Assembly: GCA_965197905.1 (NCBI GenBank) | Contig: CBDAOB010000005.1 | Location: forward strand, 704,001 to 768,000 | Reading direction: 5' to 3' | Length of the DNA: 64,000 nt | DNA from: Candidatus Latescibacterota bacterium | GTDB taxonomy: Bacteria; Latescibacterota; UBA2968; UBA8231 | Shown here: one piece after another, positions 1-64,000 of the stretch | Numbering within the stretch: the first letter of the stretch is position 1 | Layout of the letters: every line of letters begins with the position of its first letter | The notes under the pieces: generated by a model | The model's input: the letters and a program-made list of their open reading frames with translations, nothing else | Told to the model about the DNA's origin: nothing | Database searches by the model: none | Position numbers and translations under genes: made by a program

Positions 1-209
1 ACGCCGGCGGTACCATGGACGATGTGGCCAAGGTAACCGTGTTCGTGACCGATGTTTCCGAGATTGGGACCATCCACGAGGTCCGCCGTGAGTACTTCAA
101 GGAACCGTATCCCGCCAGCACGCTGGTGCAGGTGGCCCAGCTCATCGACCCCGACTGGCTGATCGAGATCGAGGCGGTGGCCGTCATCCCGGACGATCGC
201 GCGGTCTAA
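1..209 (+). CDS. RidA/YjgF/UK114 family protein, 5'-partial
   Basis: VAKVTVFVTD, YFKEPYPASTLVQV and LIEIEAVA are typical RidA motifs; the ORF is open to the window edge. Confidence 0.85.
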   Translation, partial: AGGTMDDVAKVTVFVTDVSEIGTIHEVRREYFKEPYPASTLVQVAQLIDPDWLIEIEAVAVIPDDRAV

Positions 210-1384
210 CTTCGCTCGATCTTGCTCCTGGGGATCAGCAGCGGCACCATCCAGGCGGTGTAGATTAAACCGCAGACAAGAAGCATCCCTCCAAACGCTA
301 AAAAACCGACGCGAAAAGCCCCCTCGCCGACGATGTTTCCCATGGCGAGAAAGGTCAGGATTCCCCAGAGCTCGATGGAGACACCGCGCACCGATGCCAC
401 TGTCGCCCGGGTTGCGGACGGAATCATATGCTGCAGCCGGCCATCGAACACAACGTCCGCCGTCTGGATGAGGAAGGTGATGATCACCAAGAAGGCGATG
501 CTGGCAGGTGTCATCTGCCAGGCGGCCAGGAGCAACAGGACTCCGCACAGAAGGATCGAAGCGCAGAATATACGCGTTGGCCAGTTCTCAAAACGATGGG
601 CAACGAAACTCGACGCCGCCGGAACGGCATAGACCACAGCCAGGAATAAGCCCAAGGAGTATTTCGGCAATCCCGCTTCCGTGGCGAAGAGAGGCCAGTA
701 CTCGTCGAGCACGCCCCCGATTGTGACCGTGATTGCCACGAAAACTATGAGACGAAAAACCGCTGGTTCATGAATCACGTAACCGACTCCGCTTTTCAAG
801 AGCCTGAGATAGGTGTGCTCTGACGTTGCTTCCACGGCCGGGGCTTCAGGTAGGGTCAGCAATAAGGCGAATGCGAGGAGCACGGCGGCCGCGCTGCCCC
901 ATACGAGAAGGTCGTACCCGTAGCCGAACAGTGCGGTTGCCGCCAACGAGGAAACGATCAAACCGCCGTAGCGCAGACTGCGCGTGCGCCCAAGTACCTT
1001 GACGTATTCCGATTCCCGCTCCAAGCGTTTGAGCTCGTCATAGACCAGCGCTTCGAATGATCCTGAGGAAAGGGCGCTTTCGGTGCCCCAGAGCACGAAA
1101 CCGATAAAAAAACCCCAGAAGTCGGGGTAGAGCACCCAACAGGCATATCCACACGCGCGGATCAGCTCGCCCGCTGCCATGACCCATTTGCGCGAGAACC
1201 GATCCGCCAGCGCACCCGAAGGTACCTCCAGGGCGACGCAGGTGCCGGACCAGGCGGCGAAGAGGATCGAGACCTCCAATCCGCTCAAACCGTAGTCGAC
1301 AAACATGACGGCGTAGAACGGGTAGATGAGCATGAGCTCATCCAGGAAGCTGAAGGCGTACAACCTGAAGAGAAAGCTTTTCAA
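206..1384 (-). CDS. MFS transporter
   Basis: About 12 hydrophobic segments; motif A-like EVPSGALADRFSRK; 392 aa. Confidence 0.9.
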   Translation of the reverse strand: MKSFLFRLYAFSFLDELMLIYPFYAVMFVDYGLSGLEVSILFAAWSGTCVALEVPSGALADRFSRKWVMAAGELIRACGYACWVLYPDFWGFFIGFVLWGTESALSSGSFEALVYDELKRLERESEYVKVLGRTRSLRYGGLIVSSLAATALFGYGYDLLVWGSAAAVLLAFALLLTLPEAPAVEATSEHTYLRLLKSGVGYVIHEPAVFRLIVFVAITVTIGGVLDEYWPLFATEAGLPKYSLGLFLAVVYAVPAASSFVAHRFENWPTRIFCASILLCGVLLLLAAWQMTPASIAFLVIITFLIQTADVVFDGRLQHMIPSATRATVASVRGVSIELWGILTFLAMGNIVGEGAFRVGFLAFGGMLLVCGLIYTAWMVPLLIPRSKIERS

Positions 1385-1569
1385 GGGGTTCTTATATGTC
1401 TGTTTCGAAATGTGTATCGTAGATGCCGGTGCATGCGGACGAACTGATGTAGCCGCTTGCGCAATGGTATCGCGTAGCTACCTTATACTTACGCAATCTC
1501 TGCGTTCATTTTCGCCCTCTGTCTCGATGTATTCGCTGCGTGCATGCCGACGCTTGGTAGATAAAAAAC

Positions 1570-1797
1570 ATGGAAGATCTGCAGCCTGACGAAGTGTTAG
1601 CTGATATAATAGGTGATACGCCGCGCCCACGTACCGAAATCATGCAGAATTTCTGGCAATACGTTAGAGAGCAGGGATTGCAGGACGCGGGGCGGCGCGA
1701 AGTCAAGATCGACGACAAGCTGAAACCGGTCCTGGGGGACGAGAAGAAGGTGAGTATCTTTCTCGTGGCCAACCTCGTGGAGCAGCACCTCAGCTAG
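1570..1797 (+). CDS. Stand-alone SWIB/MDM2 domain protein
   Basis: LADIIG..PRPRTEIMQNFWQYVREQGLQD..RREVKIDDKLKPVLG matches the SWIB pattern; 75 aa. Confidence 0.85.
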   Translation: MEDLQPDEVLADIIGDTPRPRTEIMQNFWQYVREQGLQDAGRREVKIDDKLKPVLGDEKKVSIFLVANLVEQHLS

Positions 1798-1818
1798 CCG
1801 GTCCACAAGAGGACCGCA

Positions 1819-3420
1819 CTGCCCGTTTTCGACTATCACGAGGCGACGAAACACTCCTTCCAGCAGTATGCCAGGGGCCCGGGGTATATGGACTGGGCCA
1901 CTCAGCCGAATCCCTTTCGTCGGTTTGAGGGCGCAAGGCTACTGCCGCTGCAGAAAATTTCCCCTTCAGAAGAACCGCTGTACGACCACGCATTCCTTCC
2001 AGGCCGCATATCTTCCCAGTCGGTGAATCGGCTGAGCATCTCTCAGCTGTTCTATGACAGTTTGGCTATATCGGCCTGGAAAAGTATCGGCGAGACCAGC
2101 TGGGCTCTTCGGGTTAATCCCTCGAGTGGCAATCTGCACCCGACCGAGGGTTACCTGATTTGCGGCCCCATAGAAAACCTCTGCAGCACACCGATCGTCG
2201 GCCATTACGCACCAAAGGAGCATGGGTTGGAGGTTCGGGCAGAATATCCCCTTGAATTGTGGAAGACTTTGCGGGCGAGATTTCCCGAGAACGTTTTCTT
2301 CATCGGACTCAGTTCCATTCACTGGCGGGAGGCCTGGAAGTATGGCGAGCGTGCCTTTCGATATTGTCAGCATGATGCAGGTCACGCCATAGGTGCTATT
2401 GCCATAGCTGCCGCCGGAATGGGCTGGAAGACAAAAGTCCTGGAGGATTTGGGGACAGACGAGCTGGGGTTGCTCATGGGTTTGTCTCAAGAGCACGATG
2501 GCGAATCGGAAGAGCCTGATCTGCTGTTGGCAGTGACGCGATCGGAAGAGCAGATGGTCGAGTCAGGTCTTCCCGCTGATTGCGTGCGGACCTTCGAGTC
2601 GCTTGCCTGGCGAGGCCGACCCAATCGACTGAGTCCGTCCCACGTCGATTGGGGCATGAATGAAATGGCCAAAGCGGCGAGGAAACCGCAGGGTGCCAGC
2701 CGCTATGAACCAGTTTGGAATTTGCCGCAACAGCGGGAGTTGCCCGTTCGCCCGGTTGCTCTCCGCAGCATGATTCGCCAGCGCCGTAGTGCGGTTTCCA
2801 TGGACGGAGAGTCGCACATTTCCAGGGACACGTTCTATCGTATCCTGCAAAATACTCAGGCCGTACCGGGAAACATGCCTTTCAACGCCCTCCCCTGGAA
2901 GTCCCATATACACCTGGCCATTTTTGTCCACCGGGTGGAGGATCTAGCCCCAGGACTCTACTTCTTAGTGCGGGACCCGGCACAGAGAAGAAACCTTGAA
3001 GCGGCAATAACCCGGGCTGACCAATGGCATCGACCCGTTGAATGTCCAGAGCAACTGGAGCTGTTCTGCGTTGTGGAGGGCGACATGCGGAATGCTGCCC
3101 GGCAGGTTTCCTGTGGTCAGGAAATCGCCAGTGATGGTTGTTTCAGTCTTGGTATGATCGCCGAATACGAGGAATCACTGAAACGGTACGGTCCATGGTT
3201 TTATTCGCGGCTTTTCTGGGAAGCCGGCATCGTCGGGCAAGTGCTCTATCTAGAAGCCGAGGCCGCAGGCATTCGAAGCACTGGCATCGGTTGCTACTTC
3301 GACGATCCCATGCACGAAATCCTCGGCCTGAGAGACCGAAAATATCAAGATCTCTACCATTTCACGATCGGTGGACCGGTCGAGGACAGCAGGCTCACAA
3401 CCCTCCCAGCCTATCCGTAA
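1819..3420 (+). CDS. SagB/ThcOx-family dehydrogenase (double nitroreductase domain), probable CTG start
   Basis: RVNPSSGNLHPTE, WKYGERAFRYCQHDAGHA, RQRRSA and TGIGCYFDD. Family-like YHEATKH lies in frame upstream of ATG 1888, with AAGAGGA 5 nt before CTG 1819. Confidence 0.85.
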   Translation: MPVFDYHEATKHSFQQYARGPGYMDWATQPNPFRRFEGARLLPLQKISPSEEPLYDHAFLPGRISSQSVNRLSISQLFYDSLAISAWKSIGETSWALRVNPSSGNLHPTEGYLICGPIENLCSTPIVGHYAPKEHGLEVRAEYPLELWKTLRARFPENVFFIGLSSIHWREAWKYGERAFRYCQHDAGHAIGAIAIAAAGMGWKTKVLEDLGTDELGLLMGLSQEHDGESEEPDLLLAVTRSEEQMVESGLPADCVRTFESLAWRGRPNRLSPSHVDWGMNEMAKAARKPQGASRYEPVWNLPQQRELPVRPVALRSMIRQRRSAVSMDGESHISRDTFYRILQNTQAVPGNMPFNALPWKSHIHLAIFVHRVEDLAPGLYFLVRDPAQRRNLEAAITRADQWHRPVECPEQLELFCVVEGDMRNAARQVSCGQEIASDGCFSLGMIAEYEESLKRYGPWFYSRLFWEAGIVGQVLYLEAEAAGIRSTGIGCYFDDPMHEILGLRDRKYQDLYHFTIGGPVEDSRLTTLPAYP

Positions 3421-3508
3421 GCGCAGCTATAGGAGAGATTGGGCAGGTTACGTACACCGCATGATGGCTCCGCAGGACAGCTCCACCTATGCCTCCCAAG
3501 TTCGGTGA

Positions 3509-4003
3509 CTATTCGATCGTTACACCAACCTTGTGGATATCGATCCATGCGGACGTAACCGTCTTCAGCATGTGTGCCGTACGCATGATCGTTTGACGGA
3601 ACCACCGGGTTCCCGCATCATCCGCCGACAGAAAGGCGATCGCGTCATCCGGCTTCATCCAGCGATACTCTGAATGTTCCGCGTCCGCTTCTACGGTATC
3701 GTTTCCCGTGATCGAACAACAGAACATGACTCCTTGTAGCTCGTTCTCGGGTTTCTCCTCGCCGCGGTAGAAGTGGGTCAGACCGATGATGAAGTCGATA
3801 GTCACGCGAAGCCCGGTCTCCTCCGCCACTTCGCGATGCAGGGCTTCCTCGAACCCCTCTCCCTGATTTACGCGGCCGGTGACGCATTCCCAGACATCGG
3901 CGCCAAAATCACGATCGGGGACCCGCTTCATCATCAGGTAAGCGCCATCGCGGTTGCGGATCAGTCCGGCGATGCCGGTCAAGAAGGTGCCTGGTTCATG
4001 CAT
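3509..4003 (-). CDS. NUDIX hydrolase
   Basis: Nudix box GRVNQGEGFEEALHREVAEETGL. Confidence 0.9.
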   Translation of the reverse strand: MHEPGTFLTGIAGLIRNRDGAYLMMKRVPDRDFGADVWECVTGRVNQGEGFEEALHREVAEETGLRVTIDFIIGLTHFYRGEEKPENELQGVMFCCSITGNDTVEADAEHSEYRWMKPDDAIAFLSADDAGTRWFRQTIMRTAHMLKTVTSAWIDIHKVGVTIE

Positions 4004-4031
4004 AGTTCACGCGCAAGAAATAGCTATTGGT

Positions 4032-5885
4032 TCAACGACCCTTGCCCCCTTGCCCATTTTTCTGGGCCCGCTGGCGCACGCCGTGCTGCAGCTCCTTCTT
4101 GCGTACACGCAGCTCTCCGGGGGTAACCTCGAGCAGCTCGTCTTCACCCAGGTAATCGATGGCGTCATCCAGAGACATGATGCGCGGCGGCGAGAGTGCC
4201 TCGGCGATCGCCTTCGGAGTCGTGCGGTGGCCCGTCAAGTTCTTTGTGCGGCAAACGTTCAACACCAGATCCTCGTTGCGAATCGTCTGGCCGACGACCT
4301 GTCCGCCGTAAACCTGATCCCCAGGGCGGATAAAGAAGGTACCGCGCTGCTGCAGGTGCTCCAGGGCGTAGGCGCTGGTAGTACCGGTTTCGTGTGAGAT
4401 CAGCGAACCGTGCCCGGAGGTTTCGATTTCACCGGCGAGGGGTTGATTGCCTTCGAACAAGGTATTGAAGGTGCCAGTCCCGCGCGTAGCGTTGAGGAAG
4501 GGTTGGCGAAAACCCAGCACGCCGCGCGTCGGCACCAGGAACTCGGCGAATACGGTGCCGTCTTCACCGTGGCGGATATTCTGCACCTGCCCCCGGCGCT
4601 TGCCCAGCATCTGACTCACCGGCCCTAGATACTCGTTGAGCACTTCGACAAAAACGCGCTCGATGGGTTCGAGAAGACCTCGTTCGCTCTCGCGGAAAAT
4701 CACTTCGGGTTTGCCGACGGCAAACTCAAATCCTTCGCGCCTCATGGTCTCGATCAGAATGGCCAGGTGCAGCTCGCCCCGACCCGAAACGATGAATTCT
4801 CCGGAATGTTCGGTTTCGGCCAACCGCAGAGCAACATTGCTTTCGAGTTCGTCGACGAGGCGCTTGTGTATCTCCCGACTGGTGACAAAGCGCCCTACGC
4901 GTCCCGAGAACGGACTGTCGCTGACCTTGAAGAGCATGCGTACCGTCGGATCCTCGACCGTTATCGGCGGCAGGGGTCGAGGGTCGAGGGGGCAGGCCAG
5001 AGTGTCGCCGATTCCGACTTCAGCCACGCCGGAGACGGCGACGATATTGCCAGCGTTCACCTCCTCCACGGCCACGCGCTTCAAGTTGCGGAAAACGAAG
5101 ACCTGACCGACGGTGGCGGTGCGGGTCTCACCTTCAACGTTGATATGGGCGATTTGCTGTCCGGCACGAATGACACCGCTGCTGAGGCGTCCCACTGCGA
5201 TCTTGCCAACGTAGCTGCTGTGCTCCAAGGTCGTGACCAACAGCTGGGAAGCACTGTCCGCATCTATTTGGGGGGGAGGCAGGTGTTCGATGATGGTCTC
5301 GAACAGCGGGCGCAAATCGTCGGCCAGATCGATGGGTGCCAATCCTGCGCGTCCTTCGAGAGCCCGGGTGAAAACCACTGGAAAGTCGGCCTGGTGGTCT
5401 TCGGCGCCAAGATCGACAAAAAGGTCGAAAGTGGCATTGACCACCTCGTCGGGCCGGGCAGCCGGCCGATCCACCTTGTTGACTACCACCACCACCCTGT
5501 GGCCCCGGTTCAATGCCTGGCGGAGCACGAAGCGGGTCTGGGGCATGGGGCCTTCCACCGCATCCACCAGCAGCACGACACCGTCGACCATATTCATTAT
5601 ACGCTCGACTTCGCCGCCGAAATCGGCATGACCAGGGGTGTCGACGATATTGATCGTAGTATCCCCGTAGAGGACTCCAGTATTCTTGGCGAGGATGGTG
5701 ATGCCGCGCTCGCGCTCGAGATCATTGGAGTCGAGCACTCGCTCGGCCACCTCCTGGTTGGTCCTAAACACATTGGTCTGACGCAGCATGCCGTCCACCA
5801 GCGTAGTTTTGCCATGGTCGACATGCGCAATGATAGCCACGTTGCGGATGTTGGCGGGCGTTGCGACGCGGTCGATCTCAGTCAT
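4032..5885 (-). CDS. typA: Translational GTPase TypA/BipA
   Basis: [42 protein letters not shown] and [14 protein letters not shown]; 617 aa. Confidence 0.95.
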
Positions 5886-5920
5886 CAGTATCGTAGGATC
5901 CGGACGGCTAGGCGGTTACT

Positions 5921-5952
5921 AAAAAAGGATCCTGACTCGATCTTCAGGATCC
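5921..5952 (-). terminator. Intrinsic terminator-like hairpin in the typA 5' leader
   Basis: Minus strand GGATCCTGA-(8 nt loop)-TCAGGATCC followed by TTTTTT, ending 35 nt before the typA ATG. Confidence 0.6.
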
Positions 5953-6097
5953 CTTTCATCTGGCAGTCCCAAGTTACATCCAAGATAGGGCATGAGGGTC
6001 AATCAGAGAACCGGTGCCTTGCCGGTGTCAGGCCAACAACGACACGCGCTGCGATCGCCGGTGGACATGGAGTCGTCCTTTCGTAGGTTGCATCACG

Positions 6098-6487
6098 ATG
6101 ATTCATAAACAAGGAAACGGCATCTTCGTGTTCGGAGAAAACACCGACCAGCTCGATCCGAAGGATGTAGAGTCGATTGCACCGCTCATCGGCATCGGTT
6201 GCCAGTCCGGCGACACGGTTATGGGTTTATCGGCGGTGCGGCGCGGGGCGACCTTCGCCTTCGTGTTCGTGGCGACGGAACTGGCGGCCGGCACGTTGCG
6301 GGAATTGGAGCGCCGTCATTCCGGATCCCGGCTGTTCCGCGTCGCGGACATGACCAGCTTGACGGCGGCCGCGGGGCGCGCAGACGTATCTGTCTTAGGT
6401 GTAAAGCCAGGTTCACTGGCTGACGGTATTGCCGCCAAGCTGTCAGTGTCAGGTCCACCACAAGAAACGCCCGGAGGCAAGGGATAG
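6098..6487 (+). CDS. L7Ae/YlxQ-like small RNA-binding protein (tentative)
   Basis: Pattern [24 protein letters not shown]...LTAAAGR..VSVLGV..GSLADGI resembles the L7Ae fold. Confidence 0.5.
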
Positions 6488-6500
6488 GCTTCGACGGCTC

Positions 6501-6869
6501 ATGCCACGAAAAAGAGTGGTCAACTCCAGGCCAGTATACTCATCCCAATCGGGCCGCCTCTGCTCCGACTGTGGCAAACCGGTGTCCGAATGTTCGTGCA
6601 AGACCGGTCAACAGGGGCGTGCGGCGAAGGATGGCATCGCGCGCGTCGGTCGCGAGACCAAGGGCCGGAAAGGCAAGGGCGTTACCATAGTAACCGGCGT
6701 GCCGCTGGCGGGTGCTGAGCTGGAAAATCTGGCGAAGGAACTGAAGGCGAAATGCGGAGCCGGCGGCACCTTGAAGCAGGGCGTTATCGAGATTCAGGGA
6801 GATCACCGGGACGCGATCGTTGCCCTGCTGCAAGAGAAAGGGTTTGTGGCGAAGCGTGCCGGCGGGTAG
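6501..6869 (+). CDS. yciH: Translation initiation factor SUI1/YciH
   Basis: [31 protein letters not shown] and C-terminal AGG. Confidence 0.93.
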
Positions 6870-6933
6870 TTGCGTCGGTTTAGCACGTAGGGTTGAACAA
6901 CAAACGCTGAGGAGACAGCAATGATGGTTCTAT

Positions 6934-8301
6934 TTGTACACCGCCAGCGTAACCGTAGTCGCCTGGTGCACCGCCCTGTCAGCGCAATCCGTCGAATGGA
7001 AAGAGCTGGCGCGCAATCCGATATTCGGAGAAGCCAGAAACGACGGTCCCAAGGCCTACTATCCCAGTGTGCTATTCGACAAACATGGTTTTGCTGCAGG
7101 TCGCGACCGGCGTGGACGATTCAACTACCGCATGTGGTACGGTACCGCGGATGGGCAGACGGGTATAGCCGTCTCGAACAATGGCCTACGCTGGCGTGAC
7201 GAGGGTATCGTGCTTCCTCAGGGATATCACGCCACGGTCAAATATTTCCGGCGGGGGTTTTCCGGAGTCGACAGCGGCGAGCAGCCCAGTGCCGATCGGA
7301 TGCACTATCGCGTTTGGTACTGGGATCCCACCCTGCTCTATACCGTAGCTGCCATGCGCTACGCCGAATCGCCCGACGGCGTGTCGTGGCACAACGACCA
7401 GCCGGTTCAGAACGGCGCCGTAGAGATCGTCACGGGCGAGTTGCCCGATTGGAACAGAGGCACTTACGGCCCCTGCGATATCATCTACAATCCGCGCGCG
7501 GACGCGCCGTTTGTATTGTATTACAACGGCACGACCGGTGGAGACGAGGCGATCGGTCTGGCGCACTCGCCCGACGGAATAACCTGGACCGGATACGACA
7601 GCGACGGGGACGGTGCCGCGGATCCGGTGTTCAGTGGCACCTACACTGCAGGTGACTGGGACTTCGATTACGTCGGCCGCGCGACTGTGGTCAGGACCGG
7701 CCGCCGGCAGTACGAGATGTGGTACTCGGGGGGCGACGGCGCCCTCAACCAGGGCATTGGTTACGCTGTTTCTCGGGACGGGCGCAACTGGGTGCGAGAG
7801 GCTGGAAACCCGATCTTCCACGTCGACGATGGAGTCGGCTGGCGCACCGAGCGCAGCTATACCCCTGCCGTGCTGCCCTGGAAACGAAATTCCTACAAGA
7901 TGTGGTTTGCAGGTCGCTCCGATGGGGAGACTTCCATCGGCTACGCCGTCGGCGGGCGGAGGCGGTCACCGTCCAGGCTGGCCGCTGGGCCCAGGGGCGA
8001 TGACCTGCCTGACGTGGACAGGGCCAGTCGGCTAGTGGTATCCACCCACCCCAATCCCGCCAATCCCGAAACCGCAATTCGGATCAGGTTGTCGGTCGCA
8101 TCTCGGGTCGAGGTCGATCTGTTCGACGCACTCGGGCGTCGGGTGCGGACGCTCTTCGAGGGTTCGATGCAACCGGGCGGGCATAACTTCGTCTGGGATG
8201 GCCGCGACGATCGCGGGCGTGACGTTGGCAGCGGCGTCTACTTCTACAGGGCGCTTGCCGGTCGTGTGAGGGAGACGGGACAGATTACGCTCCTGCGCTG
8301 A
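6934..8301 (+). CDS. Secreted beta-propeller glycoside hydrolase-like protein with C-terminal FlgD-Ig domain
   Basis: Signal-like N-terminus; repeated MWY...IG.A.S.DG..W blades; tail HPNPANPET..FDALGRRVRTL..WDGRDDRGRDVGSGVYFYR..ITLLR. Confidence 0.8.
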   Translation: MYTASVTVVAWCTALSAQSVEWKELARNPIFGEARNDGPKAYYPSVLFDKHGFAAGRDRRGRFNYRMWYGTADGQTGIAVSNNGLRWRDEGIVLPQGYHATVKYFRRGFSGVDSGEQPSADRMHYRVWYWDPTLLYTVAAMRYAESPDGVSWHNDQPVQNGAVEIVTGELPDWNRGTYGPCDIIYNPRADAPFVLYYNGTTGGDEAIGLAHSPDGITWTGYDSDGDGAADPVFSGTYTAGDWDFDYVGRATVVRTGRRQYEMWYSGGDGALNQGIGYAVSRDGRNWVREAGNPIFHVDDGVGWRTERSYTPAVLPWKRNSYKMWFAGRSDGETSIGYAVGGRRRSPSRLAAGPRGDDLPDVDRASRLVVSTHPNPANPETAIRIRLSVASRVEVDLFDALGRRVRTLFEGSMQPGGHNFVWDGRDDRGRDVGSGVYFYRALAGRVRETGQITLLR

Positions 8302-8364
8302 TCACTCGCATCCAGCGATATAGGTCAGACCGTCACATGAAGTCTAGCGCGCCAGCCGGGGGTT

Positions 8365-8922
8365 TCAAGCGGACTGCGGTGCTTGCGCAAATGTCGAGTG
8401 GTAGGAATCGAGCGCAGCTCCACCCAGGCGTTCACTGATGATCCTGATTTCGGTGCGCCTGTACTCCCAACCGTCAGACCGTTCGACCTGCTCCAGATAG
8501 TCGCTCAGATGCAGCCGCATTAAGTCTTCGAACTGTTCGTGGGAAAGGTCTATGTGCTCACCTGAAAGCCGATCTTTGATCAGGTAGCGGGCCTGGTGTT
8601 GGTCTACCAGGGCAAAGAAGCTGTCGCGATCCATGGCACAATTGGCGTAGGCAAGCAGCTCGGCTCGATCGCCGATCAGCTCCCGCAGCTCCGGGCGTCG
8701 GTCCAGCGGCAGGGTGAAATCCTGAAACCGTTCGGTGCCGTAGATCGAATGGAACATCGCGGCGCGACAGAGCTCGTCGTCCGCGTCCCATGATTGCATG
8801 TACTTGTACACGCCAACAGCGTGAGCAAGGTAGGTCGTTCGCGAATGCGGAATCTTCGCGGCGCCGAGCTGGGTGATATACTCCGTCATGGTTTTCATCG
8901 GTAGGGTCATTTTAGTCTCCAT
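8365..8922 (-). CDS. DUF6817-like (HD-related) protein
   Basis: PHSRTTYLAHAVGVY and LCRAAMFHSIYGT motifs. Confidence 0.65.
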   Translation of the reverse strand: METKMTLPMKTMTEYITQLGAAKIPHSRTTYLAHAVGVYKYMQSWDADDELCRAAMFHSIYGTERFQDFTLPLDRRPELRELIGDRAELLAYANCAMDRDSFFALVDQHQARYLIKDRLSGEHIDLSHEQFEDLMRLHLSDYLEQVERSDGWEYRRTEIRIISERLGGAALDSYHSTFAQAPQSA

Positions 8923-9106
8923 GTTCGCGGTGAAGGTAGATCCCGACCACTATTAAACATACACTGTCCCAACGTCTTTGCCGGAAGGGATCGGAGACCA
9001 GTCATTCGGCCCTGCTCGCCGATCAAGGATTCCTTCCTCTTGCCGCTATAAGTAATTATCAGATAATCATACGTCTGCAGCGGACCCCTCAAGACTCGGG
9101 CACACC

Positions 9107-10726
9107 ATGAAACGTAAAAAACGTGCGGCTAAGCTCAATCTCATCAAACCCGATGACGTCAATCCAGAGTTGTGGCAGATGCTCACCGCCGCACGGGCTG
9201 GTCATCGGGGTAAGGTAGCCCGTCTGCATGCTGCCGATTCTTCGTTGATGCAACAGGAATTCTGGTACACCCGGCCGCTGCACTTCGCCGTGCGTGAAGG
9301 GCACCAGGGGGTGGTCAGGTTTCTCCTTGATAACGACGACGACTCCACTTGGGTCCGCTATGGACACGACGACCTGGCTACGGTAGCCCGGGATCGAGGA
9401 CACGATACCGTCGCCGATCTTCTTATTGCAGACCGGCTGAAACATAACGTCGATCGGGTCCGAAACATACACTTTGCGGCGGCAAACGGTGATCTGAAGA
9501 AGGTCGAGAGGGAACTAGGTGACGACGCAAGTCTGGTGAATGCGGGAGACGGCGAAGGCTGGACACCGCTCCATCATGCGGTCGACAAAGACCAATTCGA
9601 GGTTGCCGGCCTGCTGATCGAGCGCGGCGCCAACATCGATGCCGTGCAAAAGGGCGGTAGCGAGAATTGGTATCGAGCCCGCGGGCTACGTCCGGTGGAC
9701 CTGGCGCTCAAGAAAGAAAGCCATATGATGCTCGGTTTTCTATTGGCCCGGGGTGCCCACTACAGCCTCGATCTGGCGGTGGCTGCCGGAGATGGCAAGG
9801 CGGTCAGGCAGTTGTCGAGATCGAAGGAAAACCGACAAGCCTTCGGCGGACGCGCCCTGGCACTGGCCGTGAATGCGGGCGATCCGAAGCTGGTTAAAAC
9901 GTTGCTGCGATCCGGCGTGGACCCGACTCAACCGGAGCCACATGCTCCTCGCGGTTCGGCCCTGTGGGTCGCGACTCAGGACGGACATCTGGAAATCGCC
10001 GAGATGTTGCTGGAGGCCAGCGCCGATCCCAACGGCTGGATCGAGTCGGGCGGTGCTCCCGTGCACCAGGCGAAGGACGACGCCATGAAGGCGTTGATGT
10101 ATCGCTATGGAGGAAAACCTAAAGACGCGGCTGATTTTGTTCTCGATGACAACCTGGATGCGCTGGCGGTGCTGATCGACCGCGATCCACAAGGGGTATC
10201 AACTGCCGAATGCGGAACGGTATACACCTACGTCTCCCTCGGCAAGGTGCACATGCTGGATCTGTTGCTGGCGCGAGGAATCCCGGTTCCACCGGTCGTC
10301 ACCGCCTGCCGCACCTACCTATGGCGCCGGCCCGAACTGACCCGCCGCCTGCTGGAAGCTGGCATGGATCCCAACCTGCCCAACTGGCAATGGGTTACCC
10401 CGCTGCACAACATCGCCGAGATCAATCCGATGTATAAACACCGGGCTCGCCACAAGAACTCGCGAAAGAGGGAACGAACCAATCGTGCGAACCTGGTAGA
10501 TCTGTTCCTTCAATTCGGAGCCGAGATCGACGCCGTGGACGAGGAGTACCGCTCGACCCCGCTCGGTTGGGCGGCGCGTCAGGGAGAGGAAGACGCGGTC
10601 GAGCTGCTGATGAATCGGGGAGCGAATCCCAATGGTGGCGAAGCGTGGGCACGACCGCTGGCGTGGGCGGAACGGCGGGGTTATGCGAGGATAGCTCGCC
10701 AGCTGCAAAAAGCTGGCGCGAAATGA
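9107..10726 (+). CDS. Ankyrin repeat protein
   Basis: Repeated PLHFA, TPLHHA, TPLHNIA and TPLGWAA with LL..GA...A tails. Confidence 0.92.
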   Translation: MKRKKRAAKLNLIKPDDVNPELWQMLTAARAGHRGKVARLHAADSSLMQQEFWYTRPLHFAVREGHQGVVRFLLDNDDDSTWVRYGHDDLATVARDRGHDTVADLLIADRLKHNVDRVRNIHFAAANGDLKKVERELGDDASLVNAGDGEGWTPLHHAVDKDQFEVAGLLIERGANIDAVQKGGSENWYRARGLRPVDLALKKESHMMLGFLLARGAHYSLDLAVAAGDGKAVRQLSRSKENRQAFGGRALALAVNAGDPKLVKTLLRSGVDPTQPEPHAPRGSALWVATQDGHLEIAEMLLEASADPNGWIESGGAPVHQAKDDAMKALMYRYGGKPKDAADFVLDDNLDALAVLIDRDPQGVSTAECGTVYTYVSLGKVHMLDLLLARGIPVPPVVTACRTYLWRRPELTRRLLEAGMDPNLPNWQWVTPLHNIAEINPMYKHRARHKNSRKRERTNRANLVDLFLQFGAEIDAVDEEYRSTPLGWAARQGEEDAVELLMNRGANPNGGEAWARPLAWAERRGYARIARQLQKAGAK

Positions 10727-10781
10727 GTGGTGAGCATGTGGCTGCCAAAGGATATACGGATCGCTGAGAAAGGAGAGCAAG

Positions 10782-11834
10782 GTGGGGAAGAAAAACAAGA
10801 AGCTGAGAGTGGCGTTTATCGGTGCCGGGGGAATTGCCGGCACGCACATGGGATATCTGGCGGAGATGGAGGACGTGGAGATGATCGCCGCTGCGGATGT
10901 AGTGCAGGCAAGCGCCGAAGGGCGGCGCGAGGAGTACGGGATGGCCGCCGCCTACGTCGACTACAAGAAAATGCTCAAGGAAATGAAACCGGACGCGGTC
11001 AGCGTTTGCACGCCCAATGGTCTGCACGCACCATGTAGCATTGCAGCGCTCAATGCCGGCGCCCACGTAATCGTCGAAAAACCGATGGCTATGAACGCCC
11101 GCGAGGCGCAGAGGATGGTGGAGGCCGCGAAGCGGAACCGGCGCAAGCTCGTCATCGGTTTCCAGTATCGGTTCGATCCGAAGACGCAATACATCAAGAA
11201 TGCACTGGATACCGGACGTATGGGCGCGGTAGTCTATACGCGTATACAGGCGCTGCGTCGCCGCGGGATCCCCAACTGGGGTGTGTTCGGTCGCAAGGAG
11301 CTGCAGGGAGGTGGCCCCCTCATCGACATTGGAGTGCACCTCATGGAAACGGCCCATTACCTGATGGGTTCACCCACGCCGGTCGCGGCCAGCGGCAGCA
11401 CCTACACCTATCTGGGTGATAAACCTACGGACGTGCGTTCGATGTGGCCGGACTGGGACTACAAGACCTACACCGTCGAAGACCTGGCCGTGGGCCAGAT
11501 CCGTTTCGCTAACGGCTCCACCATGCAGATCGAATCGAGCTTCGCCGCCCATATCGAACACAACGTATGGAACGTCACGATCATGGGGGAGAAGGGGGGC
11601 GCCTCGTGGGATCCCCCGGGGCTGTTCACGGACGACTCCGGCTACATGACCAACAGCAGTCCGAACTGGCTCCCCGCGAAGGATCCGTTCCGGCTGAAGA
11701 TGCGCAATTTCGTCGACCACGTTCTCTACGGTAAGAAGAGCATGGCTCCCGGGACCGACGGCCTTATGGTGCAGAAGATGCTGGATGGAATCTACGCGTC
11801 GGCAGAAAAGAAGCGTGAGGTGGCGATTAGATAA
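10782..11834 (+). CDS. Gfo/Idh/MocA oxidoreductase
   Basis: IGAGGIA, VCTPNGLH, EKPMA and GGPLIDIGVH. Confidence 0.93.
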   Translation: MGKKNKKLRVAFIGAGGIAGTHMGYLAEMEDVEMIAAADVVQASAEGRREEYGMAAAYVDYKKMLKEMKPDAVSVCTPNGLHAPCSIAALNAGAHVIVEKPMAMNAREAQRMVEAAKRNRRKLVIGFQYRFDPKTQYIKNALDTGRMGAVVYTRIQALRRRGIPNWGVFGRKELQGGGPLIDIGVHLMETAHYLMGSPTPVAASGSTYTYLGDKPTDVRSMWPDWDYKTYTVEDLAVGQIRFANGSTMQIESSFAAHIEHNVWNVTIMGEKGGASWDPPGLFTDDSGYMTNSSPNWLPAKDPFRLKMRNFVDHVLYGKKSMAPGTDGLMVQKMLDGIYASAEKKREVAIR

Positions 11835-11841
11835 GCTCGAG

Positions 11842-11865
11842 TCGCCTGGCGGCAGTCAGGGGCGA
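11842..11865. terminator. Hairpin with GGCA loop between convergent genes, possible terminator
   Basis: CCTGGC-GGCA-GTCAGG stem-loop extended by TCGC/GCGA; no clear U-tract. Confidence 0.3.
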
Positions 11866-11876
11866 GTTAGCGCGTT

Positions 11877-14405
11877 TTATCTAAAAACCTTGAATACCTT
11901 GGGACCTCCGCCATCGGCGCGAATGCAACCGTTGAGGAGTTCGCTGGGTGAAGCGCAGAACAGCTTGTTAGTGCGACCGACGGTGAAGAGGTACTTCCTG
12001 CCCGTCTGCAACACCTCGGTGCCCTCCGCTTCGGCTTTCTTCTTTGCGGCGGCGTGGACGCGGCTAGGTTTGTATTCCCGCATCTCGAAGAGATCCGAAA
12101 AGCTGCCATCTTCGAAACCGTCAACGGTCATCAAGTTGCCGTTTTCACTCACCCTGACGTAGAATTCGCGCAAGTTCGGGTTTTCGGCCACTTTTTCGAG
12201 ACTGACTACGGCGAGGGTGACGGAAGGCTTCTCCGTATGTCGTCGGTTCTCACCTTCGAACACCAGGCTTCCCACGAGCACCTCGCGCAACATCGTCCTG
12301 ATTTTCGCCATTACCTCGTCCGGTTGGTGAACCGGCGACAGCATGTCCCACGCCTGGCTCGCCAGATAGGTGTAGGCGGCGTCGAAGACATCCCCGAAAC
12401 CGCTGGCGGACAGCGTCTCCGCCGGAATTTGATCGGGGGGTTCGGTCGGGGGCTCCATATCCTCGAAATTCAAGGGCGTGCCGGCAAACGCTTCTTTCAG
12501 TCCGGCAAGGGTTTTCGTGTGCCCTTCGGCATGCAGGTCCACTATGTATTCCCGGCACAAACGCATCAGCTCCTCCACGAACCTCTCGGCCAGAAAGTGC
12601 GCGAACAGCTTTCGGGTGTCTGTATCTGCTTTCTGCCGGCCAAGCCCCAGGAGATCCCCGTCGTTTATCTGGTCGGTGATGGAACGCAATGCCTCCTCGT
12701 AATATTTGGTAACCGCTTCCGGTGAATAGTCGTCGGGGTGTTCTTCCGAAAAGTTGTGGTTGGTTTTCAGGGCTTCGAGACGAACCAGGGTTACAGCGGC
12801 GTGATCCAGAATCTTTTTCAGAGCGCCAAGTGCCCGGTCTCCTGCGTCGAATGTCTTGTTGCTGTTGGCGACACCGTTTATGAATGAAGTCACATCGATG
12901 GTGAAGTTGCGGCCCTTCGAAACGCGCTGGTCCTGTCCGTGGAGCAATTGACCGACGGTATGATACTGGGCAATCTTCTTGATAGCGCTGTAGGCATTGT
13001 TGCTTCCGGTAGTGGAGGTAGTAATGGTCCTTGCCATCGTGCGCAGATTCTTGAAGTCCTTGCCGGGTTCGAGATACACACTCCATATCTCCTGCTCGGC
13101 TGATTCGATAGATGACAGCAACCTGGCGATTTCCTGTACCCGATCGCTGAGCTCCGGCAGGCTCGTTTCTCCCGACTCCACCATGTCGGAAGCCGAAACG
13201 TCGACCCCAGAGTCGACGTTGCCGGTCTCGATAAGACCGCTGTCGGCGCCGGTTTTCCTTTCGCCCCCTTGCTCGCTCTTGATAATCGCCGAAGTTCGGT
13301 CCACCGGGCTCGTCCCGTCCGTCGAACCCGCGGCCGCGGGAGGGGCCACCATTCCACTGCCGCCGCCTGACCCTCCGGGTCCAGTCACGGCAGGGCTGCC
13401 TCCTGTACCGCGGGGAGTGGCCGTCTGCTTTCGGGGTTTGCCGGCGTTTCGAGCTACCTCCAACCGCTTCGCGACCGCCTGGGCTTCTTCCATGGAGGGG
13501 ATGTGGGCTCGCAACGGTTTGAAGAGAGACACAGCCTTCAAGCGGTGTTTGAGCAGAGCTGCAGTCGCTTCCGACGAGATTTCCTTCGCGTCAACCTCGT
13601 ATTCAGCCCGGTAGATCTGCTGTAAAGCGTAGTTGAATTTCGTCAGGAATTCATCAAACCGATTTTCCTCGTCGTCCTCATCGTCATCTTCTTCCTCCTC
13701 CTGCTCCTCCTCGTCCACGTCCACCTCCAAGGCATCTTCCTCGCTAGCTTCTTCAGCGGCCGCTACATCTTCAGTCTTCTCGCAATCATCATCCGGACTG
13801 TCATCGACGTCCACCGTGGTGGCATCCGAACCATTCAGACAATCCCTGACCGCATCGGCGTAAGGTTGATCGCCCAGTGATTTCAACCCCAGGCCGACGG
13901 TCTGCTCGATGTTTCCACGCTTGTCGATGACTGGCTTGAGCACTCCTCTCAAGGTGATGTTGCCGTCGGGCAACACTTTGGCGACGAGAAGCGCGGAACA
14001 CAGGGACCTGAGAAAGCGTTCGACGAATGCATGTGTGTGTTCTTCGGGCAACGCCTCGGCCACGAGGCTTTTGTAGAATCTCAAGAGCAAACTCTTGATC
14101 TTGCTCTCGGGAACCTGTTCATCCTTGAGAGAAAGGAGAAAAGTGTAGGTGTGCAGAATCGCTGGGACCTCTTCCTTGAAGTCGAAGAGATTCAGCTGGA
14201 GCCTGGCGGCCCGCATCTGCAGGATGTAGGCGACTTCCGGCAGCTTTTGGGTAGCGATGAAGATTGGTTGGCAGATTTCCTCCCACACCTCAACTGCATC
14301 TTTCGGATCCACCTCCAGGACGGTACACCACTGCCTCCAGGTTCGGGCGGGAATGCGACTCTGACTCTGAAGCCTTGAGAGACCGTCGGATTCTGTTTTT
14401 GACAT
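11877..14405 (-). CDS. Large hypothetical protein with acidic tract and Gly/Ser/Pro-rich linker
   Basis: 842 aa uninterrupted ORF with EEEQEEEEDDDEDDEE and GTGGSPAVTGPGGSGGGSG; no family recognised. Confidence 0.8.
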   Translation of the reverse strand: MSKTESDGLSRLQSQSRIPARTWRQWCTVLEVDPKDAVEVWEEICQPIFIATQKLPEVAYILQMRAARLQLNLFDFKEEVPAILHTYTFLLSLKDEQVPESKIKSLLLRFYKSLVAEALPEEHTHAFVERFLRSLCSALLVAKVLPDGNITLRGVLKPVIDKRGNIEQTVGLGLKSLGDQPYADAVRDCLNGSDATTVDVDDSPDDDCEKTEDVAAAEEASEEDALEVDVDEEEQEEEEDDDEDDEENRFDEFLTKFNYALQQIYRAEYEVDAKEISSEATAALLKHRLKAVSLFKPLRAHIPSMEEAQAVAKRLEVARNAGKPRKQTATPRGTGGSPAVTGPGGSGGGSGMVAPPAAAGSTDGTSPVDRTSAIIKSEQGGERKTGADSGLIETGNVDSGVDVSASDMVESGETSLPELSDRVQEIARLLSSIESAEQEIWSVYLEPGKDFKNLRTMARTITTSTTGSNNAYSAIKKIAQYHTVGQLLHGQDQRVSKGRNFTIDVTSFINGVANSNKTFDAGDRALGALKKILDHAAVTLVRLEALKTNHNFSEEHPDDYSPEAVTKYYEEALRSITDQINDGDLLGLGRQKADTDTRKLFAHFLAERFVEELMRLCREYIVDLHAEGHTKTLAGLKEAFAGTPLNFEDMEPPTEPPDQIPAETLSASGFGDVFDAAYTYLASQAWDMLSPVHQPDEVMAKIRTMLREVLVGSLVFEGENRRHTEKPSVTLAVVSLEKVAENPNLREFYVRVSENGNLMTVDGFEDGSFSDLFEMREYKPSRVHAAAKKKAEAEGTEVLQTGRKYLFTVGRTNKLFCASPSELLNGCIRADGGGPKVFKVFR

Positions 14406-14447
14406 CAGACCTGGCGCTCGGAAGGGTGCAGGTACCTCTGATCTCGC

Positions 14448-14829
14448 TTAGTTCAAATCCAAGATTGCGCGTACAACTTTGGACATCTTTGGACATCTTT
14501 GGGATCTGAACAGGCTTCGAGATAATTTCCTCTACCCCGACCAGCCGTTCCTCGTCCGGCATGTATCCAGTGACGACAATCATCTTGACATCTGGATCAA
14601 TGAGTTGCAGCTCAGCCTGCATATCATAGCCTGTCATTTCGGGCATGTTGAGATCGAGAATGACCAAATCAATCCGACTCTGATTGCCTTTGAACACTTC
14701 GAGACCCTCCCGCCCATCACGTGCCTCCAATACATCCAGTCCTTCACCTTCCAGGACGGTCCTCAGTAGTTCGCGCACCAACGCTTCGTCATCTACGATG
14801 AGGACCGCTTGTGATTCCATGTTGCTCAT
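14448..14829 (-). pseudogene. CheY-like single-domain response regulator, frameshifted by a 10-bp duplication
   Basis: VLIVDDE, LVILDLNMP, VVTGY and ISKP. Removing one repeat copy restores KMSKVVRAILDLN* (123 aa). Confidence 0.85.
14481..14500. repeat. Exact tandem repeat GGACATCTTT x2
   Basis: Directly visible in the sequence. Confidence 0.95.
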
Positions 14830-15017
14830 AGGTGTATCTCGTCGTTTCGGAGAACTTTCGCGCTGAGCATGCGGGCAACCAACCTTTGCGCGTAGATGCC
14901 ACTTTGCCCTACCACTTTGAGAATTAATTCTCAACTAGTATAACTACGTACCGAACGTCACGGACGGCCTAGGCGCTCACAGTTTACTGGGGGACTATGT
15001 GAACGTGATGCGACCAC

Positions 15018-15047
15018 GCCAATTTTGGAATTGATTCCAAAATTGGC
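15018..15047. promoter_or_regulatory. Perfect inverted repeat, candidate operator
   Basis: GCCAATTTTGGAAT-TG-ATTCCAAAATTGGC in an AT-rich divergent intergenic region. Confidence 0.55.
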
Positions 15048-15291
15048 ATGCTGTGGCGCCGGCAAATAATGATGTAAAGTATTTGTTTATCATCACTTAG
15101 GTCATTTTAAAGTGGTTGAACAGGCCTTCGCCGTGACCGGATCTCGCCTTATTTGTTAACAGGTTGGCACGAATGGCGGCGCCAATTTCCCAGTAACCCC
15201 GAGCCAGGCACTTCCTAGGTGTCCGTCCTGAGAATCTAGGTATATTGCCTCCTGCCAACACAATCTAGCCTTCGAGTGAAAGGACGTTACC

Positions 15292-16794
15292 ATGAAACAC
15301 CTGTTCATCGACGACCACGAGCTGGAAGCGATCGACAACTTGGCGCACAAGCTGCACCAGCCGCAGAAATTTCGTGGCAACGCGGTGCTGCGTCCCGAAC
15401 ACCGTTGGGAGAATTGTTCTATCCAGATTCGCACGACGCCGGCGTGGGATGAGGAAGAGAAGCTGTTCAAGGTGGTGTACATGGCATCGGCGGAAGGCGA
15501 CGAGCCGAACGTCACCTTAGATCCGACCGGGGCACCCAAGGGTGGGGAGAGTTTCTTCTGCCTGGCTACCTCGGAGGACGGGGTCAACTGGGAGAAACCG
15601 ACGCTGAGTCTTTATGATTATCAGGGCTTACACTGGACTGGGCGGCCGCTGGGCAAGGAGAACAACATTCTGAGCACGGAAGGCAAGCTGCTTCTGGCGC
15701 CGATCTATGACCCGCTGGATGCGGATCCGGGGCGGCGCTACAAAGGCATGGGTTGGTGGCCGGGAATCAACGGTTTGACGCCGGCGGTGTCGCCCGACTG
15801 CATCGAATGGACCCCGCTCATGAATACGAACGTCCCGAGCTCGGACGAAGCCCACCTCACGCACCTACGGGATGAGAAGCTGTTCGTCGCCATGGTAAAA
15901 CACCGGGATCCCCAGGGGCGGTCGCCGTACGGGCGCAGCTTCTGCTTGAGCACGAGCCCGGATCTGGAGGAATGGACGGAGCTGGAGCTGGCGTTCCACG
16001 CCGACCATCAAGATCAGGAGAACGGGAATGAGCGGATCGCCCGTTTCATTGAGGATCCGGAATACTTGAGCCCGGTCTACAACCGGCCCGAAGAGTACCG
16101 CACCGACGTCTACAACTTTCCGGCATTCAAATACGAAGGCATCTATCTGGCTTTTCCGGTGATGCACCATTGGATCGCCAAACATCCGCCGATGTACGAG
16201 AACGTGGACAGCCGCAAATCAATTGAGCTCGCCAGCAGTCGCGATCTGCGCAACTGGGAGCGGGTGGCGAACCGGGCGCCGTTTCTGGAGCTCTCTAAGG
16301 TTGGGGACGGCAGCGCCTACGACCTCAGTCAGAATGTGATGACGAACGGCCCGATCGTGCGCAACAACGAGCTGTGGTTTTACTACCTCGGATGCAAACA
16401 CCGCAGCCTCTCCATCGCCGACACCCTGAACCGAGGTTATCTCGACAGCACCGCCGCTTGCATGGCCCGTTTACGCATGGATGGTTTCGTCTCGTTGAAG
16501 GGTGGGGTCGAATGGGGTTCGGTGACCACGAAACCCACCGAGATCAGCGGAGATCAGTTGCACATGAACGTCGACTCGTGGCGCGGCAGGGTGAAAGCAG
16601 AGGTTCTGGACGCGTCCGACGGCTCAACCATTGCGGGGTTCGGCGCCGATGACTGCGTTCCGGCGATCGAGGACAATATCGATCACGTCGTCAGCTGGAA
16701 AGACAAAGCGGATCTTTCGAACCTTCGCGGCCAAACGGTGAAGCTGCGCTTCTCGCTATGGAACGGCGAGATCTATTCCTACTGGATCGAATGA
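15292..16794 (+). CDS. GH32/GH43-like beta-propeller + beta-sandwich protein (paralog 1)
   Basis: LFIDD, SEDGVNWEKP, DVYN, SSRDLRNWERV, ELWFYY, RLRMDGFVSL and IYSYW. Confidence 0.7.
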   Translation: MKHLFIDDHELEAIDNLAHKLHQPQKFRGNAVLRPEHRWENCSIQIRTTPAWDEEEKLFKVVYMASAEGDEPNVTLDPTGAPKGGESFFCLATSEDGVNWEKPTLSLYDYQGLHWTGRPLGKENNILSTEGKLLLAPIYDPLDADPGRRYKGMGWWPGINGLTPAVSPDCIEWTPLMNTNVPSSDEAHLTHLRDEKLFVAMVKHRDPQGRSPYGRSFCLSTSPDLEEWTELELAFHADHQDQENGNERIARFIEDPEYLSPVYNRPEEYRTDVYNFPAFKYEGIYLAFPVMHHWIAKHPPMYENVDSRKSIELASSRDLRNWERVANRAPFLELSKVGDGSAYDLSQNVMTNGPIVRNNELWFYYLGCKHRSLSIADTLNRGYLDSTAACMARLRMDGFVSLKGGVEWGSVTTKPTEISGDQLHMNVDSWRGRVKAEVLDASDGSTIAGFGADDCVPAIEDNIDHVVSWKDKADLSNLRGQTVKLRFSLWNGEIYSYWIE

Positions 16795-16867
16795 GGGGAG
16801 ACGATGATCGAGGCCCTCTGGTCTGAGGTCGACACCTACTTGGCTGCCGCATCACAAAGGACTGAGT

Positions 16868-18211
16868 ATGCCTGAAGCAAAGCCAGCATTGCTCCATCGC
16901 GATCCGACCCACGATTATCCCGTTATCGTCCGGGGTGAGGGCATCTATCTTTTTGACGACGCGGGAAAACGCTACATCGACGGCGGTGCGGGAGCGGCGA
17001 ACGTCATCTTGGGCCACGGCAGCCGGCGCATCGCCACAGCGATGGCACAGCAGGCTGAGAAACTTGCTTACGTCTTTTCGGCGGAATTCGCGAATCTACC
17101 AGCGCTTGAGCTGGCCGACCGTCTTGCATCGATCGCACCGGGCGACTTGAACCATGTGTACTTTGTCTCGGGCGGCTCGGAAGGGAACGAAAGTGCCCTC
17201 AAGATGGTCCGTCAATATCATCAGCAGCGCGGAAATTCCGATAAGCGGCAGGTCATCGCCCGCTGGCGCAGCTATCATGGCGCGACGCTCGGTGCGTTGT
17301 CGCTCACGGGCATGCCCTGGCTTCGGCGGGACTTTGATTCGTGGCTGCTGCCCTTCCCCCATATAGCCACCTGCTATCCCTATCGATGCGCCTTCGAGGG
17401 CTGCGAAGGCAAATGCAATCTGGCATGCGCCGATGACCTGGAGAAGACGATCCTCGAAACTGGTCCAGAAAACGTCGCGGCATTCATTGCGGAACCAGTA
17501 GGCATGGCTGGGATAGCAGCCTCCGCACCGCCACCCGACTACTACTCGCGCATCCGTTCAATATGTGACCAGTACGACGTCCTGTTTATCGTTGATGAGG
17601 TCATCAGCGGATTTGGAAGAACCGGCAAGTTTTTCGCTATCGAGCACTGGGACGTCCTACCGGACATGATTGTCTTCGGGAAAGGAGCCAGTAGTGGTTA
17701 CTGTCCACTCGGTGGTGTGATTCTCAGAGATAAGATACGCGAGGCGCTGGCGGAAACCGGCAAAGCCTTTCCTCACATATTCACTTACGTAAACAATCCG
17801 GTTGCCGCTCGTGCCGGACTCGAGGTGCTGGATATTATCGAAGAAGAAAACATGATCGCACACGTTGAAGAAATCGGCGAATACCTGTCTGAACGCGCCG
17901 GAGAGCTGAAGAAGCATCCGATTGTTGGGGAAATGAGAGGTAAGGGACTGCTGTTTGGTGTAGAATTGGTCAAAGACCGGGCAACAAAGGAGCCCTTCCC
18001 CGCATCAGCGGCAGTGCACAAGCGTCTTCACCGCATACTTATGGAAAGAGGTCTCTCTTGTGCTACCGTTGGCTCTTCAACGGAATGGAAAAGCGGTGAT
18101 GACTTCCGCCTTTCGCCGCCATTCATCATCACCCGAGAGCAAGTCGATGACGTCGTCCATATCCTGGATGAGGGAATCACGGAACTGCGGCAGGCACTAG
18201 GCGAGCTGTAG
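16868..18211 (+). CDS. Class III PLP-dependent aminotransferase
   Basis: SGGSEGNE, SYHGAT, AFIAEP, DEVISGFGRTG and PLP lysine in FGKGASSGY. Confidence 0.93.
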   Translation: MPEAKPALLHRDPTHDYPVIVRGEGIYLFDDAGKRYIDGGAGAANVILGHGSRRIATAMAQQAEKLAYVFSAEFANLPALELADRLASIAPGDLNHVYFVSGGSEGNESALKMVRQYHQQRGNSDKRQVIARWRSYHGATLGALSLTGMPWLRRDFDSWLLPFPHIATCYPYRCAFEGCEGKCNLACADDLEKTILETGPENVAAFIAEPVGMAGIAASAPPPDYYSRIRSICDQYDVLFIVDEVISGFGRTGKFFAIEHWDVLPDMIVFGKGASSGYCPLGGVILRDKIREALAETGKAFPHIFTYVNNPVAARAGLEVLDIIEEENMIAHVEEIGEYLSERAGELKKHPIVGEMRGKGLLFGVELVKDRATKEPFPASAAVHKRLHRILMERGLSCATVGSSTEWKSGDDFRLSPPFIITREQVDDVVHILDEGITELRQALGEL

Positions 18212-18286
18212 AGCTACGTAGCTTCGTGACAATACCAGCATTCTCTCTCAGATAATCGGATTGGGATCCGGCGCCGTACAATTAAC

Positions 18287-19699
18287 ATGGTCCGCACACT
18301 ACTACTGTCAACGGCTTTCGCCATTGTGTACGCCGGCTGCGGCGATCCCATCGAGCGCCAGGTACGGGACGTTCTGTCGGGTGGTGAGGGGCGGGAACAG
18401 GCGATGATGGAACTCCTCCTACGGAGGGGCGACGTGGTCGAGGTGATCCTCCCGATTCTCAACGATACCACGCAACCGGCCGCAGGCCGGATCGATCTGG
18501 TGGATGTTTTGTGGAAGATCAATCTCCGCGAGGGCGACGTTCGCATTCTTGTAGCCCTGACCAAGCTGATAGGTGATCCTTCGTCCGATGTGCGCGCCAG
18601 CGCCGCTCAGGCGCTAGGCGACATGGAGAAGAAGAAGCTCGTCCATCCGTTGTTGGCGCGTCTGGTGGTCGAGGAGGTTCCGAAAGTGCAGCTGGAGATC
18701 CTGCGAGCGCTGGAGGTTTTGGATGGGTGGAAGATTCAGCTGGTGGGACAGCGGGCCCACTTCAGGGTTGATGGCGGTGCCCAGTTGACGCCGGACCAGC
18801 GCATCCAATTCACCCACCGAGTCAAGCACCTGTACCAAACCACCGAGCACGACAGCGTGCGCCTTCAAGCCGACGAATTCCTAGAGAAAATTGTAGCCCA
18901 GATTGCGCAAGACGCAGACAAGCTGGTCCTCAAGGCAGACCTGTCAGGAGCGGAAGCCCGGTACCGCGAAGCTCTGGAGGTGAAGCCCAACAGCAAGAAT
19001 GTTCTCATGCGGTTGGGGAAGTTCTACCTCGACAACCTTGATCGACCGCGAGGTTTGGAACTTCTGATGGCCAATGGACTGGCCATTCGGGCGCCGCACC
19101 TGGAACCAACCCCCGCCATCGACGGTGAACTGGATGAGCCGGTTTGGCGGCAAGCCGCCCGGATCGACAGTTTCTACGAGATGCGAGGATCCATGCGTGC
19201 CGTCTTGAGCCCGGGCCGGACCGAAACATACGTGGGGTACACTGACACCAGTTTGCTGGTGGCGTTCAAAGGGTATGAGGAAACCACGGCCAATCTCGTA
19301 GCGGAGGGCGCGAGGCGTGACGATAGGAATATTCCTCGCGATGATAGTGTGCTGATTTTCATGCACACGGACCGCGACGTGCATGTGTACTCTCACCTAT
19401 ATGTGAACAGCGTCGGCGCCATGGTCGACTGGCTCGTTGGAGTGAATAAGGGACCCTCCATCGACACCGCGTGGAATATGGATCCCACAGTTGCCAGCCA
19501 GGTAAACCCCACCCATTGGACGACCGAGGTGGAAATTCCCTTCAGAAGTCTGAACGACGTGAAGGTGAAAAAGGGGGATATATGGGGGTTCAGCGTGGGC
19601 CGACAACGAATGATTTACGAGTCGGAGCTAAGTCTGTGGACGCCTACCTATGGCCTCACGCGGCGTCCGGACCAGTACGGCATACTGTTATTTGATTAA
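18287..19699 (+). CDS. Lipoprotein with HEAT repeats, a TPR-like segment and a CBM9-like C-terminal domain
   Basis: Lipobox YAGC; DPSSDVRASAAQALG; AEARYREALEVKP; PAIDGELDEPVW..WTTEVEIPF. Confidence 0.7.
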   Translation: MVRTLLLSTAFAIVYAGCGDPIERQVRDVLSGGEGREQAMMELLLRRGDVVEVILPILNDTTQPAAGRIDLVDVLWKINLREGDVRILVALTKLIGDPSSDVRASAAQALGDMEKKKLVHPLLARLVVEEVPKVQLEILRALEVLDGWKIQLVGQRAHFRVDGGAQLTPDQRIQFTHRVKHLYQTTEHDSVRLQADEFLEKIVAQIAQDADKLVLKADLSGAEARYREALEVKPNSKNVLMRLGKFYLDNLDRPRGLELLMANGLAIRAPHLEPTPAIDGELDEPVWRQAARIDSFYEMRGSMRAVLSPGRTETYVGYTDTSLLVAFKGYEETTANLVAEGARRDDRNIPRDDSVLIFMHTDRDVHVYSHLYVNSVGAMVDWLVGVNKGPSIDTAWNMDPTVASQVNPTHWTTEVEIPFRSLNDVKVKKGDIWGFSVGRQRMIYESELSLWTPTYGLTRRPDQYGILLFD

Positions 19700-19726
19700 G
19701 TATCGATTCTACGCGGTCGAAACGAG

Positions 19727-21121
19727 ATGCTGCTTTCGCTTATTGTCAAAGAAATCGTCAACAACGTGCTCAGCCTGCGTTTCAGTGTCACGTTCGTCTT
19801 GTTCTTCGTGCTCATTTTGGTCAGCATCTTCGTACTGACGGATAATTACGGAAGCGCCCTGCGCGCCCACGAAGCTTCCGAAACGGATAGTCGCGACCGC
19901 TTGAACGACGTGCTGGAGGATAGCGACGACAATCAAAGCTTCAACAAACTCTTTCACGACAAAATACTGTACGACCAAGGGGTGTATAAAGGTCGCGCTC
20001 CGCTGCCGTTAAGTATTTTCGTAAGTGGTTTGGAAGCAGAGCTACCGACCCAGGTTAATACGCGCTTGGGAGGTACAGCGCGCATATTCAACGAAGAGTA
20101 CTTTCGCAATCCGCTTTTTGAGCTGTTCGCAACCCCAGATTACAGCTATTTCGTCAACATCGTGGTCAGTCTGCTGGCGCTGCTGTTCGTCTTCGATGCC
20201 GTCTGTGGCGAAAAGGAACGCGGGACCCTCAAGCTGCTGCTGGCCAACTCAGTGCCGCGAGATCTGGTCCTGCTGGGCAAATGGATCGGCGGGTACATCT
20301 CTCTGGCGGCTCCCTTCCTCATCGCCGTTCTGGGAGGGGTCGCCTATGTCTACTTGGTCGGTGCCATTCAGTTCACGGATGAGGTTGTGGCACGGCTATT
20401 GTGGATCGTCGGGGTTTCTCTGCTCTACATCGCGCTTTTCTTCGCCCTGGGGATGTTCATATCCACCGCTACACACAAAACCTCCACGGCACTCCTGGTA
20501 GCGCTTTTTGTTTGGGTATGCTGGATTCTTGTAATCCCCAACCTCACCCCCGTGATAGCCAGAATAGTGTCGCCCGTACCTACCTTGCAAAAGATAAATG
20601 CCGAAAAAACGGCGATTGACCGGGAGACCAATATACGCGTGACGCGACTTAGCCGGAACATGCTGTACTATGGTAAAAAGGCGCAGGACAAGCGCGGGAA
20701 GATTTATGAGGAAGGAACAAAACAGAAACGGAGGTTGGACCAGTTCTACCAGGACAAGCTTCAGACGCAGATTCGAGTCAGCAAGGTGCTGTCGCGCATC
20801 TCACCTTCGGCAAGCTTTATTTACGCCAGCAACGACCTGGCCGGCACCGGAGTGGGTCTGTTCGACAGCTTCAAACGCGCCTACAAACGATTGGGGGAAG
20901 AGTATCGAGAATGGGGAGAGGATTGGGATCACAATTATCACGATGATACGCTGGGGGATAACTGGTTTCAGGAGGGTCAGATCCCGGGCTTGACGGTTGT
21001 CCACACACGTCTGGACGATACGATAAGCGTCATCCTCATGGATATTCTGCTGCTCCTTGTCTTCAACGTGCTGTTCTTCATGCTCACCTATCTCTGCTTC
21101 CTGCGCTACGACGTCACCTGA
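19727..21121 (+). CDS. ABC-2 type permease subunit
   Basis: LIVKE, FDAVCGEKERGTLKLLLANSVPR, GKWIGG and C-terminal FLRYDV. Confidence 0.85.
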   Translation: MLLSLIVKEIVNNVLSLRFSVTFVLFFVLILVSIFVLTDNYGSALRAHEASETDSRDRLNDVLEDSDDNQSFNKLFHDKILYDQGVYKGRAPLPLSIFVSGLEAELPTQVNTRLGGTARIFNEEYFRNPLFELFATPDYSYFVNIVVSLLALLFVFDAVCGEKERGTLKLLLANSVPRDLVLLGKWIGGYISLAAPFLIAVLGGVAYVYLVGAIQFTDEVVARLLWIVGVSLLYIALFFALGMFISTATHKTSTALLVALFVWVCWILVIPNLTPVIARIVSPVPTLQKINAEKTAIDRETNIRVTRLSRNMLYYGKKAQDKRGKIYEEGTKQKRRLDQFYQDKLQTQIRVSKVLSRISPSASFIYASNDLAGTGVGLFDSFKRAYKRLGEEYREWGEDWDHNYHDDTLGDNWFQEGQIPGLTVVHTRLDDTISVILMDILLLLVFNVLFFMLTYLCFLRYDVT

Positions 21122-21136
21122 TACTCTGACGCAAGA

Positions 21137-22510
21137 ATGTTTTCGCTACTCATCCGCAAGGAACTGCTGGAACAGCTATTGAGCCTGCGCGCGGCCATGT
21201 CCGGCGTCATTTGTCTGGTTATTGTGCTGTCCAGCACCTTCGTGCTCACCCGGGATTTCAAAGAAGCCCTGGCCGACTATCGCACCAATCTGGTGATGCA
21301 CAAGCACGAGATAGAAGAGTCGAGGGATTTTGCCTTCGAGGGGATCAACATCGACAAACCGCTCAATCCGATGCAGATCTTTTTTAGAGGAGTCGGTAGA
21401 GAGTTGACCAGCACCGCGAGGGTGAGTGGGGAGCGGGAGCCGCAATTCGAAGCCAACTTCGAGCGCAATCCGGTTGTATTCCTGTTCCCTCCCATAGATC
21501 TGCTCTTTTTCATTGGTGTTATCATGAGCCTGCTGGCCATAGCCTTCAGCTACGACGCCATATCCGGCGAGAAGGAGCAGGGGACTCTAAAGCTATTGAT
21601 GTCCTACAGCGTGCCGCGCGACCAGGTGATTCTGTCCAAGTGGATCGGAGGCTACCTGGCAATGATCTTACCTTTGATTGTGTCGTTGCTTTGCGGTTTA
21701 GTCATAGTAATCCTGTTCCCGACTGTGGAATTGAGGCTCGAAGATTGGTCGGCTTTGGGCGCGGTGCTCCTGGTGGCGTTGCTCTACTTGTCGGCCATAT
21801 TTTCACTAGGGCTCTTCGTTTCGGCACGCACTCATCTGGCCTCGACCTCGATAACGGTACTGCTGATGGCCTGGGTCTTGACGGTGCTGGCTGCGCCGAA
21901 TATCGCGCCATATATCGCCAAACAGATCAAACCGGTGCGTTCGTTTACCCTGGTCGAGAGAGAGAAGTATCAATTGGAACGGGAGGATCAGCAGAAATTC
22001 GATGAGGGGATGGCGAGGTGGTCCGAGGAAAATCCTCACGTACCGGGACGATGGGGGCCGGAATGGCATGCCGAGTATTACTCCAGGAGGCTAGAACAGT
22101 TACCCCGAATCATGGACATGCAAAATCGAATCAACGAGCAATATCACAAACACCTAAACGAGCAGATACAGCTTGCTCAGAATATCTCACGCCTATCCCC
22201 GTTCTCATCTTTCGCCTACGCGGTCTCCGATCTGGCGAACACCGGGGTCAGGGATCGCAACCGTTTTATGGATCAGCTTCCCGATTATAGGAAAGAGGTC
22301 ACGGTCTTCGGTTTGGAACGCCAGATAGCAGCCGAAGAAACCGCGGACTACGAAGATGAGGCGATCATCGAGGGATATCCTCAATTCAGGCTCGAGGAGT
22401 CCGCCGTGGTCGACCGGATAAGCTGGGTGGATATACTGATTCTCGGGGTGTGGAACGTAGTTTTCTTCATGGGAGCCTATCTGTCGTTTCTGCGATACGA
22501 TGTGATGTGA
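21137..22510 (+). CDS. ABC-2 type permease subunit (paralog)
   Basis: LIRKE, YDAISGEKEQGTLKLLMSYSVPR, SKWIGG and C-terminal FLRYDV. Confidence 0.85.
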   Translation: MFSLLIRKELLEQLLSLRAAMSGVICLVIVLSSTFVLTRDFKEALADYRTNLVMHKHEIEESRDFAFEGINIDKPLNPMQIFFRGVGRELTSTARVSGEREPQFEANFERNPVVFLFPPIDLLFFIGVIMSLLAIAFSYDAISGEKEQGTLKLLMSYSVPRDQVILSKWIGGYLAMILPLIVSLLCGLVIVILFPTVELRLEDWSALGAVLLVALLYLSAIFSLGLFVSARTHLASTSITVLLMAWVLTVLAAPNIAPYIAKQIKPVRSFTLVEREKYQLEREDQQKFDEGMARWSEENPHVPGRWGPEWHAEYYSRRLEQLPRIMDMQNRINEQYHKHLNEQIQLAQNISRLSPFSSFAYAVSDLANTGVRDRNRFMDQLPDYRKEVTVFGLERQIAAEETADYEDEAIIEGYPQFRLEESAVVDRISWVDILILGVWNVVFFMGAYLSFLRYDVM

Positions 22511-22555
22511 TCCGCCAATTGCATGCCCTTCTACTAAACCTTAATCTTCCATGCA

Positions 22556-22936
22556 TTACAGTTCGAGAGGCTCCGGGGTCTTGAGCACGAAGAACTTGCG
22601 GACCGCCTTTTTGACCTTCCAATGGGTCTTGAGTCCTAGCGGGAAGTGAGCCATGTCGCCAGGGCCCACGTCATGACTCTTACCTCCCTCCTCTGTGACC
22701 GTGGCCTCCCCCTCCAGGACGTAGACGAACTCGTTCCAGGTATAGTCCCAGTTGAATTCGCCCGGCTCGCAGGTCCACAGGCCGCTGGACTGCGTCTTGT
22801 CGGCAGACTGGTTGAGGACCGCACCGCGCGCGACCGGATTGCCGGCGGTGATGGAGGCCGGGTCGATGGGCATGGCCGGCAATGGACCGGAAGGTGCGCT
22901 GGCCGCGACTATTCCAAGCATTTCGATATGGGTCAT
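22556..22936 (-). CDS. Cupin_3/EutQ-like cupin
   Basis: SGLWTCEPG, EFVYVLEG, GPGD..HFP.G and VRKFF. Confidence 0.88.
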   Translation of the reverse strand: MTHIEMLGIVAASAPSGPLPAMPIDPASITAGNPVARGAVLNQSADKTQSSGLWTCEPGEFNWDYTWNEFVYVLEGEATVTEEGGKSHDVGPGDMAHFPLGLKTHWKVKKAVRKFFVLKTPEPLEL

Positions 22937-23121
22937 TTTTTGATCTCCGATGGGATGGTGACGGGTTGGTTAAACCTGATACTGCCCGGACTGAAAGTCA
23001 ACGGGAAAAGCATTAGACGTTGCCCACGAATAGGGATCGATTCGTACCATTTACCCCCGACCGCCTGGACCGTACCATTGCACTGAGCGTTTAACTGCTC
23101 GAAGTGATGCGAGGAGAATTC

Positions 23122-23400
23122 ATGACGGAGAGCGCGGAATTCACGGTGCCGGCAGGGCAGCGGCAGCTGGTCATCGACGATTGCTTGCGCTTCACGCATA
23201 TCCAGCTATGGTCGAGTCGCGACGTCCGCAACTGGGAGAGGGTGGCGAATCGACAGGCCTCCATCCCGTGGTCACCAGGAGGCTCCGACGCCTGCGATCT
23301 CAACAAGAACATGCCGCCCTCCTGTCCGCTCGTGCGAGGCGAGGAGCTCTGGTTCTACTACTCGGGGCGCAAGGATGTCGAGGCGTCGCTCCGGTTGTAG
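23122..23400 (+). pseudogene. Internally deleted remnant of the beta-propeller family
   Basis: N-terminal FTVPAGQRQLVIDD joined directly to LRFTHIQLWSSRDVRNWERV..PWSPGGS..LVRGEELWFYYSGRK, both matching 35269-36720. Confidence 0.85.
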
Positions 23401-23602
23401 GGCTTCATCAGTCATTGTTGGAGCTCTTCCTCGGTGAGTATTGCGGAGGACGATCATTGCTACAAGACGCAATTGTTGAGCGCGAGTGACGACCAAGTGG
23501 GCTTCTATAGGAGCGTGGATTCCAGGACGCAAGGAGTCGGGGATTCAAGGGATATTTCGTTGACCGTTTAGGACCCGGGTACTCGCAGCGCTCAACGAGT
23601 TT

Positions 23603-24475
23603 TCAGTACAGTCTTCCCTTGGGATCGTGCCGCGAAGGTTTTGTTACCTTGCGTTTCCTCTTTTCCGCCTGTTGGCGGTAGCGAATCGGCATTTCCTTGC
23701 GGCGCCAGCGCAGAAAACTGCGCTCGTGTTCATCGCGGTTAGCGGCCGAGGGCGGAGCCGGGACCTCAATGGTGCCAAACAGCAGTTTCGTTTTCTCCCG
23801 CGAGTGAGCGACGATCTTGCCTTTGCTGATGATGAGGGTGCGTCCCACATTCGCTTCCACCACGGGAACCCCGTTCTCCCAGGCCCGTGCCAGCGCCGCC
23901 TCGTCCTGACGTTTGGTGCAATCTCCGTAGGAAGGGATCAGCAGGTAGCGCGCACCATCGAGCACGGGTAGGCGTCCGATGTCGGCGTTCCAGCGGTCGT
24001 TACAGATGAGAAAACCACACCGTCCGAACGGGGTGTTGACGGAACGACTCTTCTTGCCCAGTCGATTGAACCACCACGATGAGTGACTGCCCTCAGCTAG
24101 CTGCATCTTGTGGTATTTGCCCCGCAGTTTACCGCTCTGGTCGATGAAGACGGCACAGTTGTAGACGTTGCGGCCAATCTTCTCGGCACAGCCGAACGCC
24201 AGGCAGATCCCCAGCTCCTTTGCCAAGTCGCGGAAACGCCCGAGCTCGGGGCCTCGCATCTGAATGGCTACGTTGTTCATCCGCTGCAGCGGGACCTCGC
24301 CATTGAGAAGTTCGGTCACCACGTATCCTTCCAAAACTCCTTCCGGACCAAGAGCGAGCTGAGCTCCTCCTTTGGCGGCTCTGCGGAACATCTGCTCGAG
24401 CCGATCACAGTTAGCTTCCAACTCGAATTTCTTGGGCACAAACGAAATAGCTGCCACCTTCACTGACTGAAACAT
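23603..24475 (-). CDS. Carbon-nitrogen hydrolase (nitrilase superfamily)
   Basis: E-K-C triad in GPEG, KYHK and LICND. Confidence 0.9.
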   Translation of the reverse strand: MFQSVKVAAISFVPKKFELEANCDRLEQMFRRAAKGGAQLALGPEGVLEGYVVTELLNGEVPLQRMNNVAIQMRGPELGRFRDLAKELGICLAFGCAEKIGRNVYNCAVFIDQSGKLRGKYHKMQLAEGSHSSWWFNRLGKKSRSVNTPFGRCGFLICNDRWNADIGRLPVLDGARYLLIPSYGDCTKRQDEAALARAWENGVPVVEANVGRTLIISKGKIVAHSREKTKLLFGTIEVPAPPSAANRDEHERSFLRWRRKEMPIRYRQQAEKRKRKVTKPSRHDPKGRLY

Positions 24476-24680
24476 GTCTCGACACTCCCGCAGTTAGAGA
24501 TACAGCTCTCGAATTGGGGGAAGGTAGCAAATTGGGCGGTTAAAAACACTACCTAGCAGCCGGAATGGATTCTTGCCACGGGCTGCCAAGGTCTGGTTTG
24601 GCTCTCGTGGCTGGTCTATCTTCATCGCGGGCGGACAGGGGTGAGGAAGCGGACACGGTTTTCAACGCGGGTGTCAGAAT

Positions 24681-25544
24681 ATGGAACTGAACTTCAGCAT
24701 CAGTCTGTGGAACTACATTCACTACTTCCCTCTGAAAAAGGGGGGGACTAACTTCGCCTTTGACAACGGATTGGATGGGCTTGCCGCCGTGGTCGACGAT
24801 GTGGCCGCCCAAGGATTCGGCGTTGAACCCTGGTCTAAATGGACCAGCTGGGAATGGACCTCGCCGGCTCGGGAGGGTTTGATATCCCAGCAGATCGATC
24901 TCTTCGATCCGGACAACCATCCGCGTCTCAGCGCGATTCTCCGGGGCGTGCGCTCGAGCTGGCATACGGGCAACGAAGACACCATCGAGGAGTATCAGCG
25001 CCAGATCGACACCGTCGCCGCCACCGATAGTCAGGTGCTTGTGGTGCATGCCGGCAACCTGTTTCTATCGGGGCCTGATCCGGACTACGGTTTCGCGCGC
25101 GAGGTGCTCCAGTGTGCAGATGTCAAGAGCGTTACCCTCGCCCTGGAGAACGCTTCGGAGGGTGAGGCTGATGAAGATCCGTCCCTGTGGAATCTCGAGA
25201 TCTTGAGGCGCGCTCTGGAGGCCCTGCCCGACCTGAAGGTATGTCTGGACACCACCCACACGCAGAAGTACCGAAGGCATCCTCTGCGCGAGTACATCGA
25301 TGCCCTCAAGGAGCGCTTGTGTCACCTGCACATCAGCGATGCATTTGCGCCTGATGAGCCGTTCGCCCGCATGCACACCACACCCGGCCATGGGAGCATC
25401 CCGGAGGATGACTGGCAATATCTGCTGGAGACGCTCGATGAAATCAATTTTCGAGGTGACGCCGTGCTGGAGATCATTCCGTCGAGTCCGCTGAGGATCG
25501 CCCGGGAGACGCGCAGGTTTCTCGGGCAACTGGTGCCGGCGTGA
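24681..25544 (+). CDS. Sugar phosphate isomerase/epimerase (xylose isomerase-like TIM barrel)
   Basis: LALEN, CLDTTH, HLHISD, H..PG.G.I and VLE. Confidence 0.85.
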   Translation: MELNFSISLWNYIHYFPLKKGGTNFAFDNGLDGLAAVVDDVAAQGFGVEPWSKWTSWEWTSPAREGLISQQIDLFDPDNHPRLSAILRGVRSSWHTGNEDTIEEYQRQIDTVAATDSQVLVVHAGNLFLSGPDPDYGFAREVLQCADVKSVTLALENASEGEADEDPSLWNLEILRRALEALPDLKVCLDTTHTQKYRRHPLREYIDALKERLCHLHISDAFAPDEPFARMHTTPGHGSIPEDDWQYLLETLDEINFRGDAVLEIIPSSPLRIARETRRFLGQLVPA

Positions 25545-25578
25545 TCTCGGGCCAACAGATAGCGAGGGCAACGCAACA

Positions 25579-26940
25579 ATGAACGCAGCGGAGTTTCGCG
25601 TAACGACGGGGGAACGTCAGCTGTTTCTAGATGACATTGGCGTCCAGGCGATCGACCATCTCGAGCGCACTATGCATACGCCGGCTAAGAAAGGGGCGGT
25701 GCTACGAGCCGACTGGACCGTGGAGGATGACGCCACGCCGCAGATTCGCAGTGCGCCGCAATACGATGCCGAGGCGAAGCTGTTCAAACTCTGGGTGCGC
25801 GGCCGGCGCGAGAGCCCGGACGGACTGCACTGGCGGCGAGCATTACCGGACGCCAACACCGATCACGGCGAGGTGGTCTACGATGGCGACGATCCGGACC
25901 CCAGTCGACGATTCAAAGCGTTCTACCCCAACCGACGACATATTTCCGCCGACGGCATTACCTGGACGCAGCTGCCGGGAGATCCGGTGGAGAGCCAGGA
26001 TGAACACAATTTCTCCTTCGATCGGCGGGACCGGGTCTTCATCGCCACGGTAAAACAGAGCGGGCCCCACGGCCGTTCCGTATTTCTATCCACCAGCGAA
26101 GATTTCGCCAACTGGACGAGGCCGGAGCTGATTTTTTCCACGGACGAGAAGGACCAGGAGCTGGGGCGCGCCAACATCGAGGCGCGACGTGCCGATCTCA
26201 CGTTACAGCAACCGGGGTCCTATGATCCGAAGGTGTACAACGTCGATGTGTACAACATGGGAGTTTACCGCTACGAGAGCGTGTATCTCGGTCATCCCGC
26301 CATCTACCACGCCGTTGCCCCGCATCCTAACCCTACCTACCCCAACACCGACGGTTTTCACCTGGTCGAGCTGGTATGCAGTCGCGATTTGAAGAGCTGG
26401 CAGCGGCTGGGGAATCGCAAGCCTTTCATCGGTCCCTCCCCGTTGGGGACCGGGGCGTACGACCGCCAGCAAATCATCGGCCCCTCCGACGTGGTCGTCC
26501 GCGACGACGAACTGTGGATCTATTACACCGGACTTAAATATCGCGGTACCCACGAGTGGATCGGCGACTATCCGGAGGGCGAGATGAAACAGCTGCCCGG
26601 TTACGAACCGGACAGGGGGGCTATCTGTCTGGCGGTGTTGCGCCGGGACGGATTTATCTCACTTGATGCGGGAGCCGATGGCGGATCCGTAGAAACGAAG
26701 CTGTTTACGGTTCCGCCCGGCAGGTTGCACGTAAACGTGGATGCTCACGACGGAGAGCTGGTGGTCGAAGCTTTGGATCCCAAGGGCGCCGTACTCGCCA
26801 CTTCCGCACCCATCGCCGGCGACAAACCCAATCTCACGGTTGAGTGGCGCGAAGGAGATACAGCGGTCCTCTCCGGAAGGGAGGTGAGTTTTTTCTTCGA
26901 GCTGCGCAACGCCGAGCTCTACTCATACTGGTTCGAATAG
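25579..26940 (+). CDS. GH32/GH43-like beta-propeller protein (paralog 2)
   Basis: GERQLFLDD, DVYNMG, CSRDLKSW, ELWIYY, LAVLRRDGFISL and LYSYWFE. Confidence 0.7.
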   Translation: MNAAEFRVTTGERQLFLDDIGVQAIDHLERTMHTPAKKGAVLRADWTVEDDATPQIRSAPQYDAEAKLFKLWVRGRRESPDGLHWRRALPDANTDHGEVVYDGDDPDPSRRFKAFYPNRRHISADGITWTQLPGDPVESQDEHNFSFDRRDRVFIATVKQSGPHGRSVFLSTSEDFANWTRPELIFSTDEKDQELGRANIEARRADLTLQQPGSYDPKVYNVDVYNMGVYRYESVYLGHPAIYHAVAPHPNPTYPNTDGFHLVELVCSRDLKSWQRLGNRKPFIGPSPLGTGAYDRQQIIGPSDVVVRDDELWIYYTGLKYRGTHEWIGDYPEGEMKQLPGYEPDRGAICLAVLRRDGFISLDAGADGGSVETKLFTVPPGRLHVNVDAHDGELVVEALDPKGAVLATSAPIAGDKPNLTVEWREGDTAVLSGREVSFFFELRNAELYSYWFE

Positions 26941-26942
26941 CC

Positions 26943-27752
26943 ATGACCGTAGCGCAAACCGTTTCGCGTCTCAACGAAGAGGGATGGTGCCTGGTCGACG
27001 GGGTCATCCCAGAAGCTGAGGTGCCCGCCATACTTGAGAGTCTGGACCAAACCGAAATGCCTCAAGATACCTTCGGCGACGGGCAGCCAGGGCCCGGGAA
27101 GAAGATCCGTTCGGTGATAAACTACAACCAGACCTTTGCGCCCTACCTCGCCGACGAGCGAGTTCTTGGCACGTGCGAAGCGCTTCTCGGTCCACACACA
27201 AGGATCCTGGAAACCCTCTACAGTTCCGATATCTGCACCGAACGCGGTCGTTGGCACGCGGATTGGCCCTTCGCCCAGGACGACACCATACCGGGGCGCC
27301 TGCCAGCGCCTTATCCCGACGTGGTCATGGAGATTACCACCCTCTGGATGCTGGTGCCGTTTACGATCGAAAACGGGGGCACGCTGCTGATTCCCGGTAC
27401 TCACAAGGAGCCGAACAACCCGACGGGGGATTATTACGGCATCGGTCCGTTCGATCCGCATCCGGACGAGTTGCAGGTCGAAGGCGCTGCGGGTAGCGTG
27501 TTGATGTTCGACGCGCGACTGTGGCATGCCCGACCACTCAACCATTCCGGCGTTTTGCGGCCTATGCTCCGGGTGCTCTACGTGCCCTGGTGGATAAACC
27601 TGGATGTCTTCAAAGCAGGCTCCCTGGATCGTCTGCGTCTGGTGGAAGAGCAGGGTCTGGAGTGGCCGATTGTCGACCTCGTCCCCCAGGACGTCTTTGC
27701 GAAGCTGCCGGAAGACGTGCAAGCGGTGTTCGGACATTGGGTGGGGAACTAA
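26943..27752 (+). CDS. Phytanoyl-CoA dioxygenase (PhyH) family Fe/2OG oxygenase
   Basis: WHAD, ENGGTLLIPGTH and AGSVLMFDARLWH; ATG 3 nt after the upstream stop. Confidence 0.88.
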   Translation: MTVAQTVSRLNEEGWCLVDGVIPEAEVPAILESLDQTEMPQDTFGDGQPGPGKKIRSVINYNQTFAPYLADERVLGTCEALLGPHTRILETLYSSDICTERGRWHADWPFAQDDTIPGRLPAPYPDVVMEITTLWMLVPFTIENGGTLLIPGTHKEPNNPTGDYYGIGPFDPHPDELQVEGAAGSVLMFDARLWHARPLNHSGVLRPMLRVLYVPWWINLDVFKAGSLDRLRLVEEQGLEWPIVDLVPQDVFAKLPEDVQAVFGHWVGN

Positions 27753-27787
27753 AACTGGGATTATAGCGAAGGCCGAGGGACCCCAAC

Positions 27788-28798
27788 ATGATGGTGGAAC
27801 AAACAAGCGACGACTCGAAGGAAGTAGCCGAGCAATTCAAGCGCTCCAGGGACAGGGGGTGTGCTTTTCTACTCAAAGAGCTGGGAGCAAACGGCGCATT
27901 TCCCGCGGGCGAGCCCGAGGTAGGTCAGTACTACAAGACTCTGACCGCCTTTCAAGTCTGCGGCCACAACGACGCCGCCAATCGGCTGTGCCGTTGGATT
28001 CGCGCCGAAGGCATGACCGCCGATGGGGACTTTCAGCCGCGGGGGGAATCGACATCGGGGCATGCCTATGCGTACTTCAACGCCTGGGTAATTCTCGGAG
28101 CGCACCGACTGGGGCAATTGGATATCTCCCAGCGAGGCGTCGACTTTCTGTCGGGGTTTCACGATGAGCGGACGGGGGGGTTCTACTCCAGCCTGGAAGA
28201 ACGCGAAGCCGATACCAAACAAGATCTTATGGTGGTGAGCATGTGCGGGCTGGCGTTTCTCCAGGTCGGTCGATTGGAAATTGCGTGCAGGGTCGGCGCC
28301 TGGCTCAAAAACCTCATGGACGCCCAACCAGATTTTCCACAGCGTCTCTACACCGTCTACAGCCGTGCACTCGGTCTCCACACCGTTCCCGAACCCGGAC
28401 TCGAATTTCGCTACGTGGTGGTGGCCGACGCGCGAGACGATCAAGCCTTCTTCAATGCCGGCATAGCAGCCAGTTTTCTTTGTCGTCTGTTCCAGGTCAC
28501 CGGGGAGAAGCAGTGGCTGGAATTGGCGATGAGCTACATGAGTTTTGCCGAAGTGGCCAGTGATGAGCTGTTTCGCCTGATCCGCGCCGGCAAGGTGGGT
28601 TGGGCGGCGTCCTTGCTCTTCAGCCTTACGGGAGAAGAGAAGTACCGGGAGATGGCGATCAGGATCGGAAACAACCTGGAGGCACTCCAAGCCGAGCAGG
28701 GGTACTGGTCCGGTGTTGGCCAAACGGCGCCGAGCAACGATTCAACCGCCGAGAGGATGATCTGGATGGACGAGATTGCCCAGGTGGCACGTATTTAG
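27788..28798 (+). CDS. Hypothetical protein, probable (alpha/alpha)-toroid (terpene cyclase/six-hairpin-like)
   Basis: Helical repeats ending in NGAF, DGDF, TGGF and QGYW; LFQVTGEKQWLELA and LFSLTGEEKYREMA. Confidence 0.5.
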   Translation: MMVEQTSDDSKEVAEQFKRSRDRGCAFLLKELGANGAFPAGEPEVGQYYKTLTAFQVCGHNDAANRLCRWIRAEGMTADGDFQPRGESTSGHAYAYFNAWVILGAHRLGQLDISQRGVDFLSGFHDERTGGFYSSLEEREADTKQDLMVVSMCGLAFLQVGRLEIACRVGAWLKNLMDAQPDFPQRLYTVYSRALGLHTVPEPGLEFRYVVVADARDDQAFFNAGIAASFLCRLFQVTGEKQWLELAMSYMSFAEVASDELFRLIRAGKVGWAASLLFSLTGEEKYREMAIRIGNNLEALQAEQGYWSGVGQTAPSNDSTAERMIWMDEIAQVARI

Positions 28799-28881
28799 TC
28801 CGGGAAAGCCGACGTGTGCGCCATCTCAGAGTACGCCCGTCAAGCCCCTCATACCGTCACTTCAAACCGAGGTTGATTTCG

Positions 28882-29616
28882 ATGAGTAGTTGGATAACAC
28901 ATAAACATATGATGCTAGGGGCGGCTGCTGTCGCCGTACCCTTACTGATGCTCGTTGACAAACAGAGCATCGCTCAGAATAGCGAAACAGCCGCTATGAG
29001 CTTCTTCATTACCAGCCAGGGTCCTGGCAACGGGGCGGATCTGGGCGGGCTGTCGGGTGCCGATGCCCATTGCGAGGCACTCGCTGATGCAGTAGGCGCG
29101 GGAGACGAAACCTGGCGCGCCTACTTGAGCGCGGCGCAGCGTTCCGGAGTCGAGGTGGTCAACGCGCGCGATCGCATCGGCAAGGGACCCTGGTTCAACG
29201 CGGCAGGTGTGAAGGTTGCGGACGACGTTGAGGAGCTGCACGGCGAGAACAACCTGTCGAAGGAAACGGCTCTCGACGAACTTGGCGGAGCAGTGAACGG
29301 TCGCGGAGATAGTCCCAACCGCCACGATATCCTCACCGGATCTCAGCTGGACGGTACCGCTTTCCCCGAAGGGGAAGAGCGCACCTGTGACGACTGGACC
29401 AGCAGCGATTCGGGAAGCGCCCAGCTGGGACATCACGATCGCCAGGGGGGTGGCACCAACCCGACCTCGTGGAATTCGGCGCACGGTTCGAGGGGGTGCA
29501 GCCAGAGCGCGCTGCGCGGCACGGGGGGCGACGGGCTCTTCTATTGCTTCGCGCTGGACGTGCCGACCGCGGTCGAGGAAACCTCATGGGGGGCCTTCAA
29601 GCGGCTTTCAAAGTGA
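28882..29616 (+). CDS. Secreted endostatin/C-type lectin-like protein with SWGxxK tail
   Basis: SFFITS.GPG.GADLGGL.GADAHC, WRAYLS, HDILTGS, SWNSAH and GLFYCFA; tail TAVEETSWGAFK. Confidence 0.8.
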   Translation: MSSWITHKHMMLGAAAVAVPLLMLVDKQSIAQNSETAAMSFFITSQGPGNGADLGGLSGADAHCEALADAVGAGDETWRAYLSAAQRSGVEVVNARDRIGKGPWFNAAGVKVADDVEELHGENNLSKETALDELGGAVNGRGDSPNRHDILTGSQLDGTAFPEGEERTCDDWTSSDSGSAQLGHHDRQGGGTNPTSWNSAHGSRGCSQSALRGTGGDGLFYCFALDVPTAVEETSWGAFKRLSK

Positions 29617-30620
29617 AACTCCTGGCGATAACCATCATCGTTGCACTTGCTACCCTCGGATGCGACTCCGACGCGGAGAAGTCGATGCTTATGACGCAGG
29701 CGGCGGGTGATTCGGAGATCTTCGTACCTACGTTTGAGGAGTACCCGGTGCCGGCCGGTTCGCGACCTCACGATGTCGCTCCGGGAGCGGACGGCATCGT
29801 TTGGTACACCGCCCAACGGCAGGCGGCACTCGGTCGCCTCGATCCCGCCACCGGAGAAACCAGGCATATTGCCCTCGGGACAGGGGCCGCGCCCCACGGA
29901 GTGATCGTCGGTCCCGATGACCTGGCCTGGGTCACCGACAGTGGTCTGAACGCAATCGTCAGCGTCCATCAGGTTACGGAAGAGGTTCGTATCTTTCCCC
30001 TGCCTGAAGGATCGAGCAGAGCCAATCTAAACACCGCAACCTTCGACCTTGATGGTGTTCTGTGGTTCACTGGTCAGAACGGAATCTACGGTCGGCTGGA
30101 TCCCGAAGTCGGGGAAGTCGAGGTGTTCCCCTCGCCCCGAGGTCGAGGTCCTTACGGCATTGCAACCACGCCGAATGGTTCGGTCTATTTCGCTTCGCTC
30201 GCCGGAAGTTACGTCGGTCACATCGCGTTGCAGACCGCCGAGGTTGTCGTACTCGAGCCGCCCACCGGTGGCCAGGGGGCTCGACGGGTCTGGTCCGACT
30301 CGAGTGGTCGTATCTGGGTAAGCGAGTGGAACAGCGGTCAGCTTGCGCTATACGATCCTGCTACCGGGGCGTGGAAGGAGTGGCGCTTGCCGGGAGAGCG
30401 ACCGCGTCCGTACGCAGTCTACGTCGACGACGTGGACATGGTCTGGTTGAGCGATTTCGGCGCCAACGCTCTGGTCCGCTTCGATCCCGCGATTGAGATG
30501 TTCGAAGTTTTCGAGCTTCCCAGCGCCGGCGCGAATGTCCGCCAGATTCTAGGACGCCCGGGAGAGGTGTGGGGTGCCGAATCGGGCACGGACAAACTCG
30601 TTGTGATTCGAACGCGGTAA
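29613..30620 (+). CDS. Vgb (virginiamycin B lyase)-like beta-propeller lipoprotein
   Basis: RPHDVAP, APHGV, NLNT, GPYGI, GARRVWSD and VRQILGRPGEVWGAESG; lipobox TLGC; GTG overlaps the upstream TGA. Confidence 0.85.
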   Translation: MKLLAITIIVALATLGCDSDAEKSMLMTQAAGDSEIFVPTFEEYPVPAGSRPHDVAPGADGIVWYTAQRQAALGRLDPATGETRHIALGTGAAPHGVIVGPDDLAWVTDSGLNAIVSVHQVTEEVRIFPLPEGSSRANLNTATFDLDGVLWFTGQNGIYGRLDPEVGEVEVFPSPRGRGPYGIATTPNGSVYFASLAGSYVGHIALQTAEVVVLEPPTGGQGARRVWSDSSGRIWVSEWNSGQLALYDPATGAWKEWRLPGERPRPYAVYVDDVDMVWLSDFGANALVRFDPAIEMFEVFELPSAGANVRQILGRPGEVWGAESGTDKLVVIRTR

Positions 30621-30708
30621 TCGCCGCGCGTTATTCGCCTCCGCTCCTAGCCATTCATATATTCCCCGAACCAAACTTTCGACCCGCTTGAATGAAAGGA
30701 CATGAGGG

Positions 30709-32796
30709 ATGGGTATTTCAACCCAGGCCGATCTCTACATCTCTCCACAAGGCAACAATGAATGGTCGGGAGCGCTTCCGGAGCCCAATTCCGACGGTAC
30801 CGACGGCCCTTTGGCCACGCTCGAAAGAGCGCGGGAGGAGCTCTTCCTGCGCAAGGAGGAGGGGAAGCTTTCGGGCCCCGCAACGGTGCTCTTTCGTGGC
30901 GGGCGTTATCCGATCAAGAAGACGATCAAGTTCACGCCGGCGGACTCCTGGCCGACCACCTACCGCGCCTACCCTGGAGAGCAGCCGATCCTGGACGGGG
31001 GCACGCCGATCGAAGGCTGGCGTGTCGAAAAACGGAACGGCATCGAGATGTGGGTGACCGAAGTCGCCGACGTGGCTGGCGGTCGCTCCTACTTTCACCA
31101 GCTCTTCGTCAACGGCAAACGCCGGCGTCGTCCGCGGCTGCCCAAGGAGGGGCGCTACACCGTCAAAGCCGTGCCGGCCACCCACTCCTTCGCGCCGGAG
31201 TACTGGGGGGCGGAAGGAAGCTTCTACTGTAACGACGGGGAGATTCAGGAGTGGGACAACCTCACCGACGTGGACGTGGTGGCGATGCACCGGTGGGTGG
31301 AAGAACGGTTGCCGATCTCCGCGTTCGATTCCGAAACCAACCTGGTGGAGTCGTCACGCTACTGCATCTTCCCGCTGGATCCGGGTGATGCGGCGGACGG
31401 TCAGGCGCCCAAGTTCTACGTGGATAACGTCAAAGAAGCGCTGCGCGAGCCGGGGGAGTGGTACCTCGATCGGCCCACGGGGGAGCTCTGTTACATCCCG
31501 CTGCCGGGTGAAACCCTGGACTCGGCGGAGATCTTTGCGCCCGAGATCGAACAACTGATTCGCCTAGAGGGCGATCCGGACAACGGGCAGTACGTGGAGC
31601 AGCTGCATTTCGTCGGCCTCGGTTTCGAGCACACCGAGTGGAGTCTGCCTCCAGGAGGGGGCGAGCGCTGGGTGCCCCACTATCAGGCCGAGCTGGATTA
31701 CGGCAGCGCACCGCAGGGGGCCTGTCATGTACCTGGTGCCATCTCGCTTTCGGGAGCGCGCTACTGCAGCATCGAGGATTGTACCATCCAGAACATCGGC
31801 TGGTACGGCATCGAGCTCACGGCCGGGAGTCAGGGCAACTACATCGTCGGCAACACCGTGCTCGACCTGGGTGCCGGCGGCCTCAAGGCAGAGTCTCGCG
31901 GGTATCCCAACTCAGAAGTGCCGCTGCAAAGACACACCGGCGCCAATCGAATCACCGACAATCACATCGGTGACGGCGGCCATGTCTTTCACGCCGCGCT
32001 CGGTGTGCATTGCATGGAATGTTTTGGCACGGTGATCGCCCACAATCATATCCACGATTTCTTCTACAGCGGCATCAACTGTGGCTGGAGCTGGGGATAC
32101 GGCGTGCACATCGCCAAGGACAACCTGATCGAAAAGAACCACATCCACGACATCGGCCATGCGCTGCTCAGCGACATGGGGGCGATCTACATGCTGGGGG
32201 TACAGCCGGGAACGGTCGTGCGGGGTAACGTGGTCCACGACGTGGAGAAGTCGGCCTACGGTGGTTGGGGCATCTACCTAGACGAGGGCAGCTCCCACAT
32301 GATCATCGAGAACAACGTCAGCTACAACTGCAGCAGTCAGGCGTTCGTGCAGCACTACGGCCGCGAGAACATCGTGCGCAACAATATCCTTGCCTTGGGT
32401 CGCGAGGGGCAGGTGCGACTCGGACGAGGCGAGGACCACAACGCCTTTACCTTCGAGCGCAACGTGGTGATCACCAACGGTCAGCCATGTTACACCGGGG
32501 GTAGACGCTGGGTGGTAGAAAAGAAAGCGATCAGCACTGATCTCAATCTGTTCTGGGACGTGTCGGGCACACCGCTGCTGTGTGGCAGCGCCCCTCACGG
32601 CTTGAAGCAGAACGAGTACGACCTCGAGGGATGGCAGGGGATGGGGTACGACATCCATTCGGTGATCGCCGATCCCAAGTGCCGCGATATCGAGAACTTC
32701 GATTTCATGTTGGAAGAGGATTCTCCGGCCTGGGCTCTGGGTTTCAAGCCGATCGACGTATCGGATGTCGGACCCCGCACAAAACAGAATCGTTGA
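30709..32796 (+). CDS. Right-handed parallel beta-helix protein (pectin-lyase fold, GH141-like)
   Basis: YISPQGN..DGPLATLERA, PGEWYLD, IAHNHIHD, LSDMGAIY and GIYLDEGSS. Confidence 0.85.
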   Translation: MGISTQADLYISPQGNNEWSGALPEPNSDGTDGPLATLERAREELFLRKEEGKLSGPATVLFRGGRYPIKKTIKFTPADSWPTTYRAYPGEQPILDGGTPIEGWRVEKRNGIEMWVTEVADVAGGRSYFHQLFVNGKRRRRPRLPKEGRYTVKAVPATHSFAPEYWGAEGSFYCNDGEIQEWDNLTDVDVVAMHRWVEERLPISAFDSETNLVESSRYCIFPLDPGDAADGQAPKFYVDNVKEALREPGEWYLDRPTGELCYIPLPGETLDSAEIFAPEIEQLIRLEGDPDNGQYVEQLHFVGLGFEHTEWSLPPGGGERWVPHYQAELDYGSAPQGACHVPGAISLSGARYCSIEDCTIQNIGWYGIELTAGSQGNYIVGNTVLDLGAGGLKAESRGYPNSEVPLQRHTGANRITDNHIGDGGHVFHAALGVHCMECFGTVIAHNHIHDFFYSGINCGWSWGYGVHIAKDNLIEKNHIHDIGHALLSDMGAIYMLGVQPGTVVRGNVVHDVEKSAYGGWGIYLDEGSSHMIIENNVSYNCSSQAFVQHYGRENIVRNNILALGREGQVRLGRGEDHNAFTFERNVVITNGQPCYTGGRRWVVEKKAISTDLNLFWDVSGTPLLCGSAPHGLKQNEYDLEGWQGMGYDIHSVIADPKCRDIENFDFMLEEDSPAWALGFKPIDVSDVGPRTKQNR

Positions 32797-32803
32797 GGGC
32801 GAG

Positions 32804-34402
32804 ATGGTAATCGATCGAACCACGGGGCATCCGACTACGGGTCCGCTGCTGGACTGGTGGTACGTGCACGCCGGTTACATGGGTTTCAAAGACGGGGAAT
32901 CGAGAACCTGGGACGCTCCGTCGGGCATCGAGATCGAGGTGCAGGCAGCGGACACGTCGGATCCCCTGATCCTGCCCGACCAGCCCTGGGAGCGGGACGG
33001 TCACGGCGCGGTGGGTTCGTTCTATAAAAGGAACGGCACCTACATCATGTATTACCGGGCCAACCCCGGTGGGCTCTGTCGCGCCGAAAGCAAGGATGGA
33101 TTCAACTGGACCAAGCCGGAGCTGGGGGCGGTGGATTTTGAGGGGTCGAAAGCAAACAACATCGCCAGCACTAGCCACGGCCGGGTCTTCGAGGATTCGT
33201 CGGCGCCGCCGGAGGAACGCTTCAAAGCGACCGGTGGCTACGGCGGCATGTACGTCCGCGACCGGGACCAGGACGGCAACCTGGTGGAGGTGAAAGCCGC
33301 CAGGGAAGCCACCGGGAGTATTGGCAACACCCCCGACTCGGTGGTTACCGACATCCTGAGGCAACAAGAGACGCTGGTGGAGAAGTATCCGGGGCCGTGG
33401 GGACAGCTGAAGTCATTTCTCACCGGAGCCGTTTCACCGGACGGTCTCGACTGGACCGAGCTGGAAAAACCGTTGCTGGAGGAGTTCGTGGATGGCGACA
33501 ACATTGTCTTCTACGATGAGCACCTTGGCAAATACGTCGGATACCTGCGCTACCACATGGCCGGCCGGCGTTGCGTTGGGCGTTCGGTCAGCGACGATTT
33601 CCGCACCTTCAGTCCGGAGCAGCTGATGGTGTTGAGCGATCCGTTGGACCCGCCCGACGTGTCATTCTACAACCATGCCTACACGCGCTACCCCGGCCGC
33701 GACGACCTGCACCTGATGCTGCTGTCACGCTTCGCCCAGTCCGTGCCGACCATCGATATCCAGCTGGCCGTGAGCCACGACGGGCTCTACTGGTGCCGGC
33801 CCGATCGCAGCAACCACCTCATCGACAATTACTCCGAAGGGTTCGGTCACGGCGCCATGCTGTACTGCGGACCCGGGCTCCTGGAGATGCCGGACGGTCG
33901 TTACGGCGCCGTCTATTTCGGCAACGCACGCAGGGACGCCAATCGCACCGACTTCGAGGAGTTCCCCATTCGGCTGGCATCGTGGCCGAAGGATCGGCTG
34001 GGCGGCATCCGGGCGAAAGGGCACGGTCGTTTTACGCTGCGCCAGGAACAGTATCGCGCGCCAGAGGATTGCCCGGACTGCATTGCAGCGCCGATCCACG
34101 ACAAATTTCCGCCCCTTGCCGATCCGAACGAAGCGCCGCGACAGCTCAGGCTCAACTACAAGACCGAATCCGGCGGATGGATCAAAGCCGAGCTGATCAC
34201 CCACATCGGTCCCAAACCGCACAACTCGGGTTCGATTTCGGCTATCCCGGGGTATAGCTTCGAAGACTGCGATCCGCTCCAGGGAGATGAGCTGGACGGA
34301 GTAGTCACCTGGAAGGGGAAGGACGACGTGGCGCGCCTGTCAGATACGCTGACGATTCGCATCGAAATGCACAGAGCTATTCTGTTTTCATTCCGCCTGT
34401 AA
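32804..34402 (+). CDS. Beta-propeller hydrolase-like protein (divergent paralog 3)
   Basis: AESKDGFNWTKP, SPDGLDW, QLAVSHDG, IPGYSFEDCDPL.GD...VTW and LFSF. Confidence 0.65.
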   Translation: MVIDRTTGHPTTGPLLDWWYVHAGYMGFKDGESRTWDAPSGIEIEVQAADTSDPLILPDQPWERDGHGAVGSFYKRNGTYIMYYRANPGGLCRAESKDGFNWTKPELGAVDFEGSKANNIASTSHGRVFEDSSAPPEERFKATGGYGGMYVRDRDQDGNLVEVKAAREATGSIGNTPDSVVTDILRQQETLVEKYPGPWGQLKSFLTGAVSPDGLDWTELEKPLLEEFVDGDNIVFYDEHLGKYVGYLRYHMAGRRCVGRSVSDDFRTFSPEQLMVLSDPLDPPDVSFYNHAYTRYPGRDDLHLMLLSRFAQSVPTIDIQLAVSHDGLYWCRPDRSNHLIDNYSEGFGHGAMLYCGPGLLEMPDGRYGAVYFGNARRDANRTDFEEFPIRLASWPKDRLGGIRAKGHGRFTLRQEQYRAPEDCPDCIAAPIHDKFPPLADPNEAPRQLRLNYKTESGGWIKAELITHIGPKPHNSGSISAIPGYSFEDCDPLQGDELDGVVTWKGKDDVARLSDTLTIRIEMHRAILFSFRL

Positions 34403-34429
34403 ACCAAGAACTTCGACCGGAGATTTCAG

Positions 34430-35260
34430 ATGCCAAAATCAGGAAACAAACCATCGGCCCATCTCTATCCAGAAGGGGGACCGGGAAGACAGCTGAAGGG
34501 ACGCCTAAAGAATGGGGAGGTGTTGGTTGGCGGTGTAATCGCCGAGTACACCCGTCCGATGATTATTCGCTATTACCAGCAAGCGGGATTCGACTTCATC
34601 TTCATCGAGAACGAGCACATGTTCTTCGACCCGACCCACTTGGTGGACACCGTGCAGTCCGCCCGCGACAACGGGTTGCCGGTGATGGCCAAACCGCCGA
34701 CGCTGGAACGAGGCGAGCTGGCAAAGATGCTGGAAGCCGGCATCGTCGGAATCCAACTGCCGCGAACCGAAACGAAGGAAGACATCGAAATTCTGGTGGA
34801 CTGGACGAAGTACACCCCCCAAGGAAATCGGGCGCTGGCCTCCGGGTACGGCAACAGCGACTACGTGCGCATAACCGACAAGCGTGCCTGGATGGATGAG
34901 CAGAACGAGGAGCTGACCATCGTAGCACAGATCGAGACACGTAAGGGATACGAACATGCGGAAGAGATCATCTCCGCCGACGGCGTCGATATGTGTTACG
35001 TAGGTCCCGGAGATTTTTCGGTCGAGATGGGTCAACCCGGAAACGCCGAACATCCGGACGTACGCGGACCCATGGAAGAGATTCTCGAGATCTGCAAATC
35101 CCACAAGGTGCCTTTCGGTACCACGGCGGCCAACAACGAAGCGGCGGCGCGCTGGATAGAAAAAGGAGCGGTCTTCTTCGAAGCCGTGGACGAGCGCGTG
35201 CTGCTCATTGAGGGCGCGACGCGAATCGTAGAGGATTTCCGCGAGATGCTCGCCAAGTAG
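34430..35260 (+). CDS. HpcH/HpaI aldolase family protein
   Basis: GFDFIFIENEH, QIET and YVGPGDFS. Confidence 0.88.
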   Translation: MPKSGNKPSAHLYPEGGPGRQLKGRLKNGEVLVGGVIAEYTRPMIIRYYQQAGFDFIFIENEHMFFDPTHLVDTVQSARDNGLPVMAKPPTLERGELAKMLEAGIVGIQLPRTETKEDIEILVDWTKYTPQGNRALASGYGNSDYVRITDKRAWMDEQNEELTIVAQIETRKGYEHAEEIISADGVDMCYVGPGDFSVEMGQPGNAEHPDVRGPMEEILEICKSHKVPFGTTAANNEAAARWIEKGAVFFEAVDERVLLIEGATRIVEDFREMLAK

Positions 35261-35268
35261 CTGAGCGA

Positions 35269-36720
35269 ATGAACGGAACCAGCTTCGAGATTCCCAAAGG
35301 TCAGCGCCAGCTGTTCATCGACGGCCACGGCGTGAGATCGATGGAGAACCTCACCCAAGTTTTGCACCAGCCTTCGAAAAAAGGGGCGGTGTTGCGACCC
35401 GCGCTAGGGGATCACGCGATGCAGACGCGCTCCGCCCCTCATTGGGATCCGGAACGGGAGGAGTTTCGTCTGTTGGCGCAGATGTCTTGGTATCGCAGTG
35501 CCGACGGACTTCACTGGACGAAGGTGCCGGAGGAGCTGCAGCCGGAGGGTGGTAGAGCCGAGTTCCACGCGCTGCGGGACAACGCCGATCCCGATCCGAA
35601 AAGACGGTACAAAGGACTCACCAGCCACGTGATCAATATGGATACGGGGAAACGGGTGGTGAATTCGTCGGAACGGGTCGACCCGGAGGGCAAGCCGTGG
35701 CCGGGAACTCACTTCGAGCGCAACCTGGACTTCCTGGTTTCGGCGGACGGTTTCAGCTGGCAGCGGTTGGACGCCGCGGTCTCCAGCTTCGACGAGCACA
35801 ATATGAGCTACGATCCGGTGGACGGGCAGTACTTGTTGAGCTTCAAGAAGACCGGTACCTACGGCCGTGCCCACATGATCAGCACAAGCTCCGATTTTCA
35901 GCACTGGAGCGATCCGTTCATGGCGATCCAGTCGGACGACCTGGCCCAGGAGCTGGGCCGACTGCACATCGAGGAGTTTCTCAAATCCTCCAACGCCGAA
36001 TACCTCCGTCCCTTTCCAGAAACACCCGACTGGCTGTGGCAGAACGTCGATATCTACAATGTCGGACTGTTTCGCTACGAGGGCATATTTCTCGCCCTCC
36101 CTGCCCTCTACTACGCCAAGGGGGCACGTTGGACCAGCCATACCCTGCGTTTCACCTTGATCGAGCTCTGGTGCGCGCGCGATCTACATCAATGGGAACG
36201 GGTGGGGAACCGCAAAGCCTTCATTCCATGGTCGCCGGGCGGCTCCGGTGCCTACGATCTGAGCAAGAATCTCCCGCCGTCCTATCCGCTGGTTCGCGGG
36301 GATGAGCTGTGGTTCTACTATTCCGGGCGCAAGGAGCAGTCGGTTTTTCCCGAGCCGGATCTCGATGGCGCCGCGGTTTGCCTCGCGGTCTTGCGTCGGG
36401 ATGGTTTCGTCTCATTGAATGCAGGTGCGGACGGTGGTCATCTGCTGACCGAGCCGTTCGTGCCGCCAAGCGCTACCCTTTGGGTCAATGCAGATGCCGG
36501 CAAAGGTCAGCTGCGGATCGAGGCGCTAGATGGCAACGATGAGGTGGTAGCATCCGCGGGACCGATCGAGGGCAACCATCCGCGGCGGGAGATCGAGTGG
36601 ACGAACGGGCATCCAGCCTCTGACGGAACCCCGATCCAGCTGCGATTCTCGATGCGGGACGCAGCGCTCTACTCCTACTGGTTCGAAGAAGAGCCCAATC
36701 TTCCCGGCGGTTTTCGATGA
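35269..36720 (+). CDS. GH32/GH43-like beta-propeller protein (paralog 4)
   Basis: GQRQLFID, DIYNVG, ELWFYY, LAVLRRDGFVSL and LYSYWFE. Confidence 0.7.
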   Translation: MNGTSFEIPKGQRQLFIDGHGVRSMENLTQVLHQPSKKGAVLRPALGDHAMQTRSAPHWDPEREEFRLLAQMSWYRSADGLHWTKVPEELQPEGGRAEFHALRDNADPDPKRRYKGLTSHVINMDTGKRVVNSSERVDPEGKPWPGTHFERNLDFLVSADGFSWQRLDAAVSSFDEHNMSYDPVDGQYLLSFKKTGTYGRAHMISTSSDFQHWSDPFMAIQSDDLAQELGRLHIEEFLKSSNAEYLRPFPETPDWLWQNVDIYNVGLFRYEGIFLALPALYYAKGARWTSHTLRFTLIELWCARDLHQWERVGNRKAFIPWSPGGSGAYDLSKNLPPSYPLVRGDELWFYYSGRKEQSVFPEPDLDGAAVCLAVLRRDGFVSLNAGADGGHLLTEPFVPPSATLWVNADAGKGQLRIEALDGNDEVVASAGPIEGNHPRREIEWTNGHPASDGTPIQLRFSMRDAALYSYWFEEEPNLPGGFR

Positions 36721-37895
36721 AACGGATTGCTCCGGAGTTGCGGGAGGTGCGCCACATCAAGGTCTGTTACAGCAAGCAGACCTACTGTGGGCACCCGAGT
36801 CAATCCGGTCTTCACAACTTCGGCAACGGCGAGATCGCTCTGATGCACAATCACGCAATCTGCGCCTACGGCGCCGAAGAGGATGTATCCCACGGTGTTT
36901 ATTTTCGCGAGGGTGCGTTTCTGCTGCAGCGTTCCTTCGACCACGGCGAGACCTGGAAACGAGGGGACGACCAGGTGGTCTGGGACAACGCGTGGTCCGA
37001 AGAAAAAAAGAAAGGGATCCTCGCAGAGGCGTTGAAGCCCGGAGTCGAGCGCGACGAGATCGACCTCAGCAGTCCCGATGCGATCACCTTCTTCAAACGC
37101 TCGAAAGCCGAGGGCCGGGATTCTCGCGGAAATGAGAATATCGAGACCTTCGCTTTTCGCTCGGCGGATCGGGGTCACACCTAGGAGAAGGTGCCAACCA
37201 GGATTCCCACGCCACACGGCTTCAGCTCGGTGATGGTGGACGCAACTCCACCTGTCCAGTTTCCGGATGGCACTCAGGGAGTGATGGCCGATTTGGATCA
37301 GAGTCAGCTGGCTTTTTACGCCACCGACAACAACGGGCTCGCCTGGCACTACATATCGATGGTGGCCCAGGATTCGGACATGCGGTTCGGACGTTTCGCC
37401 TACCAGCGTTTGCTGCGATTACCCGGAGGACGGTTGCAGTGTTACATGCTGCATCTGGCCGGCATGCGCAATCAGATCCTCGAGATGGCTTACTCGGACG
37501 ATGGGGGGATCAGCTGGAGCGCACCGCAGCCGATCGTGCGGTGGGGGGAATCGCCGTGGGCGAGCCTGCCCCGCGATCGCGTGTGGAGCGGTTCGATTTC
37601 CGGTCCTCTCTACCGCTCCCCATGGCCCCTTCTTCTCAAGGACCGCCGCATCGCCGTGATCTTCGCCCGCAGGAAGCCACCGTTCGGGATGGGCGTGATG
37701 GTGAGCGAAGACGAAGGAGCGACTTGGTCGGCGGAGGCGGTGATTCGAGCGGATGCCAGCGATTGGGATATCGGCTACCCGGTGGCCACTCAGTTGGACG
37801 ACGGTCGGATCTTTACGGCCTACTACTTCATGGAAAACGACGGCAACAAATTCGGCGGCACGCGGTACATCGCCGGTAGTTTCTTCGCCGTTTGA
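36717..37895 (+). pseudogene. Sialidase/BNR Asp-box protein interrupted by an in-frame TAG at 37182-37184
   Basis: Asp-boxes RSFDHGETW, RSADRGHT*, YSDDGGISW and VSEDEGATW; DIGYP; both halves are in the same frame. Confidence 0.85.
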
Positions 37896-37910
37896 AAAAG
37901 GACATGCTCT

Positions 37911-38870
37911 GTGTCACGTGCGTTTGATCTGCTCGACCCGCAGCGTGCGCCACGCGGCGTCGCGACCTTACTGAAAACGCCGTTCAAATCCGAGAATCGC
38001 TTGGACGAGGAGTCTTATCGCCGCCAGGTGCAGCACGTGATCGACGCCGGAACAGTCTTGCTGATACCCGGCATGGTAGGAAGTGAGACCTTTTGTCTGC
38101 CTCCCGAAGATCGCGAGCGCTGTATCGAGATCTCCCTCGAGGAATCCGACGGCCGAGTGCCGGTTTGCGCCGCGGTTGGTGGTATCGGCATCTACGATGT
38201 GGCGAACGCCGCGGTGAAAGCGCAGGAGATGGGGGCGGACATGATTGCTGTGATTCCACCTCCCTGGATAGCGGGGGAGAGGGATGGTGCTGCATGTCTG
38301 GAGCAGGTCGCTCGCAGCGTCGAGCTGACAGTCATGATTCATTCCGCGTTTGGTGCTCCGGCATCGAAGATCTTCAGCGCTGAGACCATCGATCGACTGG
38401 TACGGGAAGTGCCGAACATACGTTATGTGAAGGTGGAGGGACCGCGATGGGTCCAGCAGGCCACGGATATCAAAGAGAAGAGCGGCGACCGCCTCGTGCG
38501 TTTGATGAGCGCCCCCAACTTCGGAGAGGTCTATCGCGCCGGGTGCCGGCTCCTCATGATTGCCGCGCATATCATCGAACCGCTGGTCGCGCTCTTCGAC
38601 GCGCTCGAAGCGGACGACGATGCAAGCGCCGAGCGTATCGAGGCTGATATAGCGCCATATTACGCCGTGGAAGGGTACGTACCGGGGGAGATATGCAACA
38701 AGACCGTAGCGCAATGGCGCGGTATCTTCGCTGACGCGCTCCGCGGGACGCCGCAATTGTCCCCAAGCCCGGCCACCCTGCTCCCCCCCGAGGTTTTGAT
38801 GCTCGCCCGATCGCTGGAGCCGTTGAGGAAATATTTCACGACCTACCCGTTGGAAGTGCCGCCGACCTAG
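37911..38870 (+). CDS. DapA/NanA-family class I aldolase or lyase
   Basis: TPF..RLD, GMVGSE, GRVPV and Schiff-base lysine in RYVKVE. Confidence 0.85.
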   Translation: MSRAFDLLDPQRAPRGVATLLKTPFKSENRLDEESYRRQVQHVIDAGTVLLIPGMVGSETFCLPPEDRERCIEISLEESDGRVPVCAAVGGIGIYDVANAAVKAQEMGADMIAVIPPPWIAGERDGAACLEQVARSVELTVMIHSAFGAPASKIFSAETIDRLVREVPNIRYVKVEGPRWVQQATDIKEKSGDRLVRLMSAPNFGEVYRAGCRLLMIAAHIIEPLVALFDALEADDDASAERIEADIAPYYAVEGYVPGEICNKTVAQWRGIFADALRGTPQLSPSPATLLPPEVLMLARSLEPLRKYFTTYPLEVPPT

Positions 38871-38960
38871 GTGTGTCAGCACGCGATGCGAACTGAGCAA
38901 TCTGACGGAGTCTCGTCATGGACCGCGAGCGCCCCAGATATCAAGTACCGGGCACCTCGC

Positions 38961-39981
38961 TTAGCCGCCGGCGCGCATCGCATTGCCGTCGGTGGCGCCA
39001 CACCCTTCCAGCAGAACCCGATGAACGGCAAGGTCGTGCTCGAATGAAAACTCCGGTTCTCGCGCCCGCCGGATGCAGGTTGCAAGCTCGTCGAGCATGG
39101 TCGGTGCAGTTGGAGCCGGTTCCAGCTTCAAGTGATTCCATCCGCCCTTGAGCCCCTCGAACGGCTCTTCGAGAAAGACGTCCAACGGGCTTTCGCCGTA
39201 CGGCATGTTGATGGCGGTCCCTTTGGTGCCGTAGACCTCCACTCTGCGGGTTTCGTCGACGATCACGTGCATGGCGGCGGTGTCGACGGTCGCCAGACAG
39301 CGCTCGTATTCGTGCACAACCACCGCATTGTCCACATGTCGACGGCTCCCATACTGGGCCCCCAGATGAGGCCTGACCGCTGCAGGTTCCCCGAGCAGGG
39401 CCACCATTAGGTCCAGGTAATGGCCGGCCATCTCGAAATAGACGCCCCCTTTGAACATGTCAAAATCGGCCTCCAGCCTGGGATGCCAAGCCCAGGGTTT
39501 CGACATGTGCGAGCGGAAATAGAAGATGTCCCTAAGGGCCACCCGCCCGTACCAGGCGCACCAGCTCGCGCTGATCGGGGTGGAAACGGAATAGATAGGC
39601 CAGGTTCAATACCAGATCCTTTTCGCGCGCCAAATCCTGGAGCGCCGCGAATTCGTCCAGGCGTCCGCCGGGCGGCTTTTCCAGTAGAAGATGTTTCCCC
39701 GCCTCGAGCGCCTGCCGCGCATAGGCGGCGTTCTGGTTGACCTTGCCCTCCACGACGATGGCCTCGATGTCGCTTTCCAGCAGGGCCTCGGCCGTGGGGA
39801 AGGCCTTCACCTCGATTCCCGCGAATTCACGCGGCCAATCACTCAGGTTCTTCTCAACGAACTCCGGGTCCGGCTCATAGAATCCGACCAGCTCGAACTT
39901 GTCGGGATTCTCGGACGCCACTTTGACGTGGGCACCGCGGTGACCGTGATGGGCCCCCAGCATGCCGAATTTCAGTTTCAT
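38961..39981 (-). pseudogene. Gfo/Idh/MocA oxidoreductase with a +1 frameshift near 39540
   Basis: N-half KFGMLG and LLEKPPG; C-half GGVYFEMAGH. The span is 3n+1, and removing one base gives VRAGALRDIF. Confidence 0.85.
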
Positions 39982-40081
39982 CGCGTTCCTTTCTCTAACA
40001 CTCGACTTTCGCTTCGGGTTACCGTAAGTTCGCCAACTCGAGATTCGAACACCAGACATTGAACCGAAGAGCAGGCCAGGA

Positions 40082-40849
40082 ATGTTACACATAAGCACGC
40101 GACCGTCCCAGGCCGTCCTCGATCTCACCCCTGAGCACACCGACCTTGCCCATCTCTGGCTTCCGGAAATCGTCGAGATCGGAGACAGGGGAGAGATGAT
40201 ACCCTTCGCTCACAATCCCGATCATCCTCTGGTCTGGAACCAGCCGGATGACTCCTTGCTGACCTATGACCTATGCCTGCCCGATCTCCTGTCTCTGTCG
40301 GCCCGCATCCGCGCCGAAGCGTCCGGGTTTGCGCTCGACATGGAGATCGGCAATCTCACATCCCAGGATTGGGGAGGGGCGCAGGCCTGCGTCTGCTTGC
40401 AGCTGACCCTGGCTGTTTCTTTTCTGGATCTCGCCTGGGAGCGAACCTTTTGCGTCATCGAAAACAATCTGGTGCGACTATCGGAGATCGAAAAGATCGG
40501 GAAAGGCAAACCATGGTTTCTCTTCGCGATGCTGCCCGGACACGAGGCTCCGATGCGCCACCGCGATCCCCATCGCGAGAATGCAAAGTGGCGTTTCTCC
40601 AAGACGCCTCCGGATTGCGGGTTCATTTGTGTGACGTCAGTTGACGCGTCGCGAACCGTGTGGATGGGTTGGGAAGAGGTGCAGTACCTGCAGAGTAACG
40701 TGATGCCGTCCTATGGCTGTATTCACGCGAATCCTTTTTTCGCGGATATCGGCGCCGGAGAGAAGGCCTTGCGTCGGGGCCGTGTCGGCGTCGTCGAAGG
40801 TGGAGCGGAGGTCGCCCGCGAAGCTTACCTGCGAGAGTTCGGTGGATAA
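40082..40849 (+). CDS. Hypothetical protein
   Basis: 255 aa ORF directly upstream of the amidohydrolase; ends GCIHANP..RGRV. Confidence 0.65.
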   Translation: MLHISTRPSQAVLDLTPEHTDLAHLWLPEIVEIGDRGEMIPFAHNPDHPLVWNQPDDSLLTYDLCLPDLLSLSARIRAEASGFALDMEIGNLTSQDWGGAQACVCLQLTLAVSFLDLAWERTFCVIENNLVRLSEIEKIGKGKPWFLFAMLPGHEAPMRHRDPHRENAKWRFSKTPPDCGFICVTSVDASRTVWMGWEEVQYLQSNVMPSYGCIHANPFFADIGAGEKALRRGRVGVVEGGAEVAREAYLREFGG

Positions 40850-40874
40850 CGAGCGTCGACGAGAACCGTTTCCG

Positions 40875-41999
40875 ATGATCATTGATGCCCATGCCCACAT
40901 CTTCCGGAACTGGCACGAGGACTGCGGCCATCCATCGAGAGAGATTCACTGGAAATACCTGCAGAAGGACGTCAGCCGGCCGGCAGCCAAGGTACACCGT
41001 TCTTCCGATGGAACGCCGGCGAATCCGCAGGCATTGTTCAAGCCGGGCGACAACAGTTGGGCAGGTCTGCGGGCAGATGTCGATTTTCGAGTCGGAAGCT
41101 TTGGAAGACTGGAATATACCGTCGACGGAGAGGATTATTACATCCAGTATATGCCCGTCGGCATGGCGCAGATCGAAGCACTCCCCGAACAAATGTTGGC
41201 ACAGATGTCATACGTCGGCGTGGATCACTGTGTGCTGCAGGCGGGAAGCAACTATGGCCGGATGAACGATTACAATGCCCAGGCCCAGGAGCGACATCCT
41301 GAGAAGTTCACTGCCCTCTTCCAACTCGACGAACCCATGGCGGACAAAACCGAGGGGATGGAGGAATTGGACAGGGCAACAAATGCGCTGAATCTGAAAG
41401 GAATCTACTATCAGCTGTCATCCTTCAGCAGGTACGGCTTTGAATGGGCGTTCGAGGACTCACGTTTTGACGAGTTTTGGGAAAAGCTGGCGACAGTGGA
41501 AATCCCTGTATTCTTTGAAGCAGCGCCGATCCCCGACTACGACGCTGCGAGTTACACCGCCAACATGGAGCGTCTTGACATTCTGCTGACCCGCTTCCCG
41601 CAGATGCGCTGGTTGCTGGTTATGGGACCTCCGGTTCAGTTCTTTGGCACAGGGGACAGCTGGCATTTTCCGGAAGCGGTCCACCGGGCTTATTCTCGCG
41701 AGAATCTTCAGCTGGAGCTTCTATTTCCGATCACCTGGGGAGGCAAGTGGGATTACCCATACCGCGAAGCGCAGGTTTTGATAAAGGACCTGCGGGAACG
41801 ATACGGTGCCCACAAACTCATCTGGGGCTCCGACATGCCTAACGTCGAGCGTTTCTGTACCTACAGGCAGTGCCTGGATTACCTGTTGCGATACTGTGAG
41901 TTTCTCTCGTCGCCGGAAAAGGACCTCGTTCTTGGCGGCAACGTGGCAGATCTGTGCGGGATCCAGAATCGTCCGTCCGGTTCGTCAGGCGCCAGGTGA
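40875..41999 (+). CDS. Amidohydrolase_2 family protein
   Basis: IIDAHAH and LIWGSDMP. Confidence 0.88.
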   Translation: MIIDAHAHIFRNWHEDCGHPSREIHWKYLQKDVSRPAAKVHRSSDGTPANPQALFKPGDNSWAGLRADVDFRVGSFGRLEYTVDGEDYYIQYMPVGMAQIEALPEQMLAQMSYVGVDHCVLQAGSNYGRMNDYNAQAQERHPEKFTALFQLDEPMADKTEGMEELDRATNALNLKGIYYQLSSFSRYGFEWAFEDSRFDEFWEKLATVEIPVFFEAAPIPDYDAASYTANMERLDILLTRFPQMRWLLVMGPPVQFFGTGDSWHFPEAVHRAYSRENLQLELLFPITWGGKWDYPYREAQVLIKDLRERYGAHKLIWGSDMPNVERFCTYRQCLDYLLRYCEFLSSPEKDLVLGGNVADLCGIQNRPSGSSGAR

Positions 42000-42099
42000 C
42001 TTGAAAAATGCGGTGCGGAAACTTCGGCTTCACCGATTTTGGCCGGCCGATTTAACCGCAACCGTCGATTCGGGGCCGCCCGAATCACTGGAGGACAAG

Positions 42100-43548
42100 A
42101 TGCAACTGGCGTGTGAAGGGCATTCGCAGATCGGTTGGGTCACGCCGGGCATGCAGGTTGTGCAAAACCGGCCGACGGTTCACCCCGAGCCCGTGCTGGA
42201 ACCGGCTACCGATGCGGATCGAATGAGCACCTCTATCTACGGTTCCGTCTTGCGGGATAACGGGCTGTATCGCATGTGGTATCAGGCCGTCCCGGCAAAC
42301 TGGGAGGGGGCACCCCAGGGGTTCGGCGTCGGCTGCGTTGAGAGCGACGACGGTTTTGAGTGGCGCCGCCCGAACTACGGGGCGCTCGAGGTCTGTGGAT
42401 CCAAACAGAATCATATTACCGATCTGCCGTTGCACTGTCCCTCCGTATTTGTGGACTCCACGGCACCGGCACCGATGCGGTACCGCGCGTTCGGGTGGAC
42501 CAAACCGGATCCCAGCCTCGGCGAGACTGTCAAGCGGCGGGGATATTATACCGCCCACTCGGCTGATGGGATTCACTGGAAGCTGGATTCGGACGAACCG
42601 CTCTACGAGGGCCACGACGTCATTACGTCTGTTTGGAATCCGTTCACCGACAGCGCGCTCGTTGTTTCAAAACGCCTCCAATGGATCCGCGGGATCCCCC
42701 GTCGCGTCCATTGGACCTCCCGCTGGACGCGGGACTCGTTCACCGAACCGGAATCGGCGCTCGTTCCGGACGAATTCGATGACGTGGTGGCGGTGGCGAA
42801 CGGATTCAACAGCGCCGACTACTACGGCGTCGGGCTTTTTCCCACCCCTGGCGCCACCATTGGTTTTCTCTGGCACTTCCGGCACCAGCTCCCGCTAAGC
42901 AGTGGCAACGTTCAGTACGGCATCTTCGGCCGCATCGACATCAGTCTGATCTATCAGATCGAACACCGGGGCAAGTGGCAGCATTTTCCGGGACGCGCCG
43001 CGTGGCTCTCTGGCGCCGACATGCCGGAATGGGGTGAGCACGGCCTCTGCACCGCCGCCTTCCCGCTGGAGGTGGCCGACGAGACCCGGCTCTACATCAC
43101 CGGCTCTCCGCATCGACATGGATCCTATCTGGACAGCTCCTGGAATCCCGACCCACAGCGCACCGCCATGATGCGAGAGCGGGGCCAGTCGGTGATCGGC
43201 ATGGTTTCGTGGCCTACCGGTCGCCTTCTCGGATTCCAGGCCCCGTTGCTGGAAACGATGGAGCTGACGCCGGCCGCAGCCTCTAGTTCCGCGGCAGATT
43301 CAAACACGCCCAAAATGGTTTTGAATGTTGTCACCGCGCAGACCGGACGCGTACGGGTGGCTCTCGTGGATGAACAGGAAGAGCCGATTGCGGGGTTTAG
43401 CTTCGAGGACTGCGAGCCAATCAGCGGTGACCACCGGCAGGCGGTGGTTCGATGGAAAAATGGGCCCCAGCTGCTCGCGAACGAGACGGTCAAAGCCCGC
43501 ATAGAGATTACCCGCGGCACCCTTTGGGCGTTCGAGTTTGTGACCTAG
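42100..43548 (+). CDS. Beta-propeller hydrolase-like protein (divergent paralog 5)
   Basis: SD GGAGG; YRMWY, ESDDGFEWRRP, HSADGIHW, IAGFSFEDCEPISGD and LWAF. Confidence 0.65.
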   Translation: MQLACEGHSQIGWVTPGMQVVQNRPTVHPEPVLEPATDADRMSTSIYGSVLRDNGLYRMWYQAVPANWEGAPQGFGVGCVESDDGFEWRRPNYGALEVCGSKQNHITDLPLHCPSVFVDSTAPAPMRYRAFGWTKPDPSLGETVKRRGYYTAHSADGIHWKLDSDEPLYEGHDVITSVWNPFTDSALVVSKRLQWIRGIPRRVHWTSRWTRDSFTEPESALVPDEFDDVVAVANGFNSADYYGVGLFPTPGATIGFLWHFRHQLPLSSGNVQYGIFGRIDISLIYQIEHRGKWQHFPGRAAWLSGADMPEWGEHGLCTAAFPLEVADETRLYITGSPHRHGSYLDSSWNPDPQRTAMMRERGQSVIGMVSWPTGRLLGFQAPLLETMELTPAAASSSAADSNTPKMVLNVVTAQTGRVRVALVDEQEEPIAGFSFEDCEPISGDHRQAVVRWKNGPQLLANETVKARIEITRGTLWAFEFVT

Positions 43549-43593
43549 TCCCCTGTATCAGAAGTAGGCTGGGTCGGTCAAGCGATGTCGATG

Positions 43594-44745
43594 CTAGGCT
43601 TCGCGAAAATCCGGCACGTCGACCGGAACTCCACCCTTTTCCAATGAAATGCCGCCGCAGATGCCGGGCGCCGTCATCTCCAGGCCGGTAATGATGTCAA
43701 GAGGGGGAGTTTCGTCGTTGATGATGGCATCGATGAAGGCGCGCACCTGCCAGTAGTCGCCACCGGCGTGACCGACGTGAATGCCCTCGGGCGGTGGGTT
43801 GTGCATAGGTTTCGGTAGGTGCTCTTCGAAGTCCATTAGCGGGTGGAAGCGGGGTGGCTCCCCATGCACGTCGGCGAACCAGACTTGATGGAATTCGTCG
43901 ACGACCCCTTCGCCCTCACCGTGGTTCTTGTGTTTCACGTTTCCGTCTACTGCCCAGATCGTGCGGCGGTTTCCCTCGTAGACCCCTTTGGTTCCTTGCA
44001 AGCTGTAAAACTTGCGAACCGGTCCGGTGGTGAGCACATCGTTGCGGATCTTGATCAGCTTGCCGCTGGGGGTCTGACAGATCAGCAGGTTGCTGTCGTC
44101 ATTCAAAAACTCCGGAAAGCTCCGGCGGCCCGATCCGAAGCAGGACACCGTGGCCACGCGCTCGCCAAACCAGTCGAGCACCGGCCCCAGTGCATGGGTC
44201 GCGTAGGTGGTTCCTTTCTTATTGGCCAAATAGCGGTTGTGCCAGGTAGGATTCCCGTCCGAGTCATAGATGACGTGTTTCATGTCGTGGACGTATTCGC
44301 CCTCGCTGTAGTGGATCTCGCCGAAGAACCCCTGGCGCGCAAGTTCGCGAACGAGCACATGCTCGCGCATGTAGACGTAATTCTCGGCGAGCATGTAGGT
44401 ACGATCGGATTTTTTGACCGCTTCCAGGAGCTCCCAGCACTCCTCAAGGGTTGCGGCGGCGGGGATTTCGCACAATACATGCTTGCCGGCGTCGAGCGCG
44501 GCCACCGTTTGCGGTACGTGGTCGGGCAACGGTGACCCGATGAAGATGATGTCCACATCGCTGGCCAGGAGATCTTCGAAACGGGTGTAAACCTGGGGGA
44601 TAGCGTACCGGTCCGCGATGGGGCGCACGGTTTCCTCGTGGCGCGTGCAAAACGCCGCCACCTCCGTCTCTGGCATCACCCTGAAACATTGCAGCGCGCC
44701 TTCGCCGCGCTTACCCACAAAGCCGACCTTGAGCGATCTGTTCAT
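43594..44745 (-). CDS. Gfo/Idh/MocA oxidoreductase
   Basis: GKHVLCEIPAA, YMLAENY, EGEYVHD, YATHALGP and GHAGGD. Confidence 0.9.
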   Translation of the reverse strand: MNRSLKVGFVGKRGEGALQCFRVMPETEVAAFCTRHEETVRPIADRYAIPQVYTRFEDLLASDVDIIFIGSPLPDHVPQTVAALDAGKHVLCEIPAAATLEECWELLEAVKKSDRTYMLAENYVYMREHVLVRELARQGFFGEIHYSEGEYVHDMKHVIYDSDGNPTWHNRYLANKKGTTYATHALGPVLDWFGERVATVSCFGSGRRSFPEFLNDDSNLLICQTPSGKLIKIRNDVLTTGPVRKFYSLQGTKGVYEGNRRTIWAVDGNVKHKNHGEGEGVVDEFHQVWFADVHGEPPRFHPLMDFEEHLPKPMHNPPPEGIHVGHAGGDYWQVRAFIDAIINDETPPLDIITGLEMTAPGICGGISLEKGGVPVDVPDFREA

Positions 44746-44999
44746 TGGTTGTCTCCGAACTGTTGGAGGTTCGCCGGCAGCTTGTCGTCGGGCAAGTAGA
44801 TGCCCAGCTTGAACCGGTATTCCGACACTAGATGTCTCCAGAGGCTGTGCTCATTACTGGCGTCCTAGCACCGCGACAGGCCACCGTGCGCGAAGATAGA
44901 ACAACCTCAGATTAATACCAATGGTCGATCAAGAACGCGAATGATCGCCCACAGAAAGGAATCGAGTGCTCAATCTTGTTCTGCCCGTCAGTCGGGCCA

Positions 45000-47012
45000 T
45001 CACCAACGGTGTAGCCAGTGAGAAACGCCGGGGAACCAGATCCGGTCCACCCCCCGGGCCACGATGATGCCGAGCACGTAGCCTACCAGCATTCCGTAAA
45101 ACAACGGCTTCGCGGCTGAGTACCTGCGCACGCCGCCGAATCGCAGCAGGGTGAACTTGGCGATCCACACCACGAGCAGGCTGAACCAGTAGAGCTGCGC
45201 TCCAATGGTGTACTGAAACGCCAGCCCTACGGGGTGGAATGGGAACCAGTGAAAACGCGTTCTAAGCCATGCTATCCCGGCCGCCTCGAAAAAGCCGATC
45301 AGCCACACGACCCACTTGCCCGCGGATGTGACGGTCGGGTTGTTGATCAAACGCACCATGGTATCCAGCGCCACCTCGTTGCCGCTGAGACCGTGAATCA
45401 TCATGCCGTAGGCTTCGTTTATGGTGGTCCCGGCGATGGCGAGAAAACCAGCCGTGAAACTGAAAATGATCGTCGTGGAGACCCACACCGGTTGCCGTTC
45501 GATGGAGAAAAGCCGCAGCTGGTGAACGATAGCCGGCCAGCAAGGGATCCGACCCCCGGAGCCGAAGAAGACGTTGCTGGTGAACATGCCGAAGCCGACC
45601 ACGGAGCGGGGAGAGAGAAATTTCGTGCCCACCAGGTTGATGATGAAGGACTCGCCTTTGATGTGGATGGCGTTGGGTATGAGATAGGCGAACCCGGTGG
45701 CAGCCATCAGCTTTACGGTTACAAAGTTCACTGCAACCAGTAGCAACAACATGCCTACCGCCAAGGGCAGGCTGGCACCCAGCGCCATGATCCAGCCTGT
45801 CACGTAGGTTGCAGAGATTGCCAGCCCTAACAAGGCCCAGCGGTAACGTCTGATCTCCGCGGGAGCGCCCTCGCCGTTAAGAGCTTGCCTCCATACAGTC
45901 TGCAGATGACGTCGCGCCAACCAGATGGACCAGAGCGCGACGAAGATTAACGCGCCGTGGCTCTCCATATACATGATGTCGAGGGCACCCAGCTGACTGC
46001 CCTCGGACCCTACCGTGAATCCTGTTCGACCCATCATCCACTCTTTGGGCAGTGTCAACCAGTAGAAGACGATCAGGCTGGCGAGGATATCCAGCGGGCA
46101 TAGATACGCCACTGCGAGCACGAGAGGCAGAAAGCGAAAAACAAGGCCGCGGGAAATGTGTGGACCGAGATCGACGGGGTATTGGTCGAAGAAGATCTTC
46201 ACCATCGGCAATCCCGGCAGGAAGTAAGTGGCGGCATTGTAGGCGGCCGGCACAAAAACGAGAACCACACCTACCCAGAACAACCTCGACCTAAACAGTC
46301 GGGGGAACCGGCCGGGTCCCTCGCAGCCGGAGGTGAGATCGAGGGGCATCTGGGCCAATGGAAAGGTTAGCTTCTCCATGTCGACCCATTGCCGGTGGAA
46401 GAGTATAAAGATGCAGAAACCAAGTACGACCATACCGATGGACACCCCGAGCCACTGACCGACGATTTCGAACCATCCTTGCCAGGGAACTGAGTAACCT
46501 CGATCCAGGCCGAACCAGAAGCCGTCAATGACGCGCTGCTCGGTACTGGCGAAAACATGCCAAGGCAACAGGTCGAAGATCGTCTCGACCCACTGGTTTT
46601 CAGGACTGGCTACGTGGGTTGGGATGGCCCCAAGCTTGACCAGGTCCCACATCCAGCCGTTGGAAGGAATCGTGCCCACCACCCATCCCGCTACGAAGAT
46701 GGTGAGCAGCTCCCCTCTTTTGAGGGCGAACCGCGGAATGACGGTATGCAGGATGGCGTTTGCGAACAGCCAGAAAACGAAGGAGATGAGCACCATCAAC
46801 GGCAGCTGAGAGCTCACCGAAAGGTGCAGCAGATGCACGACCGCTGCGAAAGAGACTACGCCCAGAAGAACCGCGCGCAGAGTTATCGTTGGAGCAGATT
46901 CCCCAGCTCCACCCAGCGCCCCCAAGTCGGTGCTACACCTACGACTGTGCGGTTGGATCGGTGCCTTCCTGGAGAATGCGCTCCACCAGCTCCATGCTTT
47001 TGACCGCATCAC
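45000..47012 (-). CDS. DUF6785/DUF6784-type multi-pass membrane protein (OPT-like transporter candidate); true start probably near 46925
   Basis: ITLRAVLLG, ASPENQW, RQWVDMEKLTFPLAQMPL, WFPFHPVG and KPLFYG; many TM segments. Confidence 0.75.
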   Translation of the reverse strand: MMRSKAWSWWSAFSRKAPIQPHSRRCSTDLGALGGAGESAPTITLRAVLLGVVSFAAVVHLLHLSVSSQLPLMVLISFVFWLFANAILHTVIPRFALKRGELLTIFVAGWVVGTIPSNGWMWDLVKLGAIPTHVASPENQWVETIFDLLPWHVFASTEQRVIDGFWFGLDRGYSVPWQGWFEIVGQWLGVSIGMVVLGFCIFILFHRQWVDMEKLTFPLAQMPLDLTSGCEGPGRFPRLFRSRLFWVGVVLVFVPAAYNAATYFLPGLPMVKIFFDQYPVDLGPHISRGLVFRFLPLVLAVAYLCPLDILASLIVFYWLTLPKEWMMGRTGFTVGSEGSQLGALDIMYMESHGALIFVALWSIWLARRHLQTVWRQALNGEGAPAEIRRYRWALLGLAISATYVTGWIMALGASLPLAVGMLLLLVAVNFVTVKLMAATGFAYLIPNAIHIKGESFIINLVGTKFLSPRSVVGFGMFTSNVFFGSGGRIPCWPAIVHQLRLFSIERQPVWVSTTIIFSFTAGFLAIAGTTINEAYGMMIHGLSGNEVALDTMVRLINNPTVTSAGKWVVWLIGFFEAAGIAWLRTRFHWFPFHPVGLAFQYTIGAQLYWFSLLVVWIAKFTLLRFGGVRRYSAAKPLFYGMLVGYVLGIIVARGVDRIWFPGVSHWLHRW

Positions 47013-47949
47013 CGAAATGGGTCAGCGGCTGGCGGCCTTCCTTCACACAGTCGATGAAATGCCGATCCTCGTGCCAGAAACCCATCCAGTTGAGTGAATC
47101 CTCGTCGGGCATACCCTCTTTGGTAGCAAACTCCTTGGATTCGTAGCGCTCCTCGTCATCCTTACCCCGTCTGATGAAGGCTTCGCTGGCGGCATCCACG
47201 TAAGCGGAGACGTCGCGCCCGTGGAACTCGACGCGAAACACGCCAACCCCGGTGACGTAGCTGCAATTCAGGATGCCAACGGCACCGGTGCTGAAAGAGG
47301 CCAGGGCGCTGAATTCGTTGTAATGCGGTCCGGGAATGTAGCGGGCACATACGTGAGCGGTCAGATCCTCTACCTCGCCGCCACATAGAAAGCGCAGATT
47401 GTCCACCGCGTGAATCATATCGCAGGTCAGGTTATCGATAACCCCTCCATAGATGCCGGCCGGTTCGCTCAGATTTCGGCCGCCTTTGAGAAAACTCACG
47501 GTTGCCTGGTGGATCGGGCCCTGTTCCTCCAGCTTCGGCTTCAGAGCGGACAGTGCGGGAATGTGCCGGCGTTGGAAACCGACGGCGGTCAAGCAGGAGT
47601 TCTCTGCGGCGAAGTAGGCGAGCATCCGGGCTTGGTTGGTGGTCAAGCCCAGCGGTTTCTCCACGAACAGATGGCGGCCCTGTTGCAGTACCGCGGCCGC
47701 CGGGGCGTAGAGGTGCTGCGGCATCATGATGGCGTACACCACCTGCGGATCGACCTCCTCCAGCATCGCCTCGAAGTCGGTGAAAACGCGTGGTATTCCG
47801 AACTTCTCAGCCGCCGCCGCTGCCTTCTCTTCAATCAGATCACAGGTGGCAACAAGCTCGACATCTGGAAGGCTCGACAAACAGGGATAATGTACGGTGG
47901 TTGCCAGGTTGCCAGCTCCTATCATTGCCACTCGAACCATTTCCGCCAT
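46939..47949 (-). CDS. Gfo/Idh/MocA oxidoreductase
   Basis: IGAGNLA, FVEKPLG, VGFQRR and DMIHAVD. Confidence 0.92.
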   Translation of the reverse strand: MAEMVRVAMIGAGNLATTVHYPCLSSLPDVELVATCDLIEEKAAAAAEKFGIPRVFTDFEAMLEEVDPQVVYAIMMPQHLYAPAAAVLQQGRHLFVEKPLGLTTNQARMLAYFAAENSCLTAVGFQRRHIPALSALKPKLEEQGPIHQATVSFLKGGRNLSEPAGIYGGVIDNLTCDMIHAVDNLRFLCGGEVEDLTAHVCARYIPGPHYNEFSALASFSTGAVGILNCSYVTGVGVFRVEFHGRDVSAYVDAASEAFIRRGKDDEERYESKEFATKEGMPDEDSLNWMGFWHEDRHFIDCVKEGRQPLTHFGDAVKSMELVERILQEGTDPTAQS

Positions 47950-48145
47950 GACGGTCCTCTCGTTACGCGTTTCTTCCTCTGCTTACCCGGGCAGCTTTCT
48001 TACATCAGTCACAAAGAGCACGAAGCACCTTATCCGTCGTTGCGTCAAGTCTCTGGGATTCGCCGCCGTCGTGCGCAGATCGAGAGCCATCGATGAACCT
48101 TTCAATCCATTGTTTTGCCACGATCTTTGTTCTATCTAGAGGAAT

Positions 48146-51028
48146 ATGAGGTTTCTGTCCCGATGCGCCCCACTCGCGCTCGCGTATGTGTCTGCCGGTC
48201 TGTTGCTGTCAGGCGCTACCTACGCGAGCGTGGACAGCGCTTTCTTTCCGCCCGAGACCACGGATCTCCGTCTGGCTCTTCGCTACCCCCGCCCTGGGTA
48301 CGAGAATTACGCGATCAATCACTACGAGAATTACCCTGACCACAGCTGGAACACGCGCGTCCGTGGCCCCCTGATTGGCATAGCTCACGGCGTCGACCGG
48401 CCCAAGGCGTTCCTCGATCTCATGGGGAACCATGTCATCACGGGCCACGACCTGTATACCTGGGTCGAGCGGAGACAACCGGAGCAGCGCTTCGGCAGCG
48501 CGCTGTTTAAGGACTGGCCGGCGTTCCAGCCGCTCTTCACCAGTGTGGCGGTGGCCAACGACGGGTACGGCGACTGGGGATATCACATCATGGCGGGAGA
48601 CGGCCTGATCGCGCGGTTATCGCCTTTGACCCTGTCCAAAACTGATCTATACGGGTTTCGGTTTGATTTTTCTACGCCGCTTTTGAAACTAACAGGTGTC
48701 GGATCGCGTATCGCTCGCCCCAACCGCGAGGCCTCCTACAATGCGGACGGCGGAGAAATAGACGTCAATCACTCCACCATGCTGCTGGGTGGGCGCGCTC
48801 AGCTGGATATCGGTCGGCTTTCGGTGGGCATCAACGGCGCTAACCTGCATTCCTACAACAGCACCGAGACCAACAACTCGATAAAGGGCCGACTGCGACG
48901 AGACCAGCCCACCTACTCTTTTCTGGCGGTGCGTTTTTCGGACGATGCTCCTCAAGATGGCAGGCCCGGTGCGGCGATACAGAGCGTGCTGTTGGTGATC
49001 AATGGGGAGTCAAGGTCCGATCTGCAACCCGGCATCTTTCGCACGCGGTCAGGAACGCGACCCCAGGTCGGACGCACCCTTTCGACCGGCCGATTCATCG
49101 CTTCGGCCTACACCAGCATAACGGGACCGACCGTCTATTACCGGGATCAGGAGCTGCCGCTGTTCGCCGATTTTCTCTATCGGCTGGATCATGAAGCGGG
49201 AGTGGATGTATCCGATCTGGTTCGTCTGGAGGGGATGCTGGAGGAAATTCAGCTGGTGTCACCAGAGGGAATTCAGCACGCCGACGATGGTGAGCAAATC
49301 GTCTACTTCTACGATCTTCGGAACGAACCGTACATAGAATCTGTTGCAGTCGAGGCGGTGGTAGGCAACGACTACCTGGTGGAATGGGCTGGGATCAATC
49401 TCAACGAGATCAACGACACGGCGCCCCGCTATGAAGATCGATATCAGGCATCGTTCTATCGCACCGCGTTGCGCGCCAAAGGAAGAGTGCAGGATCTGTC
49501 CAACCTGGCGCGCCGGCGGTTCGAGGTGGCGGAAAACACGGCGATCTTCACCTACAGTTGCGATCTGCAGCTGACCTTGCCGTGGCTGGACATCAGCGGC
49601 GAGTACGCGCGGTCAGCGCTCTACTCCCGTTATCCGGCCCGCACGCAGGAGCAGTCCCTGGTGAACGAAGGCCCCCGCTTCGACCTGCGAGGCAGCGCTT
49701 ATTTTCTCAACGGGATCAGGCGGTATGACCGGGGCATGCTCGGTTTCGAGGCGTTTTCCATGAATTCAGGTTTTACCACTGACATGCCCACCTACCTCAA
49801 GAAGGACCACGGATATCGCACCAGCCGTGGACAGGACCCGCTGTGGCTGATGACCAACGATACCGTGATCTGGAGTCTTGTGCAGGACAACGAAGATGGT
49901 GATCGCTGGCCCGACTTCTTCGTCGGCAATATCTTGGGCAGTGGGGGTGAAACCGCCGACCGGGACGGGGTGTTCCCCGGTCAGGACGAGGACAACGATG
50001 GATTGGTAGAAACGGACCGCAACTTCAACGGTACGCCCGACTACGAAGAGACGTTCTTGCTTTTCGATGTGGAACCAAACGAGTACGTCTACGGTCTCGA
50101 TCGCAATAACAACGATGAGCCGGACCATCGCGAGGACGATTGGGAATCGGACTATCCGTACGATTCCGATCAGCGCGGCTACCACCTCTTTGGGCAGCTG
50201 AATCTCACGCCAAGCTGGTCTGTTGGGACGGGACGGTACGCCGTTAAGGGACTGGCCGGCGGTGGCCACAATCGCTCGTCGTACGCCCTGTTTGCCTACC
50301 GATGGCAGGGGCGGGACCGCGTGCGGCAGCTATTCTTCGAGAACAACCTGCGCCGTGTGGAAGATGATATCGCCGACAACCACATTCAGTTCAACCGCGG
50401 TAGACGCGAGCGTGACGATCCGCTGCACTATCAGAGCAGCAACGTAAACGAAACCTATCTCGAAGGTGATTTCCGCCCCTTCTCGCAGCTTCGCCTGGTA
50501 CAGAGGCTACGAGTCCGATTCAACTGGCAGCGTGGCGGTCAACTGCCGTCCGGACAGTTTCAGCGCCAAAGACGACTGGACTTCACCGCCTACGTCAGCC
50601 GTCTGGATTACACCTGGAACCGGGGCAGGTTCAGCCTTGTCCCACAATTCAAGTTTCTGTATATGCGTCTGCGTGACAGTGAAATCGATCGAGACCTGCT
50701 GTCGGAACAGCGGATCGTACCGATTCTGAAGATGAGTTATGCGGTCGTTTCGAGAACCACGCTACAGCTGGGAATCCAGGGGTGGGGTCCGTTACCATAC
50801 CGCATCAAAAATAGGGCGCAATCCCGCGAGAGCCTCAAGCAGCGCACGCTGGTGTTCACTACCACCAATCGCACTCGTTACCTGGGATACGACTTGATTA
50901 CGATTGTGGGGTTCAGCAAGGACAGGCTGATTTTCGACGATCCGGCACAGCGTTTCCGTGCGCGCAATTCGCTTCAGTTTTTCGTTCGCAGCGCCCTTGG
51001 CTTCACCGAGTTTGGACGCTTGCTCTGA
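48146..51028 (+). CDS. Large secreted or outer-membrane protein of unknown function (paralog A)
   Basis: Signal peptide, Dx(D/N)xDG loops and amphipathic C-terminal strands; 960 aa; colinear with 60581-63535. Confidence 0.75.
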   Translation: MRFLSRCAPLALAYVSAGLLLSGATYASVDSAFFPPETTDLRLALRYPRPGYENYAINHYENYPDHSWNTRVRGPLIGIAHGVDRPKAFLDLMGNHVITGHDLYTWVERRQPEQRFGSALFKDWPAFQPLFTSVAVANDGYGDWGYHIMAGDGLIARLSPLTLSKTDLYGFRFDFSTPLLKLTGVGSRIARPNREASYNADGGEIDVNHSTMLLGGRAQLDIGRLSVGINGANLHSYNSTETNNSIKGRLRRDQPTYSFLAVRFSDDAPQDGRPGAAIQSVLLVINGESRSDLQPGIFRTRSGTRPQVGRTLSTGRFIASAYTSITGPTVYYRDQELPLFADFLYRLDHEAGVDVSDLVRLEGMLEEIQLVSPEGIQHADDGEQIVYFYDLRNEPYIESVAVEAVVGNDYLVEWAGINLNEINDTAPRYEDRYQASFYRTALRAKGRVQDLSNLARRRFEVAENTAIFTYSCDLQLTLPWLDISGEYARSALYSRYPARTQEQSLVNEGPRFDLRGSAYFLNGIRRYDRGMLGFEAFSMNSGFTTDMPTYLKKDHGYRTSRGQDPLWLMTNDTVIWSLVQDNEDGDRWPDFFVGNILGSGGETADRDGVFPGQDEDNDGLVETDRNFNGTPDYEETFLLFDVEPNEYVYGLDRNNNDEPDHREDDWESDYPYDSDQRGYHLFGQLNLTPSWSVGTGRYAVKGLAGGGHNRSSYALFAYRWQGRDRVRQLFFENNLRRVEDDIADNHIQFNRGRRERDDPLHYQSSNVNETYLEGDFRPFSQLRLVQRLRVRFNWQRGGQLPSGQFQRQRRLDFTAYVSRLDYTWNRGRFSLVPQFKFLYMRLRDSEIDRDLLSEQRIVPILKMSYAVVSRTTLQLGIQGWGPLPYRIKNRAQSRESLKQRTLVFTTTNRTRYLGYDLITIVGFSKDRLIFDDPAQRFRARNSLQFFVRSALGFTEFGRLL

Positions 51029-51056
51029 ACTCTTGTACGGATGGGCACAAATCGCC

Positions 51057-52820
51057 CTAGCGGGTTTCAGGGCACCGGCCCGTTCCCGGCGCGATGCGGA
51101 CGATCTGATTGGCGGCAAAATCTCCGAATTCTTCCTCCGAGCCGTCCGGCCATCGCACCACCACGCCGAGAATCTCTGTTTCCCGGCCCAGTCCAAAGTG
51201 GACCCGCGGGTCGTTGGCGGCAAGATAGCTGTAGGCGGAGCGGACATCGCGCATTTTCCGGATCGATCCCACGCCTGCCGTCACCCGCGCTCCCTCAGCG
51301 GGGCTGCCCGCACGATTTACCACCTCGAACATGATCCAGTTGCCCCGGTTGGGGGCCCGGTTGTGCAGCAGATGGGCCGGAGCATCGCGATTGACCACCA
51401 GCAGGTCCATGCCCCCGTCGTTGTCAACGTCGCCGAAGGCCGCCCCCCGGCTGGTGGCGGCGAGCAGCTCGGCCGTCCCACCTCGGGGCAGGACCTCTTC
51501 GAAACGAGGCCCCGGTTGTCCTCTAAAGAGGATATTCGGCTCGGCAAACGGATCGACGCCGTAACGTTTGGGGTTGTTCTTGTAGATGCGTCCGTTTGCC
51601 GAGTAGAGATCGAGCCGTCCATCATTGTCGAAATCCACCATGCCCGCACCGAACCGAGTAAACAGGGTGTTTTGAAGCGCCAGGCCGACAGATGCGGTCA
51701 TATCCGAGAAATACGAGCCCGCGTTCCGATAATAAGAGTCGGTCTCCGTTTCCAGGTTGACTACATGCAGATCGAGGGTGCCGTTGTCGTCCAGATCGGC
51801 GACGTTCACCCCCATGCAGGCCTTCGGGCCACCGCTGTCGTCCACCGCGCATCCCCGGAGAACCGCTTGATCGGCGAATGTCCCGTCTCCCTGATTCATC
51901 CATAGCTGGTTCTTGCTTCCGTCGTTCGCCACGAAGATATCCGGGTGTCCGTCCTCGTCGAAGTCCGCACAGACCACCCCCAACCCGGCGCCATAGGCGG
52001 TATGCAAGCCGGACGGCTCCGACACGTCCCGAAAGCGGCCTTCGCCGTCGTTGAGATACAGCAGGTCCGGCACCGCTGTCTTGTAATTGACCGGGCCGCA
52101 ATAGTCCGGCTCTCCAAGGGAGGATACACACTCCTGGTCGGTCTCCACCGACCAGTCGAGATAATTCGCCACGAAGAGATCGAGATCGCCGTCCCTATCG
52201 AAATCGTGGAACGCGGAGCTGGTGCCCCAGTTGCGGTCGTTCACACCAAACGCTGACGATACGTCGCGAAATCGCACGCCGTCCTCATTCGTCAGCAGAA
52301 GATTGGGGCCGTAGTTGGTCACGTAGAGATCGGTCAATCCATCGCCATCAACGTCGCCGGCGCTGACTCCCATTCCGTATCCGGTATGGCCACTGCCGCT
52401 CCCATCAGTCACGTCGGTGAACATGCCCGTGCCGTCGTTGCTGAAGAGGCGATTCCCGCTTCTGCGACTCGCATCCGCCAGAACCCCGGCCTGCACGAGA
52501 TAGGCGTCTAGGTCGCCGTCGTTCTCCATATCGAACAATCCGACCCCGCCGGCCATGATCTCAGGGAGCAGGTGCCGCTCTCTGAATCCGGAGTCGAGGC
52601 TGAATGAGATACCCCGTTCCTCGGCGACCTCATGGAACCATGGTCTCCGGGCATCGACAGCTGAGCGAGTCGGGGTTTCGGGCGCCCCGTTCTCAGGGCG
52701 GCCGTCGCACCCGGGCTCTAAAAGTGTCAGGAATAGGACACTAATGAGAGGTATAAATCTGAGGAAGGGCTTACTTTCCAGCACGTGGATGGGAATGACT
52801 GTCCGAAGGGTGAAAAACAC
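51057..52820 (-). CDS. CRTAC1/ASPIC-UnbV family FG-GAP repeat protein
   Basis: Repeated DxDxDGxxDL(F/Y)V motifs, SRGAAFGDVDNDG, SYLAANDPRVHFGLG and VRWPDG. Confidence 0.92.
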   Translation of the reverse strand: MFFTLRTVIPIHVLESKPFLRFIPLISVLFLTLLEPGCDGRPENGAPETPTRSAVDARRPWFHEVAEERGISFSLDSGFRERHLLPEIMAGGVGLFDMENDGDLDAYLVQAGVLADASRRSGNRLFSNDGTGMFTDVTDGSGSGHTGYGMGVSAGDVDGDGLTDLYVTNYGPNLLLTNEDGVRFRDVSSAFGVNDRNWGTSSAFHDFDRDGDLDLFVANYLDWSVETDQECVSSLGEPDYCGPVNYKTAVPDLLYLNDGEGRFRDVSEPSGLHTAYGAGLGVVCADFDEDGHPDIFVANDGSKNQLWMNQGDGTFADQAVLRGCAVDDSGGPKACMGVNVADLDDNGTLDLHVVNLETETDSYYRNAGSYFSDMTASVGLALQNTLFTRFGAGMVDFDNDGRLDLYSANGRIYKNNPKRYGVDPFAEPNILFRGQPGPRFEEVLPRGGTAELLAATSRGAAFGDVDNDGGMDLLVVNRDAPAHLLHNRAPNRGNWIMFEVVNRAGSPAEGARVTAGVGSIRKMRDVRSAYSYLAANDPRVHFGLGRETEILGVVVRWPDGSEEEFGDFAANQIVRIAPGTGRCPETR

Positions 52821-53175
52821 GGGCAGAATCTACGGAGGAACCGGTACGGCGGACAGTTGTTGCTGCTGCAACCACCCTTCGGCGGCGGGATTGGGCGCGA
52901 TCTCTTTCGCCACCGTCGTCAGGAGATCGCCCTGACCCGCGCGGGAGCTACCGCAAGAAACGTCGTAAATCGCAGCGGTCCGCTTGCCGGGGTTGTAATT
53001 GCGCAGTGCGGTTAGAGAGTCGTAATTTCCACCGTACGATGCAGGTTGTCACGGCGGGAATATCGATATCACCATGCGGTGGTCGGATCGAGTTGTTGGT
53101 GGCGACCGCAGTCTGTACATACCACGAGGTGGGCACGCCGCCTCCCGGTTGTGGTCGACACCAAGGAGACAAACC

Positions 53176-54288
53176 ATGAAAATCGAACGCATCGAAGTTC
53201 GCTCGGTGGGGCCTCCGACTGAACAGTTCACCTGGTCAGACGATCTGCCGGCCCAGTACGCCACCAACACCGTGCTGCGGCTGTATACGGATGAAGGGTT
53301 GGAAGCGGTTTCCGGAGTATGGAACGCCACGTCGTACGGCTACGAGAAGTACACCGCCGAAGCCATCCGCCACATCACGCCCATTCTCATCGGCCGCGAT
53401 CCGCTGCAGCGGGAGGCGTTGTGGCACGATATCAGGCCCAGGGTCTTCCCGGTGCCGCCCCAGGCCCTGGCCTCCATCGACATCGCCCTGTGGGATTTGG
53501 CCGGAAAAGTGGCGGGGCTGCCTATCTATCAAATTCTGGGCGCCAGGCGAGAGCGCATCCGCTCCTATGCCAGCACCCCCATGCTGGAGGATATACCCGC
53601 CTACTTGGAGTTCGTCGCGGGGCTGTTGGCCCAGGGTTATACAGCGGTCAAGTTCCACACCTGGTGCGTCCCTGACAAGGACCTCGAGCTTTCCAGGGCG
53701 GTGGCCAGGGAGTTCGACACCGGGGCCATCGATTTCATGCTGGACGCGGAGAACAACTACGATCGGGCCAGTGCGCTGAGAGTTGCCCGTGAGATTGAGG
53801 AACTGGGATTCACCTGGTTTGAAGCCCCCCTGCCCGACTGGGACCTGGACGGCTACCGGGAGCTGACGCGAGCCACCTCCATACCGGTGTTGCCCTCGGG
53901 CAACTGGTACATGGACCTGATGACCTTCAACGAGGCGATCAAGACCCACACTTGGAGGTCCGCCCGCACCGACGTCCACATGATGGGCGGGATCACCCAA
54001 ACGCAAAAGGCGATGGCGCTGACGGAAGTGGCTGGCATCAACTGCGAACTGATGTCCTGGGGATACAGCCTGAACTCAGCCGCCAATCTCCAGGTGATGC
54101 TGGCCCACGACCATTGTTCGTTCTACGAACACTCGGTGCCCCAAGAACCGTACGAGTACGGCATGCACGACGTCATTCGCTCGGATGCCAACGGATACGT
54201 GCGCGCCCCCACCAAACCCGGCCTGGGCTTGGACGTGGATTGGGAGCGGATGGAAGCGGCTACCTTCCACCAGTTCACCATCAAATAG
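53176..54288 (+). CDS. Mandelate racemase/muconate lactonizing enzyme (enolase superfamily)
   Basis: SD AAGGAG; IDIALWDLAGK, YAS, MLDA, WFEAP and PGLG. Confidence 0.92.
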   Translation: MKIERIEVRSVGPPTEQFTWSDDLPAQYATNTVLRLYTDEGLEAVSGVWNATSYGYEKYTAEAIRHITPILIGRDPLQREALWHDIRPRVFPVPPQALASIDIALWDLAGKVAGLPIYQILGARRERIRSYASTPMLEDIPAYLEFVAGLLAQGYTAVKFHTWCVPDKDLELSRAVAREFDTGAIDFMLDAENNYDRASALRVAREIEELGFTWFEAPLPDWDLDGYRELTRATSIPVLPSGNWYMDLMTFNEAIKTHTWRSARTDVHMMGGITQTQKAMALTEVAGINCELMSWGYSLNSAANLQVMLAHDHCSFYEHSVPQEPYEYGMHDVIRSDANGYVRAPTKPGLGLDVDWERMEAATFHQFTIK

Positions 54289-54314
54289 CGCTATTGGGCA
54301 AGGGCTTAGCGCTA

Positions 54315-55157
54315 CTAACGCAAGAGCAGCATCTTGCGCGTTGACATCCGCGCACCTGATTCCAGGCGATACATATATACGCCAGAAGCCAAGTATCTCC
54401 CCGCTTCATCTTGTCCATCCCAGCTCACCGCGTACGCCCCGGCCGCCGCGAAATGTCCCAACAATTCGCGGACTCGGTGTCCATCTGTGTTGTAGATCCG
54501 CAGAGACACTGGCCCGCGCTCAACCAGGACGAAGCGGATGGTCGTAGCCGCGTTGAAGGGGTTGGGATAGTTCGCCTCCAACGCAAAGCGATCCGGCTGC
54601 GCTTCACGTGCTGTCACGTCGGTTGTAGACTCCGCTGCCTGTCCCTGTGCAACCGCAAGGTCTGACAACGCTTTTTCGATAGCTGCCGTGATACCCTTCA
54701 CGTCCGCTTGATCCGACAGACCGGTGGAGCGAAAGCGGATAAACCCCTCGTGGTCGACGACCACAAAATTGGTTTGTTGCAGCCCGTACAATCTTATCAG
54801 CGACCTCGCCTTCATCAGTAGCGGGAAGGTTACGAACGTTGTCCTGCGAAACTCGAATTCTACCTGCCGGGGGGATCCATCCCATACATCGACGCCAATG
54901 GTGATGAAAGGTCGGTTTTTGTATTCCTGCCAGATCTTTTCAATCTTCGCGGCCTCCGCGATACAGAAGTGTCAGGCGTAGCCAAAGATGTCTATCAAGA
55001 CCACTTTGCCCCTGAAGTCGCTCAGGGACACCTGGCCTCCGCCCAACTGCTGCAGCGTAAAATCAGGCGCAGGATCGCCCTTCCGCAGCTCACCTTGCGA
55101 AGCGTTCGGCCACACCAGACCGAGAATCAGTAGCCATGAATAGATGGATCGGGGCAT
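54315..55157 (-). CDS. Selenoprotein: secreted TlpA/redoxin with UxxC plus C-terminal FlgD-Ig domain (280 aa, Sec at TGA 54972-54974)
   Basis: GDPAPDFTL..SLSDFRGKVVLIDIFGYA-TGA-HFCIAEAAKIEKIWQEYK..IGVD..FPLL reads in frame into ORF 54315-54815, which has NYPNPFN..WDGQDEAG..ASGVYMYRL..KMLLLR. Confidence 0.88.
54947..54961 (-). promoter_or_regulatory. Bacterial SECIS-like hairpin
   Basis: mRNA UGA-CACUUCUGUA-UCGCGG-AGG-CCGCGA: a 6-bp stem whose G-containing loop follows 16 nt after UGA. Confidence 0.6.
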
Positions 55158-55347
55158 ACTCCAACACCAGGTGAGACAGTAGATAGGAGAGATTATTTAG
55201 TACGGGGGCGTGTGACCATCCGCGCACCCGTACGAGAATGATACACCATTAGATCGCTTCTACAGCTAAATGGTTTCGTCCCACATGGAAAGCAGTGGCC
55301 TGAAGGTGCACTCGTCCGCAACGGGTCGGCGGTGGAGCGAATAGAGC

Positions 55348-56463
55348 CTAGCGCGACCAGCTCTGTCCGGGAAAGGGGGCTCGCAAGTCGTAGGCTCCTT
55401 CCTGTATCACGGGCAAGGTGCCGTCTTCTACCATCATATCGAGGGGACTTTGGCGCGTTCGGAGGGGCATGGCAACCACGTTCTTTATGCGCAGGGATTC
55501 GTAGATCGCCATCATGATCTCCATCGTGTACCGCGCCTGGCGGCCCGTGCTGCGGTGCTCAGCGACGCTGCCCTCCATCCAGTGGATCAACTCCTTGAGC
55601 TGGTCGGTCTGCAACGGTTCTGGGGTGATCTCCTGCCAACCGCTGCGGTGGTCCTGGTGCAGCAGGACGTGACCATCCGGGCGCAGCGCGATCTTCCCGT
55701 CACTGCCAATGACGCCGCTGAGGTCGCGGCTGGTTGCCCAACCGGGATTGCCAGCCACCGCAGGGGCCGGGGGCAGCATCATGCCCGGCTCGGGCAAGTC
55801 CTGTTCGTAGACGCCACGGATGCCGCCGGCGAAACAAACGATTCCAGCGCAAAGGTCCTCGCAGTAGCTGCGGCGTTCCCACCGATCGGTGAAACGCGCC
55901 GTCTGGGCGATGACCCAGAGAGTCTCCGGATCCGACAGCGAATAGCGCCAGGAATCGATCGCGTGGGTGCCTGAGTTCAGCAGTCCGGAAACTGGTCGGG
56001 CGCGGTGGTACACGAGAAGCGGCTGGCCGATGGCGCCGTCGGCCACGAGCCGGCGCACCTCATTGAGGGTGGGACAGAAGCGGTTCATGTGGCCTATGAC
56101 CAGCTTGACCTGGTGGGCGTCACAGGCGGCAATCATGTCGTCGGCCTCGCCCAGAGAGGCCGCCACCGGTTTTTCGCACAGGATCGCTTTGACACCCGCT
56201 TCGGCAGCCGCGACGGTGGGTTCCTTGTGAGCGCATTGCCAGGTGGTAATGCTGACAATATCCAGATCCTGTTCAGCCAGCATGTGGTGATAGTCGCTGT
56301 ACGCGGCAGGAACCGAAAACTCCTCGGCGAGCCCATTCAGCGGCTTTTGGTTGACGTCCATCGCAGCGACGACGTCAGTGGCGGGGTTCTCGGCGTAAGC
56401 GCGCAGGTGGGAACGTCCCATCGTGCCGCAGCCTATGATACCGACCCGGTAGGTATCGGTCAT
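55348..56463 (-). CDS. Gfo/Idh/MocA oxidoreductase
   Basis: IIGCGTMG, ILCEKPVA and LLNSGTH. Confidence 0.92.
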   Translation of the reverse strand: MTDTYRVGIIGCGTMGRSHLRAYAENPATDVVAAMDVNQKPLNGLAEEFSVPAAYSDYHHMLAEQDLDIVSITTWQCAHKEPTVAAAEAGVKAILCEKPVAASLGEADDMIAACDAHQVKLVIGHMNRFCPTLNEVRRLVADGAIGQPLLVYHRARPVSGLLNSGTHAIDSWRYSLSDPETLWVIAQTARFTDRWERRSYCEDLCAGIVCFAGGIRGVYEQDLPEPGMMLPPAPAVAGNPGWATSRDLSGVIGSDGKIALRPDGHVLLHQDHRSGWQEITPEPLQTDQLKELIHWMEGSVAEHRSTGRQARYTMEIMMAIYESLRIKNVVAMPLRTRQSPLDMMVEDGTLPVIQEGAYDLRAPFPGQSWSR

Positions 56464-56478
56464 GGTTTGGTCACCTCC

Positions 56479-57111
56479 TTACGAGCCGTCGTCCGCGACC
56501 CGCAGCGCAAGGTCGTTCCAGACGCCACCCATCTCATAAACGGCATTGAAGGTGCTGCAGATTTCATCCATCAGGTGGACGCGTGAGGTGCCCTCGGCCG
56601 CGCCGTCGCCGAGGTTCTTCTTGAGCTCTTCTGCCCGCTGCGCACTGGCTGCGGCAGCCGTCGCTGTGGCTCGTGCCAATTCCGCAAAATGGTCTACCAT
56701 TTCCTCCAGAGGGGTCTCCATGTCGGTGGTGACATTGAAGTGGTGGGGAGGGGGAAAGCGGGGAGCATGGCGCTCGCCATCGGGATCTCTGCCAGTGTGG
56801 GTGGGATAGATGTGTGGGGTGACGGAGAGATACATGATCACCTCCTCATCTCCCAGAGCGCGGAGCGTGTGCGATTCATGGGCGAGGGCAACGATCATCT
56901 GGCCGGGCCCAACCTCGGCCTCCTCGCCGCCGATTTCGAACAGACAGCGACCCTGAAGCACTATGAAGATCTCGTGACCCAGATCGTGACTGTGATATTG
57001 GCCACCTCCTGGCCCGGGAGCGAGGCGCATCAAACGGGAGCGGATCTGCGGCGTAACCAGAAAATTGTTCAGGTCCTCTTCTCTTCTGAAGTCGTAGACT
57101 TTAAGTCCCAT
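56479..57111 (-). CDS. Cupin domain protein
   Basis: SD AGGAGG before ATG 57111; YHSHDLGHEIFIVLQG and GPGQ..HESH. Confidence 0.82.
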   Translation of the reverse strand: MGLKVYDFRREEDLNNFLVTPQIRSRLMRLAPGPGGGQYHSHDLGHEIFIVLQGRCLFEIGGEEAEVGPGQMIVALAHESHTLRALGDEEVIMYLSVTPHIYPTHTGRDPDGERHAPRFPPPHHFNVTTDMETPLEEMVDHFAELARATATAAAASAQRAEELKKNLGDGAAEGTSRVHLMDEICSTFNAVYEMGGVWNDLALRVADDGS

Positions 57112-57157
57112 GGTCTTTCCTCCTGCGTCGATAACGATGGCCTCGTCGTAGCACGCT

Positions 57158-58001
57158 TCACCTTTTGTTAATGTCTGCCAGAATTTCAGGGCCTCGTTCA
57201 CCGGAAGATCTCTCGCGGGCTGTGCGCTCGAGATATTCTCGGGTTCTGCCCGTGAGAACGCCGTAGAATCGGCGCGCTTCCCCGTCGGGATGGTCGCGCC
57301 ACAGAGATGCGGGGATCATGGATGAGCTCGAACCCTCGAGGTCCCTGCGGTGGCGATGGCCGTAGCAGATCTGTACGGATTTGCGTTCGGACTGCGTTGG
57401 ACGCACGGAAACGGAGTGCAGAACCGAGACGTTGAGCAGCGTCGCCGTACCGGCGGTCCCGTAGAGTTCGCGGATCCCGCCGCGCTCGAGCTGAGCTTCC
57501 TTATCCAGGATTTCCTGATCGACCGATTCGGGCGAAACGGCGAGGCTGTGGGTCGTAGCGTCTACGTCAGCCAGGTAGATTATCAGCATGATCAGGCCGA
57601 TGCGCAACGGATGTTCCGGCCACATGAACCGTTCCCCGCCGTTGCGATGCCAGCGGTGCCCTACCGGCCCTTCCCACGAGGTTAGCCCGGGAATCGACTC
57701 ACCTGCGTACGGCCCCATGTGCCGCAGGCAGATTTCCGAGAAACAGAGTTCGTCGCCCATCAAGGCCTGGAGCGGCTCCATGACCATCGGGTGGCGAACT
57801 ATGTCATTAAACTCGGGCGTTGTAAGGAGCGCGTCGCCGTAAATCGTTTTGCCAGATCCCGGTATCCTTCCAGAAATTGCCCCGGTCCCGTCGTTCCTGG
57901 TCGAAAAGTTGCGTAAAGTGGGTCACCTCATCGTCGCTAAAGATCTTTCCCAACGACAGGTAGCCGTTGCTCCTGAAGAAATCGTAATCCTCTTGCCTCA
58001 T
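57158..58001 (-). pseudogene. PhyH-family dioxygenase with a +1 frameshift near 57847-57850
   Basis: FFRSNGYL N-terminus; removing one A from CAAAACG gives IWQTIYGDALLTTPEFNDIVRHPMVMEPL, which joins the two ORFs. Confidence 0.8.
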
Positions 58002-58098
58002 TGCGTGCCTTCCCTTCGTCAGGCGTCCGGCCTGTCGCAGCCTCTTGGGGAATTCGCTGAGCGTTGTGACTGCAGAGCAGGTAAGGTAGCCATCGGCA

Positions 58099-58917
58099 CT
58101 ACGAGTTCGCCTTGAATTTCACCAGCTCTTCGGGCATGTGTCCCTGGTGCGCCAGCACCTGCTCGAGATGAGTCTGTCGCCGCGGTCCGGCCGTGGCCAG
58201 CATGATTTCGTCGTACATGCTGTCGATGCCGTAGCGAACGTGAGCAGTGATACAATCCTTCAGTATGCTAATGTGCTCGTCGGGAACGCGTTCGCAGCAG
58301 TTGATCGTGAACATGCGACGTCGGGTGCCGCCGCCGAAGGACGCGTGCTTGAGGCTGTGAATGAAGACCACGACGTCGCCCGGCTCGGTTTCTACCGCCA
58401 GCGACGGTAGGTCTGGCCCTTCTACCCCCCACTTTTCGGACGACTGCTTGATCTCCTCGTGCAGCTGCGAGGAATAGACATCTTCGAGTCGGTGGCTTCC
58501 CGGAATCAGACGCAGGCAGCCGGAGTTCCGCTTTACGGAGTCGAGGTAGAAGGCGACTTTCACGAATCTCACCTCACTGATCCAGCGGTCTGAATGCCAT
58601 GGCGTGTCACCGACGAAGAAATTGCCGTCCGAGCCGACATAGTTGAAGCCCTCGCCAACCAGGCCTTCCACGAGTCCTTCAATCCGGGGGTCTTCCAGTA
58701 GCGCGCACAGACGCTCGTGCTGGTCGATAAACGGTATAATCGACGAGCGCTTGCCGCCGGAGTGCCATTCGCCGTTGTTACTGGGCCGACGCGTCCAGAC
58801 TTGCTCGAAGGCATCGATGATTTCGCCGACGCTGTCGCGCATCAGACCGGGTAGGGCGATAAAACCGAAGGTTTCGAAGAAGGATTTCTGGTGCGGAGAG
58901 AGCCGAAAGCGGTCCAT
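58099..58917 (-). CDS. PhyH-family dioxygenase
   Basis: FFETFGF, WHSD, GCLRLIPGSH and PGDVVVF..LKHAS. Confidence 0.9.
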   Translation of the reverse strand: MDRFRLSPHQKSFFETFGFIALPGLMRDSVGEIIDAFEQVWTRRPSNNGEWHSGGKRSSIIPFIDQHERLCALLEDPRIEGLVEGLVGEGFNYVGSDGNFFVGDTPWHSDRWISEVRFVKVAFYLDSVKRNSGCLRLIPGSHRLEDVYSSQLHEEIKQSSEKWGVEGPDLPSLAVETEPGDVVVFIHSLKHASFGGGTRRRMFTINCCERVPDEHISILKDCITAHVRYGIDSMYDEIMLATAGPRRQTHLEQVLAHQGHMPEELVKFKANS

Positions 58918-59003
58918 TATCCACCGTCCTCTTCTGGTGAGTCTGAGGCGTCAGCTAGCCTGATCTCGTGTTGCGCGGATCGTATCAGAGGGTATGCGTG
59001 GTA

Positions 59004-59215
59004 ACTCAATCCCACAAGTCGCCGCCGGCCCCAAGCCCATCAGGTCCTGCTGGGCCGTTCCGCGTACCAGCTGTCGGGATCATCTGGATCCGTTTCTGCA
59101 AATGCCACAAGGCGCGGGCGTTGTCTTCGGTCTGCTCGCGGGAGATCACCTGGAGGGCAATGACGTAGCCATTTTCGTCGAAGAATTCCAGATCTCTGCT
59201 ACTGAGTACGGTCAT
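59004..59215 (-). pseudogene. Degraded PhyH-like gene remnant
   Basis: VLS..DLEFFDENGYV; after a frameshift it reads AETDPDDPDSWY, then a stop, then RRLVGL resembling a family C-terminus. Confidence 0.65.
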
Positions 59216-59544
59216 TGACAGTTCGCGCAGGTTATACCTTGCTCTACAAAAATTAACGTTCTAGACAGAATAATAACGCAAGCGTTTGATTCGAGACAAG
59301 ATCTCGGCAAATAACGTCTGGTCTATCCGCCACTTCAGCCATTTGAAAGGGGGGGCGGTACCGACCTTGCCGGCAGCACCCGCTATGAGTACTCGTTTCC
59401 TGGCCACCTCACACTCTGAATTGGAGGTACTACCTTGCCGCTATTGGCGATAATGCCACTCATTCGCCCCATCCTCCGCTGAATCCTATGCGGTAACGCA
59501 GTTCGCGCAGACGACAGATAGCCGCCCACCCTGGGAGCAGCCTC

Positions 59545-60153
59545 ATGAACGAACTGTTGCCGGGTCTGCGCCACTGGCGCACCCACAATCCAGACATCGA
59601 CTACGACGTCGATTGCTACTGGGCCACGTCCGCAGGTGTCAGTTACGTCCTCGATCCGCTCGCTCCCAAGGAGGGATTGGCGGTGTTCGATGGCGAGGAG
59701 GCCCCCCAATACGTCTACATGACCAACCGGCTGCACGATCGCAGCTGCGCGGAATTCGCCGAGCGGTTCGGCGCCCCTATCTGGTGCCCGCGCCCGGGCC
59801 TGCACGAGTACGCCGACGGCAGCCTCGAGGTCAGGCCGTACGACGCCGGCGACCTGCACGGCGGCGTCCGTGCCATCGACATCGGCGTCATCTGTCCGGA
59901 CGAGATGGCCCTGGTGTTGCCGTTCGATACCGGTGTCCTGGCTATAGCCGACAGCTTCATCCGATACGGCGACGACATCGGATTCGTGCCGGATTACCTG
60001 ATGGGGGACGACCCCGAGCGGATCAAGCGCCGCACCAAAGCCCGTTTCCTCGAAGTGTGTGACGACGTCGACTTCGATCACCTGCTCTTCGCGCACGGCA
60101 CTCCTTTGATCGGCGGCGGGCGAGAAGCGCTGCGAGCCTTCTGTGCAAGTTGA
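59545..60153 (+). CDS. Metallo-beta-lactamase-fold protein (degenerate motif)
   Basis: VLDP, TNRLHDRS, IADS and LLFAHG. Confidence 0.7.
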   Translation: MNELLPGLRHWRTHNPDIDYDVDCYWATSAGVSYVLDPLAPKEGLAVFDGEEAPQYVYMTNRLHDRSCAEFAERFGAPIWCPRPGLHEYADGSLEVRPYDAGDLHGGVRAIDIGVICPDEMALVLPFDTGVLAIADSFIRYGDDIGFVPDYLMGDDPERIKRRTKARFLEVCDDVDFDHLLFAHGTPLIGGGREALRAFCAS

Positions 60154-60453
60154 GTCGGTGGGGACCGATCAGTTGTACCATCGCCCGAGATGATACCTGA
60201 ATAGCCGTGGATATCCGGTTCATCCGTCAACTGAATCATGTCGCCGTCAGGAGATCCGACTCGATAATAGTTGACTGCGCCAGATCGGTAGGATGCCACG
60301 ACTACCGACTGCTCGTCCGGAGTGAAAGATGAAGTGAGAAAGTAGAGATTGTGATGGATGGTCGGTTAACTGAACAATATGCGCGCCCGTCTGACTATCT
60401 CGAAACGATCGCGATTCCGATGGAAAGATTTTACCCTTGGAATAACTGGTCAT
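60154..60453 (-). pseudogene. Frameshifted, truncated oligogalacturonate lyase/TolB-like propeller remnant
   Basis: KGKIFPSE..FRDSQTGAHIVQLTDHP, then in a shifted frame HNLYFLTSSFTPDEQSVVVASYRSG..IQLTD. Confidence 0.7.
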
Positions 60454-60580
60454 ATCGCTTCCCCTTGCTCAAGAGAGTATCCTTCCATAGAGTACAACCA
60501 ACTGATCGGTTGGCTACCGACTCGCGATTCCGCGCTGTCGATCGCCCGCAGATTGCCCATCCCAAGACAGGCAGTTTTCC

Positions 60581-63535
60581 ATGCCGAGTGATTTCCTGAA
60601 ACAACGGTCAGAGAAGAGGCGGTGGCGTCTGCTATCCCTGCTCGCCCTGTGGGGGTTCGCCGCGCACGGCCAAGAACCAATCCTCGACGAGGTCTTCTCC
60701 GCACGGCCGTTCCTGCGTTGGAATCGCGCCCCGTACCAAAACTTCGCCTGGAGAACCTTCGAGAACTATCCCAACCATGAATCTCCCTACACCGATCAAC
60801 CGAGGGCGCACTACGACTCCTTCGGCAACCTCCTTATGACCGGGTACGATCTGTATAAGTGGGAGGAAATTCGCGCTCCAAGCTTGCATTTCGGCAGTGA
60901 CATATTCAAACACGTACCTGGCTCCTGGAACAGCGCCTTCGACTACATGGTGGCTACCAGCGGCGGTTACGGTAACTGGGGTTACCATCTCATCGTGGGA
61001 GACGGGCTGATTGCGCGTTTTACGCCGTTGACCCTCTACAAGGTGGACTTCAATGGAGTTCGCTTCGATCTGTCCACCCCCCATCTGAAACTCACCACGG
61101 TTGCGTCCCGCGCCGAACGACCGATGGACGACCATTTCGGAGGAACCGGAGGGGGCGAGCAGTTTCAGCGATGGCTGCACCGGGCCGATGATTCCACCCT
61201 GCTTCTTGGGGGTCGCGCGCAGAGTGGTCTAGGCGCCCTGACGCTGGGCCTGAATTGGGTGAACCATCATATCTACCAGACCACCCAGACCGGTAACAGC
61301 CTGAAAGGCAGACTGAAACCGGACCACCCGTTGATGGACTGGATCATCGTGCGCTTCAAGGATGATTCGCCGGCCGACGGCGTCGGTGGGGCGGCCGTGC
61401 AGGAGGTGCAACTGGTGGTTAACGGCGAGGTCCGTCCCGATCTGGTTCCGCGGGTGTTGAGCCACGAGGCCGATCCCACCATTCAGGTAGGGTTCACCTC
61501 TGCGCTCACCGGAGATTTCACCCCCGTGGGCTACAATTTTGCCAGCGCCGCCCCCGAGGCTTTTTACTACCGCAACCGCGATTATCCCCTCTTTGCCGAC
61601 TACCTCCTGCGGCTGGATCATGAGGATGGGATTGACGTGAGTGGCGAAGGCAATGTTCCCGGTCTTCTTTCCACCTTTGCGATAGAGTCGTCCCAGGACC
61701 AACTACGGGCGGACGGTGAGCGGGAGGTGGTCTTTTTGTTCGACTTGACGACCGAACCCGCAGTCGAGTCGGTGGCGGTGGAGGCGCTCCTGGGGAACGA
61801 CTACCATGTGGAGGTAGCAACGCTCTATGTCAAGTCCTCGTTCGCCAAATCCTACCCGGACCGGTTCTCGGCCAGCTATTACCAGGATCTGGCGCGTTCT
61901 CGGGGCAATGTCCGGGACCTGTCCAATCTCAAGCGCCGGCGCTTCGATATCGGGGAGAACACCGGACATTTCGTCTACAGCGCCGATCTAAACCTCGAGC
62001 TGCCAGGACTGGAGATCGCCGGCGAGTACGCGCGCTCCAGCGTCTATTCGCGCTATCCCGCCGAGGTCGACAACCACGCCGCCTTCGATGAGTCGCCGCG
62101 CTTCGCCGACCGCGGCTCCGCCTATTTTCTCAATGCCGTGCACAATTTCGAGCGCGGGCTGGTAGGCGGCGAGCTGTTCTCCATCAATCCGGGATTTTCC
62201 ACCGAGTTCCGTTCCTATATTCATACGGAAATTATGTTCTGGCGACACCATCTCAACGGTATGCGCAACGACTACATGTACTGGCAGACGGTGGACGACA
62301 ACGACGACGGGGATCGTTATCCCGACATCCGGCATGGGAATCTGGTGGGCGGGCTCATTGACCAGCAGAGTACCGACCTGAACGGCGTATTTCTGGATCA
62401 GGACGTGAACAAGGACGGGGTCCCGGACACCAACCGCGACCTGGATCGCATCCCCGACTACGAAGAGCCGTTTTTGATGTTCGACGTGGAGCCCAACGAA
62501 TACGTCTACGGCCTCGACCGCAACAACAACGACGAGCCCGACCGGCGGGAAGACGACGGGGAGGTGGACTATCCGTACGACTACGACGAGCGCGGCTTTC
62601 ACCTGTTCGGCCAATGGAACCTGACGCCACATTGGCGTCTAGCGGCGGGGCACTACTCCATCAAGGAGGTGGCGGGCGCAGGCCGTAGCCGTTCCACGTA
62701 TGGGCTGGTAGGTTACCGTCGACAGGGGTTGGGGTGGCTCAGGCGGATTTTCCTCGAGAACAACAGCCGCAGGGTGCAGGATGACATCGTCGACGAGTTC
62801 ATGGAGTTCGACGATGACGCTGGCGCCCGCGATACCCTGTTTGGTTCGCGCGGGGTGCAATATCTGCCCGACGCCCCGCTGGGCCAGGGCATCGTAAAGT
62901 TCCTCGCGGTTGACTTCAAACCGGATCTGCTGTTCTACCAGGAGAGCTTCGTGAACGAATCCTACCTGGAGGGTCGTGCCCAGCTCCGGTCGGGTCTGGA
63001 TCTAGTACAGCAGCTTCGTGTGCGCTTCAACTGGCAGCAGGGCGGAAAGCTGCGCCGCGGACCTTTCCAGCGCGATCGGCGCCTGGACTTCTGGACTTCA
63101 GTTACCCGCGTGCAGTACTCGTTTCAGTTCGGCCAGCTGCGCTTCACACCGCAATACAAGCTCTTGCTGCTTCGTTTGGAGGATCAGGAGCGCAACGTGC
63201 GGTTGCGGTCGGAGTTGCGCTCCATTCCCATTCTGCGGTTGGAATATGCCCTTTCGCCGAGGACGCTGCTGCGGGCGGGCGTGCAGGGTTTCGGGCCGCT
63301 GCCGTATCGGCGTCGAGACGACACCTCGGAAGGCAGGAGTTTCGAGCAACGCACGACCTTCTTCTCCCTTACCAACAGTTCTCCGTATTTTGGCTACGAA
63401 CTGGTGACCATCGCGGGCATTATCAGGGACCAGCAGAAGTTCGACAGCGGATTCAGGGACCACCGGAGCTTCGAAACTCTCGAGTTTTTTGTGCGCGCGC
63501 TGGTGGGCTTCACCGAATTCGGACGGCCGATATAG
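60581..63535 (+). CDS. Large secreted or outer-membrane protein of unknown function (paralog B)
   Basis: Signal peptide RRWRLLSLLALWGFAAHG; colinear with 48146-51028; 984 aa. Confidence 0.75.
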   Translation: MPSDFLKQRSEKRRWRLLSLLALWGFAAHGQEPILDEVFSARPFLRWNRAPYQNFAWRTFENYPNHESPYTDQPRAHYDSFGNLLMTGYDLYKWEEIRAPSLHFGSDIFKHVPGSWNSAFDYMVATSGGYGNWGYHLIVGDGLIARFTPLTLYKVDFNGVRFDLSTPHLKLTTVASRAERPMDDHFGGTGGGEQFQRWLHRADDSTLLLGGRAQSGLGALTLGLNWVNHHIYQTTQTGNSLKGRLKPDHPLMDWIIVRFKDDSPADGVGGAAVQEVQLVVNGEVRPDLVPRVLSHEADPTIQVGFTSALTGDFTPVGYNFASAAPEAFYYRNRDYPLFADYLLRLDHEDGIDVSGEGNVPGLLSTFAIESSQDQLRADGEREVVFLFDLTTEPAVESVAVEALLGNDYHVEVATLYVKSSFAKSYPDRFSASYYQDLARSRGNVRDLSNLKRRRFDIGENTGHFVYSADLNLELPGLEIAGEYARSSVYSRYPAEVDNHAAFDESPRFADRGSAYFLNAVHNFERGLVGGELFSINPGFSTEFRSYIHTEIMFWRHHLNGMRNDYMYWQTVDDNDDGDRYPDIRHGNLVGGLIDQQSTDLNGVFLDQDVNKDGVPDTNRDLDRIPDYEEPFLMFDVEPNEYVYGLDRNNNDEPDRREDDGEVDYPYDYDERGFHLFGQWNLTPHWRLAAGHYSIKEVAGAGRSRSTYGLVGYRRQGLGWLRRIFLENNSRRVQDDIVDEFMEFDDDAGARDTLFGSRGVQYLPDAPLGQGIVKFLAVDFKPDLLFYQESFVNESYLEGRAQLRSGLDLVQQLRVRFNWQQGGKLRRGPFQRDRRLDFWTSVTRVQYSFQFGQLRFTPQYKLLLLRLEDQERNVRLRSELRSIPILRLEYALSPRTLLRAGVQGFGPLPYRRRDDTSEGRSFEQRTTFFSLTNSSPYFGYELVTIAGIIRDQQKFDSGFRDHRSFETLEFFVRALVGFTEFGRPI

Positions 63536-63539
63536 ATTC

Positions 63540-64000
63540 GTGAGCACACCTGGTTCATCACACCGTTCAGACCGGTGGGCGATCACCCCCCGCAGCCTGG
63601 TGATCGGCGCATTCTCAGCCCTGAGTATCGCGCTGATCCTGCCGTATACCATAAACGTGATCCACGGCTCGCGCATCGGTCTCAGCTCCTGCACGCCGGC
63701 CGCATTCATCCTCTTTTTCGTAGTGATGCTGACGGTGCAGGTGGTGCTCACCTTGCTGAAACGAAACTGGCATCTGCGCCCCGGGGAGCTCGTAGTCATC
63801 TTCAGTATGTTGGCGGTGGCGACGCACATTCCCAACCGCGGCGTATCGGGGAGGCTCGTGGTCGGGGTTACGGGGAGTAGCTTCTATGCCACCCCCGAAA
63901 ACAACTGGACCGAGCTCGTTGACGAGATACGGCCGGATTGGCTCGCGCTCAGCGATAACCGGGCGGTCCAGGATTTGTACCACGGCGGGGACGTCGACCG
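63540..64000 (+). CDS. DUF6785-type membrane protein, 3'-partial and absent from the ORF track
   Basis: Manual translation from GTG 63540 gives AITPRSLVIG..LRPGELVVIF..FYATPENNW with no stop to the window end; homologous to the N-terminus of 45000-47012. Confidence 0.8.
   Translation, partial: MSTPGSSHRSDRWAITPRSLVIGAFSALSIALILPYTINVIHGSRIGLSSCTPAAFILFFVVMLTVQVVLTLLKRNWHLRPGELVVIFSMLAVATHIPNRGVSGRLVVGVTGSSFYATPENNWTELVDEIRPDWLALSDNRAVQDLYHGGDVD

What the first reader, a model, noticed from the sequence alone, without database searches (positions are those of the whole stretch)
48146..63535. Two ~1000 aa paralogs near DUF6785 transporters: candidate undescribed outer/inner-membrane uptake system
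Seen: 48146-51028 and 60581-63535 are colinear over their full length. They share the identical 21-aa run FDVEPNEYVYGLDRNNNDEPD, several Dx(D/N)xDG loops, signal peptides, alternating hydrophobic C-terminal strands and the ending GFTEFGR. Paralog B is followed after a 4-nt gap by a DUF6785-type gene; paralog A is divergent from a Gfo + DUF6785 pair. I see no TonB-dependent receptor motifs. Inferred: a Ca-binding beta-barrel family that may act as a SusC-independent importer feeding the neighbouring catabolic enzymes.
Basis: partly seen in the sequence, partly recalled or inferred. Interest (0 to 1): 0.75.

Follow-up and report, generated by a model that had tools for sequence, protein, structure and literature searches.

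The report
Motor-linked giant outer-membrane barrel family
These two genes are among about 55 copies of an unnamed protein family, predicted to form very large outer-membrane barrels in an uncultured bacterium; conserved copies of the family sit in an operon with a proton-motor gene set and predicted sugar-binding surface proteins, so they likely form an energised nutrient-uptake route separate from the textbook TonB receptors, and the neighbouring DUF6785 genes are frequent neighbours, not fixed partners.

Summary
In detail: both ORFs are real and colinear (46% identical), with the stated neighbours. They are not a special pair. This Ca. Latescibacterota genome has 59 loci of the family (53 near full length), and a relative has 79. 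AlphaFold predicts an outer-membrane barrel with 23 successive strands (probably 24 in all), an inserted beta-sandwich and a conserved Asp-rich segment. No Pfam, NCBIfam or PDB family passes its cut-off; SlpA is the nearest look-alike. DUF6785 shares catabolic islands with the barrels but is not their partner: 60 of 61 genomes from four families have DUF6785 with no barrel match, and 13 have barrels without DUF6785. The conserved context is an operon: type IX cargo-like lectin protein, PorV-like barrel, one to three barrels, large TPR protein, TonB-like DUF4159 transducer, ExbB and ExbD(s). Transducer and lectin track the barrel in 33 of 33 and 26 of 26 genomes tested. Best reading (0.5): an ExbBD-energised, SusCD-like importer built from unrelated parts. 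Surface display and passive porin remain open; nothing is tested at the bench. Earlier scan notes reported this family and operon on other DNA, including other windows of this genome.

The parts
48146..51028 (+). Paralogue A, 960 aa; predicted large outer-membrane beta-barrel of the expanded clade
   Evidence: (pLDDT 82, pTM 0.80)
48860..49531 (+). Inserted beta-sandwich domain of A (aa 239-462), on the long-loop side, inferred extracellular
   Evidence: DSSP; the matching part of B folded alone
49877..50170 (+). Asp-rich segment of A (aa 578-675), the most conserved part of the family; putative metal-binding lid or plug
50063..50125 (+). 21-aa run shared with B
60581..63535 (+). Paralogue B, 984 aa, same family and clade
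61292..61966 (+). Inserted beta-sandwich domain of B (aa 238-462); model pLDDT 91.5, best structural match Z 5.0
62480..62542 (+). 21-aa run shared with A
63540..64000 (+). Start of a DUF6785 multi-pass membrane protein gene 4 nt after B; the frame runs on to window-equivalent 65501
45000..47012 (-). DUF6785+DUF6784 membrane protein, divergent from A; island neighbour, not an obligate partner
46939..47949 (-). Gfo/Idh/MocA oxidoreductase between A and DUF6785

Best explanation
A and B are two of about 55 copies of an unnamed family predicted to form ~24-stranded outer-membrane barrels, and they likely serve as substrate-selective import receptors that would be opened by a proton-driven ExbB/ExbD motor through a TonB-like arm ending in a DUF4159 domain. 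Shown: the family size, the conserved operon, the co-occurrence with transducer and lectin-like cargo, the descent of the expansion from the third barrel of that operon, and the catabolic surroundings. Predicted: the barrel, the inserted beta-sandwich and the outward-facing variable loops. Inferred: (1) type IX-secreted carbohydrate-binding proteins (F5/8C 'c0'; in this genome more often the two-Ig 'k18') catch substrate at the surface, as SusD/E/F do. (2) The N-terminal ~100 residues and/or the Asp-rich segment close the pore. (3) One shared motor locus energises many dispersed barrels, as TonB does for its receptors. (4) DUF6785 proteins and catabolic enzymes of the same islands handle what enters the periplasm, with no fixed pairing.
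For: Operon: the order cargo-[PorV-like]-barrel x1-3-TPR-DUF5683-lipoprotein with ExbB, ExbD(s), DUF4159 and a TonB-C-like protein recurs, whole or in part, in genomes of several families. 37 of 40 metagenome loci of 10 kb or more hold at least one motor-module gene. This genome has the locus at C5:471194-492209. The full-length TM-linker-DUF4159 protein is in 14 of 14 barrel-positive genomes (E <= 5e-83). In 19 of 19 barrel-negative genomes the best match is weak (E >= 7e-28) and, in the 16 whose span is listed, covers only the bare domain. In G048, 9 of 11 barrel clusters lie within 312 bp of a transducer. The F5/8C cargo is in 12 of 12 barrel-positive and 0 of 14 barrel-negative genomes, sits directly upstream of 12 of 19 barrel clusters in G017 (0.02 expected), and matches clostridial carbohydrate-binding modules and lectins at E ~1e-8. 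Here 12 of 21 k18 genes lie within 3 kb of a barrel. The most enriched neighbours are k18 (11 of 21), DUF6785 (11 of 36), PhyH-type (18 of 128), an unnamed ~500-aa cluster (14 of 122), sulfatase (6 of 30) and BNR proteins (5 of 24). Among 45 intact paralogues, strands and the acidic segment are 0.64-0.74 conserved and loops 0.30-0.55. 43 of 45 form one clade (support 0.948) inside the third-position subtype; positions 1 and 2 stay single copy. Motor-coupled transducers with non-TonB heads next to TPR-tolQ-tolR-tolR genes are proposed in PMC12204202 (section 8 read).
Against: No plug domain or TonB box was identified, residues 21-83 are unresolved in the model, and no coordinates were available to see what fills the lumen. 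This genome has only 2 full-length transducers and 2 c0 genes for 53 barrels, and neither A nor B has a transducer, c0 or k18 gene beside it. The motor-binding small-x3-His motif is in 19 of 35 transducer helices and absent from this genome's core copy. The genome already has 27 TonB-receptor matches and a separate canonical TonB operon, and barrel-rich genomes have no fewer TonB receptors. The transducer and cargo profiles were built from barrel neighbours, and the negative genomes are four related families, so the co-occurrence may rest on few loss events. The metagenome pattern favoured core-type barrels over the expanded clade. PorV/PorP-like and type B CTD genes point equally to surface display.
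Confidence: 0.5

Rival explanations
1. The barrels are an outer-membrane platform that holds or moves type IX-secreted surface proteins under motor force (adhesion, gliding or envelope remodelling). This would work like PorP-type B cargo anchoring or the GltABH-CglB platform of Myxococcus, and nothing need be imported.
For: Type B CTD-like cargo and a PorV/PorP-like barrel directly precede the barrels. There are three ancient barrel subtypes in fixed order, with TPR, ExbB, two ExbD and an AgmX/PglI TonB-C-like protein. Agl-Glt also has three outer-membrane barrels, a TPR, an adhesin and a three-protein motor (PMC11761067, passages). PorP binds type B cargo (PMC9143113, abstract).
Against: A motility or anchoring machine does not need 53-79 copies with variable loops scattered among catabolic genes. 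In this genome the barrels outnumber c0 plus k18 cargo by more than 2 to 1.
Confidence: 0.25
2. The expanded copies, including A and B, have left the motor behind and act as passive substrate-selective porins; only the core copies are motor-linked.
For: Few transducers here and loss of the His motif. No motor gene near A or B. The expanded clade has a changed C-terminal tail, with GFxEFG-like ends in 38 of 45 intact paralogues. The nearest structural look-alike is SlpA, not a TonB receptor.
Against: Transducers or cargo multiply and stay adjacent to dispersed barrels in G048 and G017. The N-terminal motifs and the acidic segment are kept in expanded and core copies alike. A barrel of this size needs a closure.
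Confidence: 0.15
3. One reading: each barrel and a DUF6785 protein form a dedicated outer/inner-membrane uptake pair.
For: 12 of 59 loci lie within 3 kb of DUF6785, against 2.4 expected genome-wide and 5.6 under a local shift. The link is kept in close relatives of B. In G150, 64 of 79 barrels lie within 20 kb, against 24 expected globally and 44 locally.
Against: DUF6785 is present in 61 of 61 genomes of four families where the barrel is not found (one weak match at E 3e-4), and is missing in 13 of 13 barrel-positive genomes of family f10. Adjacency within 1 kb is at chance level in G150 and G017. DUF6785 is in 3 of 40 long metagenome loci, a sample biased to core copies.
Confidence: 0.05

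Closest known systems
Ton system: TonB-dependent transporters with ExbB-ExbD-TonB, including SusC/SusD loci
   Same: Many paralogous outer-membrane barrels in catabolic loci, a shared ExbB/ExbD motor, an arm with a single TM helix, and surface binding proteins encoded next to the barrel.
   Different: No PF00593/PF07715 match and at least 23 predicted strands (22 in TonB receptors, recalled). There is a large inserted beta-sandwich and an Asp-rich segment, and the arm ends in DUF4159. The partner is type IX cargo-like, not a SusD lipoprotein. The genome keeps its own TonB system apart.
SlpA of Deinococcus-Thermus (PDB 8ae1, 7zgx, 8agd; Pfam PF21620)
   Same: Very large barrel with metal-binding acidic insertions (PMC9388160, passages). 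Foldseek ranks 2, 3 and 5. VIA Z 12.5, rmsd 5.5 A over 343 residues. 32 sub-threshold PF21620 matches in this genome, all in paralogues and all to one profile stretch.
   Different: No SLH domain or coiled-coil stalk, fewer than 30 predicted strands, scores under the Pfam cut-off, TM-score 0.19-0.24, and Z tied with unrelated barrels.
vWA-headed motor-driven force transducers (Williams-Jones et al. 2025, PMC12204202)
   Same: TM helix, linker and non-TonB head beside TPR, tolQ-like and two tolR-like genes; function unknown.
   Different: The head is DUF4159, and the operon adds giant barrels, a PorV-like barrel and CTD cargo. The paper's main text has no 'Latescibacter', 'DUF4159' or 'PorV'.
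Type IX secretion: SprA translocon and PorP/SprF with type B cargo
   Same: Type B CTD-like cargo and a PorV/PorP-like gene in the operon.
   Different: SprA is present separately in 167 of 168 genomes, so the barrel does not replace it. The barrel is three times the size of PorP.
Agl-Glt gliding machine of Myxococcus xanthus
   Same: ExbB-type pentamer with two ExbD-type subunits, TPR, TonB-C-like proteins, three outer-membrane barrels and a surface protein.
   Different: The analogy is in gene content only; the single sequence link is a weak AgmX/PglI and GltG domain hit on one neighbour. The barrel is heavily duplicated here.

Membership tests
Outer-membrane beta-barrel protein | Signal peptide, long antiparallel strand meander with short turns on one side, no TM helices | tested here: met
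   Predicted model: 23 successive strands from 134 to 953. All 50 best VIA rows are membrane barrels. Many neighbouring strands show coupling signals. No TM window after residue 45. Localisation is not shown experimentally.
TonB-dependent transporter (SusC-like) | PF00593 barrel and PF07715 plug sequence match | tested here: not met
   No hit at E <= 0.01 for A or B; no NCBIfam hit at E <= 0.1.
TonB-dependent transporter (SusC-like) | 22-stranded barrel closed by a folded N-terminal plug | tested here: inconclusive
Residues 21-83 have pLDDT under 50.
TonB-dependent transporter (SusC-like) | Energised by an ExbB/ExbD motor through a TM-anchored arm | tested here: inconclusive
   Operon, co-occurrence and adjacency fit; physical coupling is untested.
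SlpA/OmpM connectors | PF21620 match over the curated cut-off (35 bits) | tested here: not met
   Best 31.8 bits among 32 matches, none over the cut-off; B scores 18.7 bits over 71 of 656 positions.
SlpA/OmpM connectors | N-terminal SLH domain and coiled-coil stalk | tested here: not met
   No SLH Pfam hit; no long helix after the signal peptide in the model.
SlpA/OmpM connectors | Homotrimer of 30-stranded barrels | not testable with these tools
   Two or three copies exceed the size limit of the complex tool.
SprA (type IX translocon) | TIGR04189 match, about 2000 aa | tested here: not met
   No NCBIfam hit for A or B; a true SprA match lies elsewhere, C2:401858-407182.
PorP/SprF/PorV carriers | About 300-370 aa with NF033709 or TIGR03519 match | tested here: not met
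   No hit for A or B. The PorV-like gene is a separate operon neighbour, under cut-off at E 3e-21.
Fimbrial usher (PapC/FimD) | Usher sequence family, with chaperone and pilin neighbours | tested here: not met
   No Pfam hit; none among the neighbours annotated. FimD aligns only at rmsd 7.6 A.
Calcium-binding Asp-rich repeats | Metal binding by conserved D/N/E residues | not testable with these tools
   26 of the 63 columns conserved at 85% or more lie in aa 578-675, and 18 of these are D, E or N. Binding is untested.

The most novel reading that the evidence does not exclude
Latescibacterota, and at least one Ignavibacteria lineage, run a second, independently built energised import system. 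A new giant barrel, descended from a three-subtype core with one swappable specificity subunit, is fed by type IX-secreted lectins and pulled open by an ExbBD motor through a DUF4159-headed arm. It would be the first active outer-membrane importer family outside TonB-dependent transporters, expanded to 53-79 copies per genome.
Probability: 0.35. Interest if true: 0.9.

Novelty: new variant of a known kind. Interest (0 to 1): 0.7.

Why it matters
Active uptake across the outer membrane is so far credited to TonB-dependent transporters (own knowledge). Here an unnamed barrel family takes 2.35% of a genome, has about twice as many copies as that genome's TonB receptors, and travels with its own motor arm and surface lectin-like proteins. 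If it imports, it is a convergent SusCD system that annotation pipelines miss in a widespread uncultured phylum, and it gives DUF4159 and the newly proposed non-TonB force transducers a first candidate outer-membrane target. If it displays proteins instead, it links ExbBD motors to type IX cargo.

Tried and rejected
Pfam, NCBIfam and PDB sequence searches of A, B and three family profiles gave no usable hit. SprA substitute: rejected, SprA is in 167 of 168 genomes. Replacement of TonB receptors: no such pattern in 33 genomes. Gene conversion behind the 21-aa run: rejected. The insert as a known lectin or usher plug: no Foldseek match at E <= 0.001 and best Z 5.0, so only a generic beta-sandwich; a missing match does not show a new fold. 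Coevolution on 540 sequences (effective 339) was noisy and did not fix the strand number or what fills the lumen. Complex prediction of a barrel (G070, insert left out) with its DUF4159 neighbour gave no verdict, score 0.00; it counts neither way. ESM Atlas gave no answer. Expression: one RNA run with a 0.07 word share has two short contigs in B (218 and 151 nt), which does not show transcription. Literature: 'DUF6785' 0 papers; 'DUF4159' 1 paper, the Pfam paper, listing only. Four Latescibacter(ota)/outer-membrane/T9SS searches listed nothing that, by title and abstract start, describes this family. Subscription journals and supplements were not seen.
Full report
Observation. Both ORFs are as described and align over residues 37-958/37-982 at 46% identity. 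The 21-residue run is identical in protein but differs at 9 of 63 bases. The DUF6785 and Gfo neighbours are confirmed. Contigs of three DNA runs from three studies cover the region. The strict Dx(D/N)xDG motif occurs only once and twice, and 7 of 23 strands passed a crude alternation test.

Not a pair but a large family. tblastn and a profile search of the window's 6.69-Mb genome gave 59 loci, 53 near full length and 10 in more than one piece, 2.35% of the genome. Median identity among 45 intact copies is 49%, and A and B rank 22nd and 35th of 44 for each other. Named relatives are Ca. Latescibacterota MAGs, one 96% identical to B. Distant representatives are 'hypothetical protein' from Latescibacterota, Handelsmanbacteria, 'Gemmatimonadota'-labelled MAGs and, in one cluster, Ignavibacteria. 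A profile search found 796 representatives at 50% clustering, of which the best 150 were seen. Of 168 genomes of the phylum, 107 match: all 75 others of the family and 30 of 31 in nine further families, but 0 of 31, 0 of 3, 1 of 22 (E 3e-4) and 0 of 5 in four others. G150 has 79 copies and G017 has 32.

Structure. AlphaFold2 on A (117 sequences) gave pLDDT 82.3 and pTM 0.80, with residues 21-83 unresolved. DSSP shows 23 successive strands from 134 to 953 with short turns on one side and long loops on the other, plus short strands at 87-122. Two big insertions fall on the long-loop, inferred outer, side. The first is a beta-sandwich (239-462) that folds alone at pLDDT 91.5 with no match above Z 5.0. 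The second is an Asp-rich segment (578-675) that holds 26 of the family's 63 most conserved columns. All 50 best VIA rows are membrane barrels, and none stands out (Foldseek TM <= 0.25 by query length; Z 9-14). SlpA gives the lowest rmsd among long alignments (5.5 A over 343 residues), and PF21620 gives 32 sub-threshold matches, all in paralogues. The SLH domain, stalk and 30 strands that define SlpA (PMC9388160, passages) are not met. No Pfam, NCBIfam or PDB sequence family passes.

DUF6785. The genome has 38 loci. 12 of 59 barrels lie within 3 kb (2.4 expected genome-wide, 5.6 under a local shift, p 0.002), but only 2 have it within 100 bp directly downstream on the same strand. In G150, 2 of 79 are within 1 kb (1.5 expected) and 64 within 20 kb (24 global, 44 local). 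In G017 the counts are 1 and 22 of 32, the latter not above the tight local null. DUF6785 is in 61 of 61 genomes of the four families that lack the barrel and in 0 of 13 of barrel-positive family f10. The two share catabolic islands; they are not a unit. That DUF6785 is a transporter is inferred from 8-12 hydrophobic helices only.

The conserved context. Low-copy genomes show an operon: an F5/8C protein with a type B CTD-like end (c0), a PorV/PorP-like barrel, one to three family barrels, an ~1100-aa TPR protein, DUF5683, a lipoprotein, ExbB, usually two ExbD, a TM-linker-DUF4159 protein and an AgmX/TonB-C-like protein. In 72 metagenome loci (best 80 of 372 matches; the pattern favours core-type barrels) the counts were DUF4159 32, TPR 31, c0 23, TonB-C-like 20, ExbB 16, ExbD 16, k18 11, PorV-like 10 and DUF6785 4. 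37 of the 40 loci of 10 kb or more hold a motor-module gene. This genome has the locus on C5 at 471-492 kb, with ExbB/ExbD/ExbD divergent. The full-length transducer is in 14 of 14 barrel-positive and 0 of 19 barrel-negative genomes, and c0 in 12 of 12 and 0 of 14. These were hand-picked subsets of the 168, the profiles came from barrel neighbours, and kin are not independent. Adjacency also survives dispersal. In G048, 9 of 11 barrel clusters touch a transducer. In G017, 12 of 19 have c0 directly upstream, a lower bound since 44 of 186 candidates were scored. Here 12 of 21 two-Ig CTD proteins (k18) lie within 3 kb of a barrel. A tree of 45 own and 47 other barrels shows three old subtypes matching operon positions 1, 2 and 3, with 43 own copies, A and B included, in one clade of the third (midpoint root, one FastTree run). 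SprA is present separately in 167 of 168 genomes, TonB receptors in 33 of 33 (27 here), and this genome has its own canonical TonB operon.

Mechanism. The best fit is a SusCD-like importer made of other parts: secreted lectin-like cargo captures substrate, a paralogue with matching variable loops (conservation 0.30-0.55 against 0.64-0.74) admits it, and a shared ExbB/ExbD motor opens the barrel through the DUF4159 arm (0.5). Capture, gating, coupling and direction are all inferred. Against it: no plug or TonB box was seen, this genome has only two full transducers, the His motif is in 19 of 35 helices and missing from the own core copy, and A and B have none of the partners beside them. Rivals are a motor-driven display or adhesion platform (0.25; compare PMC9143113, abstract, and PMC11761067, passages), passive porins (0.15) and a fixed barrel-DUF6785 pair (0.05).

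Known and new. It works, at best guess, like the Ton/SusCD system, but fails the sequence tests for TonB receptors, SlpA, SprA, PorP and ushers. The motor module resembles the vWA-headed transducer operons of PMC12204202 (abstract, section 8 and term passages seen), which does not mention DUF4159 or Latescibacterota in its main text. Searches listed no description of the family; subscription papers and supplements were not seen. Strand numbers for TonB receptors and SusD/E/F roles are recalled, not from a call. Earlier AI notes of this scan describe the same family and operon on other DNA. They supplied the paper lead and prompted the transducer test, and are not counted as support.

Verdict. 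New variant of a known kind; interest 0.7.

Noticed in passing
G000:C4:1069269-1080995 (L185): Canonical TonB operon (TPR, ExbB, ExbD, ExbD, TonB) with a DUF6785 gene directly upstream on the same strand, preceded by two large unannotated genes; the one place here where DUF6785 adjoins a motor.
   Followed up: partly
window-equivalent 66734-76180 (G000:C5:770734-780180, L011): Two more paralogues just past the window end, one with a break near its 3' end, with another DUF6785 and an upstream k18 gene; B's closest paralogue (74%) is one of them.
   Followed up: partly
G000, 10 of 59 family loci: Split by a stop or frameshift; assembly error and decay were not told apart.
   Followed up: no
G000:C5:780296-782383 and 20 other loci: k18: ~650-aa secreted proteins with an FlgD-like Ig domain near each end and an unassigned middle; 15 of 21 lie within 3 kb of a barrel or a DUF6785 gene.
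   Followed up: partly
G047: 45 matches to the DUF4159 transducer profile, far more than any other genome tested.
   Followed up: no
window 54315-54815 (-): Short ORF that is little more than a type IX CTD/FlgD Ig domain, possibly a remnant.
   Followed up: no
window 51057-52820 (-): FG-GAP/ASPIC-UnbV protein convergent with A, member of a 33-gene cluster in this genome.
   Followed up: no
window 59104: All three DNA runs show one extra base here, in an intergenic stretch; a possible assembly slip outside both genes.
   Followed up: no
window 15292-22510 (+): Five consecutive ORFs of 447-500 aa on one strand in a lower-GC stretch; not examined.
   Followed up: no
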